Source: a virus
Direction: 5' to 3' (one strand)
DNA length: 64,000 nucleotides
Virus record (IMG/VR): IMGVR_UViG_3300036861_000330
Coordinates: 1 to 64,000 of that record
Shown here: one piece after another, positions 1 to 64,000 of the stretch
Layout: every line of letters starts with the position of its first letter
How positions within the stretch are numbered: position 1 is the stretch's first letter
Translations under genes and position numbers: made by a program
The notes under the pieces: model-generated
Told to the model about the DNA's origin: nothing
The model's input: only the letters and a program-made list of their open reading frames with translations
The model's database searches: none

Positions 1-126
1 ACATACCATACATACCATACATACCATACATACCATACATACCATACATACCATACATACCATACATACCATACATACCATACATACCATACATACCATA
101 CATACCATACATACCATACATACCAT
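1..126. repeat. Tandem 9-mer (ACATACCAT)x14
   Basis: Perfect tandem repeat at window start; could be a terminal repeat or an assembly artefact. Confidence 0.9.
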
Positions 127-139
127 AGTAGTGGTATGG

Positions 140-192
140 TGTAGTACATACCCTATGCGTAGTACATACCCTATGCGTAGTACATACCCTAT
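140..192. repeat. Tandem 18-mer GTAGTACATACCCTATGC x3
   Basis: Read directly; shares the ACATACC core with the 9-mer. Confidence 0.85.
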
Positions 193-199
193 AGACGTG

Positions 200-230
200 A
201 AAAAGGGCCTTCGTACAGAAGGCCCTTTTT
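200..230. terminator. Bidirectional intrinsic terminator
   Basis: GAAAAAGGGCCTTC-gtaca-GAAGGCCCTTTTTC, just downstream of the minus-strand operon. Confidence 0.8.
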
Positions 231-243
231 CTGGTGGTACGGG

Positions 244-384
244 CTACTTACCAGCTACGTACCTTTCGAGGAATTCGCGGAGTACGGCCGAGAGATCCGT
301 CCCATCCTGTTTTGCCCTCATCTGCGCCGCTTGCCAGAGTTCGTCCGAGATGCGAATGTGGCGACCCTTGGTACCCTTAGACAT
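244..384 (-). CDS. Ribbon-helix-helix DNA-binding protein
   Basis: MSKGTKGRHIRISDELWQAAQMRAKQDGTDLSAVLREFLERY: beta strand plus two helices, Arc/CopG pattern. Confidence 0.75.
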   Translation of the reverse strand: MSKGTKGRHIRISDELWQAAQMRAKQDGTDLSAVLREFLERYVAGK

Positions 385-385
385 C

Positions 386-592
386 TTAGAACCCTTCGCG
401 CTTCTCGCCCGGCTTGAGGCGCTTGAACGTAACGACCCGAACCTCGATCTCGGCACTCTCGACTGGCTTAGCCGCCATGCGCCGCTTGGCCGCCATGTGC
501 CGCTCGGCCCAGATGTCAAGATCGAACTCGCCATCCGACATGTCGAGACTGTCGAGTGCATCCCGGATGCTCAGCTTGTCTGTCTTGTCCAT
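386..592 (-). CDS. Hypothetical protein
   Basis: 68 aa, tightly packed in a three-gene minus-strand operon. Confidence 0.6.
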   Translation of the reverse strand: MDKTDKLSIRDALDSLDMSDGEFDLDIWAERHMAAKRRMAAKPVESAEIEVRVVTFKRLKPGEKREGF

Positions 593-602
593 TTTCTTCC
601 CC

Positions 603-773
603 TTAGAAGTCGATGTCGCCTTCGACCATTTCGTACCCGCCGATGTTTTTGTCGTTCTTACGAATCATGACTGCATAGGACCGGCACCTGATCGGAATGT
701 CCGATTTGCGCGACCAGGTGGCGCCACAGTCCTCGCACCCGTAGCGCTTGCGGCTTTTGACTTTCTTGTCCAT
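603..773 (-). CDS. Small Zn-ribbon-like protein
   Basis: MDKKVK...YGCEDCG...IRC; GGAGG Shine-Dalgarno upstream. Confidence 0.55.
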   Translation of the reverse strand: MDKKVKSRKRYGCEDCGATWSRKSDIPIRCRSYAVMIRKNDKNIGGYEMVEGDIDF

Positions 774-2442
774 TTTTGCCTCCTGGCCCTTGGTCCTTCG
801 GTGTGTCCACACCTTACCACCACCCAGCGGAGTGTGTCTACACCCAAGTGACCGATTTGATCGAAATTTCGTGAAATTCGCAAAGGTCCCTTTTTGCGGC
901 CATCCCGGGCGAGCGCACCCACAGGTAGGTGGTGGTGCGAGTCGAACTACTCGGGCGCCTTAGGTGGGTTGCCGATCTCGACAACCTTGCGCGGGGCCAT
1001 ATGGCCACCATATGATACCGCTTGATACCTCACTGTCCACTTTGTCCGGTTTTTTGTCCACTTCGTCCCTTTTGGTGTCCATTTTGATGTCCATTTTGTC
1101 CGCCTTACGACAACATATGGCACCACGTATGGCATCGCCTGAGACGGCCTGAGACACACTGTCCCATTGCTGTTCCAGTTTTTTTCGCTTTTGTCCGGTT
1201 TTTTGTCCGGTGTGTCGGTTTTTTGTCCGATTTTGTAGATATGCGTGGTATGCAATACATTGACTTTCGTGAAAGTGGTGTTTTTCAAAACAGACACATT
1301 ACATCTATGGGTATACTTGACCTAAATGCCTCCCACCAGGCACGATAGCGAGAGTATACAATAGACGGTTGACTGTACAACTAAAAAGGTAGACTTGCGT
1401 GGGATATGGCATATGACTGAATTTGATCCTATATACCCGATAGAGCACCTGTATATACCATATACATATATATATATATACATATATAGTATTATGTATA
1501 GAGAAGGGGATATGCTTGTGAATGCGTTCACAAGCGTGAGGTTAACCGCGTTAACATTCATTTGACAGTGACTGTCAGTTTTTATTCTCTCAGTCCGGAC
1601 ATTGTGGTCATTTCTGTCACAAGATCACGTTTTGGTAACGGAACCAAATGGTGACAGGGTTATACGTGATTTGTCTGGGATGTCCCAAATAGTCGGTTGT
1701 GCCCAAACGCTGGTCATGATAGCTTTGTGGTGCTGGACCAGGAGACCGGAGGGCCGAGAGACCGGATGGTCATTCACCAGTGTTGACAACTCAAGAGTGC
1801 GAGAACCGGAGCCGTCCGACCGGCGGAAACCACGTAGCGCGCAAGTGAACCGTGGGACCACCCGGCAGATGGCAGATGGCAAGTCCGAGTCTGAGAACAG
1901 GTGACGGACACGCTACGTGAGGCGCAACCTCGCTGAGTATGGGTATGAACTACTCATCTCAGTTTGGCCGCTCGGTGGAGTCAAAGGGCAAGACTTGTTC
2001 GGCAGTACCGGTGCTCGCGCGTGACCTTTGAGAATTCAATAGTGACGAAAGCCAATCAGGGAAGTAGGACTTTGGCGTAGCGTTTGGTTCCATTTGCGAT
2101 AACCCGTCTGAGGAAATCCTAGAAATAGGAGATTCTCACTGAGGAGATCCTAGAAATAGGAGGTCCTCACTTGTGAACGGTAAATCACGTGAAAGCGTGC
2201 AATGACTTGTCTCGCAATTCCAGTGAGCGTATCCCGCCTGATTGGTTAGCAGTACTGAGAATTGAATGAATGAATGAGAACACGAAACTGAAACTGCCCT
2301 TTGCCTTTCCGTGCCCTGTGGGGCTTTTGCTTTTGGCGCCGGTGGCCGGTTGGGCAAAGGGTGGGTTTCAGGAATTCGGTTCTCAAGGACCGTACAGTAC
2401 GTACACTGCAAACTGTAAGACGGAACGGACTAGAGGTATGAT

Positions 2443-2910
2443 ATGAACGCGGAAAGGGCTTACTGGCAAGTGGTAGACATGACAAGTGGCGAACCAGTAA
2501 ACAATGCGCAGTTATATGAGGATGTCAGCCTGGCAAAGTATGATGCTGAGTGGGAGCGTTGCGTAAACCCGGACGGGGTTTTCAAGATCCGTGTTGCGCC
2601 AAACAACAACGTTCCGTACTTTGTTGCATCGATGCTGCATGACCGTTTTGCCAATGAAACAGTCATGCACCATCACCTCATTGGTGGCACAGTGAGGAAA
2701 ATCAGGTCGCTTCGGCAAATGCTTTCCGATGTTGAGTCCGGCTCCGCCAAACCAGTGCATATCTACTGTGACCTGTGGGCAAGAGTCCCGTACGAAACAA
2801 CATTTGAGGGCGGGGCCACCGTGCATGCGCGGAAGCTCCGGGGCGAAGCCGGTAAATACTATAGCAATGAGCCAACCAACAACAGCTACTACACACCGTC
2901 AAGCCTGTGA
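2443..2910 (+). CDS. Hypothetical protein flanked by long inverted repeats
   Basis: 155 aa, GAGGT SD. Confidence 0.7.
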   Translation: MNAERAYWQVVDMTSGEPVNNAQLYEDVSLAKYDAEWERCVNPDGVFKIRVAPNNNVPYFVASMLHDRFANETVMHHHLIGGTVRKIRSLRQMLSDVESGSAKPVHIYCDLWARVPYETTFEGGATVHARKLRGEAGKYYSNEPTNNSYYTPSSL

Positions 2911-3067
2911 AAACCCAAACCAACCCAGAAAGCCTGGCCCTGTGTGGCCTACTGGTTGCAGTGTACGTACTGTTCGGTCCTTGAGCGGAAGAATCGTATC
3001 ATTCATTCAGTTCCAATGTCGGTACAATGCGCGCATTCACGCAACCCAAAAAGGGTAATGGTGCGAA

Positions 3068-3256
3068 ATGGCTGAGGTTTTCAAGCTCGTTCCCGTGACT
3101 GCCAAGTGGGATGTCGTCATCGACGGTACCCGGCGCCAGTACGAGGAATACGACATTGCCGAGGCAAAGGAATTCGCCGCGTCGGCGCGAGCAAACGGTA
3201 TCAATGCAAAGGTCGCGGTGTTTCAGCCACGGCCTGAGCCGGTCGAAACCAACTAG
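3068..3256 (+). CDS. Hypothetical protein
   Basis: 62 aa with SD. Confidence 0.6.
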   Translation: MAEVFKLVPVTAKWDVVIDGTRRQYEEYDIAEAKEFAASARANGINAKVAVFQPRPEPVETN

Positions 3257-3574
3257 TGGACATGGACTCAAACCAGCTACAGCAGCTCTCACATACGCTC
3301 CATATGTTTGCCAAGTGGTGGTTTGACCTTGGCTTCAACATGGGTGCGTATGTTGACTGGGCGTATGATGCAATGCCCTGGTTTTGAGTGGAACACGTAG
3401 AATAAGCGAACAGTAGTAAAGCATGCGCGCATTGTTCCGACATTGGGGTTGAACTTGTAAAGGGACTGGGCGACGCAACGTATCGCCAGTCTAGTTTGGC
3501 ACTTCTCAGTATTGCTCACAACCTTAATGATGTTCGTCGTGGTTGTTCACAAAACAAGAGGTAAGAGGTAAACG

Positions 3575-4021
3575 ATGCGTGCAGAAGATGCAGTAACGGC
3601 GAGTACATACTTCGACGCGGCATTTGGTAGTCGGAGAACGTTAGTTGCCCGTGCAAAGCGCGCGCTTGCCGATGTGGAATTCGACACAATGGTCGGGACT
3701 GGACTTTCCGGCGCGCTCGTGATTCCAACCCTTGCCAAAGCGCTCGACGTTGATTTTCTTTTGGTTCGGAAAGACAGTGACGAGTCGCACAGTTCTGGCG
3801 AACCTGCCGGAACCCTTGGCCACCAGTGGATTTTTGTTGACGACTTTGTTTCCACCGGAGCAACGCTCGCGCATGTGCGTTCCGAGGTCGAAGAGTTTGC
3901 AGAAACAAACGATATGGACCCACATTTCGATACCACCTACATGGGTGCATACCTGTACCAAACGTACAGAGGTAGAGGACCTGGATTTTGGCGGCCAGGA
4001 CACGAGTTCCCCCGCTTGTGA
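3575..4021 (+). CDS. Type I phosphoribosyltransferase-fold protein
   Basis: PRPP-binding motif WIFVDDFVSTGATL; also GTGLSG and LLVRK. Confidence 0.85.
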   Translation: MRAEDAVTASTYFDAAFGSRRTLVARAKRALADVEFDTMVGTGLSGALVIPTLAKALDVDFLLVRKDSDESHSSGEPAGTLGHQWIFVDDFVSTGATLAHVRSEVEEFAETNDMDPHFDTTYMGAYLYQTYRGRGPGFWRPGHEFPRL

Positions 4022-4969
4022 AGAGGTAAACGAATATGTATGAACATGTTTCGATGTACGAGGAGTTCGACGAGGAGTTCGACCCTAGTTACGGCGAGCT
4101 GGAAGATCCGCCCGACGACAACTTCGACTACAGCACGAACCGCAGTGACCTGTTACGGATCATTGCCGAGATCGAAGCCGGGTACGGGTTTGGTGCACAG
4201 TGAGAGAGCCAACAGTGCCGTTTGTTGTCGCCAGTATGATTTTTGACAAACACGGTGGCAGTGCATTTTTGCACTGGCATGATCAAGGCGACACTGCCGA
4301 TGGCATCGGCAAATGGAGGCGCAAGTACGGTCTCGACACACAAATGATTGACTTGTGGGCGAGAGTTCCGGCGTCACTACTTGATTCGGAGTTCGGGCCA
4401 GTTCTTGCGGCACAAAACCGTAGAGAGTGTTTGTTCGCGTGAATTCCCGTGACGAGCATCATTTGGGTTGTGAGCAGTAAAGAGTGGAAGAGTTCAAGAC
4501 TCAGTACTGCGGAATTTGGCGCTAGTGTGGCAATTGCCATTCGTGGTGACACGAAAGGTAAATGCTATGCGAAGTGACAAAGTTGTCTGGACTTCCGGCA
4601 GGCCACTGCCGGCCAGAATTGGCGAGAAGGCCACGATTTACCGGAAGCCTCGTTGAACTACAAAACCATTTCCACTGCCCTGTGGGACGTGTGTAAGTGC
4701 GTGGGACCGCCAGCACTGGCATTTCTGGCCGTTCTGTACATGTTTGCACAGTTTTACTATGCAGTGGTTGTTGGTGGCCACCACCAGTGAGAAACGATAC
4801 TGCGGGAATTATGATCCTACTCATTACCGCAGTGAGTCTTGCGATTGGAGTCATGTACTCATACTTTAACCCACAGTAGCCATGTTTGGCAATTGCCATT
4901 CTTGCGCCAAGTTCCTCCATATGAGTGCGTACTGACGGTTCGGTCGGTTCCTACAAAACCCAACAGGTA

Positions 4970-5620
4970 ATGATACAAAGGAACTTGGCAATGCAAGAAC
5001 GAATTGGTTCCCAAGAAATGGCCGAACGTGCGGTGAGTACGTACCGAAACGGTTTTGAGTTTCTCGGAGCTGGTTCATTCCGTTCCGCGTACCTGGGGCC
5101 AGACGGGTTTGTCTACAAAGTGAACCATAACGGCGACTCGCAAATGCAGGCACGCGAGGCAAATGCGTTTGCGCGGTTGCAGGAAAAGGGTTACTCCTGG
5201 GCACCGCAGTACACGCTTTGGGAAACGCAGAACGGCGACGTGGTTGCCATGCCAAAGTATGGGCAAGCTCCTATCACGGAGTTCTATTCCAGCGACGAGT
5301 ATGCTGAAATGAGTCGCCTTATGTACGACGTGAAAGCTACAAACGCCGGCACGCGCGAGGATGGCTCCTACGTGTTGCTTGACGGCGGTGGCTATAGAAA
5401 TTCCGTGTCTCCGTTTACCGACGAGAATAACGACTCTGATGATGATTTCGATGCTTGGGACAACGACTTCGATAACGACTTTTTCAAATTCGATAACGAC
5501 TTCGATAACGACTTCGATAACGATTCTAACGCCACTACTCTGATGACTACTCCGTTGACTACGGCAAGTGTCACTGTCCTGTTTGTGAACGTTCTCCCCG
5601 AGGCACGTGATAGTACGTAG
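4970..5620 (+). CDS. Ser/Thr protein-kinase-like protein with Asp-rich repeat tail
   Basis: LGAGSFRSAY Gly loop, VYKV, DVKATN catalytic loop, LLDGG; start uncertain. Confidence 0.7.
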   Translation: MIQRNLAMQERIGSQEMAERAVSTYRNGFEFLGAGSFRSAYLGPDGFVYKVNHNGDSQMQAREANAFARLQEKGYSWAPQYTLWETQNGDVVAMPKYGQAPITEFYSSDEYAEMSRLMYDVKATNAGTREDGSYVLLDGGGYRNSVSPFTDENNDSDDDFDAWDNDFDNDFFKFDNDFDNDFDNDSNATTLMTTPLTTASVTVLFVNVLPEARDST

Positions 5621-5716
5621 CGACGTGCCGAATCGTCAGTTCGCATTCATATGGAACCTAGTTGCGTGTTAGTATGGTAATTGCTGGTCATGCAACAACC
5701 GAAAGGTAAAAACAGT

Positions 5717-5989
5717 ATGTGCCAGCGGAACATGACCGAAATTGACCCGGCCACGTACAAGATCGAGTCGTTTTTCCACGCCCTTGTCAATGCGAAGTCT
5801 GACATTGACATTTTCGGCGTTGGAATGCTTGACGAGGAATCCAACCTGATTTGCGTGGAGGTCTCAAACCGGCTTAGCGCTGATATCGAGCGGCTCAAGA
5901 ACTGCTACCAGCGTATCGTAAAGACTGATACGGTGCCACACAAACACGACCACGACCACGGCGGAAACGAAAAGGAACTGACACAGTGA
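5717..5989 (+). CDS. Hypothetical protein
   Basis: AAGGTAA SD, 90 aa. Confidence 0.6.
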   Translation: MCQRNMTEIDPATYKIESFFHALVNAKSDIDIFGVGMLDEESNLICVEVSNRLSADIERLKNCYQRIVKTDTVPHKHDHDHGGNEKELTQ

Positions 5990-6323
5990 CCCAGAAGCGC
6001 GAGCAGGCAAACAAGGCCAAAATGCGGGCAGCGGCATTTCGGCGTCGGAACGAGAAGCACCAGACAAAGGCCGGGCGCGAAGTGTCACGGTTCCGTCGGT
6101 ACTTTGAGGACTACCCTGTGTTTCCAAGTCTCTGGTAATGAGCGATCGACTGCTCACACTGATAACCAGACTTCTTGTTATTGTAGTTGCAGTCCGGTTA
6201 CTCTACGTAGTCGTCACCTAAAAACGGTGTGTGTGGCAAGCAATTGCCATTCTTGCACGCAACTAGGAAAACACTGTGTACGTTGTACTGGCGACTTGCC
6301 AAAGCATTGAAAGGTAAAATGCA

Positions 6324-6767
6324 ATGACGAGTACGCTGAATGCAATTCTTTCAGGTGACAAGGCCGAGAATTTTGGCCTTATCACAAGTTCAACAGACTT
6401 GGCTGAGATCGCACAAGCCTTTGTTGATGTCATCGCGACGGTAAGCCAATCCAAAGGCGACGAGTACGGGCGCAAGCTGGACAACATTCTGGCCAACTCG
6501 GGCGAGCACACCCATATGGGAAAACACTGTGTACGTTGTACTCACGTTCACCGCCAGCAGCAAATTGCATTCCTGTTGAACAGCAAGCTCATTCCAATGA
6601 TGCACGCCATCGCCCCTGTGGGCGGGTTTTTTGGGCTGCATCCCGACTCCGAAACTGATTTTGGCTTCTGGTTCAACGGAACCGCTGAGATGGATGCGGA
6701 GCTTGCGGGCAGCTCGGACGGCCCATCCGACGCGGAGCTACAGAACCACCCAAAGGCGAAGCGGTGA
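6324..6767 (+). CDS. Hypothetical protein
   Basis: AAGGTAA SD, 147 aa. Confidence 0.65.
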   Translation: MTSTLNAILSGDKAENFGLITSSTDLAEIAQAFVDVIATVSQSKGDEYGRKLDNILANSGEHTHMGKHCVRCTHVHRQQQIAFLLNSKLIPMMHAIAPVGGFFGLHPDSETDFGFWFNGTAEMDAELAGSSDGPSDAELQNHPKAKR

Positions 6768-7039
6768 AAACCGTTCTGGCGCGTACTCTCCGCAGTGGTA
6801 TGGTTCTTGGCGACAGCAGGATTGTGGAGTTAACTGCGCGATCCATCTCAAACGGTATGGACAGCGTTTCCATTTGGTTTACAAATGGCGATCATGTCAG
6901 ACTCGATGCGAAGCAGCTCGTGCAGGTCAAGTAACAAAAACAAAAACGACATTGGCAAATCGCCAGTTCAACGTACACAGTGAAGCACAACACGCTGTAT
7001 TGAGCGGCCAAATCAGTACCAATACCAAAGGTAACGTAT

Positions 7040-7348
7040 ATGGCCGACTGGATTTACAGAAATTTCGCTGGCATCATTGTCGCGGCAGTGCTGACAGTCA
7101 TCGTGGTTGCAAATCTTGGCACGCTTGCGTATGAGTCCAACAGAAGTGCTAGTAAGACTGCCAAAACCGTGGTGGTCGTCAATGAGGACTCGATGGTGCC
7201 CAATGGTGATTCGTCGCAGTTCAACCTTGTTATTCCCAAGGAATGCATTTCCGCACACGATGACGGTTCACTAACTGTACGGTGCATGTTCAATCAGGGT
7301 AGGTGGCAATTGGCACCTGACCATCGAGTGCCGGTTGTTTCAGAGTGA
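7040..7348 (+). CDS. Membrane-anchored hypothetical protein
   Basis: N-terminal hydrophobic helix. Confidence 0.65.
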   Translation: MADWIYRNFAGIIVAAVLTVIVVANLGTLAYESNRSASKTAKTVVVVNEDSMVPNGDSSQFNLVIPKECISAHDDGSLTVRCMFNQGRWQLAPDHRVPVVSE

Positions 7349-8182
7349 GCGGAGCCGAAGAGTTCCTAACCCATTTTCTCATTGCAAGCCCGTTCATCAT
7401 CATGCTTGCGGTCCTTGCCGACTTACTTAAGTCCGCTCCGAAAGAGTGGCCCAGTGAGCGCATCGACTAAGGTAATGATTACCACTGTTTGCATTGCGCC
7501 ATGGATCGTCTGGATCCATTTCGTTGTGCAAACCGTACTGCAAGCGTAAGGATCGTTTGGCCGCTTTATTCAGCGTGTTGTGCTTTGCAGTATATTGTAC
7601 CGGGTACAACGATGTGGTTGAAACAGACCATCGCGGTGAAGCGTTGTTGTACCCGGTACAGTGTACTGCAAAAGCCTATGTGCAAAGGCAGAAGTGGAGT
7701 GATCCATATGGCTGCCATGAAAGGTACTGATACGGTCTGCATAGCAAAGGTGTTGGCGCAGTGATTTGGGCATACGGCATTACGCCAACCGCAATCGACT
7801 ACACAAGACTGTGCACGCTGTATCGGCTTGTACGGCACGTAGTCGAGCACCATAAGATCGTGTGTGCGGCAATTCTGTTGGTAATTGCAAGTTGGCACCT
7901 GTCGATTACGCACAGTGTCGAGTATGTCCACAAGCTCCGCGAGATCGATACAGGATTTGAGCACCTCTATATCCATCGTCGTGGCGTTTTGTGGGAAATT
8001 AGTCTGGACGAGGAAAACCCGTTTGGGTTTCTCGGTGACGAGACCGATTGCAATGACGACTGTGACGACATGATCCTTAAGGCAGTACTGAATTCGCCAG
8101 AAACGGAACGTTTCTAGCAAATCGAGTACTGACAAACCTACAGCCTTTGCACATAGGCTTTTGGAGTACACTAATAACACAT

Positions 8183-8256
8183 TGGCCAGTAGCTTAACTG
8201 CGCAAAGTGCCAGTCTCCAAAACTGGTGGATAAGGGTTCAAATCCCTTCTGGCCTG
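8183..8256 (+). tRNA. tRNA-Trp(CCA)
   Basis: Cloverleaf, anticodon loop CTCCAAA, GTTCAAATC T-loop. Confidence 0.8.
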
Positions 8257-8595
8257 CGAAAGAGGTTCCCACTAAGAAAAAGGTGAGAATGGCAGTTGCG
8301 ATTTCAATAACACTTGTGACGTTATGGATTTTGCTGGCAATCGCGTCATCAAAACCACGAAAAGGCCCAGGGCACCCAATGGGACGGAGATACTGGTAAA
8401 TGACAACAGCAACAGAGGCGTTAGAACACGCGGAGACCTTGCTTAAATGGGCAGAAACTCAAGCGACCGAAGGAAACTGGGAAACAGCATCAGCGGTAAC
8501 TGACCTTGCCAACGCATGGATTTGGTACGCACGGACAAAGTACCAACGACAGTAGATCAGCGTAGAAACAAGTACAAAAAAGGTAATGATGCACA

Positions 8596-8892
8596 ATGGA
8601 CGGCGCACTGACAATTGGTAGAAACGTCGGCCCAAAACCACTCAATGACCACGATTGGGCACGGTTTGTGCTTGACACTCGTAAGGCAATCGAACACGAC
8701 GGTGGAACCGTGCATGCGGTCGCATTCAGCCACGATGGAACGTGGAGCGGCATGTTAGAGGATAATGCTGTTGTGACGTTTGCTAATGCAAATGGCCACA
8801 AGCTTCCGTACGGTCTCAAGCGACTTGCAAAGCAGTACTCACAAGATGCCATCGCGCTTGTGAGCGGGAAATCGAGGTTGGTAACGCAGTGA
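8596..8892 (+). CDS. Hypothetical protein
   Basis: 98 aa, in operon. Confidence 0.6.
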   Translation: MDGALTIGRNVGPKPLNDHDWARFVLDTRKAIEHDGGTVHAVAFSHDGTWSGMLEDNAVVTFANANGHKLPYGLKRLAKQYSQDAIALVSGKSRLVTQ

Positions 8893-9079
8893 GAAACAGA
8901 GGCGAAATGGAGTTCAGTGACAGTAGTGCGGTTATGACGTTGCGAAACGCTGTCAATGAGGACGAGCGTGAAGCTGCCGCGACGCATTTGGAAGTAAGTA
9001 TTTACGGCGCTGACGAGGATACGCTCCGTGATATCGCGTTTCAATTGCTTGACGGGCTTGAAAACAAGAGGTAAACGAA

Positions 9080-9817
9080 ATGACAAAGACACAAGTCACC
9101 GCGTACGATGAAGCGGCCGAGACACTTGGCAAGCGACAGTCCAGAAAAGTCGGCAACAATACCTATCTGCGACGGCGCGATGAGCACACCATCGCAGTCA
9201 AACTCCACGCAACCGATGTTGTGGTTTTCAACTCAGACGGCACTGTGACACTCCACGACGGTGGCTATTTGACACCCACAACAAAAGACAGGATCAACAC
9301 GTATCTTCCGCGCCCGTACAGGGTGTACTCCGACCGTGGGCAGTGGTACCTCTACGAGTACAGTACTGAACACGGTACGCAAAAGGTCTTTCCGTACTTC
9401 GACGGTATTCGCCTTGCGTTTAACCCGTTGCGAGCAGTGAATGCCAGCGACGGGCCAGACATTGCCAAGCGTGAAAAAGAAAATGCCAAGCTCAAGCGTG
9501 AGATCAACGCCTATGTCGCGCTCTACACAAACGAGCGAGTCAAAGAGCTGCTCGAGTCGGAAACGACAGCCGGTGACTGCCTCTTCTGCCAGTTCACAAC
9601 GGAAGGCGACTCGGTTGGTGATGTAGTTGGTGACGTAAGCCATTTGCGTTACCACCTTGCCGAAAGCTACACGATGATTTCCACGCTCTATAATGCTGTC
9701 AAGGCAAAAGGATACGCAAATCCTGCTGTCATTCTGCGTTATAGCCCGGACTTGGCACGGCGGGCACTTGCTACCTACCTCCGGAATCACTTGCTAAGTG
9801 GCGTCCAAACGAGGTAG
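9080..9817 (+). CDS. Hypothetical phage protein
   Basis: 245 aa, GAGGTAA SD. Confidence 0.75.
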   Translation: MTKTQVTAYDEAAETLGKRQSRKVGNNTYLRRRDEHTIAVKLHATDVVVFNSDGTVTLHDGGYLTPTTKDRINTYLPRPYRVYSDRGQWYLYEYSTEHGTQKVFPYFDGIRLAFNPLRAVNASDGPDIAKREKENAKLKREINAYVALYTNERVKELLESETTAGDCLFCQFTTEGDSVGDVVGDVSHLRYHLAESYTMISTLYNAVKAKGYANPAVILRYSPDLARRALATYLRNHLLSGVQTR

Positions 9818-9824
9818 AGAGAAA

Positions 9825-10355
9825 ATGACAAAGCAGCCTGCAAAGGTAAAAGAGAACACAGAAATGACAAACGACGAAGATCGAATCTTTTATAAGGGTG
9901 TCGAAACCAGTCTCGTCGGGACATATTATGGCCGCACTCCATATCTACCGGGAAAAGTCAAGCGCGCAAGGCGGCTTGATACCGGCATGCACAACTGCGG
10001 TGAAGGAATCAATGCGTGTCGGACGATTGATGACGCATTGAGTTGGGGCAACGTGATTGTCAAGTTACGTCGGCGCTCAAAGAAATTGGTGGAGCCCCCG
10101 CAGAGTAGGGCAAAAGTGCGATTTCTCGCGGCAGAGGTGCTCGATGTCGTAGGAATTGGCACTGGAATTGGTAATGAAGTACTGGACTACCGGCTTACGG
10201 CTGTCAACGAAACCCTCAGCAGTAACGGCTCGACCGTGCAGTACCGGTTTGTTGGCGATGCAAAGGTTCGCGAAAAGGTTCGCGACCGGCCCAACAACGA
10301 TTACCTATACCGTGCCGTCGAGCGAGTTCCGGAAGGCGTTACAGGAGATGAGTAA
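9825..10355 (+). CDS. Hypothetical protein
   Basis: Long ORF in operon; start uncertain. Confidence 0.65.
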   Translation: MTKQPAKVKENTEMTNDEDRIFYKGVETSLVGTYYGRTPYLPGKVKRARRLDTGMHNCGEGINACRTIDDALSWGNVIVKLRRRSKKLVEPPQSRAKVRFLAAEVLDVVGIGTGIGNEVLDYRLTAVNETLSSNGSTVQYRFVGDAKVREKVRDRPNNDYLYRAVERVPEGVTGDE

Positions 10356-10900
10356 TGGCCACGTGAGTGGTTGAACTTCTTAACACAACACAATAGCCCG
10401 GTAACTGGCGAAGCGGTTCGATTCCGCAACCGGGCACAACAGAAAAAGGAAACTACAACATGGATACGTACTGGTTTGATTTCGAAGCAACCGACCGCCT
10501 TAAGTGGCCAAGCCTCTACGGGCGCGTAATTGTTGCCGGTACAGACTACTGGGATGCATTTCTCACGGCGTTTGCGATGGTCTATGGCATGCGTGGTGTT
10601 GAAATGGTCACGCGGCTCGATTTGGTGGTATAACTATGGTTCGGTACCGAATCACGGCACACACAGAAATGGGCACCAAAGGCTATACCGTTGATGTTTT
10701 ACGCTGTAAGGACAATGATACGGCATGCGGTGAGGCAAGAAAACGGTGCGCCAAAGCGCGAGCGATGTATCCTGGCACGTCTCATCTCAGCGTGTATGCA
10801 GAAACGTTTGGCGCCGATGGAAAGCCACAAGAGATGCAGCCAGTTGCGCTGATCGCCGTGAAAAACGGTCTTTACAAGGTTTCCTGAAAGGTAAGTAAAA

Positions 10901-11341
10901 GTGGAAACAACAGAGAATATTGTCAAGTTCTGTGCCGAAGAGTGCACACGTCAGCAGTCAGGCGAAATGAGCGTCTGGCACATGTATAAGGCGTGGAAGT
11001 GGATGGAAGATGCATACCGTAAGCCGACAGATATTACGAGAGATCTTATCTTGTCGCTTGGCAAGATAGTCGAGCCGGTCAAGAACAGGAACGGGTTTCG
11101 TACCGTTGATGTTCGTGTTGGCTATGATATCAAAATGCCGTGGCAAGATGTCGAAGGCGTAATGAGCCGGTTCCTTTTCCTCGCGGTTGATACGTCGCCT
11201 GACGAATGGTTCAAGGAATTCGAAGAGATCCACCCATTTCGCGATGGCAATGGACGAGTCGGTGCTATCGTATGGAATTTCCTACGTGGCAGCGAGTATG
11301 ACCCAACACAAGCGCCAGATTTCTGGAATGAGTATGAGTAA
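10901..11341 (+). CDS. Fic/Doc family protein
   Basis: Fic motif HPFRDGNGRVG. Confidence 0.9.
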   Translation: METTENIVKFCAEECTRQQSGEMSVWHMYKAWKWMEDAYRKPTDITRDLILSLGKIVEPVKNRNGFRTVDVRVGYDIKMPWQDVEGVMSRFLFLAVDTSPDEWFKEFEEIHPFRDGNGRVGAIVWNFLRGSEYDPTQAPDFWNEYE

Positions 11342-11343
11342 CC

Positions 11344-11673
11344 ATGAGCATGGCACGTGGAGCGGCACTTGGTGAAGATGGCAACCTCTATATCGATGTG
11401 ACGGTTGCGTTTCGGTTGTCACTTTATGACCTTGCCGACGCTTTAGCAAAAAGCACACTTAATACCGACAAGGATCTCTCGTTTCGAGAAGCACTGTCAG
11501 AGATCGAGTATATCCTTTCCGCATATGGCGCTGACGTAATCGCCAACTGGAAGGACAACTACCTGGACAATGAAACCGATACGCGCAGTCGATGGGCCAA
11601 AAAACTCGTTCTCAAGCTCTTCGCGCATAAGTTCCCACAACAATCAGTTGATCAGTTCAAAAACAACTACTAA
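11344..11673 (+). CDS. Hypothetical protein
   Basis: 109 aa, in operon. Confidence 0.6.
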   Translation: MSMARGAALGEDGNLYIDVTVAFRLSLYDLADALAKSTLNTDKDLSFREALSEIEYILSAYGADVIANWKDNYLDNETDTRSRWAKKLVLKLFAHKFPQQSVDQFKNNY

Positions 11674-11691
11674 CGAAAAAAGGTAACTGAT

Positions 11692-12177
11692 ATGGTAACA
11701 GCAGTGGAGTCACCGATCGCTAACGTGACGATTGACGAGTTAGTTCGTGAGCCAGTCACGAAGGCACTAGAACTTATTGTAGAGTACGGTAGGCCGGATC
11801 TCGTTTCGATGATGAGTAAGTTACCAGGCGGTTGGCGAATTTACCAGTGTGGGCCTCCTGTCGCGAGGTGTGAAACGGAGGTCCAAGCTGTAACGGTAGC
11901 GTTTCTTGGAACAACCGTAGTAAATTTGGACAATATTCGTGGTGAAGCGAATCATCTACTCGTGGATTTCATTCCGCATCTGGCAGCGGTCCTTGTGCAT
12001 GAGTTCATGCACTTTACAACAAAGGGCGAAACCGAAACCGTTCCTATCATCATTTCAGCTCAGTTTTTGAACGGTATTCCTGGCCAAACGACACACGCGA
12101 TGTATATGTTGAGCCAGCTTAGCCAGCTCAAGCACAGTGGTGACTGGAAGTTTCAGCCGAACGAGGTAGTGGCATGA
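11692..12177 (+). CDS. Putative zinc metallopeptidase
   Basis: AAVLVHEFMH (HExxH). Confidence 0.55.
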   Translation: MVTAVESPIANVTIDELVREPVTKALELIVEYGRPDLVSMMSKLPGGWRIYQCGPPVARCETEVQAVTVAFLGTTVVNLDNIRGEANHLLVDFIPHLAAVLVHEFMHFTTKGETETVPIIISAQFLNGIPGQTTHAMYMLSQLSQLKHSGDWKFQPNEVVA

Positions 12178-13556
12178 ACAAGGGATTACAGTACTTATAC
12201 CAAAAAGAACGTAGTAAAGGCTTGCCGGCACGGATCGCACTGTCATATGCATGGTCAGTATATGGGCCAGTGCTGGGCTGCTGCGACAGTGCTCTGGACT
12301 GCGATTTGTGGTGCAGCAGCGCTTGGAGATTACTGAGATGGACCCAAGTAAGCTTGACTACGTTGGCGTTCCACTCTGGCGATATGTCGAGATGGAAAAG
12401 CCATACGTGGTTGTTGATACAAAGGATGTCGAACCAGGCGAGCAGTGCCCAGTACTTGGGTGGTTTGATACCGAACAGGAAGCGTCCGAGTTTATTGGTA
12501 CACTGCCAGAATACGAGACTGGACGGTACGGTCTCGATGGTCCACCAGATGACGTGTAGTGCATTAGCAAAGCGCAATTTTGGAAAGGGTGCTGGCCGCT
12601 GCAATGCAGAACTGCGCAACGGCCAGTGCCCAAATGCCAGTAACCACGTGACCAATAAGTACACGGCAACCATTCGCGCGTACAGAAATGAGCTTAAGAA
12701 AGCGTTTTCCAGGAGGTAAAATGTATGCGAACGTTGACGTGATTGTAGAAGGCGCACTGGACAGCTACCTTGTTTTCGATAGCCAGCACGCCCTTGACGA
12801 GTACATAGAGCTGTCGATCAATGATGCAAAAGCAAATGCGTTGCACATGGAGATCTATGTGCAGTGGCATGACCACGAAATGACGCATGAGGAATGTGCG
12901 TGTGCACAGTACGAGATGAACCACCACCCGTACGCAACCTACTGCCCAAAAGAGAAATGCCAGTGAGTACCAACGTCACGGCGCAAAGCGAAATTCCTGA
13001 CGCACCCTACTACGTACTGTCCAATGACACGTTCATGAGCGGTTGGGGTCTGGCGAAAGGAAAGACCAACACACTGATCTTTCCGTGCGAGACTCGTGAG
13101 GAAGCGGAAACCGTACGAGAGAACGCATTGTACAGGACGGATCAAAAGCGTGTACGAGTTCTCGTGCGCAAGCCACAACTGCGGACAAGCAGAGTCTATT
13201 ACTCACTAACGGATCGTGAGGAAGCAGAGGCGTGGTACACGCCAGGCGCATGGAAGGACTACGAGTAATGGACGCAACAACGGTTGGCATCATTTGTGTA
13301 CTTGTTGTTATTATTCTACATGGTATGTATAGAGATTTTGGTGAGAAATAATAATGGTCATTATCGTCATTGCAGTCCTTGTCTTGTGGGCAGTCGGGTA
13401 CGCAGCCAACAAGATTAGCATTGCAATTGCAGCAGGCAAGTCAGGCACAAAGCCACGTGACATTCGTAAGGCACGCGCGATCAAGCACGAGCTGAAAGGC
13501 AGCATCAAATGACGCTTGCCTGGTGGTTATGTGCAGTGTTCTACGAATAGCACCAG

Positions 13557-13629
13557 TCCGACGTAGCTCAGTGGAAAGAGCAGTGGTTTCCTAAGCCATA
13601 TGTCGCAGGTTCAATTCCTGCCGTCGGAA
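13557..13629 (+). tRNA. tRNA-Arg(CCT)
   Basis: Cloverleaf, TTCCTAA loop. Confidence 0.9.
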
Positions 13630-13808
13630 CAAGGGAAGCAACGCACCAAGAAGAGTTGTGCCGTGGTCACACCAAACCCGTCATGACAAGACTAAGTGCG
13701 TTGCTTCCCACAATGCTCGTAGGGGCAAGTTGAAATAACTACGTCCGGATTAGCGACGTTAAACTACACACCCCCCTACGAGCCCCCTAATGCCCACAGG
13801 GGTGGCAG

Positions 13809-13881
13809 TCCGAGGTAGCACAACTGGCGGTGCAGCGCGCTGTTAACGCGACGGTTGCGAGTTCGAACCTCGCCCTCGGAG
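13809..13881 (+). tRNA. tRNA-Asn(GTT)
   Basis: Cloverleaf, CTGTTAA loop. Confidence 0.9.
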
Positions 13882-14127
13882 CACAAAGGAAAGGACGGCA
13901 CAAAAACAAATGCCAACACCAGCACAACGTCTGCAAGAGATCCTTGGCGACGACGAACTAACCGACAAAGATACGCTGACATACACGTGGGACCACGGCT
14001 ACGAAGTGGTGACAGTAACCCACAGTGGCGGTGGTAAACTGGAATACCGAGGCGTGTTCCACCCAGATGGTGTCTGCGAAGGCAATCCATGTCACCACTG
14101 TGGAAAAGCGTTTTACGAGTAACGTGG

Positions 14128-14200
14128 TCCGGCGTAGCTCAATGGAGAGAGCACCTGTTTCCTAAACAGGAGGTTACGGGTTCAAATCCCGTCGTCGGAG
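14128..14200 (+). tRNA. tRNA-Arg(CCT), second copy
   Basis: Cloverleaf, TTCCTAA loop. Confidence 0.9.
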
Positions 14201-15012
14201 CGGTGGCAGCCAACCGAAAAACAGGAGCTACGAACCTGTAAGTAGGTTGTCGTCTGAGCATGCCCGATACCGTAGCTGCCACGCGGTGCAGTATTCGGGT
14301 AATCGGCCTAGCGTAGAGGGCCGTGCTAGTGGATGACGCGGAGCGGGATGGCATAAACCCGCTTGTCTAGCGGTGCCAGATGAACGCAGTGATGCGTCAA
14401 TTGCTAGTGGGGAAGGCGGAGCGACAGCCGGTGAAGTAGTTCCAGCGCTTCGCCTTCCCTCTTCTCCTACAACTACAGGACGGCACAAATGTCAGAGGCA
14501 ATAAACGGAAAAACATTTGGTGCAGAATGGGGAAGCTATGAACGACATTCGACATGAGTTCAAACGCGGTGACAAACGGGTCGGTGAGGAAAAGGTCGCT
14601 GAGATTCAACAGGCAGCGGCGCGGTACTGGAACAGAACACAGCAACAAGAACTTGATGAGCTAGGACGGCTTAGTGAAAAGCTTGGCCTCTCCGAAGAAA
14701 CCGTGACACGGATTTGGTACCGAGCACTAACCCTTATGCAATAGGACGGCGAAATGACAACGACAAACGGCAAGCGACTCGCAATTGTACCAGTCTACGT
14801 ACTCGGACCACACTGCCACAGAATCAAGCGACGGTTTGTAACCCAAAAGCGTCCCATTCGGTACCGAATCACCTACACCGTGCGAGGCTAGTACAGTGGC
14901 AACGGCAACAAACATAAAGATCACAATTCTTATGCAGTAGGACGGCACAAAAACAAGCTCTCCACATAGGACGGCACAAAAACAAGCTTTCCACAAACGA
15001 CCACAGGGGCAA

Positions 15013-15054
15013 GGCGCCTATGGAGCCACGAAAATCTATTGTAGCAACGGCGCC
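15013..15054 (+). repeat. TIGR-like single unit
   Basis: GGCGCCT-atggagcca-CGAAAATCT-attgtagcaa-CGGCGCC. Confidence 0.8.
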
Positions 15055-16530
15055 GTTTACAACTACATAGCCCAGACTAGGAATCTCCCACAGTGCACTG
15101 TTTGGGCAAAATATGGGTGACACACAAAAAGACCAAGAGCGTCTCGCCCACCACACTGCCCCTGTGGTCGCTTGTGGAAAGCGAAAGGACGGCACAAAAA
15201 CAAATGCCGCAAGGAGTAAATACGAACTTCCGAATTGAAACCGTAACGGGTGAGGATCACCCATATACAAATAAACACTACAAGATTCACCATACTGGTA
15301 AGATAGATGTAAATGGCCACCGAAACACAGGGACAGATCTTCTTACTGTCTATACACCTGAGAATGTCCCTGTCGCAGAGTATGTCCTGCTCAATATCAC
15401 AAGGATCGTGTACTGATGGAAACACCTGAGCACAATATTGTGCTACTGCCAAATCTCGGTATTGAGGATCTCGGTATTGAGGATAACGACAGTGGAATCG
15501 ACTGGGGTCTTGACCCTGAAGACCAAGATCCGTTTGATGGCCCACGGAAAGACGAAGACTGGGTATGAACGACATGAACTGCGAGATTTGCGGTGCTGAC
15601 ATCCTTGGCGTAAATAAAGTATCCGTGAGTCTTGTGACTTGGGACCCAGAAATAAAAACGAATGAGCTTAACACAATTGCATGCTCCGTTGAGCATGTCA
15701 TGGAAATAGTGAAGCGGGAAAGGAGGTGAAGTCGGCAATGGCACTGCAAGAACGGTTCACAGTTGTCCAGGACAGTCGGTACGGGTACCCTGGAAAGCCA
15801 GACCCGCAGTACGAGCATGCGCTTGAGGTTCGACGGGTCACGTTTAAGTACGAAAAGGACCGGGTGGTTAGGGCAAATGGTCTGATCTTTCCAGACTATG
15901 CTATGGCACGTATGTATGCAGAGAAGGAAATGCAGCAGCTTAAGGATGGCATGCCCGGAAGATTTGCGAATGAGCGAGTGGATGGGCTTCGCATTTACGT
16001 ACCTACGAACGACCCACGGGTGGTGACTCCACTCGAACACGCAATCTAAGCTTATTTGTGGACGATGTGACAAGCCGTCAACACTTATAGGACACTACAT
16101 GCAATGGTGTTATGCTCGTGGGGCATTTCTTGATTACCATTTCTGCTGTCCAGATGATTGTGAAGTATATGTGGATCGACAGGTAAAGAAATAACGGAGT
16201 GAAGGTCGTGACCTTCACTCCTTTATTTGGTTACTACAGGTCCAAAGGATATAATAGTGGGATGCACAATTTGCGGCAGCATCGCATCAAGGAAAGTGGA
16301 AGTTGAAGGGAAATGGATTTGTAGTGCCAGAAAGACATGCAATCGCCGTGCACGCAAGCGCGAAATCTCCGCGCCAGGAACAGTTCCTCAGTTTAAAGGT
16401 ATGATAATGTGCCATGAGTGTTTTGAGCATTATCATCCAAGCGAAAGAGAGGGCCATGTTCGTACGGCTGCGCATAAGAAGGGGGAACTACTTGTCCGAA
16501 AGATCATAGCGGGAGGAAGTTGATCCAACA

Positions 16531-16809
16531 ATGGATGAACAAAATACGCAGCAACCACAGAAGCCGTACTTACGTGGCAGTGAGGTTGCGGCAGTGCTTG
16601 GCTGCACACCAGGGACGGTAGCAAGATACGCACAGCGGGGGACGCTTCCGTCCATTCGCACGCTAGGTGGGCATCGTCGGTATCCAACGAAATTTATTTA
16701 TCGAGTTCGTGATGAGCTTTCTAAAGACTATGCATTTCGTCGCACGCTTGATGAGGCACTACTTGCCCTTCGAGAAGAAGAATCCATTGCAAGAGTGGAG
16801 GAACTCTAG
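16531..16809 (+). CDS. BldC-like MerR/Xis helix-turn-helix regulator
   Basis: LRGSEVAAVLGCTPGTVARYAQRGTLPSIRTLGGHRRY matches the BldC signature SIRTLGGHRRY. Confidence 0.85.
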   Translation: MDEQNTQQPQKPYLRGSEVAAVLGCTPGTVARYAQRGTLPSIRTLGGHRRYPTKFIYRVRDELSKDYAFRRTLDEALLALREEESIARVEEL

Positions 16810-17097
16810 CCATATGGATTATATCACGATTGTTTGTACTGATGGTGACGGCGACGAAACGTTTAAACAACGGTTTCCGCTTGTTGGTGGAAATATTACC
16901 GTCCAGCTTGGCAAGATTCATTTCGTGAGCTTCTCCCGCATCGACGTGATCACGGAAATGGACGAATACAAGCCACAGCTCAGCTTTGATGAGGTTCCTG
17001 GGCGTTATCCAGGGAAAATGGCCCGTGATGATGTGACCGAGACTGGTAGCTGGGCGAGCGACCAAAAAACAAAAGACCTAGCCCGTAAGCAAGACAA

Positions 17098-17430
17098 ATG
17101 ACTCGGAAACTATTTGTGATGGTCGCGTTTGTACTCGTGTTAGTTGGGTGTGGGCCATCGGTTACTAGCGGCACTATTGTTAAAAAGACGTTCATTGCTG
17201 CACATTACGACGAATACACGACCTACTACTGCATGATGCGCAGTCAAACCGGTGGGTGTATGGTGCAAGTTCCTGAGAACCATCGGGACTTTGTGCCAGA
17301 TAACTGGCGGGTTGTATTGCGTGCGAACTGTGAGAAACCAGACCACAGGAAATGTCCTCAAGACTGGCATTCCGTCGATCATGCGACCTATGACCGGCTT
17401 GAAATTGGTTCACAATGGGAAGTACGGTAA
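17098..17430 (+). CDS. Putative lipoprotein
   Basis: Signal peptide with LVGC lipobox. Confidence 0.7.
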   Translation: MTRKLFVMVAFVLVLVGCGPSVTSGTIVKKTFIAAHYDEYTTYYCMMRSQTGGCMVQVPENHRDFVPDNWRVVLRANCEKPDHRKCPQDWHSVDHATYDRLEIGSQWEVR

Positions 17431-17641
17431 AACAAGGGGAAGCTGCGCCATACGTGAGCACGGCGCCTGAGTCAGGCACGAGAGTCTGATCCATGATCGG
17501 CGCCAAATGTAACAACTTGGTAACGACAGACAGTGGTGGCTATGTGGGAATGGACGTGGCGGGATCTGTGTTATAATGAGTAGAACACGGAGAACGGGAA
17601 GCCAGAAGGGGCTCCCGCCGCGTACAGAAAGGGACCAGGCC

Positions 17642-18034
17642 ATGACCCAAAACGCTTTTTGGGAAAACGCCACCGAACTGACCGAGGATGAGGTCGAAGA
17701 GATCAAGTCCGCGCCGGCCGGGACGCGCAGCTACAGCGAGAGCATGCTGAACGCCTTCCTTGAGAAGGGCACGCAGGGTGCGTGGCTGCCGGCCACCGCA
17801 CTTGGCACCACCAGCAAAGGCGCCGAGCGTGGCGCTGCAACCACCGCGCAGTTGCTCACCTCGTACGCTGAGTCGCACAACCTGCCCGTGAACGTGAAGC
17901 GTCACTACGAGAACGGCCTCGATGGTGTTGCGTTCTACCGGGTCGAGCGAGTCGGCGAGCCTGAGCCGCCAAAGCGTAGGGGCCGTCGCAAGAACGCTGA
18001 CGTTGTTGCCGAGGTCACGCCCGAAGTGGAGTAA
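17642..18034 (+). CDS. Hypothetical protein with its own promoter and terminator
   Basis: TGTGTTATAAT extended -10 at ~17567-17577, GAAAGGGA SD, hairpin at 18068-18092. Confidence 0.7.
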   Translation: MTQNAFWENATELTEDEVEEIKSAPAGTRSYSESMLNAFLEKGTQGAWLPATALGTTSKGAERGAATTAQLLTSYAESHNLPVNVKRHYENGLDGVAFYRVERVGEPEPPKRRGRRKNADVVAEVTPEVE

Positions 18035-18976
18035 CTGAACACAACAAACAAATAGGGAAAGAAATTCAGAAGGGCCGGATTTCCGGCCCTTCTCCCTATT
18101 GGAGCCTGTATTGAGAGATACCATCTTAGGGGTTATCTACCTCACAACTGCAATGGCAATTTTCTACACTGGCTGGTCAGAACGAAAGACTGCGTGGTTG
18201 CTTCGCAAAGCAGGAGTTCACCCACCAGCAATTTGGCCGACCTATCTGCTTCAGCTCGTTGCGACTGGTATCGCGATCGTGGCGGTTGGACTGCTCATCG
18301 ACAATGTAAAGAGATAATCGACATGCTTGCAGAAAAGTACATCGTTGTCCAAGACCTAACACTCTACTATGTCGCTGTCTGGGACCAGGGGCCTGAGATC
18401 TATAAGAGGTATATGACACTGCACGGACAACCATCACTTGACGAGGCGAAACAGATCGCGTCATTTCTCAATCTCAACGCCAAAGAAACTACAAAGGAAA
18501 CCGAAGAACGTGACTAAAAAGACAGTAGAACAGCTTAAGACAGAAGTTGAACAGCTTCTCGACAGCCTTCCGTCAACACCTGAAGCTATTGCCGAGTTTC
18601 TTGTGCGCGAAGGTGTTCAAGGGGTTAGGCGATCGCCTTATGACTGCCCCCTTATCAATTGGCTCAAGGCCAAGACCGAATACCCACTCCTTCGCGCCGA
18701 TGAGTTTGACGTTATGATCGAGTTTGGTGTGTACGTCAGCATACCAGAACGTGGTAGGGAGTTCATCCACCGGTTTGATGCGTTAGACGACAACTTTGCA
18801 CCAGAACTTGTTGCGTCTGTAACGAGCCCATAGAGCTACGAGTGCAGCACAGAAAAGGACGGGCTAGTGATACGGGCACCCTAACTAGATAACGATTTCC
18901 GTAAAACCCAAACGAATAAAAGGAAACTCTTTTGCCAACGTTTAGCACTCCTTCCGTAAGGACTAACCGAATGAGA

Positions 18977-19363
18977 ATGAACCCAGTAATGATTCGCCAG
19001 GGCGATGTCCTGCTCGTGCCAGCCAAACGGCAACCTGGCACACTCAAGGAAGTTAAGCACGACAATGGTAGTGTGGTGCTTGCTTATGGTGAGCAGACTG
19101 GCCACGCACACAAGATCAATGCCAACAGCGGCGTAGCACTGCTTGAGCGTAAACTCGTCGCGACAAGTGGCCAGCACACGGACCAGCGCTTTTTGCAGGT
19201 GCTCACTGAAGGTGGTGTCAAGCTCACCCACGAGGAGCATGCAGCGGTTACCGTGCCACCTGGTTTTTATGAAGTACGGATGCAGCGTGAGTACACGACT
19301 ACCGATCTCAGGGAACGCGGTGCGTTGAGGAGTCACACTCGGCCACGGTTCTTTGTTGACTAA
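18977..19363 (+). CDS. Conserved hypothetical protein (RQGDV family)
   Basis: MIRQGDVLLVP...LAYGEQTGHAH...THEEH...QREY. Confidence 0.75.
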   Translation: MNPVMIRQGDVLLVPAKRQPGTLKEVKHDNGSVVLAYGEQTGHAHKINANSGVALLERKLVATSGQHTDQRFLQVLTEGGVKLTHEEHAAVTVPPGFYEVRMQREYTTTDLRERGALRSHTRPRFFVD

Positions 19364-19372
19364 CAACGGACT

Positions 19373-19867
19373 GTGGACTCTTCTAGCAATTTTCTAGCAA
19401 TTTGGATTATTGTAGCAATTTGGATTATTCTAACAGTTTGTGTCTTCGTACATGTAGTTGTAGTCAACTTGCCTAATTTAGCAATTTGGGCCGTCCGGTC
19501 TATTTTCCTGCCACAACCATTCACAGTTGAGTGGCAACGTCATGGTCTGCTCTATCATGCGACGAGACAGCGAAGTGAAACCAGTCCAGCGAACGAACAA
19601 TATTTCCTCGATACAATGGGCGTTGGCCCGTATTTAGTAAAATATGGTTCACTGCATTACTCCGACTTGACTGGCCAGCTTTGGAGTTCCCGGCGATTTC
19701 CAGGTCGAAATGAACCAATCGTCGCCGTCCGTGTCATCGATACGACAACCAACGAAGTGCACTGGCTACGAGTTCCACCAGAGTTTCGACGAAACAGCCC
19801 ACGCGCTGCGGTTGCGTGGACATTTCGGATGGAACGGGGGGACTATTACCCAGCAGTCGAAGCATAA
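19373..19867 (+). CDS. DUF6745-like protein
   Basis: C-terminal HWLRVPP...AAVAWTF...YYPAVEA. Confidence 0.6.
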   Translation: MDSSSNFLAIWIIVAIWIILTVCVFVHVVVVNLPNLAIWAVRSIFLPQPFTVEWQRHGLLYHATRQRSETSPANEQYFLDTMGVGPYLVKYGSLHYSDLTGQLWSSRRFPGRNEPIVAVRVIDTTTNEVHWLRVPPEFRRNSPRAAVAWTFRMERGDYYPAVEA

Positions 19868-19927
19868 CAACAATGGCGTCTAGATATCGTACGAAAATCT
19901 TAGATAGTGTCGGCGCCTACTAGAAAT

Positions 19928-20000
19928 GCGCCAGTAGTTCAGTGGATAGAACGCCGCGCTACGGACGCGGAGGGCGGGGGTTCGAATCCCTCCTGGCGTA
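19928..20000 (+). tRNA. tRNA-Arg(ACG)
   Basis: Cloverleaf. Confidence 0.92.
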
Positions 20001-20135
20001 CGGTTGGGTAGGCTGTAAAAATGGGGCACACACTGTGTCACTACTATAGGCGCCTTGTGGAGCCACGAAAATCTATTGATGGGACGGCGCCTAACAGATA
20101 GTCGAGTATCTGAATGGATAGCGGCGCTCAGAACT

Positions 20136-20209
20136 GCGATCGTTGGTTAACGGATAAACCACCAGTCTTCTAAACTGGGCATATGTGGGTTCGAGTCCCA
20201 CCGATCGCA
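20136..20209 (+). tRNA. tRNA-Arg(TCT)
   Basis: Cloverleaf. Confidence 0.9.
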
Positions 20210-20412
20210 CGGTGCAACGGTGTTACTTGTCTGGTTGGCGCTCGTACAGGCCGTAATTTGCGATCTAGCACCGTTGCATCACCTGGCACAGGGAGAGGAC
20301 TTTCCGCGGCGCTTTCACAGGCCATACTACAAGTTGCACTCTCCCTGTGCCATCAACCTATCGGCGCCTATTACATGAGCGAAAATCTGCGATCTCCGCG
20401 GCGGCAACAATT

Positions 20413-20483
20413 GCGGTTGTAGGTTAACGGTAAACTATCTGTCTTCCAAACAGAAATTGCGGGTTCGATTCCCGCCAACCGTA
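20413..20483 (+). tRNA. tRNA-Gly(TCC)
   Basis: Cloverleaf. Confidence 0.9.
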
Positions 20484-20693
20484 CAATGGCCATACAAATA
20501 AATGGTGAACAGTGAGACCACTCACGATGACCACCATACTCTAATTCATGGCCAGATCCGAGTTTTTTGACGGCTCTGAGTTTACTCGGACATCAAATAA
20601 AACCATAGCCAAAGGTTTTCTTGTAATGGTTCCTTATAAACCCTTACACGGGTACTTTGGCAGTTTCTCCCGATACCAAGGAAACTGCCACTA

Positions 20694-20769
20694 CGGGGCG
20701 TCGTCTAGGTTGGCCTAAGACGCAGGGCTCATAATCCTGTCATCGTGGGTTCGAATCCCACCGCCCCCA
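20694..20769 (+). tRNA. tRNA-fMet(CAT)
   Basis: CAT anticodon, C1 mismatch, GGG in anticodon stem. Confidence 0.85.
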
Positions 20770-20847
20770 CGAAGGTAACGGATCGGTTGGTAATGAGGAG
20801 GTGGTAATAATGACACTATAGGTATTGCCTCACTGTAGGAGAACAGC

Positions 20848-21174
20848 ATGGCGCTCAAGGAAAAACGGCTTTATTATCTTCGCAAGTTCCTCAACCGCCC
20901 ACGCTACAGTGCTGGCGCGTTTATCATTGCTGAGGCGACTGAGCAACGCTGGGAGCACAAGACAAAGCGAGGACAGCGAGAAGAAAAAACACTACAAGTT
21001 GTCCTCGAAATCGCAGACTGTTACCATCACGTCAACCTGGAAATCGACACTAGTACGGTGCGAGAACGGACGAACGGCCTTCACAAGCTCGATGTTCTGA
21101 TAGAAACACTTACTGCACTTAGAAGTGCAGTAGAAAAGTGGTGCGTCGAGAACCCAACAAAAACTCGGCAATAA
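20848..21174 (+). CDS. Hypothetical protein
   Basis: AGGAG SD, 108 aa. Confidence 0.75.
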   Translation: MALKEKRLYYLRKFLNRPRYSAGAFIIAEATEQRWEHKTKRGQREEKTLQVVLEIADCYHHVNLEIDTSTVRERTNGLHKLDVLIETLTALRSAVEKWCVENPTKTRQ

Positions 21175-21180
21175 GTTTAT

Positions 21181-21259
21181 GGTGATCGTAGCTCAGTCTG
21201 GTTTAGAGCGCCTGGTTGTGATCCAGGAGGTCGGGGGTTCGAGTCCCCTCGGTCACCCA
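21181..21259 (+). tRNA. tRNA-His(GTG)
   Basis: Cloverleaf with G-1 and encoded CCA. Confidence 0.93.
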
Positions 21260-21308
21260 GTACCTCTTATAAGCAAGAAGAGCTACTTACAGAACTTCGT
21301 ATATGCAT

Positions 21309-21381
21309 GCCCACCTAGCTCAGTTGGCAGAGCAGTGTCTTCGTAATGCACAGGTCGTCGGTTCGATTCCGACGGTGGGCT
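21309..21381 (+). tRNA. tRNA-Thr(CGT)
   Basis: Cloverleaf. Confidence 0.9.
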
Positions 21382-21432
21382 CATGGCGCCTATCGGAGTT
21401 ACGAAAATCTGTAGGCATGTCGGCGCCAAAAC

Positions 21433-21504
21433 GGGCGTGTAGCTTAGCGGAAAAGCGCTTCGTTCACACCGAAGAGATCGCAGGTTCGAGTCCTGCCATG
21501 CCCA
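21433..21504 (+). tRNA. tRNA-Val(CAC)
   Basis: Cloverleaf. Confidence 0.92.
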
Positions 21505-21763
21505 CGAGGGGGAGAAATGCCAGAGCCGTACAAAATCCTTGGCGTCCCGAAGGAAGAGTGGGATCGAAAGGTAGCCGAGGCAGAAGCACGTGGCACCACT
21601 ACGTGTATAAATTGTGGCCATAAGCAGTACCGACGCCCACACCCCTGGCACTGCGGACTATGCTGGGTTTTGCAAACTGATTGTAGAGAATAACAAGCAA
21701 GGCCCCACGGGACACGGCGCCTATTACTGGAACTAAAAGATATACCCGCTGCGGCGCTGTACT

Positions 21764-21837
21764 GCCCACATAGCTCAATTGGTTAGAGCACCAGTTTTGT
21801 AAACTGGTGGTTGCGGGTTCGATTCCTGCTGTGGGCT
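21764..21837 (+). tRNA. tRNA-Thr(TGT)
   Basis: Cloverleaf. Confidence 0.92.
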
Positions 21838-21893
21838 CGAAGAATAATGGCGCCTGTTACGCTACGAATATCTAAGTCAAGTCGGCGTCAAAT

Positions 21894-21980
21894 GGCGGGT
21901 TGGCAGAGCGGACTATTGCACCTGTTTTGAAAACAGGCAGAGCCTAAAAACTCACGTGGGTTCAAATCCTACACCCGCCG
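21894..21980 (+). tRNA. tRNA-Ser(TGA)
   Basis: Cloverleaf with long variable arm. Confidence 0.9.
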
Positions 21981-22057
21981 CGAGGAGAGTGATGGGAACA
22001 CAGTGCATACGGCGCCTAAAGGTTAACGGGTGCTTCGTGGATTCGGCGCTGTGCAAA

Positions 22058-22129
22058 GGGCAATTAGCTCAGAGGTAGAGCGCTTCCTCGACACGGAAGA
22101 GGTCGAAGGTTCAAGTCCTTCATTGCCCA
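22058..22129 (+). tRNA. tRNA-Val(GAC)
   Basis: Cloverleaf. Confidence 0.92.
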
Positions 22130-22217
22130 CGACGGCGCCTATAACTTGCCCGAGACGCTGTACAAACGGCGGCGCCTACGCCAGCCACGGAAATCTATGG
22201 TAGAACCGGCGCCAAGT

Positions 22218-22306
22218 GGCGAGTTGGCAGAGTCAGGTCGATTGCGTCCGCCTGCTAAGCGGATAGAGTTTAATCGCTCTCGTGGGTTCAAATCCCGCAC
22301 TCGCCG
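22218..22306 (+). tRNA. tRNA-Ser(GCT)
   Basis: Cloverleaf with long variable arm. Confidence 0.9.
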
Positions 22307-22317
22307 CAAAAGTGCAA

Positions 22318-22390
22318 TGGCATGTGGGGTAATTTGGTAGCCCGCAAGGTTCTGGTCCTTGTCGTCTAGGTTCGAGTCCTAGCGTGCCAG
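22318..22390 (+). tRNA. tRNA-Gln(CTG)
   Basis: Cloverleaf. Confidence 0.9.
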
Positions 22391-22655
22391 CAAAAGGAAA
22401 GGAGTTGACGGATGAGCAGTGACAGTACACAGTACCAACAGTCATTTCCAGAGTGCTGGACGGTCTTTGACAAGCGAACGGATCGCCGTTGTACAAACGT
22501 TTCCTTTCCATCCAAAGAACTCGCGGACCAGCAAATCGCGCAGTGGGTCGAGCGAGATAAGCGAGGGAAGCGACAGGACGTGCACGATCTCATTCCACAC
22601 ATGGAAGCACGACGGGTTTGGTAACCGAGAAGGGTACTGCGAAAGTGACTGACTG

Positions 22656-22727
22656 TGGCGATTAGTGTAACAGGCAGCACACGAGGTTTTGGTCCTCGTA
22701 GTCTGAGTTCGAATCTTAGATCGCCAG
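22656..22727 (+). tRNA. tRNA-Gln(TTG)
   Basis: Cloverleaf. Confidence 0.9.
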
Positions 22728-22738
22728 CGAACTGAAAC

Positions 22739-22811
22739 GGCCGCGTAGCTCAGGGGAAAGAGCATCTGGTTCCGAACCAGAAGGTCGCAGGTTCGATTCC
22801 TGTCGCGGTCG
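22739..22811 (+). tRNA. tRNA-Arg(CCG)
   Basis: Cloverleaf. Confidence 0.9.
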
Positions 22812-22821
22812 CACAAAAAGT

Positions 22822-23136
22822 GGCGCCTATAAGATGGCGAAAGTCTACGAGAACGACGGCGCCAAGAAATGCCCGTGTAGCTCAACTGGAAGAGCTGTGC
22901 CCTCTTAAGGCAACGGTTGCAGGTTCAAGTCCTGTCACGGGTACAACGGCGCCTACGAGTCGTTGGAAGCTATAGTTTAGCGGCGCCTATAGAAAGAGCG
23001 AATATCTAGGATTGAACCGGCGCCTAATTGATGCCCGAAAATCTCTACACAGGAGCGGCGCCTATCAGGTACACGAAAATCTGAACGACTTGCGGCGCCT
23101 GTAGTTGCACCGAAAATCTGTATCGCACGCGGCGCC
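22822..23136 (+). repeat. TIGR-like arrays (22822-22863, 1 unit; 22947-23136, 5 units)
   Basis: CGGCGCCT and CGAAAATCT alternate with ~37-nt period between tRNAs. Confidence 0.9.
22871..22943 (+). tRNA. tRNA-Lys(CTT)
   Basis: Cloverleaf. Confidence 0.9.
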
Positions 23137-23142
23137 AGTATT

Positions 23143-23218
23143 GCCCGTGTAGCTCAACTGGCAGAGCCCCTGACTTTTAATCAGGATGTTGCAGGTTCGA
23201 TTCCTGTCACGGGTACCA
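23143..23218 (+). tRNA. tRNA-Lys(TTT)
   Basis: Cloverleaf with CCA. Confidence 0.92.
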
Positions 23219-23276
23219 AGAATTGGAGTAACCATACGAAGGTTGTTAGCTTTACGAAAGTAGTAAACATGAGTAA

Positions 23277-23350
23277 GCGGGTGTGCGCAAACTGGCAAAG
23301 CGGCTTGTCTTAGGAACAAGTGTATGAGAGTTCGACTCTCTCCACCCGTA
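23277..23350 (+). tRNA. tRNA-Leu(TAG)
   Basis: Cloverleaf, short variable arm. Confidence 0.85.
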
Positions 23351-23405
23351 CAGGGTAAGGAACCAACACCGAAAAGGAACACGTACACAAAGGAAACTGA
23401 TTCAA

Positions 23406-23903
23406 TTGTCCCAGCATGATATTGCATTCACAGTTGACATTGCAGGCTCCTCAGCGGAGTATGTGCAGTTGACTACCCACCGCGAGTTCTACGATAACGA
23501 AGAGATGTGGGTCGAGACTGTCAACGGTCGCGTCCGCAAAGCCGAAATTGACAAGGCAAAGCAGAAGGCAAAAGCCAAGAGTCGAGTTCGCTACGACGAG
23601 TACGGCGGCTTGGTTGACGACAATGACGACGACCTCCGCGCACAGGTCGAGGAACTGATCGCAGAGAAGCGGAAGAGCAAGACCGCCGAGCAGAACCCTG
23701 CTGCGCTTGAACACAAGGCCACCATTCGGATGCCAGTTGCCGACGCGGTTGGGTTCCAGACGGGCCGCTGGTACCGGCTCCGGTTTGAGCCAGTTGACGA
23801 GGGTGTAAGCCTTCGCAGCTTCTTTACGCAAGACCAGCGTGAAACGGCCGCTGTTGAGCGTAACCAGGAATCGTCCAGGCAGCAAGCAGCTCCAACCAAG
23901 TAA
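23406..23903 (+). CDS. Hypothetical protein
   Basis: 165 aa, AAGGA SD. Confidence 0.7.
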   Translation: MSQHDIAFTVDIAGSSAEYVQLTTHREFYDNEEMWVETVNGRVRKAEIDKAKQKAKAKSRVRYDEYGGLVDDNDDDLRAQVEELIAEKRKSKTAEQNPAALEHKATIRMPVADAVGFQTGRWYRLRFEPVDEGVSLRSFFTQDQRETAAVERNQESSRQQAAPTK

Positions 23904-23915
23904 CAAGCCACGCAG

Positions 23916-23974
23916 TAGCAAACGGCGTCTAAACTCAAGCCGAGAATCTTATACTTTGGCGGCGCCGTTTGCTA
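23916..23974 (+). repeat. Single TIGR-like unit enclosed by a stem
   Basis: TAGCAAACGGCGTC...GGCGCCGTTTGCTA. Confidence 0.8.
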
Positions 23975-24025
23975 TCCTTACCCTTGCGTGCGCAGTAAAA
24001 ACTTAGAAGGAGGAAACCAAAAGAA

Positions 24026-24421
24026 ATGAACTATGAGCATCTGATCATCCGCGTGCCACATATTAACACCGAATATGCATATGAAGAAGGTGAGAAATTC
24101 GATATCACTAAGGGTGGTATAGTTAAACACCACGCGGAGGTGGTTGCGAAAGGCAAACTAGCTGAACGCGCGTACCGTCTAGCAAAGGATGGCCGTTCAT
24201 CCGGAGCACCATTTATGCAAAGTACAACACTTGGAGAAATCCCTGGTGAGTCAGCTCGCCGCTCGATGATTCGTTTTCGGAAAAGCACAACATATGGAGG
24301 AATCCCTGGCGTTATTGGAACGCTCCATCCAGGCGATGAGGTAATCGTCAGCGTTTCACGGACTGGGTATACATACAAGGCGGTTGTCGAGACCGTGTTC
24401 GAGCCGTACCTGCCAAAGTAG
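24026..24421 (+). CDS. Hypothetical protein
   Basis: AGGAGG SD, 131 aa. Confidence 0.7.
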   Translation: MNYEHLIIRVPHINTEYAYEEGEKFDITKGGIVKHHAEVVAKGKLAERAYRLAKDGRSSGAPFMQSTTLGEIPGESARRSMIRFRKSTTYGGIPGVIGTLHPGDEVIVSVSRTGYTYKAVVETVFEPYLPK

Positions 24422-24423
24422 CA

Positions 24424-24726
24424 AGCGCCTTTCGAAACGGCGAAAAGCTAAGAACCTGTCGGCGCCTGTACATGACACGAACATCTGCTGTGGAAGCGGC
24501 GCCTGGATGAGGAACGAAAATCTATTGATCCTACGGCGCCTATGATAACGGCGAGAGTCTATTGATCCGACGGCGCCTATGATACCGGCGAGAAGCTGAA
24601 ATGCCCCCGGCGCCTACTATGAAGGCGAAAGTCTAGTACCTCCCCGGCGTCTGTCGAGCGGGCGAAAAGCTAATAACTGACCGGCGCCTAGGGCAGCATC
24701 GAATGTCTAAAGCTCGACGCGGCGCT
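24424..24726 (+). repeat. TIGR-like array, 8 units
   Basis: CGGCGCC at 24497, 24534, 24571, 24608 (exact 37-nt period). Confidence 0.95.
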
Positions 24727-24731
24727 GAGTT

Positions 24732-24804
24732 GCGGGCGTAGCTCAATTGGCAGAGCACTGCGTTGCCAACGCAGAGGTTACGGGTTCGAGCCCCGTTGTC
24801 CGCT
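24732..24804 (+). tRNA. tRNA-Gly(GCC)
   Basis: Cloverleaf. Confidence 0.92.
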
Positions 24805-24821
24805 CGGTGCATTTGTATAGT

Positions 24822-24938
24822 GGCGCTTGTCGTACTCCCGAAAAGCTGTTCGGAAAACGGCGCCTACGTTCAAGGCGAAAGCTGTGACATCATCGGCGCC
24901 TCTGTTCCCTGCGAAAAGCTATATAATGCACGGCGCCT
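24822..24938 (+). repeat. TIGR-like array, 3 units
   Basis: Same consensus. Confidence 0.9.
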
Positions 24939-24969
24939 TCATACAGGACGAGTAGCTAAGGAGTGACCG

Positions 24970-25152
24970 GTGCTTACTCCGCGTGACCCAAACAGGATTC
25001 CAGCAATACTAGAAATGTTGAAGCAAGTCTGGACACGGTACCCAGACTGGCGGCTGGGGCAACTCATTGAAAACCTTGATATCTCGTTTTTCACCGAGGA
25101 TGACGAGGCACTTCGTAAGCTGCACGAATACGAGTTTGATACTGGCCTCTGA
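24970..25152 (+). CDS. Small phage protein (YihD/DUF1040-like)
   Basis: RDPNRIPAILEMLKQVWTRYPDWRLGQLI. Confidence 0.7.
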   Translation: MLTPRDPNRIPAILEMLKQVWTRYPDWRLGQLIENLDISFFTEDDEALRKLHEYEFDTGL

Positions 25153-25155
25153 AAT

Positions 25156-25346
25156 GGCGCCTAACGCCGCTTCGAATAACTATGAACTAGACGGCGCCTA
25201 AAGAGCTAGCGAAAAACTGAGTGCAGGTCGGCGCCTGTATCAACAGCGAAAGTCTGTGCAGATCTCGGCGCCTATAGGTTTAACGAAAATCTGTGCGGAT
25301 CTCGGCGCCTGTGACATGAGCGAAAAACTGAATGCAGCTCGGCGCC
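25156..25346 (+). repeat. TIGR-like array, 5 units
   Basis: Same consensus, ends 4 nt before tRNA-Ile. Confidence 0.92.
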
Positions 25347-25350
25347 AAAG

Positions 25351-25426
25351 GGGCTTGTAGCTCAGTCAGGTTATGAGCGCTGCTCTGATAAAGCAGAGGT
25401 CGATGGTTCAAATCCATCCAAGCCCA
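25351..25426 (+). tRNA. tRNA-Ile(GAT)
   Basis: Cloverleaf. Confidence 0.92.
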
Positions 25427-25468
25427 CTTAGTGGGAGTCGATTACAAGAAAATGGAAAGGAAGAAGAG

Positions 25469-25939
25469 ATGACAATGCTGTCAGAAGCGCTAACACGGCG
25501 CGGCGACTTGATGAAAAAGCTTGTTGATCTTCGTGACCGTACAACTGCAAACGCACGGTTCCAGGAGGGAAGCGAGGCACAGGAAGACCCGAAAAAGCTG
25601 ATGGAGCAGTGGCTTACGGCAGCAAATGAACTAGCCGAACTCATTGCACGGATCAACCTGACGAACTCAGCGACACCGTTTGACGACGTTAATACGTTAA
25701 CCAACGTACTGGCAAAGCGAGAAGCACTTGGCCGAAGTCGAAAGTTTTACACTGAGCTTGCCGACGCAGCCTCAGGACGTGGCAAGCGTGTACTATGGCG
25801 CTACAGCAAGGACGAGATCCGTACACTGACCACGCTTGACGTGCCAGAGCTACGGCGACTGTCTGACGACACGGCCGCTGAGTACCGTAAGCTTGACCAG
25901 CAAATTCAGCGGCTCAACTTCACGACAGAACTTTTGTAA
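25469..25939 (+). CDS. DIP1984-family coiled-coil protein
   Basis: MLSEALTRRGDL...QEG..AQEDP...IARINLTN...QIQRLNFTTEL. Confidence 0.8.
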   Translation: MTMLSEALTRRGDLMKKLVDLRDRTTANARFQEGSEAQEDPKKLMEQWLTAANELAELIARINLTNSATPFDDVNTLTNVLAKREALGRSRKFYTELADAASGRGKRVLWRYSKDEIRTLTTLDVPELRRLSDDTAAEYRKLDQQIQRLNFTTELL

Positions 25940-26016
25940 GAACTCGACGGGAGTCTACGGCCACTCGTGAGAGCCCGTTAGGAGGGCGCCCACGACGACT
26001 CCCGTCGAGTACAACG

Positions 26017-26255
26017 CCAAGGTAGTTGGTAGCCAAAACAAACAAGAGCGAGTGCAACAGTGACTCCTTGTCACCAGGCTTGAAACCTGGCCACTGTGTG
26101 CGTTGGAGCCGTACGTACTTGCAAATGCGTTTACAGGGCACCGAGCAGCTCCATCGTACCGAGTACATACGCGGATGTGTCCAACTGTTCACCGCGCACG
26201 ACCACTGCACTGACTTGTGAATTTTGGTGAGGGTGGGACAGGGGACCACCTTGGC
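26017..26255 (+). ncRNA. Candidate structured RNA downstream of the DIP1984-family gene
   Basis: Closed by GCCAAGGT/ACCTTGGC; internal hairpins; no credible ORF. Confidence 0.5.
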
Positions 26256-26352
26256 AGTAGTAGAAATGGCGTCTAGTTAGCTTACGAAAATCTGTTATAG
26301 ATGCGGCGCCTATTGCGGGAACGAAAATCTGTACGTGCGTCGGCGCCATAAC

Positions 26353-26425
26353 GGAACCGTAGCTCAGTCGGCAGAGCACCTGGCTGAAAACTAGGGGGTC
26401 GCCCGTTCAATCCGGGCCGGTTCCA
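26353..26425 (+). tRNA. tRNA-Phe(GAA)
   Basis: Cloverleaf. Confidence 0.9.
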
Positions 26426-26427
26426 TT

Positions 26428-26501
26428 GGGGGCATAGCTCAATTTGGAAGAGCATCTGCTTTGCATGCAGAAGGTTTGGGGTTCGAGTCCCCATGTCTCC
26501 A
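26428..26501 (+). tRNA. tRNA-Ala(TGC)
   Basis: Cloverleaf with G3:U70. Confidence 0.92.
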
Positions 26502-26507
26502 CATTAT

Positions 26508-26581
26508 GGGGCGTATTTCACTGGTTGTGGAAGCGAGGCTTATATCCCCGTTAGAGCAGAGTTCGATCCTCTGGCGCCCTA
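26508..26581 (+). tRNA. tRNA-Ile(TAT), atypical
   Basis: Good acceptor and T arms, CTTATAT loop, weak D arm and one anticodon-stem mismatch. Confidence 0.6.
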
Positions 26582-26645
26582 CAATTATCATGTGAACCAA
26601 TTCACAAAGTAAATTTTCACGTTTTTGGGAAATTTTGAGTTTTGC

Positions 26646-26718
26646 GGTCCCGTCGTCTAGCGGCCTAGGATTGAACTCCTTCAAAGTTCGGACGCCGGTT
26701 CGAATCCGGTCGGGACTA
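26646..26718 (+). tRNA. tRNA-Glu(TTC)
   Basis: Cloverleaf. Confidence 0.88.
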
Positions 26719-26769
26719 CAAATGGCGCCTGTAGCTGCCACGAAAATCTATCCGAGATTCGGCGCCAAT

Positions 26770-26844
26770 GGCCAGATGAAGGGAATTGGCATACCTGGAA
26801 TACTTAAAATATTCCGCTTGTGGGTTCGAGTCCCACTCTGGCCA
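26770..26844 (+). tRNA. tRNA-Leu(TAA)
   Basis: Cloverleaf, short variable arm. Confidence 0.85.
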
Positions 26845-26853
26845 CCTACGTAA

Positions 26854-26928
26854 GGCCAAGTGACGGGAACTGGTATACCTCGAATACTCAAAATATTCGG
26901 TTTGTGGGTTCGAATCCCACCTTGGCTA
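26854..26928 (+). tRNA. tRNA-Leu(CAA)
   Basis: Cloverleaf, paralogue of the preceding tRNA. Confidence 0.85.
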
Positions 26929-26979
26929 CGACGGCGCCTAGTACCCATGGCGAAAATCTATGATTGCGCCGGCGCCAGT

Positions 26980-27054
26980 GGCTCCATCGTTCAGTCAGGT
27001 CTAGGACGCCAGATTGTCAATCTGGTAACGCGGGTTCGAATCCCGTTGGAGCCG
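26980..27054 (+). tRNA. tRNA-Asp(GTC)
   Basis: Cloverleaf. Confidence 0.92.
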
Positions 27055-27180
27055 CAAGTGGCGCCTATGGATGAACTGCAACGCTAATGGCCGAGCGGCG
27101 CCTGTTCCATGGTCGAAAATCTATTGGTCAGACGGCGCCTGTTACACAGTCGAAAATCTATTGGCCTGACGGCGCCAACT

Positions 27181-27251
27181 GCCCCCATCGTTTATTGGTA
27201 GGATCGTAGGTTCTCAACCTACAGAAGTGGGTTCAATTCCCACTGGGGGCA
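27181..27251 (+). tRNA. tRNA-Glu(CTC)
   Basis: Cloverleaf. Confidence 0.88.
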
Positions 27252-27652
27252 CGAAAGGAGGGAACCATAATGATGTCTGATATCAGTATCGTCTTAGATG
27301 AACGGATGACATGGAAAGAGCGAGAAGAACTCGCACAACAGGTCTTTGAACTAGTCAATAGCAAGTGGAGTGAACGGTACTCCAACTCAGTTTATGGTCC
27401 ATGGCCTGGGGAGTTTGATGAATATCGATTTAAGGTTAGGGAGACGTAATGTGGGTTCGTGTTGAAGAAGACGATCGTATGAAAACCATCTATCTTGATG
27501 TCGCAGCGAAAGCTGGTAGCCTTGAAAACTATATTCACATGCCAAGAGAGTTATACGATGAGTGGCGCGGTGCACAGGACGCGCTTGAGCGCGTAGAGAG
27601 TAAGATCCGTTTATTCGTAGCAGATCAGGACGGAGTTATTCATTAGTGGTAT

Positions 27653-27735
27653 GCGTTAGCGCCGAAGTTGGAGAGTCGGGCCTGTCTGTAACACAGGTGC
27701 CACTGGCTGAGCTGGTTCGAATCCAGTCTAACGCA
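27653..27735 (+). tRNA. tRNA-Tyr(GTA)
   Basis: Cloverleaf with variable arm. Confidence 0.88.
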
Positions 27736-27759
27736 CTGTCGAACAATTGGAGGGAGCAC

Positions 27760-28140
27760 GTGGCAAGTCATACGTACAAGGACGAACCATCAGGCGATGA
27801 GTTCCAGTTTCACTACCCTGATGACTTTGGCGGTGACATTCTTGTCACGATACCGTCACCACGGCTTAAGGAAGATACTCCGTCAACAACGGTGACAGTG
27901 CGAATTCCAGCAGCGGCCCTGATTGATCTCGTGACCGGACATTTTCGCTCACGAGTTGTCGAAGACATCTATAGTATGGATAACAAGGAGTTTATTGGAT
28001 GGCTCCTCTCGACGGAGCGACACACGACTGCGGACAGCAATGGGGGTTTAACCCAGCGCTCTGCCCATGTACAACTAAACAAGCCGACTACTACTCGTTC
28101 AAAGACACCCATGAAACGAAAACGCTCGCCGACAAGCTGA
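27760..28140 (+). CDS. Hypothetical protein
   Basis: GGAGGGAG SD then GTG; the longer ORF call overlaps tRNA-Tyr. Confidence 0.65.
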   Translation: MASHTYKDEPSGDEFQFHYPDDFGGDILVTIPSPRLKEDTPSTTVTVRIPAAALIDLVTGHFRSRVVEDIYSMDNKEFIGWLLSTERHTTADSNGGLTQRSAHVQLNKPTTTRSKTPMKRKRSPTS

Positions 28141-28795
28141 GCACAAGCGTTGGCATCTTTCGAGGATCACTATGAAGATCCGAATCCCACACAAGCCAGA
28201 CTGGGAGTTTATCGGCTGGCGAACAGACCGTGAACCACCACGCAGAGTCATTCGCTGCAAGAAATGCCCCAAAATCATTGCACTTCGTGACCCATTTGCT
28301 AGACCACCAAGGAGAAGACACTAACGTGGGCGCACGGTTTACTCTCAGACGAGAGTGTTTCAGAATCAAAGCACCAGTTGCACTTCCTGACGAAGAAGGC
28401 GAAGTTCTCAGCGCCGAAGTCGGTGATCTCGTTGCAACGCTCAGGCTCAATCTTGAACTCGAACTCAAGACGCTTTACCCAGAGCTTACACTCGAGTGGG
28501 AGGCATAATGCACCAGCCAGAAGACGAATGGAGCGACCGGTTTGAATACTTGCTCTACCGAGACTGGTACTCGTGGCGGCGAATCTTCAACAAATACTGG
28601 TGGAAGGGCCAAAAACGAGCCTTCTACCAGCGTCTCAAGCGGCTCCGTCCAAAGCCCCACAGGGGCTAGGCTGCACCTCATATACTCCGCCCCGATGCTC
28701 ATATACACCCTCTGTGGGCTCGACTGCCGGTGCCTCAAACCGTGTCCGACTTGTGACGATTGACCGAGAGGAGCGTTCTCGCCGAAGGGAGTCAA

Positions 28796-29203
28796 ATGGC
28801 AGAATCGGCCATGTATATGCATTGCCTGAGAGTCTATAAGGCAATGGAGAGTGAGTCCGTCACGATTGACGGTGAGCAAATTTACAAAGGTCACTTGTCG
28901 GTGATGATGCGAGATCAGTTGGGATTACCAACGCCATACTACTCGTTCATTAAAAATACACTTGAGCATGATCTTCACTGTATTGAACAGCAAAAGCGTG
29001 GTGGAGGTACAGCACTTTCTGAATGGCGCCTGCTCATACCACCTGACCGACTTCTATTTGAGCAAATTGATCCAGACAAGCGACCAGCAAAAAGCGGTAA
29101 CACACAAATGCTTCTGCAATCGGTTGCGTCGCTCTCTGCAAGAGTGCTCGAACTAGAACGTCAGGTTATGCTGCTTACGAAGCAGCAAAAGAAAGTAGGG
29201 TAG
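28796..29203 (+). CDS. Hypothetical protein
   Basis: GGGAG SD, 135 aa. Confidence 0.7.
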   Translation: MAESAMYMHCLRVYKAMESESVTIDGEQIYKGHLSVMMRDQLGLPTPYYSFIKNTLEHDLHCIEQQKRGGGTALSEWRLLIPPDRLLFEQIDPDKRPAKSGNTQMLLQSVASLSARVLELERQVMLLTKQQKKVG

Positions 29204-29227
29204 GCGCCCTTCAAAAAGGACTGTCTG

Positions 29228-29551
29228 TTGGCGACAACTGACTGGGAAACGGCAAGTCACTGCCCACGTTGTGGCGAGTCAGGTCGAAAAGTTGGCACTC
29301 GTCGTGTTGTGATGCGAATTGGGTCAACAGCACATATTTTGATGTGCGAAAATAAGCAGTGCAGGTGGTTTGGAACAACCTGGATTGTGCAGGTTGACAA
29401 AGACGGTTCGATTCCTATCAGGGAGCAAGGTGCAAAGCAGTTTCCCAAGCTCCCAGAGATTAGTGAAGAAAAGTTCCAAGAACAGCTCGACCGACAGCTT
29501 AAGCTAGAGACCAAGGCAGGCGCAGAGATACGAAACCAATTAGCAAACTGA
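29228..29551 (+). CDS. Zn-ribbon hypothetical protein
   Basis: CPRC...CENKQC. Confidence 0.7.
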   Translation: MATTDWETASHCPRCGESGRKVGTRRVVMRIGSTAHILMCENKQCRWFGTTWIVQVDKDGSIPIREQGAKQFPKLPEISEEKFQEQLDRQLKLETKAGAEIRNQLAN

Positions 29552-30787
29552 ACTCGGGTGGAAGACTATGGACTATAGAGTTGAGACGGACTATGGGGTC
29601 TTCGTTATTCGAGTAGATGCAAGTGGAGTCGTTTATGCCGCGGCACCGATTGCAAAATGGACAGTTGGCAAGTACTGGCCAGACGTGCAGAAGTATTATA
29701 AGCAACTAGGTGCGTGTACGGTACTCGATATCACGGAGGGCTAAGTGGCTGGACAGTCAAAGGAAAAGGGTTCCAAGTCTGGCCGCAAGCGGAGGAAGCC
29801 GTGCCAGCAACGCTACGTCGCAAATAACCAGAGGAGCAAGAACAAGCTGCGACGTGTCATGAGGTGTAATGGCGAGACCTTCGCGATCCAGTGGCAACAA
29901 CGGTACTATGTGCAAGGTGACCGGCCAGCACTACAAAAGAAACAGACGTTACCAAAGATTAAGGAGAAGGCGAAACGAAAGTGACTACCGTTCAAGAAGA
30001 CAAGACCATTACTGAAGTGAACAGTGAAATTCAAGACTACGTAAGTAAGCATGGGATCGGGCTCGACAATGTCCTGCTTCGACTGCTTGCAGAGCTTGAT
30101 CATGCAGTGCAGAGTAGCCAATGATCGGAACCTTTCTCTGGGTCGTTCTAGTAATCGTTGTCGTGATAGTTATACTTATATCATGGGCTGGCGCGGGGGT
30201 ACTGCTTCTTGAGAAGGACGAAGTAAAACGTGGCGTTGCACTTTTGTTGTTTGCGTTGCTGTTCACTGCACTCGTCATTGCACTCGCAGTTCACAACATC
30301 TCATTTGACACTGATCGTCCTGTCTGTGGCTACGACGAAGGCAAGTACAGCCGCACACCTGTTCATTGCGACTACCCACTGGAATCGCATTTCGGGTATC
30401 AAACGTGAACCGGTTCACAAGGTGCATTTCCTCGTTTTTTGGGAACTGAACGAAGGGGGTGGCATTGCGTTCGACTGGTAGATTGCAGGACGCCTTGTGG
30501 GACCTACTAATCGGTCACACCGCAGGTGACGGGACATTTTTTGAAGGCAAACTTGCAGAGCTTCCGTGGGAACGGACCAGTACCGTTATCAATGACATCG
30601 TTGATGTTGTACTCCTCAACTACCCAGAGCTTGCAGACTGCGAAGCACGGCTCGAAGCTGAGCGGAAAAACAGTGATGCTCGTGTTGACAACTTGCTTGC
30701 AAAGGTTCGAGACCAGCAACATGAACTTCAACGGTTAAATACGACGGTTGGGTCACTTCGAGCAGCGAACCGACACACTCCGAAGAG

Positions 30788-32290
30788 GTGATGCCAGTTA
30801 CAATCTCACTATGGGGTTTCCAACGCGAAGACGTGGAAAAGCTTCGACAACAAACCGGAGCACTACTCCTGAACGACATGGGAACCGGGAAAACTGTGGA
30901 GGCGGTCGAACGTGACCGCCTCCTCCGCCTTGACCGACCAAGTTTTGACAAACCGCTAACCCTTGTGGTTACGAAGATGGTTATTACTGAGCACTGGGAA
31001 CGTCACTTCAATTTGATGACACCAGACCTCAACATAAGCGTGTTTCGCAATGACAAGGATCGCGACGAGTTTTACGACGCACTTAAAAACCACACACATG
31101 ATGTGTATGTGCTGTACTGGCAGTGTCTTCGCAAGCCACCAGTAAGCGAACATGCTCGCTCGACATGGGCGCAGCGTGTGCTTGTACCACTGCTACTCAA
31201 GACGCAATGGTTCCACATCATTGCCGACGAGGCCCACAGGGCATCAAACCGGAAGTCGCAGCAGGCGTATGTACTGAAGCGGCTGAAGACACGATTCAAA
31301 ACCGCCGTAACTGGGACACCATTTGATAAACCACCACAGATGTGGTCAGTGCTCAACTGGTTATACCCCAAATCATACCGAAGTTTTTGGAAGTTTTTCG
31401 AGTCCTATGTCCAGTATACGGTTGTTCCACCGCTGAACTATAAGCAAATTATCGGCGTTAAGAACACTGAGGAACTTCGAAATGGCTACAACTCGTTTAC
31501 CGTTAGAAGACGAAAGCGAGATGTCCTTAAAGACTTACCAGACCGCTACTACACATCAGTGGTTGTGGACCTGGACCCGAAGCAGCGACGGGCATATAAC
31601 GCTATGCGTGACAGTCTTGTTGCCTGGATCGGTGAACGGGAAGATGAGATTTTGGTGGCAAGCGCCATCATCGCCCAGCTTCAACGATTGCAGCAGTTTG
31701 CTATCGCGCACGCTGAAATTGCAAAAAGCGGCGCGCTGGATCTTAGAGAGCCGTCTTCTAAGTTAGATGCGGTACAAGACATTTTGGAGGACGCACCTGG
31801 TGAGCAATTCGTCATCTTCAGTCAGTTTCGTGGAGCAGTCAGACTTTTGGAAACTCGTCTCCGAGGATTCGGAGAAAGCTTTAGTACTCTTACCGGCGAT
31901 ACTCCGAATCATGTACGAGGATCTGTCGTCGGTGATTTCCAAGCTGGACGTGTGCGTATCTTCGCCGGCACTATTGGAGCAGGCGGCGAAGGAATTGATC
32001 TCTTCGCATCGAACAAGGTTATCTTTCTTGATCGGAGCTGGTCACCCGCTGACAACGATCAAGCGGAATCTCGACTCCATCGTGCCGGACAGCGCAGTGC
32101 CGTCCAAGTAATTCACATCATGGCTCGTGACACGATTGATGCTGTAAAAGCTGAGAAGATCCAAATGAAGGCGAAGTGGTTCAAACAAATGCTGGGGGAT
32201 GATCGCAAGCTTATACAAACAGATATAAAAGCAATGCAACAAGACGCCGTGCAGACAGCACTCGACATTTTTGGAGTGGAAGGACCATGA
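30788..32290 (+). CDS. SNF2-family DNA helicase/ATPase
   Basis: DMGTGKT, DEAH, VTGTP, GGEGIDL, QAESRLHRAGQ. Confidence 0.93.
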   Translation: MMPVTISLWGFQREDVEKLRQQTGALLLNDMGTGKTVEAVERDRLLRLDRPSFDKPLTLVVTKMVITEHWERHFNLMTPDLNISVFRNDKDRDEFYDALKNHTHDVYVLYWQCLRKPPVSEHARSTWAQRVLVPLLLKTQWFHIIADEAHRASNRKSQQAYVLKRLKTRFKTAVTGTPFDKPPQMWSVLNWLYPKSYRSFWKFFESYVQYTVVPPLNYKQIIGVKNTEELRNGYNSFTVRRRKRDVLKDLPDRYYTSVVVDLDPKQRRAYNAMRDSLVAWIGEREDEILVASAIIAQLQRLQQFAIAHAEIAKSGALDLREPSSKLDAVQDILEDAPGEQFVIFSQFRGAVRLLETRLRGFGESFSTLTGDTPNHVRGSVVGDFQAGRVRIFAGTIGAGGEGIDLFASNKVIFLDRSWSPADNDQAESRLHRAGQRSAVQVIHIMARDTIDAVKAEKIQMKAKWFKQMLGDDRKLIQTDIKAMQQDAVQTALDIFGVEGP

Positions 32291-32751
32291 TTCGAAAGCA
32301 AGATAGACCATCGGTGTCAACTGGAAAGCGCCTAGACAACGCAAAAAAGTCACGAGAAGTTATTGAGAAGCTACTGAGCGATCCAGATGTTGATGTTCGT
32401 GACGATGGCACAGTGTGGAAGCGTGTTGTCAGTCACGATAACAAGATGACATATAAAACCAAGTCGGTAACTATAGCACGACTCATTCTTCTTAAGTATA
32501 CTGGCGTGCTGGTCGATGATCTGCCAGTGTCATTCAAAGACAACGACCCAACAAACTTGCGCCCCGACAACCTCTATCAGGGTCCAGCGTACTCGAAAGG
32601 AACACGCCGGCTTGGACAGTTGACATTCGGAGAGCTGACGGAGATCAGGGAGACCGACGACGGGACAGACGAGTCAAGACTACGTCTTGCCTACAGGTAC
32701 GGCGTGGCCACCAATGAAATCGACAAGATCCGTGAGCTAAAGATCAGCTAA
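32287..32751 (+). CDS. Degenerate HNH-like protein
   Basis: VSFKDNDPTNLRPDNL. Confidence 0.55.
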   Translation: MIRKQDRPSVSTGKRLDNAKKSREVIEKLLSDPDVDVRDDGTVWKRVVSHDNKMTYKTKSVTIARLILLKYTGVLVDDLPVSFKDNDPTNLRPDNLYQGPAYSKGTRRLGQLTFGELTEIRETDDGTDESRLRLAYRYGVATNEIDKIRELKIS

Positions 32752-32763
32752 CGAAAGGGTTAC

Positions 32764-33726
32764 GTGATGAGTATGACCGAGCACAATCAACTACCAGCAG
32801 CAAGACCGTATGTGAAAGACCAGAACCAGATCGACTACCGGTACGCTGTTATTCCATTGAACCAAATCACAATCGACAAGCGGTATCAGCGTCCGCTCAA
32901 TGAGGCACGGCTGCAACGGATGGTCAATAACTTTCAGCGAAACCTACTCGGTGTACTGGTGCTTTCACTGCGCCATGACGGTCGATACTACGCATTGGAT
33001 GGCCAGCACCGGTTCCGGTTGCTGAACAAGGTTGGGTGGACAACCGCGCCATCGATCGTGTATGAGAATCTAGCTGAAGCACAAGAAGCAATGCTGTTTG
33101 AGCAGATGAACACACAGCGTGCGACACCAGATGCGTTGACGCTATTCCGCGCGAAGGTGATGGGTGGCGATGTCAATGCAATTAAGGTGCTCGACATCTT
33201 GACGGGTCAGGGCTGGGAAGTGCCAGAACGCCCAGGCTTTAAGACACACAAGCCGGGCACAATGAGTGCCATCCGCTCCTGTGAACTGGCATACGAACGG
33301 TATGGCCCGGAAGTGTTTGAGATTACCGTGAACGTCTTGCGTAATGCCTGGCCACACAGCTCTGTTGCTGGCTCGTCCAAGTTGGTGCTTGGGCTCTCGA
33401 AGATGATCATGCTGTTTTACGACATTTTGAAAGTGAAGCGCCTGTTTGCAAAGCTTCAAGTGACAACGCCAGGTGCGATCCTCACTCGCGGCAGCCAACT
33501 CAAAGACGCAATCCCAGGACTGAACAAGGCTGAAGACAGCGTCGGCATGGCCCTGTGGGGGCAGTACACATCGAACATGCGGAACAAGCTGCCTAGCTGG
33601 GAAACAAGAAAGCTTAGGAAAAGCCAGAAGACCGGTAAGTATGTGGTGCAACGGCTAACGATTGAGCAGGAGTTTCCCGACGAGCCTGACGAAGAGACTG
33701 CTGAAACTGCTGAAACTGCTGAGTGA
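32764..33726 (+). CDS. ParB/Srx-like protein (DUF6551-like)
   Basis: IDKRYQRPL...YYALDGQHR. Confidence 0.8.
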   Translation: MMSMTEHNQLPAARPYVKDQNQIDYRYAVIPLNQITIDKRYQRPLNEARLQRMVNNFQRNLLGVLVLSLRHDGRYYALDGQHRFRLLNKVGWTTAPSIVYENLAEAQEAMLFEQMNTQRATPDALTLFRAKVMGGDVNAIKVLDILTGQGWEVPERPGFKTHKPGTMSAIRSCELAYERYGPEVFEITVNVLRNAWPHSSVAGSSKLVLGLSKMIMLFYDILKVKRLFAKLQVTTPGAILTRGSQLKDAIPGLNKAEDSVGMALWGQYTSNMRNKLPSWETRKLRKSQKTGKYVVQRLTIEQEFPDEPDEETAETAETAE

Positions 33727-34052
33727 AGGCAGTTGCCTTTTGGTGTGGGTACGCTGTCGTGTCAGTAAACACGACAGCGTATCTCACTGCCAAAATGGGA
33801 ATGCGAGAAGACTAATGAGCAACGACTGCGAGGGAAAGCGTCGCTACTTATCAAAAGCCACCGCCGAACGAGGTGCTGGGCAGCTTGGCTCACTCTCACT
33901 GATGGCCTACGAGCACGATGACCACTGGCATATCGGCCATCCGGGCAAACGGTCACGCACGGCGCGACGCAAGGCGCGACGCAAGCGGAAGGGTAGCCAG
34001 TCGCAATACCGAAGTGGCCCAGACTGGACTCCAACAATCGGAGATGTAAGCG

Positions 34053-34460
34053 ATGGCAAAACTCGTCGTGCTGCGGTTTGAAGATGACGCCGAAGCAGAT
34101 GAATTTTGCAACAGTAAGATCCTTTATGAAGAGCCGTATTATCATCCAGTGGAAGCAACATCGGTCACTGTAGAAGGTGTCTATAAAACGCCGACACTGT
34201 TTTGCGAGTGTACTGACGGCGGCAAGGCGTGGGCGCGCGGCAGTACCAGAGGATGGTGGGTCCATGCGCTCACGCCGCCAGACAAGTCAGGTTGCGGAAA
34301 ACCGTCCCCATCTTGGGGAGAAAATCATCGGTCAGTCATTGGGTCGGCGGTCAATGAGATCGAGCGGCCATCAAAAAATACTGAGGAACTGTATGTGACC
34401 AACGCCACTGCTAAGGAGGCGTTACCGGTTGTTGAAGAGGAACCCGTACCTTCCACCTGA
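34053..34460 (+). CDS. Hypothetical protein
   Basis: GGAG SD, 135 aa. Confidence 0.7.
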   Translation: MAKLVVLRFEDDAEADEFCNSKILYEEPYYHPVEATSVTVEGVYKTPTLFCECTDGGKAWARGSTRGWWVHALTPPDKSGCGKPSPSWGENHRSVIGSAVNEIERPSKNTEELYVTNATAKEALPVVEEEPVPST

Positions 34461-35197
34461 GTACTGTCCACGTTGTGGTGCTTCTAAAATGTCGATGAAC
34501 AGGAAACCAGGGTCTCAACCATTCGCGAGTGATGGTCCTTGGCAATGTTGCATTTGCACTTGGACGGAGGACCATGACGATCGAGTTATGGACAATGCAG
34601 GTAACAAAACCAGACGGGTCTGATGGTCTCTACGATTTATTCTTCTCCGAAGTGGAAGCGGTGGAGTGGAAGCCGCCATTCCCAGTGAAAGAGATGTTTC
34701 CTCGGCAAATTATGGTTGTTACAACAGACCCGAAGTTCGTAGTACCATACACTGAGGAGTAAAAGTGTTCGAGTTCTTTCGAAACTGGCGAGAAACCGGC
34801 AGTATTAGCGAAGCATTTTATTACAAGCAGACTGGCACGCGGCGTGTGCAGTCCTACGGCGTCTGGTCACATCCTGCTGGCGATACGAAACCAAAGCACA
34901 GAGGTATCTTTGGTATTTTTGGTAGTGGAACTAATGATGAAGGGTTAAACGAAATTATAAAAGACGCATACGACGCCAGGATTAGGAACCAGGACTTTAG
35001 GCAGAACCAAGGCCAAGCAAACTATCAGTTGGGAAATCCTTCTCCTCCTGTGACTGGTGGCTTTTTCGGCCCAACACCAACAGGTTATCAGGATATGAAC
35101 GGAATGTGGCATGATAACTAGCTAAATGGCACACTGGTTGGGTAAGTAAAGTGAGCAATGGTCAACCATTGCTCACTTTACTCATCCAAAAGCCATA

Positions 35198-36343
35198 ATG
35201 GAGGAACCCGTGCTTATTAGTGTTAACAAGGCTACGAGAAAGCACATTATTCGAACAAGTGACAGAGGAACATTTAAAAAGTGCCGGCAACTCTGGGACT
35301 TTACTAGTAAGATTCGGTACGACTACGAGCCACTGGTCGCGAAAGACTATTTTGATTTCGGTACTGCATGGCACGCAGCAATGGAAGCGTATTACGAGCC
35401 TGAGATGTGGAACGACACGAACAAAGGTGACCAAGGGCTTACGTTGCTTGCATTTCTGAAGACAACCAATGATCAGCGCCTTGCATACGATAAGCTTGGC
35501 CTGCTTGATGTTGAGCTTGACCAGGATTTCGACAGTCGAGTCGAGCTTGGCAAAGGCATGCTGTACCACTACTTCGAGTGGTCAGCCGGTAACGACGACT
35601 TCACACCGGTCGCTGTTGAACAAGAGTTCGAAGTCCAGATCGGCTACGAAGGCCCAGGTGGGTTGTACTTTGGATCACAGTACAAAGACATGCCTGAGTC
35701 AGATCTCGTTGTCCCGGTCTATTATCAAGGACGACTTGACGGCCTCGTAAAGGGTAGTGACGGTCGGTACTGGATCTTGGAACACAAAACGTCGAGCCAT
35801 GAAACAAGTACATCGTGGCTCGACATGGATGAACAAACAGGCTCCTATATATTTGCACTTGAAGAGAAGTTGAACATCGATATCGTTGGTGTGATCTGGA
35901 CACGAGCAATGAAACGCTTTCCAGTTCCACCGAGTCACAACAAGAAAGGCAAGACGCTCTCAACAGATCGCCGCCAGCCCACAACGGCAAAGCTCTTTCT
36001 TGAAGAACTACACAATGTTGGTGAGACGCTGGCAACGCACCCAGACTACGCAGAGTACTTCCAGTTTCTTCTCGATCCTGATGCCGCGCCGAGGTTCATT
36101 CACCGAGAGCGGATCGAACGTAGCCGTGAGATGACCGATGACATCGGGCGGCGTATCCTGATGGAAGCAGAAGATATGTTGGACAACCCACATATCTACC
36201 CAACGGTCACGCCAATGAACTGTAACTCGTGCCCGTTCAAAGGACCATGTCTTGCGCGCCAGGAGGGTTCTGACTGGGTCTTTATGTTGGAGTCGTCATT
36301 CAGAAAGCGTGGCACGGAGGGCGCAATGGAGCTACCGAAATGA
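35198..36343 (+). CDS. Cas4/RecB-like PD-(D/E)XK exonuclease
   Basis: KKCRQ, FGTAWH, GRLDGL, ILEHKT, C-terminal CNSCPFKGPC (Fe-S cysteines). Confidence 0.9.
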   Translation: MEEPVLISVNKATRKHIIRTSDRGTFKKCRQLWDFTSKIRYDYEPLVAKDYFDFGTAWHAAMEAYYEPEMWNDTNKGDQGLTLLAFLKTTNDQRLAYDKLGLLDVELDQDFDSRVELGKGMLYHYFEWSAGNDDFTPVAVEQEFEVQIGYEGPGGLYFGSQYKDMPESDLVVPVYYQGRLDGLVKGSDGRYWILEHKTSSHETSTSWLDMDEQTGSYIFALEEKLNIDIVGVIWTRAMKRFPVPPSHNKKGKTLSTDRRQPTTAKLFLEELHNVGETLATHPDYAEYFQFLLDPDAAPRFIHRERIERSREMTDDIGRRILMEAEDMLDNPHIYPTVTPMNCNSCPFKGPCLARQEGSDWVFMLESSFRKRGTEGAMELPK

Positions 36344-36921
36344 CAGAAGCAGAACGAAAGGTACTTGAGGCGAAGCGTGACAAAGTAAGACTGAATGCTG
36401 ATAAACCAAAAACGGAAAAGATGAAGTACTTCCTCAAAGGTGAAGCAGCAGGACTCACCTGGGTACTCTCGGAGTTTGAAGTGGACGATGCTGTATCGAT
36501 AAACGAGTATATTAGGATCCAAGAATCGAGGAGTGTGATGCCACCATTGTATTTTCACCAGGAGTCGGGTACTGCGTCGCTGTATAATCAAGCATCCGAA
36601 GATGCAGGTGGTGAGCGATGGCAAACCTTCAGGTTTGTTCGGTGGGCAACAGAAGGCGAACTTCTGCTCCTCGATATTGGCGATGACAGTACTAAACGGG
36701 TTATCGCGCGGCCATGTCATGATCTTTGTGAACTGATTCTGGACGACCAGCCGCGTTGACAAGCGTGGTGGGCTAGCCAAGCTGCGCTTTACCTCGTGGT
36801 TGACGCGCCATACCTATGCGAAAGCGCCCGGTATCTACAGTCACGCCATGTCCGGACATAGCGTGCCGTATCAGCCGGTAAGGATGGACCGCTAGTCCCA
36901 CCACTTTTTCCAGTAAAGTGC

Positions 36922-37426
36922 CGGCGCCTAAGCCAGCAGCGAGAGTCTTGTCTTCAATCGGCGTCTATCACATTGCTGTGTAGTTAACACCCTGTCGGCG
37001 CCTACACATAGGGCGGAGATCTGTGTCAACTCGGCGCCAAGACAGTAGGGAGGAGGTTTACAGTGTTTGGAGACAGTTCTTCTGTTGGTTCACATACTAA
37101 CAGTATCAAGAGGGAAGCGCCACCGGTCGCGTGGTGGGCGTTTAACCCGAATGGTATCCGTCCAGACCCGAAGCGGTAACCAAAGAATTGGGCGGCGCAG
37201 TGGTAAAACCGAGCATGCGCCAAGGTTGGAGGAGCAGTGAAGGCGGAACGAGATTAAAGGTGTGATGGCCCTTTGATCTTGAGCGCCGACGGACATAAGC
37301 CTTCGCCCACAGCATACCTTCGTGGGTGCTGTGACCGTAAGTCGCAGGCCGAGATAACGCTGCGCCGTCCAATTTCTAGTTATAGCGCCTAAGCGGACAG
37401 CGAGTATCTATTGCGAGCCCGGCGCT
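36922..37426 (+). repeat. TIGR-like units (36922-37038, 3 units; 37385-37426, 1 unit)
   Basis: Same consensus; the last unit precedes tRNA-Thr. Confidence 0.8.
37187..37374 (+). ncRNA. Candidate structured RNA
   Basis: AATTGGGCGGCGCAGTG pairs with CGCTGCGCCGTCCAATT; internal hairpins. Confidence 0.55.
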
Positions 37427-37434
37427 ACAGGAGT

Positions 37435-37507
37435 GCCCACCTAGCTCAGTTGGTAGAGCATTTCCTTGGTAAGGAAAAGGTCATCGGTTCAATCCCGATG
37501 GTGGGCT
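37435..37507 (+). tRNA. tRNA-Thr(GGT)
   Basis: Cloverleaf. Confidence 0.92.
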
Positions 37508-37700
37508 CGTTGGCAGGAAGGGTGCCCAAGGAATACTTGAATACCTGGGGATGCGTGGGGAGCCGGGCCTATGCGAACACGGTCCACGTTAGTTGCGACC
37601 CCCTCCTGCCAATAACATCATGGGAAAGGAACTACTGTGCAAGAAATAGGACTACTATAAGAAAGGTGGTGAACGCATAGCACTAACGGATCAGCCAGTA

Positions 37701-38447
37701 TTGACAGAGAGGACAATTGGCGGGTTACCAGTTCGCCAGTTGAAACGGGCATATCGCCCGATGAACCTTCTTGTCTACGGCGATCCAGGCGTGGGGAAGA
37801 CGTACTTTTGTGGAAGTGCGGACGATGTGCCCGCGTTACGAAAAGTCCTCATTCTGGATGTTGAGGGCGGAACAATGTCGTTGGAGTTGAACTACTCTAA
37901 TGTCGATGTTGTTCGTATTACCGAGTTCAAGGTTATGCAAAGTATATACGACGATTTACTACGATCCGCAGATCATGGATACGGTTGCGTCGTGTTGGAC
38001 TCTCTTACAGAGATCCAAAAACTGTCAATGGCAGGAATCATGAAAGGAGCCTCGGTAGAGAACCCTGATATGGACCCGGACATGCCAAGGATGCGTGACT
38101 GGGGTAAGAACATCGAGCAGATTCGGAAGTTAGTACGAGCATTCAGAGATCTTCCAATACCAACGCTGTTCACAGCGTTGGCAATGGACGATAAGGATAA
38201 TCGAACTGGCAACGTTCAAAAGAAACCCTCATTGAGTGGCAAGCTTGCGAATGAAGCAGCCGGGTTCGTAGATATTGTTGGCTACTTGTACGTTAAGGAT
38301 ATAAATAGCCAACAGATTCGCTATATGCTGACGAGTTCAGCAGAGGGGATTGTGGCAAAGGACCGGTCCAACCGGTTGCCACCGCTTATTGAATCTCCTA
38401 CCATGAGTGAAATCTACGAATTGGTGAGGGGAAAGCCAGTTGACTGA
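37701..38447 (+). CDS. AAA ATPase (Sak4-like recombination protein)
   Basis: LVYGDPGVGKT, LDVEGG, VVLDSLT, AKDR. Confidence 0.88.
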   Translation: MTERTIGGLPVRQLKRAYRPMNLLVYGDPGVGKTYFCGSADDVPALRKVLILDVEGGTMSLELNYSNVDVVRITEFKVMQSIYDDLLRSADHGYGCVVLDSLTEIQKLSMAGIMKGASVENPDMDPDMPRMRDWGKNIEQIRKLVRAFRDLPIPTLFTALAMDDKDNRTGNVQKKPSLSGKLANEAAGFVDIVGYLYVKDINSQQIRYMLTSSAEGIVAKDRSNRLPPLIESPTMSEIYELVRGKPVD

Positions 38448-38925
38448 ATCAGGATTCCGAATCAACTTCGCGCAAACGGAGCGTGTCAAGCCACTGACAT
38501 CGATCCCAGCGGGAGTCTACAAGGCATATGTCTTTGACCTTGAGTGGGGAGAGACAAGCGAAGAGTCCAAGAACCCTGGTGAGACGAAGCTGAAGGTCAC
38601 GTTCAAAATCAACGGTGGGCCACATGACGGCCGTCAGCAGTTCCGTACGTACACCTTTAGTCTGAAGTCACTGCCATTCTTTTTGCAACTCGCCGAGGCA
38701 ACGGGCAAGTGCTCGAAGGCCCAGATCGAGGGGAAGGCAGATATCACGCCAGCCGACGTGGACAACTGGCGTGGTGCTGAAGTTGCAATCTCAGTGAATC
38801 GCAAGAAGGATTCTCAGTACGGGTTAGAGGATGGGTTCTCAAACGCTGTTCGCAATGTGTACAACCTCTCCGACCCAAACGCTGCAAAAGCAACGGTGAG
38901 TCCAACCGATCCTCGCATGCCGTAA
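38440..38925 (+). CDS. DUF669-like ssDNA-binding protein
   Basis: IPAGVYKA...KVTFKI..G.HDGR; follows the Sak4-like gene. Confidence 0.75.
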   Translation: MTESGFRINFAQTERVKPLTSIPAGVYKAYVFDLEWGETSEESKNPGETKLKVTFKINGGPHDGRQQFRTYTFSLKSLPFFLQLAEATGKCSKAQIEGKADITPADVDNWRGAEVAISVNRKKDSQYGLEDGFSNAVRNVYNLSDPNAAKATVSPTDPRMP

Positions 38926-38927
38926 TT

Positions 38928-39119
38928 GGCGCCTTGATCAGGAACGAAAATCTACAGCCGTGACGGCGCCTGTCTGACATGCGAAAATCTAAGTGAGCCA
39001 CGGCGCCTGTATGAGTAGCGGTTTAGAGCTAGAGAATCCTCGGCGCCTATTGTAACACGAAAAGCTAGGAGTCTATCGGCGCCTGAATCCCCACGCGAGG
39101 CTTTAACCTGTCGGCGCCT
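38928..39119 (+). repeat. TIGR-like array, 5 units
   Basis: Starts 2 nt after the SSB stop codon. Confidence 0.88.
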
Positions 39120-39265
39120 GAAGCGCAAGGGAAGTAGGCAGGGTAGATAGGCATCTGCCGGATATCGTTTGAAGAAGGCAGACACAATTCCCTGAAACTG
39201 GGAAGTAGCTGACAGTGCCCTGTCTGCCCTGCCTACACTTCTCTAGAGCAAAGAAAGGGGGACAA

Positions 39266-41437
39266 TTGAATGCAGTGATTGCCCCTGACGCAGCAAAGCA
39301 CCAAGAAGTATTCCTTTCTCATATCTTCGGGGATCTTACTGGCTATCTTTGTATTGCATGTAAAAGTGGTGCGAACTATTTCGAGCGGTTCTTCTGGTAC
39401 CCCAATGATATACAGGACGCACTTGAGTTCATCGGCAAACAGTACGCCACCCATGATATCTATTACTGTGCACAGTTGTTACGAGACCAGCGGCGTATAA
39501 AAGACAACGTTGAACTTTGCACCGCCGCATGGGCAGATCTCGACGCATGTGCACCAACAAATCTTTTAGTAGAAGCATCAATTGCGCTTGAGTCAAGCCC
39601 AGGACGCTACCAAGCCCTGTGGGTCTTGGAGCAGCCACAGGATGCGATTGAAGTCGAACAACTCTCAAAACGTATTGCGTATTTTCATCGTAAGCAAGGC
39701 GCCGACGTGTCTGGGTGGGACTTGACGCAACTGCTCCGCGTCCCATTGACATGGAATCATAAATACAACACAATTCCAAAGCCCTTTGTTAAGGTGATTA
39801 GTGTTCATGTAGCAAAGTATCGAGTCAGTGACTTCACAAAGTATCCACCGATACCAAGCGAGACCATTGAGTTCGGTCCAATACCTGACACGACAAATGA
39901 ACTATCCGCAGATGAACTGCTACAAAAGTACCAGTCGTTTCTGCCAGCAGTAGCATATGAACTGTTTGCTACTACCCCAGTTGAGGACTGGTCAAAGAGC
40001 TTATGGCAGCTTGAGATGCTACTCGGCGAAGCAGGCATGTCGGAAAAAGAGATGTTTGTTGTAGCAAGGGTATCGCGGTGTAACAAGTACGAACGTGATG
40101 GAAAAACAGACTCACCATTGTGGAAAGAAGTGCAAAAGGCATACGCCACTGTACAACAAAAACGTGATGCACTTCGTAGACTTACAAATCAGCCACTTGA
40201 CGCACTGTGGACTGATGACGAGGCCGGTGAGGTGGATGACAGCCGAACCATTGTTGAACGGTATGTTGCCTGGGCGTCAACGCAAACTGACGCTGCGCCC
40301 GCATACCACCACGCAGGTGCATTAATGATTTTATCGACAATGCTCTCTGGATCAATTCGGTTGCCGCTACGCCACGCAACACTCATTCCAAATCTTTGGT
40401 TCATGATACTTGGCGATACGACGCTCACGCGCAAGTCCACGGCGATGCGACTTGCGTCTGGAATCTTGAAACAAATCGCTCCTGGCTCACTTCTTGCAAC
40501 TGACGGATCTGTTGAAGGATTACTAACAAATTTAGCGACACGCCCAGGGGTTCCGTCGCTGTTTCAACGTGACGAGTTTTCTGGGTTATTAGAAAACATG
40601 GCAAAGAAAGATTACTACGCTGGAATGCAGCAGGACTTCATTAAGCTGTACGACGGCGACCACGTCAAGCGGGTACTACGATCGACAACAATTGAGGTTG
40701 TCGATCCGGTCTTTATTTTGTATGTCGGAGGTATTCGTGAAAAGATTTACGAGCAACTGACTGATGAACACGTCGCTAACGGGTTCGTTCCACGTTTCCT
40801 CTTCTATATTGCGGAGAGCAGTGTCGATGATCTGGAAGACGCTGAGTTGTTTGATGTTCCAGACTACGAGGCACGTGACAGACTTATTGATGAACTACGT
40901 GAGGTTTACGATGGGTTCACCGGTGTCGAAGATCTTCGGTACGGCGAAGCAAAAATCCATAAGACGAAGGTATGGCAAGCAACCGCGACAAAAGAAGCAC
41001 TACAACGCTGGAATGTACTGAACCGCACGATGCTGAAAGACGCACAAAAGATGGACAATCCAACCCTCTTCCTGCCAGTCTTTCAGCGTCTCGCAGACAG
41101 TACATTAAAAACAAGTCTCCTCCTTGCGGCTGCTCGCGCACCTGGTGAACCGATCGTGATCGAACTTATTGATGTGTTACAAGCGATCAAGTACACAAGG
41201 CAGTGGCGTGACTGGGCATGTGAAGTGATGGAAAACGTTGGTGCTTCACCATTCGAAAACCGTATGAAAAAGATGTTTGCTGCAATCAACCGCAAACCTG
41301 GTATCTCACATGCAGAAATCCTGCGCAGCTACAAAATCAACGCTCGCGACGTAAAACTATTTATCGAGACACTCGAACAACGCGACGAGATTCGTGTCAT
41401 CAGGAAAGGTGGTACAGCGAACTACTTTCCTATATAG
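39266..41437 (+). CDS. RepB-like primase fused to a DUF3987-type helicase-like domain
   Basis: WADLD, ESSPGRYQALW, LLRVP..WNHKY; TRKSTA, DEFSG, GFVPRF. Confidence 0.85.
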   Translation: MNAVIAPDAAKHQEVFLSHIFGDLTGYLCIACKSGANYFERFFWYPNDIQDALEFIGKQYATHDIYYCAQLLRDQRRIKDNVELCTAAWADLDACAPTNLLVEASIALESSPGRYQALWVLEQPQDAIEVEQLSKRIAYFHRKQGADVSGWDLTQLLRVPLTWNHKYNTIPKPFVKVISVHVAKYRVSDFTKYPPIPSETIEFGPIPDTTNELSADELLQKYQSFLPAVAYELFATTPVEDWSKSLWQLEMLLGEAGMSEKEMFVVARVSRCNKYERDGKTDSPLWKEVQKAYATVQQKRDALRRLTNQPLDALWTDDEAGEVDDSRTIVERYVAWASTQTDAAPAYHHAGALMILSTMLSGSIRLPLRHATLIPNLWFMILGDTTLTRKSTAMRLASGILKQIAPGSLLATDGSVEGLLTNLATRPGVPSLFQRDEFSGLLENMAKKDYYAGMQQDFIKLYDGDHVKRVLRSTTIEVVDPVFILYVGGIREKIYEQLTDEHVANGFVPRFLFYIAESSVDDLEDAELFDVPDYEARDRLIDELREVYDGFTGVEDLRYGEAKIHKTKVWQATATKEALQRWNVLNRTMLKDAQKMDNPTLFLPVFQRLADSTLKTSLLLAAARAPGEPIVIELIDVLQAIKYTRQWRDWACEVMENVGASPFENRMKKMFAAINRKPGISHAEILRSYKINARDVKLFIETLEQRDEIRVIRKGGTANYFPI

Positions 41438-41678
41438 GAGGCGTGTTGTCGGGCGAGTGGATTTACAAAGGGTTTGGTATCGACGGCGACCAGGTCGCCT
41501 TTGCGATGGAAAGCCCCACAGGGGCACGGGTGAGTGTGCAGTGGCCAATGAACGAGAACGATCAAGAGGAGGTAGCTGACTTTATCAACCGGATGGAGCC
41601 CAGAGTTCTTGAGCATTTAACAAGCGAGACGAGCAGCTTTGAGCCAAGCGGAGGGAACGGGTTCAAGGCGGATGAGGG

Positions 41679-42008
41679 GTGATCGATCTGGCGGTGACGC
41701 AGCGGACGATCTTCAAGTGGGTGTGTCGGAACTTCCCATCCACTGACGCGAAAAGTGACGCGAAAAGCCAGCTCCTCAATATTGGTGAGGAAGTCGGAGA
41801 ACTAATGCGCTGCGAGCTAAAGGGGTCGCAAGGAATTCGAGGTGATGACTGGGACGAACAGGCAAAGAAAGAGTTTGGTGATGTTATCTTGTCGCTGCTG
41901 TGTTATGCGTCGCTCAAGGGCTTTGATGCGGAGGAGGTAATTACTGCACGAATGAAGGAAGTGACTGTTCGCGACTGGCTTGCGAACAAGCTGACTGGCG
42001 GCGCCTAA
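41679..42008 (+). CDS. MazG-like nucleotide pyrophosphohydrolase
   Basis: IGEEVGEL...KEFGDV. Confidence 0.88.
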   Translation: MIDLAVTQRTIFKWVCRNFPSTDAKSDAKSQLLNIGEEVGELMRCELKGSQGIRGDDWDEQAKKEFGDVILSLLCYASLKGFDAEEVITARMKEVTVRDWLANKLTGGA

Positions 42009-53389: not shown

Positions 53390-53469
53390 CGGCGCCTTGG
53401 TACAGCGCGAGAGACTATAGTTTCGCGGCGCCTAATAGAGCATCGTATATCTAGACTTCCATCGGCGCC
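53390..53469 (+). repeat. TIGR-like array, 2 units
   Basis: Same consensus. Confidence 0.8.
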
Positions 53470-53577
53470 CGGAGGAAAGGAGAAACAGTGAAAGACACAC
53501 TGATCGTCATTGGCATCACAGCGTTTCTGCTAGGACTGCTGTGGCTCGCAGTTGGCGGCATCATGACAGGGCACTAA

Positions 53578-54288
53578 TTGGCGAATCTTCCACCGGAGTT
53601 TGAGAAGCAGCTCATTCGAGTTATGACAAAGCCGGGCGCATGCTGTGGGCATCCGTCAGCTCGCCACCATGCACCAGTCCCGTGGCAAGACCCGTGGGAC
53701 CATGAAAAGTGGGATGCATGGACACGTGGTGAGCTGGAATGGCCAGCGCAGGACTTTCCATGTGATGTGGAAGGCTGCGACTGTCTCGACTGGGAACCGC
53801 TCAGGCGAACCATTGCTGTCGATTTTGATGGTGTAATTCACTCATACGAGCGTGGGTGGCAGGATGGAACGATCTATGGCACGCCACTGCCAGGTACAAT
53901 GGACGCGCTCCAAAAACTTTACAGTAACGACTGGCGGATCGTGATCTTCACTTGCCGAGTACAAGATTTGCAAGGGGAGATTATGCCAGAGCGTGTTACG
54001 GCAGTGCTTGACTGGATTGACTCACACCGAGACAGACATAGTTTTGTCATTGATGAGGTCACAAACAAAAAGCCGAACAGCGCCGTTGTGTTTCTCGATG
54101 ACCGCGCAGTACGGTTTCAGAATTGGGAACAAGCACTCGAAGATATCGAGGCAGTAGTGCCAACCTCATGTTCAAGCTGCCTTGGCGAAGGGCTTATGGG
54201 CTTTGAGTGCCCAGAATGTAACCATATGCCCAAAAATCAGAACAGGAGACTAAAGAGTGACAAAACTCAACCAGATCATCGCGATTGA
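53578..54288 (+). CDS. HAD-superfamily phosphatase
   Basis: IAVDFDGVIHSY, IFTCR, KKP...FLDDRA. Confidence 0.85.
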   Translation: MANLPPEFEKQLIRVMTKPGACCGHPSARHHAPVPWQDPWDHEKWDAWTRGELEWPAQDFPCDVEGCDCLDWEPLRRTIAVDFDGVIHSYERGWQDGTIYGTPLPGTMDALQKLYSNDWRIVIFTCRVQDLQGEIMPERVTAVLDWIDSHRDRHSFVIDEVTNKKPNSAVVFLDDRAVRFQNWEQALEDIEAVVPTSCSSCLGEGLMGFECPECNHMPKNQNRRLKSDKTQPDHRD

Positions 54289-55003
54289 GAAGGGCATCAA
54301 GAACCAGGCACATTCGCAGCTCACAGCCGCTCACCACCAGCTCCTAAAAACACAGTTGCTTACTGGGCAGTCCGGTGTATACCAGCCATTAGATGAAGAG
54401 CAGGGTGAGCGGTTTCCATCGGAGATACAGAAGGTACAGCTTAAGGCCGATGAGGTCGTAAATGACGTGGTAACCACCCTGACACGGCTGTTTGATGTCG
54501 TGGCGACGAAGGATGTAGCAAACACAGAAGCAAAAGCCAATGTGGTTGTCGATGGTAAAGTACTACTTGAGCAACTGCCGGTTACGTATTTACTCTTTCT
54601 TGAAAAGCAGCTCGAAGGACTGCACACGCTAATTAAGAAGCTCCCAGTACTTGACCCAGCACAAGAGTGGGAGTTCGACTCTGCTAGCGACGTGTACGTA
54701 ACTGAACCTGTGCAGTCGATAAAGACGAAAAAGCAGCCTCGAACACTGCCAAAAGCAATGCCAACCAAAGAGTTCCCGAACATTGTTCCGCAGGTCGATG
54801 TCTGGATGGAAGATGCGCTCGTTGGATACTGGCACCGCAAGAAGTTCTCTGGCGCCGTGCCAGCAACGCGACAAAAGCAACTGCTTGACCGTGTTGAGGT
54901 GTTACAGCGCGCCGTGGTGTTTGCACGGGAGGAGGCCAACACAAAACAAGTCGTTGACCAGAAGGTTGGCAAGGCAGTATTCGACTATTTGCTGGCTCCG
55001 TAA
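54257..55003 (+). CDS. Conserved coiled-coil protein
   Basis: MTKLNQIIAIEKG...PVTYLLFLEKQL...AREEAN; AGGAG SD. Confidence 0.8.
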   Translation: MTKLNQIIAIEKGIKNQAHSQLTAAHHQLLKTQLLTGQSGVYQPLDEEQGERFPSEIQKVQLKADEVVNDVVTTLTRLFDVVATKDVANTEAKANVVVDGKVLLEQLPVTYLLFLEKQLEGLHTLIKKLPVLDPAQEWEFDSASDVYVTEPVQSIKTKKQPRTLPKAMPTKEFPNIVPQVDVWMEDALVGYWHRKKFSGAVPATRQKQLLDRVEVLQRAVVFAREEANTKQVVDQKVGKAVFDYLLAP

Positions 55004-55028
55004 ACTGTGGCGAGTAGCGCCTTACTAA

Positions 55029-55643
55029 ATGCCAAGACGAAACAACCCACCAGAACGGAGGCGAGCGGTGGTAAAGACAAGACCAGAAGCTATCGCTCGC
55101 CAGCCGTTCACAGTACTGAAAAACCTTAACGGACTGCGTCTCACTACACCAGCCGTCGTGATGCTTGAACCGAAGTTCGTCAACAACATCGGGTCAATGA
55201 TTCGCAACTGTGCATGCTTCGGTGTTGAGTATCTGATCTATACAGGAGACCGGGTTGACATCCCCACAGGTGGGAAGGGCGACCGGCTGCCACGCCAGGA
55301 GCGCATGCGGCAGTACCAGACAGTGAAAGTTGTCAACGTGGATTTTCCAATGTCGTTCTTTCCTCCTAGTACCGTACCGGTTGGCGTTGAGCTGACACCG
55401 TCGGCGATGCCACTGCCACTGCTTGACCACCCGACCAGTGCCGTGTATATTCTCGGCCCTGAAGACGGCTCAGTCCCAGCGGGATGGCGCGAACTGTGCC
55501 ACCACATTGTACAAATTCCGTCGGAACACTGTCTCAACGTGGCACAAGCTGGTGGCATTGTGTTGTACGACCGAATGGTCTCACGGTGGCGAGCTGGCAG
55601 AGGACAGTTATTGACACTTCAAGAGGACCGTGGTCATGGATAG
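55029..55643 (+). CDS. SpoU/TrmH-family RNA methyltransferase
   Basis: NNIGSMIRNC, ILGPEDG, CLNVAQAGGIVLYDR. Confidence 0.9.
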   Translation: MPRRNNPPERRRAVVKTRPEAIARQPFTVLKNLNGLRLTTPAVVMLEPKFVNNIGSMIRNCACFGVEYLIYTGDRVDIPTGGKGDRLPRQERMRQYQTVKVVNVDFPMSFFPPSTVPVGVELTPSAMPLPLLDHPTSAVYILGPEDGSVPAGWRELCHHIVQIPSEHCLNVAQAGGIVLYDRMVSRWRAGRGQLLTLQEDRGHG

Positions 55644-55768
55644 TCAGTGGTGGTTTTGGACCAGTGCATGGCAGGAAGGCGAGCGTGAAGCAGACGAGCA
55701 AGCTCGAGACGGCAGCTATGAACAATTTCTAGACAGCGAGTCGTTCCTCGCATCGTTTTGATTTCTTT

Positions 55769-55811
55769 GGCGCCTATTTGACATCCGAAAATCTGTATGC
55801 TAGCGGCGCCA
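55769..55811 (+). repeat. TIGR-like single unit
   Basis: GGCGCCT-atttgacatc-CGAAAATCT-gtatgctag-CGGCGCCA. Confidence 0.82.
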
Positions 55812-55819
55812 TTACAGAG

Positions 55820-56140
55820 TTGGGCACAACCTTAAACTGAAACTGAGAATAAAAATGAACTAGCAACATCCGTACAGTGTAGGTTCGAATCCTACCTCGG
55901 GCTCGACGTGCCCGAGTAGCCCAATGGGAAGAGGCACCGGAGTTGCAAATTTAGACTATTGCCCAAAGTTCAAGCATTCGGTGTTCATCGCCCGATCGAC
56001 CAGATGTGTGCAATCTTCGCCGAGTTGGAGGTTCGAGTCCTTCCCGGGGCTCTACGTGCCCCGGTAGTTTAATTGGCAGAACGCGGCTCCGTAAGCTGAC
56101 ACACATCTTTAAATGTGCGGGCGTGTGCAAATGAACATCA
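55820..56140 (+). ncRNA. Two tandem circularly permuted tRNA-like domains (YrlA/Y-RNA-like)
   Basis: Order T-arm, loop-closed acceptor stem, D-arm, each on a long stem (cores 55863-55946 and 56002-56108). Confidence 0.75.
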
Positions 56141-56145
56141 CCCAA

Positions 56146-56177
56146 AGGCCGGGTCCGAAGGGTATCGGACCCGGCCT
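56146..56177 (+). terminator. GC-rich hairpin
   Basis: AGGCCGGGTCCGA-agggta-TCGGACCCGGCCT. Confidence 0.6.
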
Positions 56178-56204
56178 GCCAAACTTCTGACGAAAGACAC
56201 GAAA

Positions 56205-56546
56205 ATGTTCAACGCAGATCTGGCAAGACTTGCAATCAAAGAAATTGAAGCCAACCCACAGGAGTGGTCTCAGGAGGTCTGGCGCTGTGAGACAGGGTAC
56301 TGTTTTGCTGGGTTTGTCGCGCTGGCAGCAGGTGCGCAGTGGGTGAATCCAACGCTCAATGAAGATGAAGACGATGATGATGACAACAATGTCATTACAC
56401 CTGATGGCAGGATATTGTCGTCATCCGACTATGCACGGGAGGTTCTTGGTGTTGGGGCCGCCGAGAGCGCCGAGCTGTTTTGGGGCGGCAATACCATCAG
56501 CAGTTTAAAGTATCAGGTGGGTCAACTCGCTAAAAGGCATGGGTAA
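56205..56546 (+). CDS. Hypothetical protein
   Basis: WSQEVWRCETGYCFAG. Confidence 0.65.
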   Translation: MFNADLARLAIKEIEANPQEWSQEVWRCETGYCFAGFVALAAGAQWVNPTLNEDEDDDDDNNVITPDGRILSSSDYAREVLGVGAAESAELFWGGNTISSLKYQVGQLAKRHG

Positions 56547-57212
56547 TGGCAACGTTTCGAACGATGGCAGAGATCAACAACCAAATGGGCATTGATGCAG
56601 CAAAAGAACTTGTTTGTAAGTACCTTGACGACCTGCCAACCGACACAACCGATGCAATTGCTGCGTACTTACGGACTCGCGGGGTCACTGGCCAGCGTGT
56701 TAACCCTTCGCGATGCGTTCTTGCACAATGGCTTAGCGATATGACAGGGCTTTATATCCTTATAGGCATGATGGTTCATATACGCTTAACCAGTAATGCT
56801 TATGTAGCGACCGTCGTAGCACTTCCGAAAACAGCTCAACTGTTCATGCACGAATTTGATGCTGGCCTCTTTCCAGATCTTGCCGAGTGAAGGAGTGTAT
56901 AGTGGCGCTGAAGTTTCCGTGGAACCTCTTTTATGAACCAACTGATCTCCGGATGGACAGCACCCCAATGGGAGGTGGACGTTCGCTTGGAGGTATACTA
57001 CTTGGTGCTGCGGTGACAGCAGTGGCAGCCGGTGTTGGGCGCAGCCAAGGGAGAAGCAGCAGTGGGCAAAGACTAGCACAGCAGCATTCGCTGGTTGGTA
57101 TGGCTCCACTTGCGAAGCCGCAAGGAACCAAGCTTGGCGACTATGACACGAATGTCTGGAACACTCGTCGCCAGTGGCCCAGTGAAGCGCACAACCAACA
57201 ATGGAAGTGAGT

Positions 57213-57716
57213 ATGGACCGGCAATGGCACAAGAGTACACTCAGTGCTCAAACCAACTGTGTCGAAGTGTGGCACAAGAGCACCTACAGCGGAGTCAACG
57301 CCTGTGTTGAAATGTGGCGCAAGAGCACCAGGAGCGGCACTAAAGAATGCGTCGAGGTCGGCATGGAAGATGAAGAAATTCATGTCCGTGACTCCAAAGA
57401 CCGTGACGGGCCAGTGCTGGTCTTTACTGGAAAGGAATGGGATGCATTTCTTGCAGGGGTAAAAGCTGGCGAGTTTGATCGCAAGCTCATAGTGGGGAGG
57501 GCAGCAGCAGGAACAGGTTATAAATGGGGAGGGGAGGAAGAACTTATGACTGCTGGCCATGCCTTTATCGCTGAGTTCGAGCGAGAGTTCGGTCCCGTTC
57601 CAGAGGAAGTTCTCGCCGAAGTCCAGCGAAATTGGCGCAAGGCCACCCGGAGTGGCACTAATGCGGCCGGCGTGAAGGATGGCGAGTTCGATCTCCAACA
57701 GAAGGGTTCTGCATGA
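57213..57716 (+). CDS. DUF397-domain protein with triplicated motif
   Basis: W(H/R)KSTxS..xCVE x3, then VRDSKDRDGPVLVFT..EWDAFL. Confidence 0.85.
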   Translation: MDRQWHKSTLSAQTNCVEVWHKSTYSGVNACVEMWRKSTRSGTKECVEVGMEDEEIHVRDSKDRDGPVLVFTGKEWDAFLAGVKAGEFDRKLIVGRAAAGTGYKWGGEEELMTAGHAFIAEFEREFGPVPEEVLAEVQRNWRKATRSGTNAAGVKDGEFDLQQKGSA

Positions 57717-59794
57717 CGACGCGACTCCGTCCGTACTGGCCACTGCTGGTCATTGTTGCGGTGCTTGCAGCAGCGATGGCAACAATGGCCCCGCCAGCAC
57801 ATGCTGACACGCTTCAAGTTGACTGTACGAACACCACATACGTTGACGGCACCAACAACACCCAGAAGAAGAAAAACTTTGGCTCCGCGACGGATCTGGT
57901 CATCAAAGGGACGACCAAGTTTGCATTTGTCGAGTGTGTGGTTGCTGGTGTGCCTACAGGCGCAACCAGTATAAGTGGCACGCTGAATGTTTTCAGCCGT
58001 TCCGTGAACACAGCGCACACCGTTCGGTTGCATAACCAACCGACTGCATGGGTTGAGAACACTGTCACCTGGAACACATTGCACACCTTTGATGCCGCCG
58101 TGTTGGCCAGCGCACCTGGGGACCTGGTTCCCGGCGCTGGCGAGTCTGTGAACCTGCTGGCATCGACAGTGACAGGCAATGGTACGTTCCGCTTTGCCCT
58201 TGACACAACTACGACCACCGACCAGTTTTACGCCAGTGACGACTACACAACTGACATCACCCGCCGACCGAAGCTGACGGTTACTTACACACCAGCACCG
58301 CCGCCACCAACCCCGCCAACAGTGACGACCGGTGCAGCCAGCAACATTACGGAAACTAGTGTCACATTGAACGGCACGGTCAACCCAAACGGTGCAGCGA
58401 CTACGTGCCATTTCGACTACGGTACAACGACCGGCTACGGCAGCGTGACGCCTGATGACACCTCACCAGGATCAGGGACTACCGCAGTGCCAGTGTTAGC
58501 GAACGTAACTGGCCTGACTGCGAATACGCTCTACCACTTCCGGTTGTCCTGTACGAACTTGGCTGGTACCACAAACGGGTCGGACGCTACGTTCACAACT
58601 ACGTCAACACCACCGCCTAGCTGCATCCATACCGCCGACTACGGCACGCCAGCCCTCGCTGTTACGGCTACACCAGTGGATGGTTGTCTGATTGTTGATG
58701 CAAACTACACATTAACCAGTAGCCTCACCATCAACAAGTCGATGCAACTGCTGTGTCAGACGACTGGCACCGGGTTTAATGCACCAAATGGTGGTGCATT
58801 TGGTGGTCTTATCAGGATCAACAATGGTACGACCGGTGTTGACGAAGTCACCGTCGATGGGTGCGAACTGTACGGGACTGGCGCGATTACGACAGGGCTC
58901 CAAGCGGTTACAACTGGTGGAGTTGTCGGCTGCGACGTTCCCGTCACTGGCTGCATGTTCGGTGCAAAACTGCAACACCTAAATATGCACAACATTGGGT
59001 CTGGGTACCAGACTAGCTCGGGAAGCCCTCAGCGGTTCGTGTACCTGACGGACTCGAACTGCCACGACGTGGAAGGGTCGTGTGCTGGATTCTTCGGGTC
59101 AAGTGAGTTCGACATCTCGATCCTGCGTAACACGTTTACGAATACTCAAGTTGGTGGCCGGACAGGGAATGCTGCCATTCAGACCGGTGGCACAACGAGC
59201 AATGCTCATGGTCGGTTCACCATTCAGGGCAACATGATCACCAACCCCGCGCCATGCACGGTCAATAAGGTTGGTATTGGGCTTGACCAGATTAGCAACT
59301 CGCTAATCGGTGGGATAACGGCAACGCCAGGAACCGGTGACGGGAACCTCTACGAGCACTGCCTGCCAAGCGGCGCATCTGGCGAGGGTATCGTCGTCAA
59401 CGGCCCCAACAACCAGATCAAGGGCAACAAGGTCCTGGGTGTGGGGAACGGCAGCATCACGCTTATTACGTATGGCAACCCGAACCAGGCCAACACCAAC
59501 AACGTGTTAGACAACAACTACACCGACGGACTTGGGCTGACTGGTGGCCAAGGTATTGCACTGTCGTTCCCGAGCGCAGCACTTGGTGGTGCAACTCCGG
59601 TCACGGGCCTGCGGGTCACCAACAGTACCCATATCAACCAGCCGTTTGGACTCCAAGCCTACGGCTACGGCGGAGGGACCGTGCTGCCTGGCTCCGACAA
59701 CCAGGCCAACAACAACAACTTCGGCAACGGCTGCGCATGGGACGTGGTTGTTCATACCGGCACAGGGAATACCCCCACATCATGCGACGCATAA
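57713..59794 (+). CDS. Secreted multidomain protein (DNRLRE/CBM96-like, FN3-like, beta-helix)
   Basis: Signal peptide ending AHA, WVENTVTWN, RPKLTVTY, LNGTVNPNG, GLTANTLYHFRL, Asn/Gly-rich repeats. Confidence 0.75.
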   Translation: MTTRLRPYWPLLVIVAVLAAAMATMAPPAHADTLQVDCTNTTYVDGTNNTQKKKNFGSATDLVIKGTTKFAFVECVVAGVPTGATSISGTLNVFSRSVNTAHTVRLHNQPTAWVENTVTWNTLHTFDAAVLASAPGDLVPGAGESVNLLASTVTGNGTFRFALDTTTTTDQFYASDDYTTDITRRPKLTVTYTPAPPPPTPPTVTTGAASNITETSVTLNGTVNPNGAATTCHFDYGTTTGYGSVTPDDTSPGSGTTAVPVLANVTGLTANTLYHFRLSCTNLAGTTNGSDATFTTTSTPPPSCIHTADYGTPALAVTATPVDGCLIVDANYTLTSSLTINKSMQLLCQTTGTGFNAPNGGAFGGLIRINNGTTGVDEVTVDGCELYGTGAITTGLQAVTTGGVVGCDVPVTGCMFGAKLQHLNMHNIGSGYQTSSGSPQRFVYLTDSNCHDVEGSCAGFFGSSEFDISILRNTFTNTQVGGRTGNAAIQTGGTTSNAHGRFTIQGNMITNPAPCTVNKVGIGLDQISNSLIGGITATPGTGDGNLYEHCLPSGASGEGIVVNGPNNQIKGNKVLGVGNGSITLITYGNPNQANTNNVLDNNYTDGLGLTGGQGIALSFPSAALGGATPVTGLRVTNSTHINQPFGLQAYGYGGGTVLPGSDNQANNNNFGNGCAWDVVVHTGTGNTPTSCDA

Positions 59795-59805
59795 GGGGAA
59801 CCAAC

Positions 59806-60318
59806 ATGACCCAGCGAGTGGTACAGCCCAGCATCAGAACGGCGATAGCACTACTGTCAGTAACTATTGTGATGTTGGTGGGTCTGCTGGTCGCCACACA
59901 GCAACCAGCAGATGCAACGGTCTTTAGTTGCAAGACCTCACAAACGTCATACCGAGGCTGGTCAACATCGGCGCGGCTGTGTGCTGAGCACGGCGCAGGC
60001 TGGTACCGAAGCTGGGCTCAGGCACAGACATGGAACACCGCGACGGGCGCTGGGGTCGCAGCGAACTACTCCTTCACCGACCTGTCGCTGTGGTACTACT
60101 GCAACACAGGTATATGCTATGCGTACGACTTTGTTGACCGGAGCGGGTTCGTCGGAGTGTTGGTCGCGACCACGCACGGCAACAACATCGGCTGCCCAGG
60201 TGCCAGCAATACGGGGAAGGTCGATATCGTCTCTGTGAACACACGCTACCCAGACGGGGTGCTGCGAAGCTGGTCGCCTGCCGAGGCGACCGGGATCGCA
60301 TTCAACAGTAATTGTTGA
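59806..60318 (+). CDS. Secreted protein
   Basis: Signal peptide ending ADA. Confidence 0.7.
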   Translation: MTQRVVQPSIRTAIALLSVTIVMLVGLLVATQQPADATVFSCKTSQTSYRGWSTSARLCAEHGAGWYRSWAQAQTWNTATGAGVAANYSFTDLSLWYYCNTGICYAYDFVDRSGFVGVLVATTHGNNIGCPGASNTGKVDIVSVNTRYPDGVLRSWSPAEATGIAFNSNC

Positions 60319-60479
60319 CCCTCCTAGCACAACACCTGAGTAGGGAGGTGGTCGTGCTATAGGGGACTGCGCCGGGAGCACATGGGCAGGTGGAGAGAAG
60401 TCATCGCATAGTGATGCGGGAAGCAACTTCTGCCGCAAACTCCACCTGCTCAGCCATTTTGTTGACGAAAGGGTACGGC

Positions 60480-61457
60480 ATGTCCAAGGCAGTACATCGC
60501 AGAGCAGTTACTCTCGCAGCAGTTATCGCGCTGTTGCTTGGTGCATTTGTACTGATCAATGGGGCAGGTGGTGGCGGAAGGGCGAATGCCGTCGTACCGC
60601 CAAGCGCAACTTCGCAGCACTTCCCAGCGCATGTGCACACTGACCGTGGAGGGTTTGCGACCCTCAACCTTCAGGTGCCAGTGAGCCCAGCCAACGTTGT
60701 CATCAAGGTGGCAGCCGGTGGGACACACCTTGCTGGGGAGGATCCCAGCTTTGCGACGGTGAACTTCGCAGGGTATGTGGACTCGGACACGATCCGTGTT
60801 CGCATCATTGGCTGGCATGCCATTGTCAGTACTGGTCGCGCAGAGTTCCGGTACTACTCAAATAAGGACGCAGACCTGTTCGTGGACGTGTACGAGCGGA
60901 CTGCTGGCCCTGTCCCACCAACTACTGCACCACCAACTACTGCACCACCAACTACTGCACCACCAACTACTGCACCACCAACCACTGCACCAACTCCGAC
61001 AACTGTCCCCCCAACTACTACACCACCAACCAGTGCCGACCTGGCAGCCGGCAAGTCAGTGACTCCAACGACTGCCAAGGTTGGCGAAACTGTTATCTAC
61101 ACGCTGTCCGTCAAGAACAATGGGCCACTGGCTGCTGTCGGCACGGTGATCAAGGACAAGCTGCCAGCCGGTTTGAAGGTGGTCGATACAGCTACAAATC
61201 CACTGCCACTTAACTGCTCTGTCACCGGTGACCCAGCGACAACTGGCCAGACTGTGCTCTGCACACAGGGTGGGGTCGCTGTTGGCGCTACTGAGACAGA
61301 TGTCGTCAAGGCTACAGTAGTCGCCCCAGCCACTCCCGGTAACACCCTTACCAACACCGTCGGAGTGGATGCCAGTACGGATGACGCTGTTAGTGGCAAC
61401 AACTCCGCAACGGCATCAGTGATCGTGCTGTCAACTCCACCTCCCGCAATCGGTTAA
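60480..61457 (+). CDS. Secreted protein with PTTAP linker and DUF11-like domain
   Basis: Signal peptide; (PPTTA)n; ADLAAGKS...YTLSVKNNGP...DKLPAGL...NNSATA. Confidence 0.8.
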   Translation: MSKAVHRRAVTLAAVIALLLGAFVLINGAGGGGRANAVVPPSATSQHFPAHVHTDRGGFATLNLQVPVSPANVVIKVAAGGTHLAGEDPSFATVNFAGYVDSDTIRVRIIGWHAIVSTGRAEFRYYSNKDADLFVDVYERTAGPVPPTTAPPTTAPPTTAPPTTAPPTTAPTPTTVPPTTTPPTSADLAAGKSVTPTTAKVGETVIYTLSVKNNGPLAAVGTVIKDKLPAGLKVVDTATNPLPLNCSVTGDPATTGQTVLCTQGGVAVGATETDVVKATVVAPATPGNTLTNTVGVDASTDDAVSGNNSATASVIVLSTPPPAIG

Positions 61458-61548
61458 CCAAACGTGACGGGGCAGAGCAAACACGAATACGGTGTGCCAG
61501 TTGCGTGAGCGGCAACCAGCTCTGCCCCGTCACCAACCTAGAAAGGGC

Positions 61549-62382
61549 ATGATGCGTCGTCGAATTCTCCCAGTTGTTGCGTTTCTCGTCCTGGCCTTCG
61601 TCGCAGGTATTGCAGTCGCGGCATCCCCTGGATGGCTTGTACGAACCGACTACTCGCACAGTTTAAACGACGATCCAATCCTGCTCCCAGGACAACCAGG
61701 CGCGAGCCATTTGCACGACTTTTTGTGCAATACCAGCACTAATGCCAACTCGACGTTTGCCAGCATGCAAGCTGCGGCAACCAACTGTCAGATTGCAGCA
61801 GAAAAGGCTGGAATCTGGGCACCAGCGCTATATCAGAACGGCGTGAAGGTTAACCCAACCGGTGTCAGTACTCGCCAGCAAAATTATTATCGCGATAACA
61901 ACTTGACGGTTGGAACGCCAGTTGAACCATTCCCGTCTGACTTCCGGATGATTGCTGGTAATGCCAATGCCACCAGCGAAGCAACGAACCCCAAGCTAGG
62001 GAGCGAACTGTACTGGGGCTGCTCAGACAATTCTGTGCCTGGAAAGCCAAAAGCACCCCCTGCCTCTTGCCCAACTGGGATTATCTCCCTCCATGTTGGG
62101 TTCCCGAACTGCTGGAATGGCGTGAAAGACCCAACGAACGACACACCAAACCTGAAATACCCATCTGGTGGCGTGTGTCCAGCAGGCTTTACTCGAAAGT
62201 TGCCACGTTACATTCTACGTCTGGAATATCCAGTCGGGACCACAACGGGAACCATCACGCTGAGTTCTGGGCCGTACTACACTGTCCATGCGGACTACTG
62301 GTTCGTCTGGGATGAAGTGCGCTTCAACGAGCTGGTACAAAATTGCCTGAATGCTGACGTAGACTGCGGAACCAACCCCTAA
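61549..62382 (+). CDS. DUF1996-domain secreted protein
   Basis: DDPILLPGQPGASHLHDF, PFPSDFRMIAG, FPNCWNG, VHADY. Confidence 0.88.
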   Translation: MMRRRILPVVAFLVLAFVAGIAVAASPGWLVRTDYSHSLNDDPILLPGQPGASHLHDFLCNTSTNANSTFASMQAAATNCQIAAEKAGIWAPALYQNGVKVNPTGVSTRQQNYYRDNNLTVGTPVEPFPSDFRMIAGNANATSEATNPKLGSELYWGCSDNSVPGKPKAPPASCPTGIISLHVGFPNCWNGVKDPTNDTPNLKYPSGGVCPAGFTRKLPRYILRLEYPVGTTTGTITLSSGPYYTVHADYWFVWDEVRFNELVQNCLNADVDCGTNP

Positions 62383-62393
62383 CAGGAGACGTG

Positions 62394-62792
62394 ATGCGGA
62401 AACTTTTTGCAAGTACCACGCTGGCAGCATTAGCAGTAGCATTACTGGCATCAACAGCGCACGCAGCAGTGGACAAGAACTGCGGTGACTACACCTCGAA
62501 AGCGGCTGCGCAAGCCGCGTTGAATGCAGATCCATCCGACCCGAACGGCCTTGACGCACTCCCAGGTCGCGCCGATGGAAACGATGATCGCACAAACGGT
62601 GGCCACGGTGATGGGCAGGCATGCGAGTCGTACCCATACCCAGACAGTTCAAGTACCGTTACAGGCGGTGGAACGACAAAGGCTGGCTCATTGCCACTTA
62701 CTGGACCAAGTCCATACGCCCCTGTGGGGTTTGGACTCCTTATTGTTGGCGCAGCGCTCCTGCTCGCTACACGAAAGGCCCACAGGGGGTGA
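62394..62792 (+). CDS. Sortase-anchored protein with Excalibur-like Ca-binding motif
   Basis: Signal peptide, KNCGDY...DPNGLD...DGQACE, LPLTG plus TM helix plus RK tail. Confidence 0.8.
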   Translation: MRKLFASTTLAALAVALLASTAHAAVDKNCGDYTSKAAAQAALNADPSDPNGLDALPGRADGNDDRTNGGHGDGQACESYPYPDSSSTVTGGGTTKAGSLPLTGPSPYAPVGFGLLIVGAALLLATRKAHRG

Positions 62793-62834
62793 TGGCACTG
62801 AGCAACAGCACTACATGGAGCTAACGTAGCACAA

Positions 62835-63354
62835 CGTCTATGCAGAAGCCGAAAATCTAAAGGAACGGCGGCGTTGTAACACACAAAGTCCGACCCTACC
62901 TGGAAGGTCTCGCGGCGGCGAGCAGGTAGGGTCGGACATCTTTGGCGCTTAATGACCGGACGAAAATCTGTGATACAGTCGGCGCCTATAGAAGCCTCGA
63001 AAATCTAACGCTGAAACGGCGTCTATGAACCTGACGAAAATCTAGCCCGACACCGGCGCCTACGCATGGGACGAAAGTCTGCTCGAACCTCGGCGCCTAT
63101 TAGAAGTACGAAAATCTGTGATAGTGTCGGCGCCTACGCGGTTTGCGCAAAGCTAGAGTGTACGCGGCGCCTGCTACATTTCGAATGACTAGGGGATCTC
63201 GGCGCCTGACACGAACGCGAATATCTACAGCAGGTTCGGCGCCTAGGGACTCTGCGAAAATCTATATCCGGCTCGGCGCCTAGGGACTTAGCGAAAATCT
63301 ATATCCCACGCGGCGCCTATGGACTCAGCGAAAATCTAAGTTTGGCCCGGCGCT
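62835..63354 (+). repeat. TIGR-like array (1 unit, hairpin, then 11 units) ending at tRNA-Cys
   Basis: Very regular consensus 62944-63354. Confidence 0.95.
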
Positions 63355-63359
63355 GTAGT

Positions 63360-63430
63360 GCCCACGTGGCTGAGTGGTGAGGCGCAGGTCTGCAAAACCT
63401 GCTTCCCCGGTTCGATTCCGGGCGTGGGCT
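63360..63430 (+). tRNA. tRNA-Cys(GCA)
   Basis: Cloverleaf. Confidence 0.9.
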
Positions 63431-63436
63431 CGTAGA

Positions 63437-63509
63437 GGGGCTGTAGCTCATATGGCAGAGCGCTGCGTTCGCATCGCAGAGGTAATGGGTTCAATTCCCA
63501 TCAGCTCCA
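63437..63509 (+). tRNA. tRNA-Ala(CGC)
   Basis: Cloverleaf. Confidence 0.92.
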
Positions 63510-63512
63510 CAT

Positions 63513-63860
63513 GGCGTCTATGCCTGAGGCGAAAATCTGTGCTATTCGCGGCGCCAGTAGGGGCTATAGCTCAATTTGGCAGAGCGCTTGCGTGGCACGC
63601 AAGAGGTTGTGGGTTCGAGTCCCACTAGCTCCACGAAGTATCTATTTGGCGCCTTTTCCTCAGTCGGAAGTCTGTCCCTCGCACGGCGCCTATTTCTCTG
63701 CGGAAAGCTAATGTACGATCGGCGCCTACTTGGTACTCGGTTATCTAAAGATCTCACGGCGCCTGTCTCCGACTCGCGAGTCTATGTAGCTCACGGCGCC
63801 TAAGTCGCCACGCAAGTCTCTTTACCTATCGGCGCCTTTGAGAGCCACAACTATCTAAAC
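63513..63860 (+). repeat. TIGR-like arrays (63513-63555, 1 unit; 63648-63860, about 6 units)
   Basis: Same consensus, between tRNAs. Confidence 0.88.
63560..63633 (+). tRNA. tRNA-Ala(GGC)
   Basis: Cloverleaf. Confidence 0.92.
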
Positions 63861-63875
63861 AGAACGCAGCTAACA

Positions 63876-63949
63876 CGGGCGATAGCGAAGCTTGGTATCG
63901 CGTCTGGTTTGGGACCAGAAGACCGGGGGTTCAAATCCCTCTCGCCCGA
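63876..63949 (+). tRNA. tRNA-Pro(TGG)
   Basis: Cloverleaf. Confidence 0.92.
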
Positions 63950-64000
63950 CTACGCACGGCGAACAAGAAAGACGACCAGTGCAACAACCGCAAGAACAAC

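Follow-up and report, generated by a model that had tools for sequence, protein, structure and literature searches.

Predicted TIGR guide units interleaved with tRNA genes in a phage genome suggest a natural tRNA-guide polycistron

The window analyzed here is the first 64 kb of an IMG/VR phage record (IMGVR_UViG_3300036861_000330; record length, 103,156 bp). ARAGORN identified 37 tRNA genes, on the plus strand only; Rfam supported 31 of the 34 tRNAs lying in the 14- to 64-kb region, at 47 to 74 bits, and the search of that region matched the repeat units described here to no family. The unit of 37 nt (CGGCGCCTR, 9 nt, CGAAAATCTR, 9 nt) recurs with a period of 37 nt and comprises two alternating 9-to-10-nt repeats and two 9-nt variable segments. 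With a PWM derived from these units, 92 strong plus-strand copies were found in the genome, none on the minus strand and none in a shuffle, and nhmmer contributed 8 further degenerate copies. The genome total was 100 units, 96 of them in the window and all on the plus strand, forming about 43 contiguous blocks over 85 kb (Table 1). The variable segments are nearly all unique among units. Near-identical spacers were seen in neighboring units (24535/24572, 63238/63275/63312, and 27097/27134), which points to array growth by tandem duplication. Rather than forming one array beside tasA, the units are spread in the sense orientation through the early and middle gene region, where they occupy non-coding gaps.

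Table 1. Repeat units and the tasA gene in the window
Position	Strand	Feature	Detection	Context
19875..19917	+	1 unit	PWM score 42.0	Last edge 10 nt 5' of tRNA-Arg(ACG) 19928-20001
20049..20128	+	2 units	PWM	End 7 nt 5' of tRNA-Arg(TCT) 20136-20210
20363..20405	+	1 unit	PWM	End 7 nt 5' of tRNA-Gly(TCC) 20413-20484
21385..21427	+	1 unit	PWM	Occupies 50-nt spacer, tRNA-Thr(CGT) 21309-21382 / tRNA-Val(CAC) 21433-21505; predicted fold with 7-bp closing stem
21716..21758	+	1 unit	PWM	End 5 nt 5' of tRNA-Thr(TGT) 21764-21838
21849..21889	+	1 unit	nhmmer E=0.0096	tRNA-Thr(TGT) / tRNA-Ser(TGA) 21894-21981
22011..22050	+	1 degenerate unit	nhmmer	End 7 nt 5' of tRNA-Val(GAC) 22058-22130
22134..22213	+	2 units	PWM	Occupy spacer tRNA-Val(GAC) / tRNA-Ser(GCT) 22218-22307
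22822..22863	+	1 unit (36 nt)	nhmmer E=1.2e-5	tRNA-Arg(CCG) 22739-22812 / tRNA-Lys(CTT) 22871-22944
22948..23136	+	5 units	PWM, nhmmer	Occupy spacer tRNA-Lys(CTT) / tRNA-Lys(TTT) 23143-23218
23924..23963	+	1 unit	PWM	Two small CDSs on either side, stop codon 20 nt upstream
24424..24726	+	8 units	PWM	2 nt past stop codon; end 5-6 nt 5' of tRNA-Gly(GCC) 24732-24805
24822..24974	+	4 units	PWM, nhmmer	From 16 nt past tRNA-Gly(GCC) into start of 60-aa ORF
25156..25346	+	5 units	PWM	3 nt past stop codon; end 4 nt 5' of tRNA-Ile(GAT) 25351-25427
26268..26347	+	2 units	PWM	End 5 nt 5' of tRNA-Phe 26353-26425; Ala-TGC and then Ile-TAT come next, at 2-5-nt spacing
26724..26766	+	1 unit	PWM, fold	Occupies 50-nt spacer, tRNA-Glu(TTC) 26646-26719 / tRNA-Leu(TAA) 26770-26846
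26933..26976	+	1 unit (38 nt)	PWM, fold	Occupies 50-nt spacer, tRNA-Leu(CAA) 26854-26929 / tRNA-Asp 26980-27055
27060..27176	+	3 units	PWM	Occupy spacer tRNA-Asp / tRNA-Glu(CTC) 27181-27252
37384..37426	+	1 unit	PWM, fold	End 8 nt 5' of isolated tRNA-Thr(GGT) 37435-37508
42000..43197	+	~14 units, six blocks	PWM, nhmmer	Upstream of tasA; divided by ORF 42347-42841 (7 units at 42000-42321, 7 at 42826-43197)
43282..44064	+	tasA, 260 aa		Coiled coil and Nop domain, without nuclease domain
44781..45497	+	13 units (2, then 11)	PWM	Downstream of tasA
62833..63354	+	~11 units, three blocks	PWM	End 5 nt 5' of tRNA-Cys 63360-63431; tRNA-Ala(CGC) 5 nt downstream of tRNA-Cys
63513..63555	+	1 unit	PWM, fold	Occupies 49-nt spacer, tRNA-Ala(CGC) 63437-63510 / tRNA-Ala(GGC) 63560-63634
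63648..63836	+	3-5 units, some degenerate	PWM, nhmmer	tRNA-Ala(GGC) / tRNA-Pro 63876-63950

Unit density is highest within the tRNA clusters, where units replace tRNA-tRNA spacers; the stretch from 19875 to 27251 holds 41 units and 27 tRNAs. A truncated terminal edge repeat (GGCGCC, GGCGCT or GGCGTC) lies 3 to 10 nt 5' of position +1 in 19 of the 37 tRNAs (Arg-ACG, Arg-TCT, Gly-TCC, Val-CAC, Thr-TGT, Ser-TGA, Val-GAC, Ser-GCT, Lys-CTT, Lys-TTT, Gly-GCC, Ile-GAT, Phe, Leu-TAA, Asp, Glu-CTC, Thr-GGT, Cys, and Ala-GGC). The initial annotation had counted about 20 such tRNAs, and the present list agrees with it and adds Val-GAC. About 11 tRNAs have a unit no more than 16 nt downstream, and exactly one unit occupies each of six tRNA-tRNA spacers of 49 to 58 nt. 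Adjacency to tRNAs proved far greater than to other gaps: 16 of 29 arrays end 2 to 11 nt before a tRNA, compared to a mean of 0.5 and a maximum of 5 when positions within non-coding DNA were randomized 20,000 times. With crude gene calls, a unit ended within 12 nt upstream of 16 of 37 tRNAs versus 1 of 73 CDS starts (Fisher P = 2.5e-8), and, with the same crude calls, gaps of at least 45 nt contained a unit in 17 of 27 cases upstream of tRNAs versus 10 of 44 upstream of CDSs (P = 0.001). Array starts were also found 2 to 7 nt after stop codons, indicating that part of the tight packing reflects general compaction and is not tRNA specific, and tRNA-tRNA junctions that contain no unit are equally tight (2 to 10 nt). 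No mention of tRNA-unit adjacency was found in the TIGR publications consulted.

The single-copy tasA is the sole Tas gene of the genome. Its product matched 9MTY by phmmer (E = 9e-6), and the profile of this TasA family matched both 9MTY (2e-19) and TasH (5e-11); an AF2 model (pLDDT, 89.8) gave TasR and TasH as the best Foldseek matches. Judged by sequence and predicted fold, the dual-repeat architecture and the tasA gene identify the repeats as tigRNAs, the guide units of TIGR-TasA systems of the dual-repeat type, which bears out the initial reading of the units as guides; TIGR-Tas is a recently described DNA-targeting system. The architecture of the 100 units agrees with the published dual-repeat layout (PMC12045711). 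As in FpTIGR of Flavonifractor plautii and systems of that type (Faure et al. 2025, PMC12045711), 9-to-10-nt edge and loop repeats alternate, each unit has two 9-nt spacers, the first and last edge repeats are truncated, and the phage-borne system combines a nuclease-free Tas protein, built from coiled-coil and Nop domains, with ParB-like genes close by. Unlike in those systems (PMC12045711), the period is 37 rather than 36 nt, the repeats have CG at their start and CUR at their end, compared to UG and CCA in the published boxes, about 100 units are dispersed instead of forming arrays beside tas, a tRNA gene rather than a terminator closes many arrays, and the TasA family has no C-terminal Tyr/His loop. 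The two ParB-like genes lie at 32764-33726 and 46653-47711; ParB association is a published trait of TasA loci (PMC12045711). Stem-loop TIGR arrays (PlTasA, BlTasA, and CsTasR; Faure 2025; Xu et al. 2026, bioRxiv 10.64898/2026.09.09.750476) share the flexible unit positions, and, as in those arrays, a closing stem, of 6 to 7 bp, is predicted for a lone unit of this phage because the edge core GGCGCC is palindromic. However, a conserved repeat forms the edges in the phage whereas theirs are variable palindromes, no CUU motif was seen at the stem base, and a covariation test of the closing stem was not significant. By PWM score (mean of 38.1 in the tRNA cluster versus 36.4 beside tasA), the tRNA-cluster units conform to the consensus no less closely than those at tasA and are not decayed relics.

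Since units and tRNAs share a strand and their 2-to-10-nt junctions are too short for promoters or terminators, cotranscription with cutting at tRNA ends is the simplest reading. In the 19.8- to 27.3-kb region, unit-tRNA junctions contained neither a sigma-70-like promoter nor an intrinsic terminator, and promoter-like sites were fewer than in shuffles, although the host may use another promoter type, in which case internal promoters could have escaped the sigma-70 scan. Bacterial RNase P prefers U at position -1, and U occupies that position in 14 of the 19 unit-adjacent tRNAs versus 5 of the remaining 18 (P = 0.009). Among the phage tRNAs, CCA is encoded by tRNA-Lys-TTT only, so that the others require 3' end cutting plus CCA addition. 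With units 3 to 10 nt before half of the 37 tRNAs, ordinary tRNA trimming would probably cut guides out. The best explanation, which we consider likely, is that units and tRNAs form polycistrons in which tRNA processing is an auxiliary source of guides. One precursor transcript would carry both; RNase P would cut at tRNA 5' ends, 3 to 10 nt past the truncated last edge repeat, and the endonuclease maturing the 3' ends of the mostly CCA-less tRNAs would cut 3 to 5 nt ahead of the first edge repeat. Together, these cuts would necessarily free pre-guides of one to eight units each. TasA binding would then set a guide of about 37 nt, with exonucleases trimming the ends and another RNase cutting intra-array junctions within the edge repeat. 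If so, the tRNA operon would offer many guides transcription that is strong and untranslated, along with end processing already in place.

On this reading, tRNA processing would not be the general mechanism of guide maturation. Most units, about 60 of the 100, are in arrays or gaps that contain no tRNA, which counts against release by tRNA processing, and tRNA cuts cannot split arrays of 2 to 11 units, so that another nuclease is needed and tRNA processing is at most auxiliary. The proposal in the initial annotation that tRNA maturation releases pre-guides was thus upheld only in part: the shared strand and short junctions argue for it, but tRNA cuts would leave the units within longer arrays joined. 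In characterized systems, the edge repeat is cut by Tas itself or by an RNase acting with Tas (PMC12045711; PMC13421893), and SpTasH self-cuts its precursor via Y289 and H296 of a C-terminal loop (PMC13421893). Most members of the present TasA family stop a few residues past the last Nop helix, and the TasA of the window has a C-terminal tail of 31 residues with zero His. Because the family lacks the Tyr/His processing loop of SpTasH, host RNases are still plausible for processing.

Polycistronic tRNA-guide design is familiar from engineered tRNA-gRNA arrays for Cas9. The tigRNA-tRNA arrays engineered in yeast (bioRxiv 10.64898/2026.07.30.739390) have the tRNA-guide-tRNA order of the six one-guide spacers seen here, and in such arrays the tRNA-processing enzymes of the cell release the guides, as proposed for the phage, whereas the phage case is natural and its guides retain edge repeats. 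The yeast arrays were, however, weaker than plain TIGR arrays (same preprint), which counts against release by tRNA processing. Plant dicistronic tRNA-snoRNA genes (Kruszka et al. 2003, reference 66 in PMC12045711) likewise pair a Nop-protein-bound dual-guide RNA with a cotranscribed tRNA, as would be the case here, and the title of that paper assigns snoRNA processing to RNase Z. Those genes are eukaryotic, are transcribed by Pol III, and contain one tRNA and one snoRNA that guides RNA methylation; the present locus differs in belonging to a bacterial phage, in the dozens of tRNAs and guides that it contains, in its DNA-targeting relatives, and in that its processing is predicted.

The relationship of Tas Nop domains to box C/D snoRNP proteins (PMC12045711) and the presence in the window of a SpoU-family methyltransferase gene (55029-55643) would fit guides that act, box C/D-like, on neighboring tRNAs to direct their modification, and unit 63055 is complementary to tRNA-Val(CAC) over its T arm and part of its acceptor strand, at 9/9 and 7/9 positions. 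This role is scarcely credible, however, given that the excess of spacer-tRNA matches was due to only three spacers that hit conserved T- or D-arm motifs, that two-part matches were at chance level, no commoner than with shuffled spacer pairing in every geometry, and that DNA is the ligand of characterized Tas proteins, TasA included. It is also very unlikely that the units function as DNA, either as oriented sites for a phage protein such as a ParB-like protein or as recombination sites for tRNA cassettes, rather than as RNA guides. The ParB-like genes and the palindromic edge core would suit such sites, and similar CGGCGCTGTA-type junctions preceding Thr-TGT and, far away, Cys were the sole support found for the earlier suggestion that the repeats drive tRNA cassette shuffling. 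Against this, the arrangement of two repeats and two 9-nt segments is the tigRNA layout, with the Tas gene within the densest arrays; the variable segments, unlike iterons, are almost all unique; every one of the 100 copies points in the direction of transcription; and ParB genes already belong to the published picture of TasA loci. No close relatives were found in which gene order, and with it any tRNA reshuffling, could be compared.

An unlikely but more serious contender accepts the units as real TIGR guides and treats tRNA contact as a by-product of local duplication in transcribed untranslated DNA and of genome economy; tRNA processing would add nothing, and guides would mature, like those of other arrays, at the edge repeats. 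The tRNA cluster may be no more than the largest transcribed, untranslated stretch in the genome. CDS-CDS gaps are filled too, and the array starts just past stop codons, the tandem duplication evident from neighboring spacers, and the tightness of unit-free tRNA junctions are all consistent with such packing, as are relatives L066 and L033, whose large arrays lie close to tRNAs and are not interleaved with them, a point that also counts against release by tRNA processing. However, if the tRNAs mature, the cuts land 3 to 10 nt from unit edges, whether used or not. The excess of units upstream of tRNAs among the longer gaps and the enrichment of U at -1 likewise argue for tRNA-guide polycistrons over passive packing, as do the complementary first and last edges (12 of 19 tRNA-adjacent blocks versus 3 of 24 others) and a TasA without the known self-processing loop. 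Moreover, the same layout appears again in divergent Tas phages, which share the tRNA adjacency: in L010 (TasA 46% identical, repeats different), units directly flank tRNA-Cys and tRNA-Tyr and directly follow tRNA-Gly, and in L034 a unit lies directly 3' of tRNA-Asp.

Tandem Repeats Finder detected arrays with a 37-nt period, the unit length ranging from 36 to 38 nt, and a position matrix made from the best unit copies defined the consensus of the TIGR guide (tigRNA) unit as C-GGCGCC-T-R, 9 variable nt, CGAAAATCT-R, and 9 variable nt, followed by the next CGGCGCC. The edge repeat is CGGCGCCTR and the loop repeat is CGAAAATCTR; within arrays, the first edge reads TGGCGCC in place of CGGCGCC, and the last edge lacks the final TR. 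When the genome was scanned with the matrix, 92 copies were found on the + strand and none on the - strand or in the shuffled control, and nhmmer recovered 8 further degenerate units, giving a total of 100 units in the genome, 96 of them in the window, which spans bases 1-64000 of the 103,156-bp IMG/VR virus record. Of the 100 units, ~27 lie on either side of tasA, the genome's only Tas gene, and the other ~73 lie 1 to 56 kb away, an arrangement absent from the TIGR papers searched. Because the three units in the late-gene region are on the + strand, they are antisense to the genes that surround them. Rfam, which recognized the tRNA genes, matched no family to the repeat units. A promoter identity for the repeat was ruled out by the lack of -10-like conservation, the tandem arrays, and the matching Tas gene, and derivation of the loop repeat from a tRNA fragment or T-loop was ruled out by a spacing that does not fit the tRNA 3' half.

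Positions of the guide units, tasA, and other features of the phage genome, and of features on the related contig L066
Feature	Coordinates	Strand	Remarks
Repeats opening the record	1-127		14 perfect copies of ACATACCAT
18-mer repeats	141-192		~2.9 copies
Repeats just upstream of the tRNA-unit cluster	19381-19490		TAGCAATTTGG(ATTA), x3-4
tRNA-unit cluster	19875-27251	+	41 units, 27 tRNA genes
ParB-like gene	32764-33726
Units flanking tasA	42000-45497	+	~27 units
tasA	43282-44064
C-terminal tail of TasA	43975-44064		31 residues
ParB-like gene	46653-47711
ORF ending in AC repeats	47695-48618
AC repeats	48523-48589		33.5 dinucleotides
Family A DNA polymerase gene	49904-52105	+
SpoU-family methyltransferase gene	55029-55643
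Lone unit	55769-55810
Unit with matches to tRNA-Val(CAC)	63055-63097
Three units (beyond the window)	G000:C1:93806-93922	+	late-gene region otherwise on - strand
Lone unit (beyond the window)	100185
Array on L066	L066:5570-7440		~40 canonical TIGR units, UG...CCA; edge GTGCGAGCCA, loop GTGAAAYCCA
T-arm-like end on L066	L066:~6950-7070		just before second sub-array

The + strand also carries replication genes, encoding an SNF2 helicase, a primase-like DUF3987 protein, a PD-(D/E)XK nuclease, and a family A DNA polymerase with a UDG domain, and on this basis the source was identified as a phage. All 37 tRNA genes called by ARAGORN are on this strand too, and Rfam matched 31 of the 34 that lie between 14 and 64 kb at 47 to 74 bits; judged by their sequences, these genes look functional. 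Only Lys-TTT encodes CCA, and in nearly all of the tRNA genes the discriminator base is followed directly by C and then a purine.

The phage system is of the TIGR-TasA kind. The tasA ORF sits within the densest arrays, and its product matched the TasR structure 9MTY by phmmer (E = 9e-6); a profile of the 30-member TasA family reached 2e-19 to 9MTY and 5e-11 to TasH. With the AlphaFold (AF2) model of TasA (pLDDT, 89.8), the top ten Foldseek matches were TasR and TasH chains (9mty and 9w03 first), followed by IS110-family recombinases. The protein has a coiled-coil dimerization region and a C-terminal Nop domain, and since it has no nuclease domain, it is a TasA. Previous work has demonstrated that SpTasH relies on Y289 and H296 of a C-terminal loop to cleave its own precursor (PMC13421893), and conservation of this Tyr/His processing loop across dual-repeat systems has been stated (Xu et al. 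2026, bioRxiv 10.64898/2026.09.09.750476). The loop is absent in the TasA family, most of the 30 members stopping 3 to 10 residues past the last Nop helix; the tail of the phage TasA, modeled at low confidence, has a Tyr and no His. TaTasR, likewise, does not cut its own guides and relies on a host RNase (PMC12045711), so the loop is not required for membership in TIGR-Tas. Searches with Pfam and PHROGs found no RNase gene beside tasA or in the tRNA cluster. Association of TasA with ParB-like genes has already been published; the phage encodes two (DUF6551 and ParB_N), neither of which directly adjoins tasA.

Dual-repeat TIGR arrays consist of two alternating repeats of 8 to 12 nt (edge and loop) and two ~9-nt spacers, and their processed guide is 36 nt long, with the first edge truncated at the 5' end and the last edge at the 3' end (PMC12045711). 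In TIGR-Tas systems, the units are transcribed, and the resulting RNAs of ~36 nt, bound by Tas, direct DNA binding via both spacers. The layout of the phage units fits that of the dual-repeat arrays, and arrays directly flank tas in both cases. The period, however, is 37 nt in the phage compared to the ~36-nt unit of the dual-repeat systems, and whereas published repeats carry UG (box D)...CCA (box C), those of the phage, both with the same fixed ends, carry CG...CUR, other letters at equivalent positions. In relatives of the same TasA family (the viral loci L010, L033, and L034), the repeats carry CG...CCA, and those of L066 carry UG...CCA. The phage has ~100 guides, compared to a mean of ~16 per dual-repeat array in a 2026 survey. 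The TIGR papers searched place arrays around tas and never mention tRNA genes; the word "tRNA" is absent from the text of the 2026 survey, and a literature search returned no paper that combines tigRNA with tRNA genes. What is new here, within a known kind of system, is the genome-wide dispersal of the units and the embedding of blocks of them among tRNA genes. A search confined to the neighborhood of tas would miss most guides of such a system.

The initial annotation had put at about 20 the number of tRNAs with a unit ending 3 to 10 nt upstream, and this was borne out: a 3'-truncated last edge repeat (CGGCGCCA, CGGCGCTG, or similar) lies 3 to 10 nt before position +1 of 19 of the 37 tRNAs. 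The first edge repeat lies no more than 16 nt downstream of ~11 tRNAs. Six tRNA-tRNA spacers, 49 to 58 nt long, each contain exactly one unit, and others contain 2, 3, or 5, so that spacer lengths increase in 37-nt steps. Array ends fall 2 to 11 nt before a tRNA in 16 of 29 arrays, whereas 20,000 random placements in noncoding DNA gave 0.5 such arrays on average and 5 at most. The annotation had also staked its proposal on adjacency being greater at tRNAs than at other intergenic gaps, and it is: by our own crude ORF calls, 16/37 tRNAs versus 1/73 CDS starts have the end of a unit within 12 nt (P = 2.5e-8), and gaps large enough for a unit are occupied in 17/27 cases upstream of tRNAs versus 10/44 upstream of CDSs (P = 0.001). 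The adjacency of units to tRNAs is beyond chance.

Units and tRNAs are all encoded on the + strand and are separated by junctions of 2 to 10 nt, in which a scan for sigma-70-type promoters and for intrinsic terminators predicted neither. A single precursor transcript would thus carry both. RNase P at tRNA 5' ends would cut 3 to 10 nt after the unit blocks, and the 3' endonuclease, acting past each discriminator base, would cut 3 to 5 nt before them; together these cuts would free pre-guides of one to eight units each. From the layout of the genes, we consider it probable that the region is an embedded tRNA-guide polycistron to whose processing cuts at tRNA ends contribute. Bacterial RNase P prefers U at -1, and U occupies this position in 14/19 unit-adjacent tRNAs versus 5/18 others (P = 0.009). 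The tRNA genes that do not encode CCA are a second indirect pointer to cuts at tRNA ends. Moreover, units in the tRNA cluster match the consensus as well as those beside tasA. These observations and the missing TasA loop fit the polycistron without proving it. The suggestion that tRNA maturation may release pre-guides stands as regards strand, spacing, and the lack of predicted promoters and terminators in the junctions, but not as a full account: within arrays, cuts at tRNA ends cannot part one unit from the next, and most junctions therefore require a further nuclease.

The placement of the units might instead reflect packing alone, the tRNA cuts contributing nothing to the guides. Arrays also begin 2 to 7 nt past stop codons, indicating that this genome is tightly packed in general, and the tRNA cluster may be favored simply as DNA that is transcribed but untranslated. 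Set against the excess of units at tRNAs over CDSs, we consider packing alone unlikely. Roles of the units at the DNA level or in targeting tRNAs are given little weight.

A stronger form of the polycistron proposal is that, in the TasA clade that lacks the loop, host tRNA maturation has taken over guide biogenesis, with RNase P and the 3' endonuclease required for tRNA-flanked guides. The complementary edges UGGCGCC...GGCGCCA would then let every block between tRNAs fold as a module of its own, keeping tRNA folding and guide folding apart. We regard this whole scheme, drawn from sequence features, as doubtful. If true, plant tRNA-snoRNA genes and engineered tRNA-guide arrays would have a natural counterpart in a bacterial virus, and a host enzyme would be implicated in guide maturation of nonautonomous Tas systems. 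The Science paper on TIGR-Tas cites plant tRNA-snoRNA genes merely as examples of clustered snoRNAs (PMC12045711). GGCGCC, the core of the edge repeat, is palindromic, and in all 8 single-unit spacers that were folded, a stem of 6 to 7 bp joined the first and last edges. Fully complementary 7-nt ends, the seventh pair being U-A or C-G, were present in 12/19 tRNA-adjacent blocks versus 3/24 other blocks (P = 0.001; a post hoc contrast). Covariation of the closing stem across 18 single units was not significant, the observed score being reached by 52 of 500 shuffles. The closing stem is a lead only.

TIGR-Tas was described only in 2025, and the questions it raises concern natural roles, array expression, and guide maturation in systems whose Tas does not itself cut RNA. 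With many guides placed one by one between tRNA genes, the phage offers a natural test case of whether cuts by RNase P and RNase Z plus trimming suffice for a working guide. In yeast, tigRNA-tRNA arrays were less efficient than plain arrays (bioRxiv 10.64898/2026.07.30.739390), and for builders of tools based on tRNA-spaced tigRNA arrays, so far poor performers, the phage junctions provide natural designs.

The comparison with related phages that the initial annotation had proposed gave a mixed answer. The GenBank phage collection contained no close relative, and the CGGCGCCTR/CGAAAATCTR repeat type was found elsewhere only in two short contigs without tRNAs (L009 and L065). TasA relatives are encoded at 55 viral loci. 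In one of these, the 133-kb phage L010 (TasA 46% identical; edge CGCTTAGCCA, loop ACGATWCCCA), tRNA-Cys and tRNA-Tyr are directly flanked by units on both sides, and tRNA-Gly is directly followed by units; in L034, a unit directly follows tRNA-Asp. The loci L033 and L030 to L032 have many dispersed units, none beside the single tRNA gene of each stretch examined, and in L066, reached via a protein encoded in the tRNA region, the array is near seven tRNAs without interleaving. The layout thus recurs among relatives and is not universal. The T-arm-like end on L066 is at a place where ARAGORN calls no tRNA.

The guides probably target the host or other mobile elements. Matches of the spacers to the phage itself were sought in the published two-strand geometry and three others, with gaps of 0 to 6 nt and up to 2 to 3 mismatches, and in none of the four did two-part matches exceed those of shuffled spacer pairings. 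Guides against the phage tRNAs were also rejected, as the excess came from three spacers matching conserved arms and two-part matches were at chance. In tRNA-Val(CAC), the T arm and the acceptor 3' strand are complementary, both on the same strand, to the spacers of one unit (9/9 and 7/9 matches, respectively), which is chance level by our estimate (about 0.1). A gene for a SpoU-family 2'-O-methyltransferase is followed by a lone unit.

The repeats just upstream of the tRNA-unit cluster may be an operator/promoter region of its transcription unit, and those at the start of the record may mark an end of the genome or the edge of the assembly. The UDG domain of the DNA polymerase is a fused N-terminal domain of the uracil-DNA glycosylase superfamily, and a run of AC dinucleotides occupies the end of the ORF at 47695-48618.

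Follow-up and report, generated by a model that had tools for sequence, protein, structure and literature searches.

The short repeats at positions 24,424 to 24,727 of a phage in the IMG/VR collection raise two questions: whether they form a TIGR array, and whether the letters at their ends amount to a guide code of their own, as a first-pass annotation had proposed. The window analysed here is a stretch of 64,000 nt, the first 64 kb of the 103,156-bp IMG/VR virus record IMGVR_UViG_3300036861_000330; the phage has a G+C content of 51%. In the terms of Faure et al. (PMC12045711), box D denotes the letters opening each repeat and box C the letters closing it, which are UG and CCA for TaTasR. TIGR-TasA systems, first described in 2025, are CRISPR-like and bind DNA under the direction of guide RNAs. 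The phage carries a real TIGR-TasA system, and its guides display a rare box C variant, found so far in one TasA lineage and one orphan contig (L079). The variant is a modest departure from the published range of TIGR systems. The 37-nt unit very probably represents a two-spacer tigRNA for the nuclease-free TasA of the phage, with CG as box D and CU, followed by a preferred purine, as box C.

Anatomy of the focal array

Each unit of the focal array (Table 1) is composed of an 8-nt edge repeat, a variable stretch, a loop repeat (CG, five letters and CU) and a second variable stretch. The degenerate first edge, AAGCGCCU, lies 3 nt 3' of the stop codon of the ORF at 24026-24421. It is followed by six edges of the CGGCGCCU type, one of which reads CGGCGUCU, and by a degenerate last edge, CGGCGCUG, which occupies positions 24720-24727 and ends 4 nt 5' of the tRNA-Gly(GCC) gene. 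The interiors of the loop repeats are AAAAG, AACAT, AAAAT, AGAGT, AGAAG, AAAGT, AAAAG and AATGT, and thus include every one of the loop variants listed in the first-pass annotation (AAAAG, AGAGT, AACAT and AATGT). Its description of repeats with a 37-nt period, both carrying invariant CG...CT(R) ends around a varying loop interior, is borne out by this reading and by the logo of all units given below.

Adjacent units contain near-identical spacers in a staggered arrangement at 24497-24615, as well as at 25229-25310, 27096-27177, 42971-43045 and 63237-63318. In the focal array, the units starting at 24497 and 24534 have spacer B in common (AUUGAUCC), and the units starting at 24534 and 24571 have spacer A in common, 1 base apart. 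The staggered sharing points to arrays that grew by tandem duplication out of step with the unit boundary and diverged afterwards.

Table 1. Positions of the arrays, of tasA and of the tRNA gene next to the focal array (window coordinates unless stated otherwise)
Feature	Position	Strand	Description
Focal TIGR array	24424..24727	+	8 units, 37-nt period, two-repeat; internal edges CGGCGCCU, loops CG-N5-CU
tRNA-Gly(GCC)	24732..24805	+	4 nt beyond the last edge of the focal array
Next array	24821..24975	+	about 4 units; begins 15 nt past tRNA-Gly; degenerate first edge UGGCGCUU
Arrays, 29 of the 31 in the record	15012..63837	+	1 to 10 units each
Three arrays	41999..43235	+	3, 4 and 10 units; directly upstream of tasA; 164-aa ORF 42347-42841 between the second and third
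tasA	43282..44064	+	260-codon frame from ATG 43282; called product P0002, 245 aa; nuclease-free, Nop/IS110-C-type
Two arrays	44817..45464	+	1 and 8 units; on the 3' side of tasA, beyond a weak vWA-like ORF 44138-44776
Two small arrays of the focal-type unit	93805-93923, 100184-100228 of the record		past the end of the window

Arrays across the phage genome

Chaining of edge-like 8-mers at a spacing of 34-40 nt yields 31 arrays with 91 edge-to-edge units in the 103-kb record, all on the + strand. The unit length is exactly 37 nt in 68 of the 91 units; 86 fit the succession of an edge, 9-11 nt, CG-N(4-5)-CT and 9-11 nt, with the canonical 10/5/10 spacing in 65. Across the 68 units of 37 nt, the edge logo reads C55/T12, G68, G68, C68, G68, C59/T9, C68, T66 and then A41/G17, and the loop logo C66, G68, A54, A54, A51, A52, T54, C66, T68 and then A36/G27. 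The loop interior is A-rich, variable in sequence and 4-5 nt in length, with a 4-nt interior in three units. A purine follows the CT in 58 of the 68 edges (85%) and 63 of the 68 loops (93%), against a background of 53% (p 3e-8 for the edge and 2e-12 for the loop), so that the third letter of box C displays a purine bias only, of 0.5-0.7 bits.

The edges are 8-9 nt long, the loops 9-10 nt, and the spacers 9 nt past the purine, as in the dual-repeat arrays of Faure et al. 2025, which alternate two short repeats of 8-12 nt with spacers of about 9 nt in units of about 36 nt. The letters of both boxes are near-invariant and common to edge and loop, with a similar purine bias in the two, which is again the pattern of TIGR dual repeats. 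Stem-loop TIGR arrays are defined by linkers and a variable palindromic stem of at least 5 bp; the phage units have a fixed 8-mer edge, whose GGCGCC gives 3 pairs per processed unit, and no linkers. The twelve box letters set in a 37-nt frame give 38 matches on the window's + strand and none on its - strand, and 100 dinucleotide-preserving shuffles produced a mean of 0.01 matches and a maximum of 1. The spacer pairs have no match in the rest of the phage genome when up to 1 mismatch of 18 is allowed, whichever of four strand arrangements is tried and with gaps of 0-8 nt; re-paired spacers, used as a control, gave 0-2 hits per run.

A nuclease-free TasA between the largest arrays

The largest arrays flank tasA, and most of the remaining arrays are far from it. 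The tasA ORF spans 43234-44064, with the start most likely at 43282. Pfam returned no match for TasA, nuclease domains included, and the Nop model PF01798 matches nothing in the 103-kb record; Pfam is insensitive to the TasA family, and its silence is therefore no counter-evidence. A phmmer comparison with TaTasR (PDB 9MTY) gave an E value of 9e-6 over two colinear stretches. Homologues are few: 151 were found among 5.8 billion proteins, none exceeding 51% identity, the phage's own protein aside. A family profile built from 30 homologues retrieved 9MTY (E 1.6e-17) and the TasH structures (E 4.7e-14) from the PDB. The AlphaFold model built on the alignment of this profile reached a pLDDT of 86.8 and a pTM of 0.79, and its ten best Foldseek matches in the PDB are 9MTY and the TasH structures, with TM 0.54-0.62 (9MTY at E 7e-7 and TM 0.61, TasH at TM 0.54-0.61), followed by IS110-type recombinases. 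As the alignment with TaTasR opens at TaTasR residue 119, past the RuvC domain, the phage TasA is nuclease-free, carrying neither HNH nor RuvC.

The position of a gene with Tas homology and fold between the largest arrays identifies the repeats as a TIGR array sensu Faure et al. 2025. It also bears on the idea that the units encode no guide RNA and belong to a phage intergenic repeat family, a regulatory or structural DNA such as protein-binding GGCGCC palindromes, that merely resembles a TIGR array. We consider this highly improbable: the scatter of the units over 31 sites, in place of one or two arrays, and the lack of spacer matches elsewhere in the phage genome would suit such a family, but the exact two-repeat, two-spacer anatomy with 9-nt variable parts, the strict one-strandedness of the units, the Tas-fold protein flanked by the largest arrays and the like-planned arrays that TasA relatives have beside their genes all argue for guides.

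Since TasA has no nuclease, its complex likely binds DNA without cutting, in repression or interference. DNA binding without cleavage is the likely outcome by analogy as well, repressor activity having been shown for TasA and dead TasR.

A ParB_N-domain ORF lies at 46653-47711, 2.6 kb downstream of tasA; ParB-like genes are operonised with some tasA genes (Faure et al., PMC12045711). Within this ORF, 87 nt (47145-47231) share 95% identity with L079:11296-11382.

Published box codes and the nearest known systems

The first-pass annotation took CCA and UG as the reference motifs of tigRNAs, which fits TaTasR and ParTasR only; AG/CCA, AG/CCN, CG/CCA and UG/CUU are also published. The supplement of Faure et al. 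(PMC12045711) gives AG/CCN for FpTasA and AG/CCA for SpTasH, in agreement with the arrays printed in its Table S1. The PlTasA unit in the same table parses, in our reading, as stem, CCA, 9 nt, CG, 4 letters, CCA, 9 nt, CG and stem, that is, as CG/CCA. Xu et al. 2026 (bioRxiv 10.64898/2026.09.09.750476) assign PateTasR a box D of UG and a box C of CUU. In the same paper, the stem-loop branch of TIGRFinder allows box C to be CCA, CGA, CTA or CAA and box D to be TG or CG, and the program accepts repeat interiors of 4-5 nt with spacers of 8-10 nt.

The code of the phage, CG with CU and a purine, equals none of the characterised pairs UG/CCA, AG/CCA, AG/CCN, CG/CCA and UG/CUU. CG and CTA each occur in the TIGRFinder stem-loop sets. 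Every separate element is within the published range, including CG, a CU-initial box C, a 5-nt interior and a weak third letter. The principle of shared but divergent boxes is likewise published already, as Faure et al. state that boxes may diverge yet covary between edge and loop (PMC12045711). The combination of CG with CU-purine in a compact dual-repeat array does not occur in the texts and supplements searched, nor do the edge core CGGCGCC and five TasA peptides in the supplement text of Faure et al.; both negatives carry little weight, as they extend to a part of Table S1.

The phage system resembles several characterised systems in different respects. PlTasA, from a Peromyscus leucopus gut contig with a stem-loop TIGR (PMC12045711, bioRxiv 10.64898/2026.08.11.744272), is also nuclease-free, with CG as box D and 9-nt spacers, and its C-terminal motif aligns with that of the phage protein residue for residue (W295, R306); both proteins are without the Tyr/His processing loop. 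However, the box C of PlTasA is CCA with a strictly conserved A, against CU and a purine in the phage, and its units have long variable closing stems and linkers, whereas the fixed 8-nt edge of the phage gives only 3 bp. In addition, K310, H292 and H299 of PlTasA are all replaced by Arg in the phage TasA.

TaTasR, the best sequence and fold match of the phage TasA (9MTY), and ParTasR share with the phage the alternation of edge and loop repeats and the 9-nt spacers (Faure et al. 2025). By analogy, the phage repeats would also form the G-C pair between box D and box C, the extra edge pair and the A-rich loop of these systems. Their arrays differ in the UG/CCA code, a period of 36 nt and a loop interior of 4 nt, and their proteins in an N-terminal RuvC nuclease and a C-terminal loop bearing W/Y-x6-H. 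SpTasH, which is phage-borne, and FpTasA, which is nuclease-free, belong to dual-repeat systems like that of the phage (Faure et al. 2025; PMC13421893), and FpTIGR demonstrates that the third letter of box C may be unconserved, comparable with the purine bias seen here. Unlike the phage, these systems have AG as box D and a box C that keeps CC, and both proteins carry the edge-cutting Tyr/His dyad (Y289 and H296 in SpTasH) that the phage TasA is without. PateTasR has a box C that opens with CU, as in the phage, namely CUU; its box D is UG, its RuvC domain is dead, and its tigRNA is a 54-nt stem-loop.

Relatives of the phage TasA

We collected relatives from 78 IMG/VR loci and 14 species-genome loci, the latter mostly of Actinomycetota, and examined the boxes of 86 of these loci (72 viral and 14 genomic) by counting, in each locus, all box D/box C pairs that border two consecutive 9-nt spacers. 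The top pair on the tas strand is CG/CCA in about 40 of the 72 viral loci and in the typeable genomic loci. The CG/CCA loci include the closest relatives (L001-L005, L007 and L011-L017); AG/CCA was found instead in L019, L021 and L023. The same typing returned 40 counts of CG/CTA and 14 of CG/CTG for the window, and a CT-type box C in none of the loci of relatives. Direct reading of individual arrays revealed CG and CCA throughout, with a period of 35 nt in L001, 34 nt in L003 and 37 nt in L020, and as a 54-nt stem-loop in L017. Like the phage studied here, L001, L003 (a 133-kb phage) and L020 combine a protein of the TasA family, at 30-46% identity, with CG as box D, short fixed repeats and 9-nt spacers; L020 even has the 37-nt period and one 5-nt interior. 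They differ in that all have CCA as box C and the Lys of the VGK motif. CG/CCA, and not UG/CCA as the general code, is thus the norm in this TasA family.

In a quick IQ-TREE maximum-likelihood tree, the window TasA is a long terminal branch (1.1 changes per site) nested in a 32-row clade (SH-aLRT 97), the remainder of which is CG/CCA. The tree does not sustain the "distinct clade" of the first-pass annotation, placing the protein as one long branch within the CG/CCA clade; because a single branch is nested among CG/CCA relatives, the CU is a derived state of one lineage, with no separate Tas clade. The annotation had presented the CUR/CG boxes as distinctive. This can be kept for the CU(R) box C, which is absent from the typed relatives, but not for the CG box D, which is the norm in the TasA family and is published for PlTasA. 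The variant is accordingly derived from CG/CCA by C to U at box C position 2, A to purine at position 3 and a loop interior of 5 nt in place of 4.

One other IMG/VR contig, L079, contains focal-type repeats. It is a 12-kb fragment with three arrays, alike in edge and loop design and ending in CGGCGCCA; the fragment has no tas gene and almost nothing else in common with this phage. The other candidates from pattern scans were discarded. L080 and L081, from the IMG/VR scan for the edge-loop-edge pattern, are chance matches in coding sequence, and L202, the only match of the loop-anchored IMG/VR scan, proved to be a tandem repeat in giant-virus coding sequence and no array. The metagenome pattern scan for the unit revealed no real array among the 80 loci listed, the scan of species genomes gave no match, and a megablast search of positions 23000-27500 against GenBank phages found none either.

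The genomic relatives (L203-L216) come mostly from Actinomycetota, among them Acidimicrobiales, Nocardioides, Streptomyces, Mycobacterium, Parafrankia, Tsukamurella and Nocardia, which hints at the host range of the TasA family. In L005 (10001-10900), the tas frame runs 80 codons into an array with a 42-nt period, corresponding to the intragenic guide units of Xu et al. 2026.

Register of the boxes

In the proposed register, box D would be the CG that opens each repeat, directly 3' of a 9-nt spacer, and box C the CU that closes it together with the preferred purine, immediately 5' to the following spacer. Solved structures suggest by analogy that the G of CG and the C of CU would pair across each repeat, closing an A-rich pentaloop in the loop repeat, and in the edge repeat the GGCGCC palindrome would add two further G-C pairs between the 5' and 3' ends of the processed unit. 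A symmetric TasA dimer would be expected to read both C/D modules alike, which may explain how the ends stay identical in the two repeats even as the loop interior changes. The letter preceding the CU of the loop is never C (T63, G17, A6 of 86), so that the G-C closing pair is held in one register.

The boxes might also be placed one letter upstream, with a box C of YCU, read as CCU in the edge and UCU in the loop and homologous to CCA, interiors of 3 and 4 nt, and 10-nt spacers with a purine-biased first base. Exactly these interior lengths are present in L001, whose edge reads CG-CUG-CCA and whose loop reads CG-UAAC-CCA, and the loop would become an AAAA tetraloop, comparable with the A-rich tetraloop of TaTasR (PMC12045711). 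However, the first letter of such a box would be C in the edge and never C in the loop, breaking the symmetry expected of a symmetric dimer; it is G or A in 23 of the 86 loops and forms no pair there with the G of box D; and the three short loops delete a letter of the interior while keeping the CU. The CG...CU register, on the other hand, provides identical box positions in both repeats and a C of CU that can always pair with the G of CG. The YCU placement appears unlikely on these grounds, and we retain CG and CU with a purine as the boxes.

Residues aligned with the box C contacts of PlTasA

In the cryo-EM structure of PlTasA (bioRxiv 10.64898/2026.08.11.744272), R306 and K310 contact bases of box C, the adenine of which is stacked against H292, W295 and H299. 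[quoted passage not shown] The VGR/VGK position of the phage family was aligned to K310, and the register was checked against H292, W295, H299 and R306 in the Table S1 sequence of PlTasA. The motif of the TasA family is W-x3-H-x-H-x3-L-R-x2-G-K, and the window TasA reads W-T-D-A-R-K-H-N-A-A-L-R-R-V-G-R at this site. The equivalent of K310 is thus Arg in the window TasA (VGR); it is Lys (VGK) in 118 of 120 database homologues, as well as in all 71 IMG/VR and all 12 genomic translations in which the motif was found. The sole other homologue with Arg in this motif among the 120, P0110, has no copy or relative that could be found in IMG/VR.

The box C variant coincides with the Arg that replaces this near-invariant Lys, and the two may be linked: on alignment grounds the Lys-to-Arg replacement is a specificity candidate for the C-to-U switch in box C, within a single lineage. 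The equivalent of H299 is Arg in the window TasA as well, and also in seven other homologues, L003/P0035 included. This replacement was considered as a sufficient cause of the relaxed third box letter and rejected: L003/P0035 has the same Arg and keeps CCA in its arrays, so that the change from H299 to Arg cannot by itself explain the variant.

Terminal edges, tRNA neighbourhood and guide processing

The first and last edges of the arrays deviate from the internal ones in opposite ways. Where an edge follows a spacer, its first position is always C (91 of 91), compared with T15/C14/A2 in the 31 first edges; where an edge precedes a spacer, its eighth position is T in 89 of 91 cases, compared with A15/T10/G3/C3 in the 31 last edges. 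As terminal edges lose these letters, the first letter of box D (C) and the second of box C (U) are kept only beside a spacer, as expected of a box function. The pattern fits the dual-repeat arrays of Faure et al. 2025, in which the first edge is truncated at its 5' end and the last edge at its 3' end (PMC12045711). The published arrays are followed by a terminator, whereas many of the phage arrays run into a tRNA. First edges tend towards UGGCGCCU and last edges towards CGGCGCCA, for example in the arrays at 21384-21428, 26723-26767 and 63512-63556. The two ends of an array could pair over 7 bp, through U-A and the GGCGCC palindrome, a U-A pair that internal edges cannot add.

The window contains 37 tRNA genes. 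Of its 29 arrays, 12 start at most 60 nt downstream of a tRNA and 16 finish at most 60 nt upstream of one; where an array ends in CGGCGCCA, a tRNA begins 2-6 nt later in 11 of 14 cases. In the dual-repeat arrays of Faure et al. 2025, the transcript is cut within the edge repeat to give Tas-bound tigRNAs of about 36 nt. SpTasH cuts edge repeats via Y289 and H296, both carried by a C-terminal loop of about 27 residues (PMC13421893), and the Tyr/His dyad is described as conserved in dual-repeat systems and absent from stem-loop clades by Xu et al. 2026 (bioRxiv 10.64898/2026.09.09.750476). The window TasA has a tail of 37 residues past the last Nop helix that contains no His and hence no such dyad. 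A [YW]-x6-H in the tail is present in only 4 of 73 members of the TasA family, most tails being 4-18 residues long. The protein thus places the system with the stem-loop TasA group, and the RNA is a compact dual-repeat array with three possible closing pairs. Guide maturation probably needs host enzymes, acting at a predicted processing site to give a predicted mature length, and this would fit the placement of the arrays between tRNA genes.

The TasA being without the dyad, part of the repeat conservation could serve a host RNase and not TasA. In its full form, this explanation holds that the repeat ends are no TasA code and act chiefly as cutting sites for a host RNase, whose preferences the variant letters would track, or for tRNA-processing enzymes. 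It draws on the His-free tail, in a system whose dual-repeat counterparts are reported to conserve a dyad of the Y289/H296 type, and on the tRNAs that directly follow the arrays ending in CGGCGCCA. Yet the letters are equally conserved in the loop repeat, which is uncut in any characterised system (PMC12045711), the terminal-edge pattern links the letters to the adjoining spacer and not to a cut site, and their positions are those of the protein-contacted boxes in solved Tas structures. A mere cleavage signal is very unlikely in view of these observations, and we continue to regard the repeat ends as boxes read by TasA.

Orthogonality of the phage system to other Tas proteins is plausible, but the distinct and orthogonal clade of the first-pass annotation outruns the evidence. 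As a tentative possibility, CG/CU-purine and the Lys-to-Arg replacement might constitute a private recognition pair, in which TasA would load only its own guides, about 90 in number, leaving aside the CG/CCA guides of any related phages or prophages that share its host, and the Tas proteins of these relatives would likewise not accept the guides of this phage. Such a pair would be a natural orthogonal pair that emerged from one base change and one residue change. With no dyad, host enzymes would mature the guides, and tRNA-processing cuts would mark where many arrays begin or end. If the exchange of one letter in box C and the Lys-to-Arg replacement do switch specificity, they would represent a minimal natural example of the re-coding of Tas-guide recognition and would supply an existing orthogonal pair with which two TIGR systems could be used in a single cell.

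Arrays are wedged among tRNA genes at 19874-27252 and 62980-63950 of the window. A comparable neighbourhood is seen in L003 (IMGVR_UViG_3300021408_000001, 133 kb), where, within 9189-9440, the tRNA-Tyr gene at 9189-9272 is directly followed by an array, CG/CCA with a 34-nt period, and four tRNAs lie within 5 kb of the tas gene.
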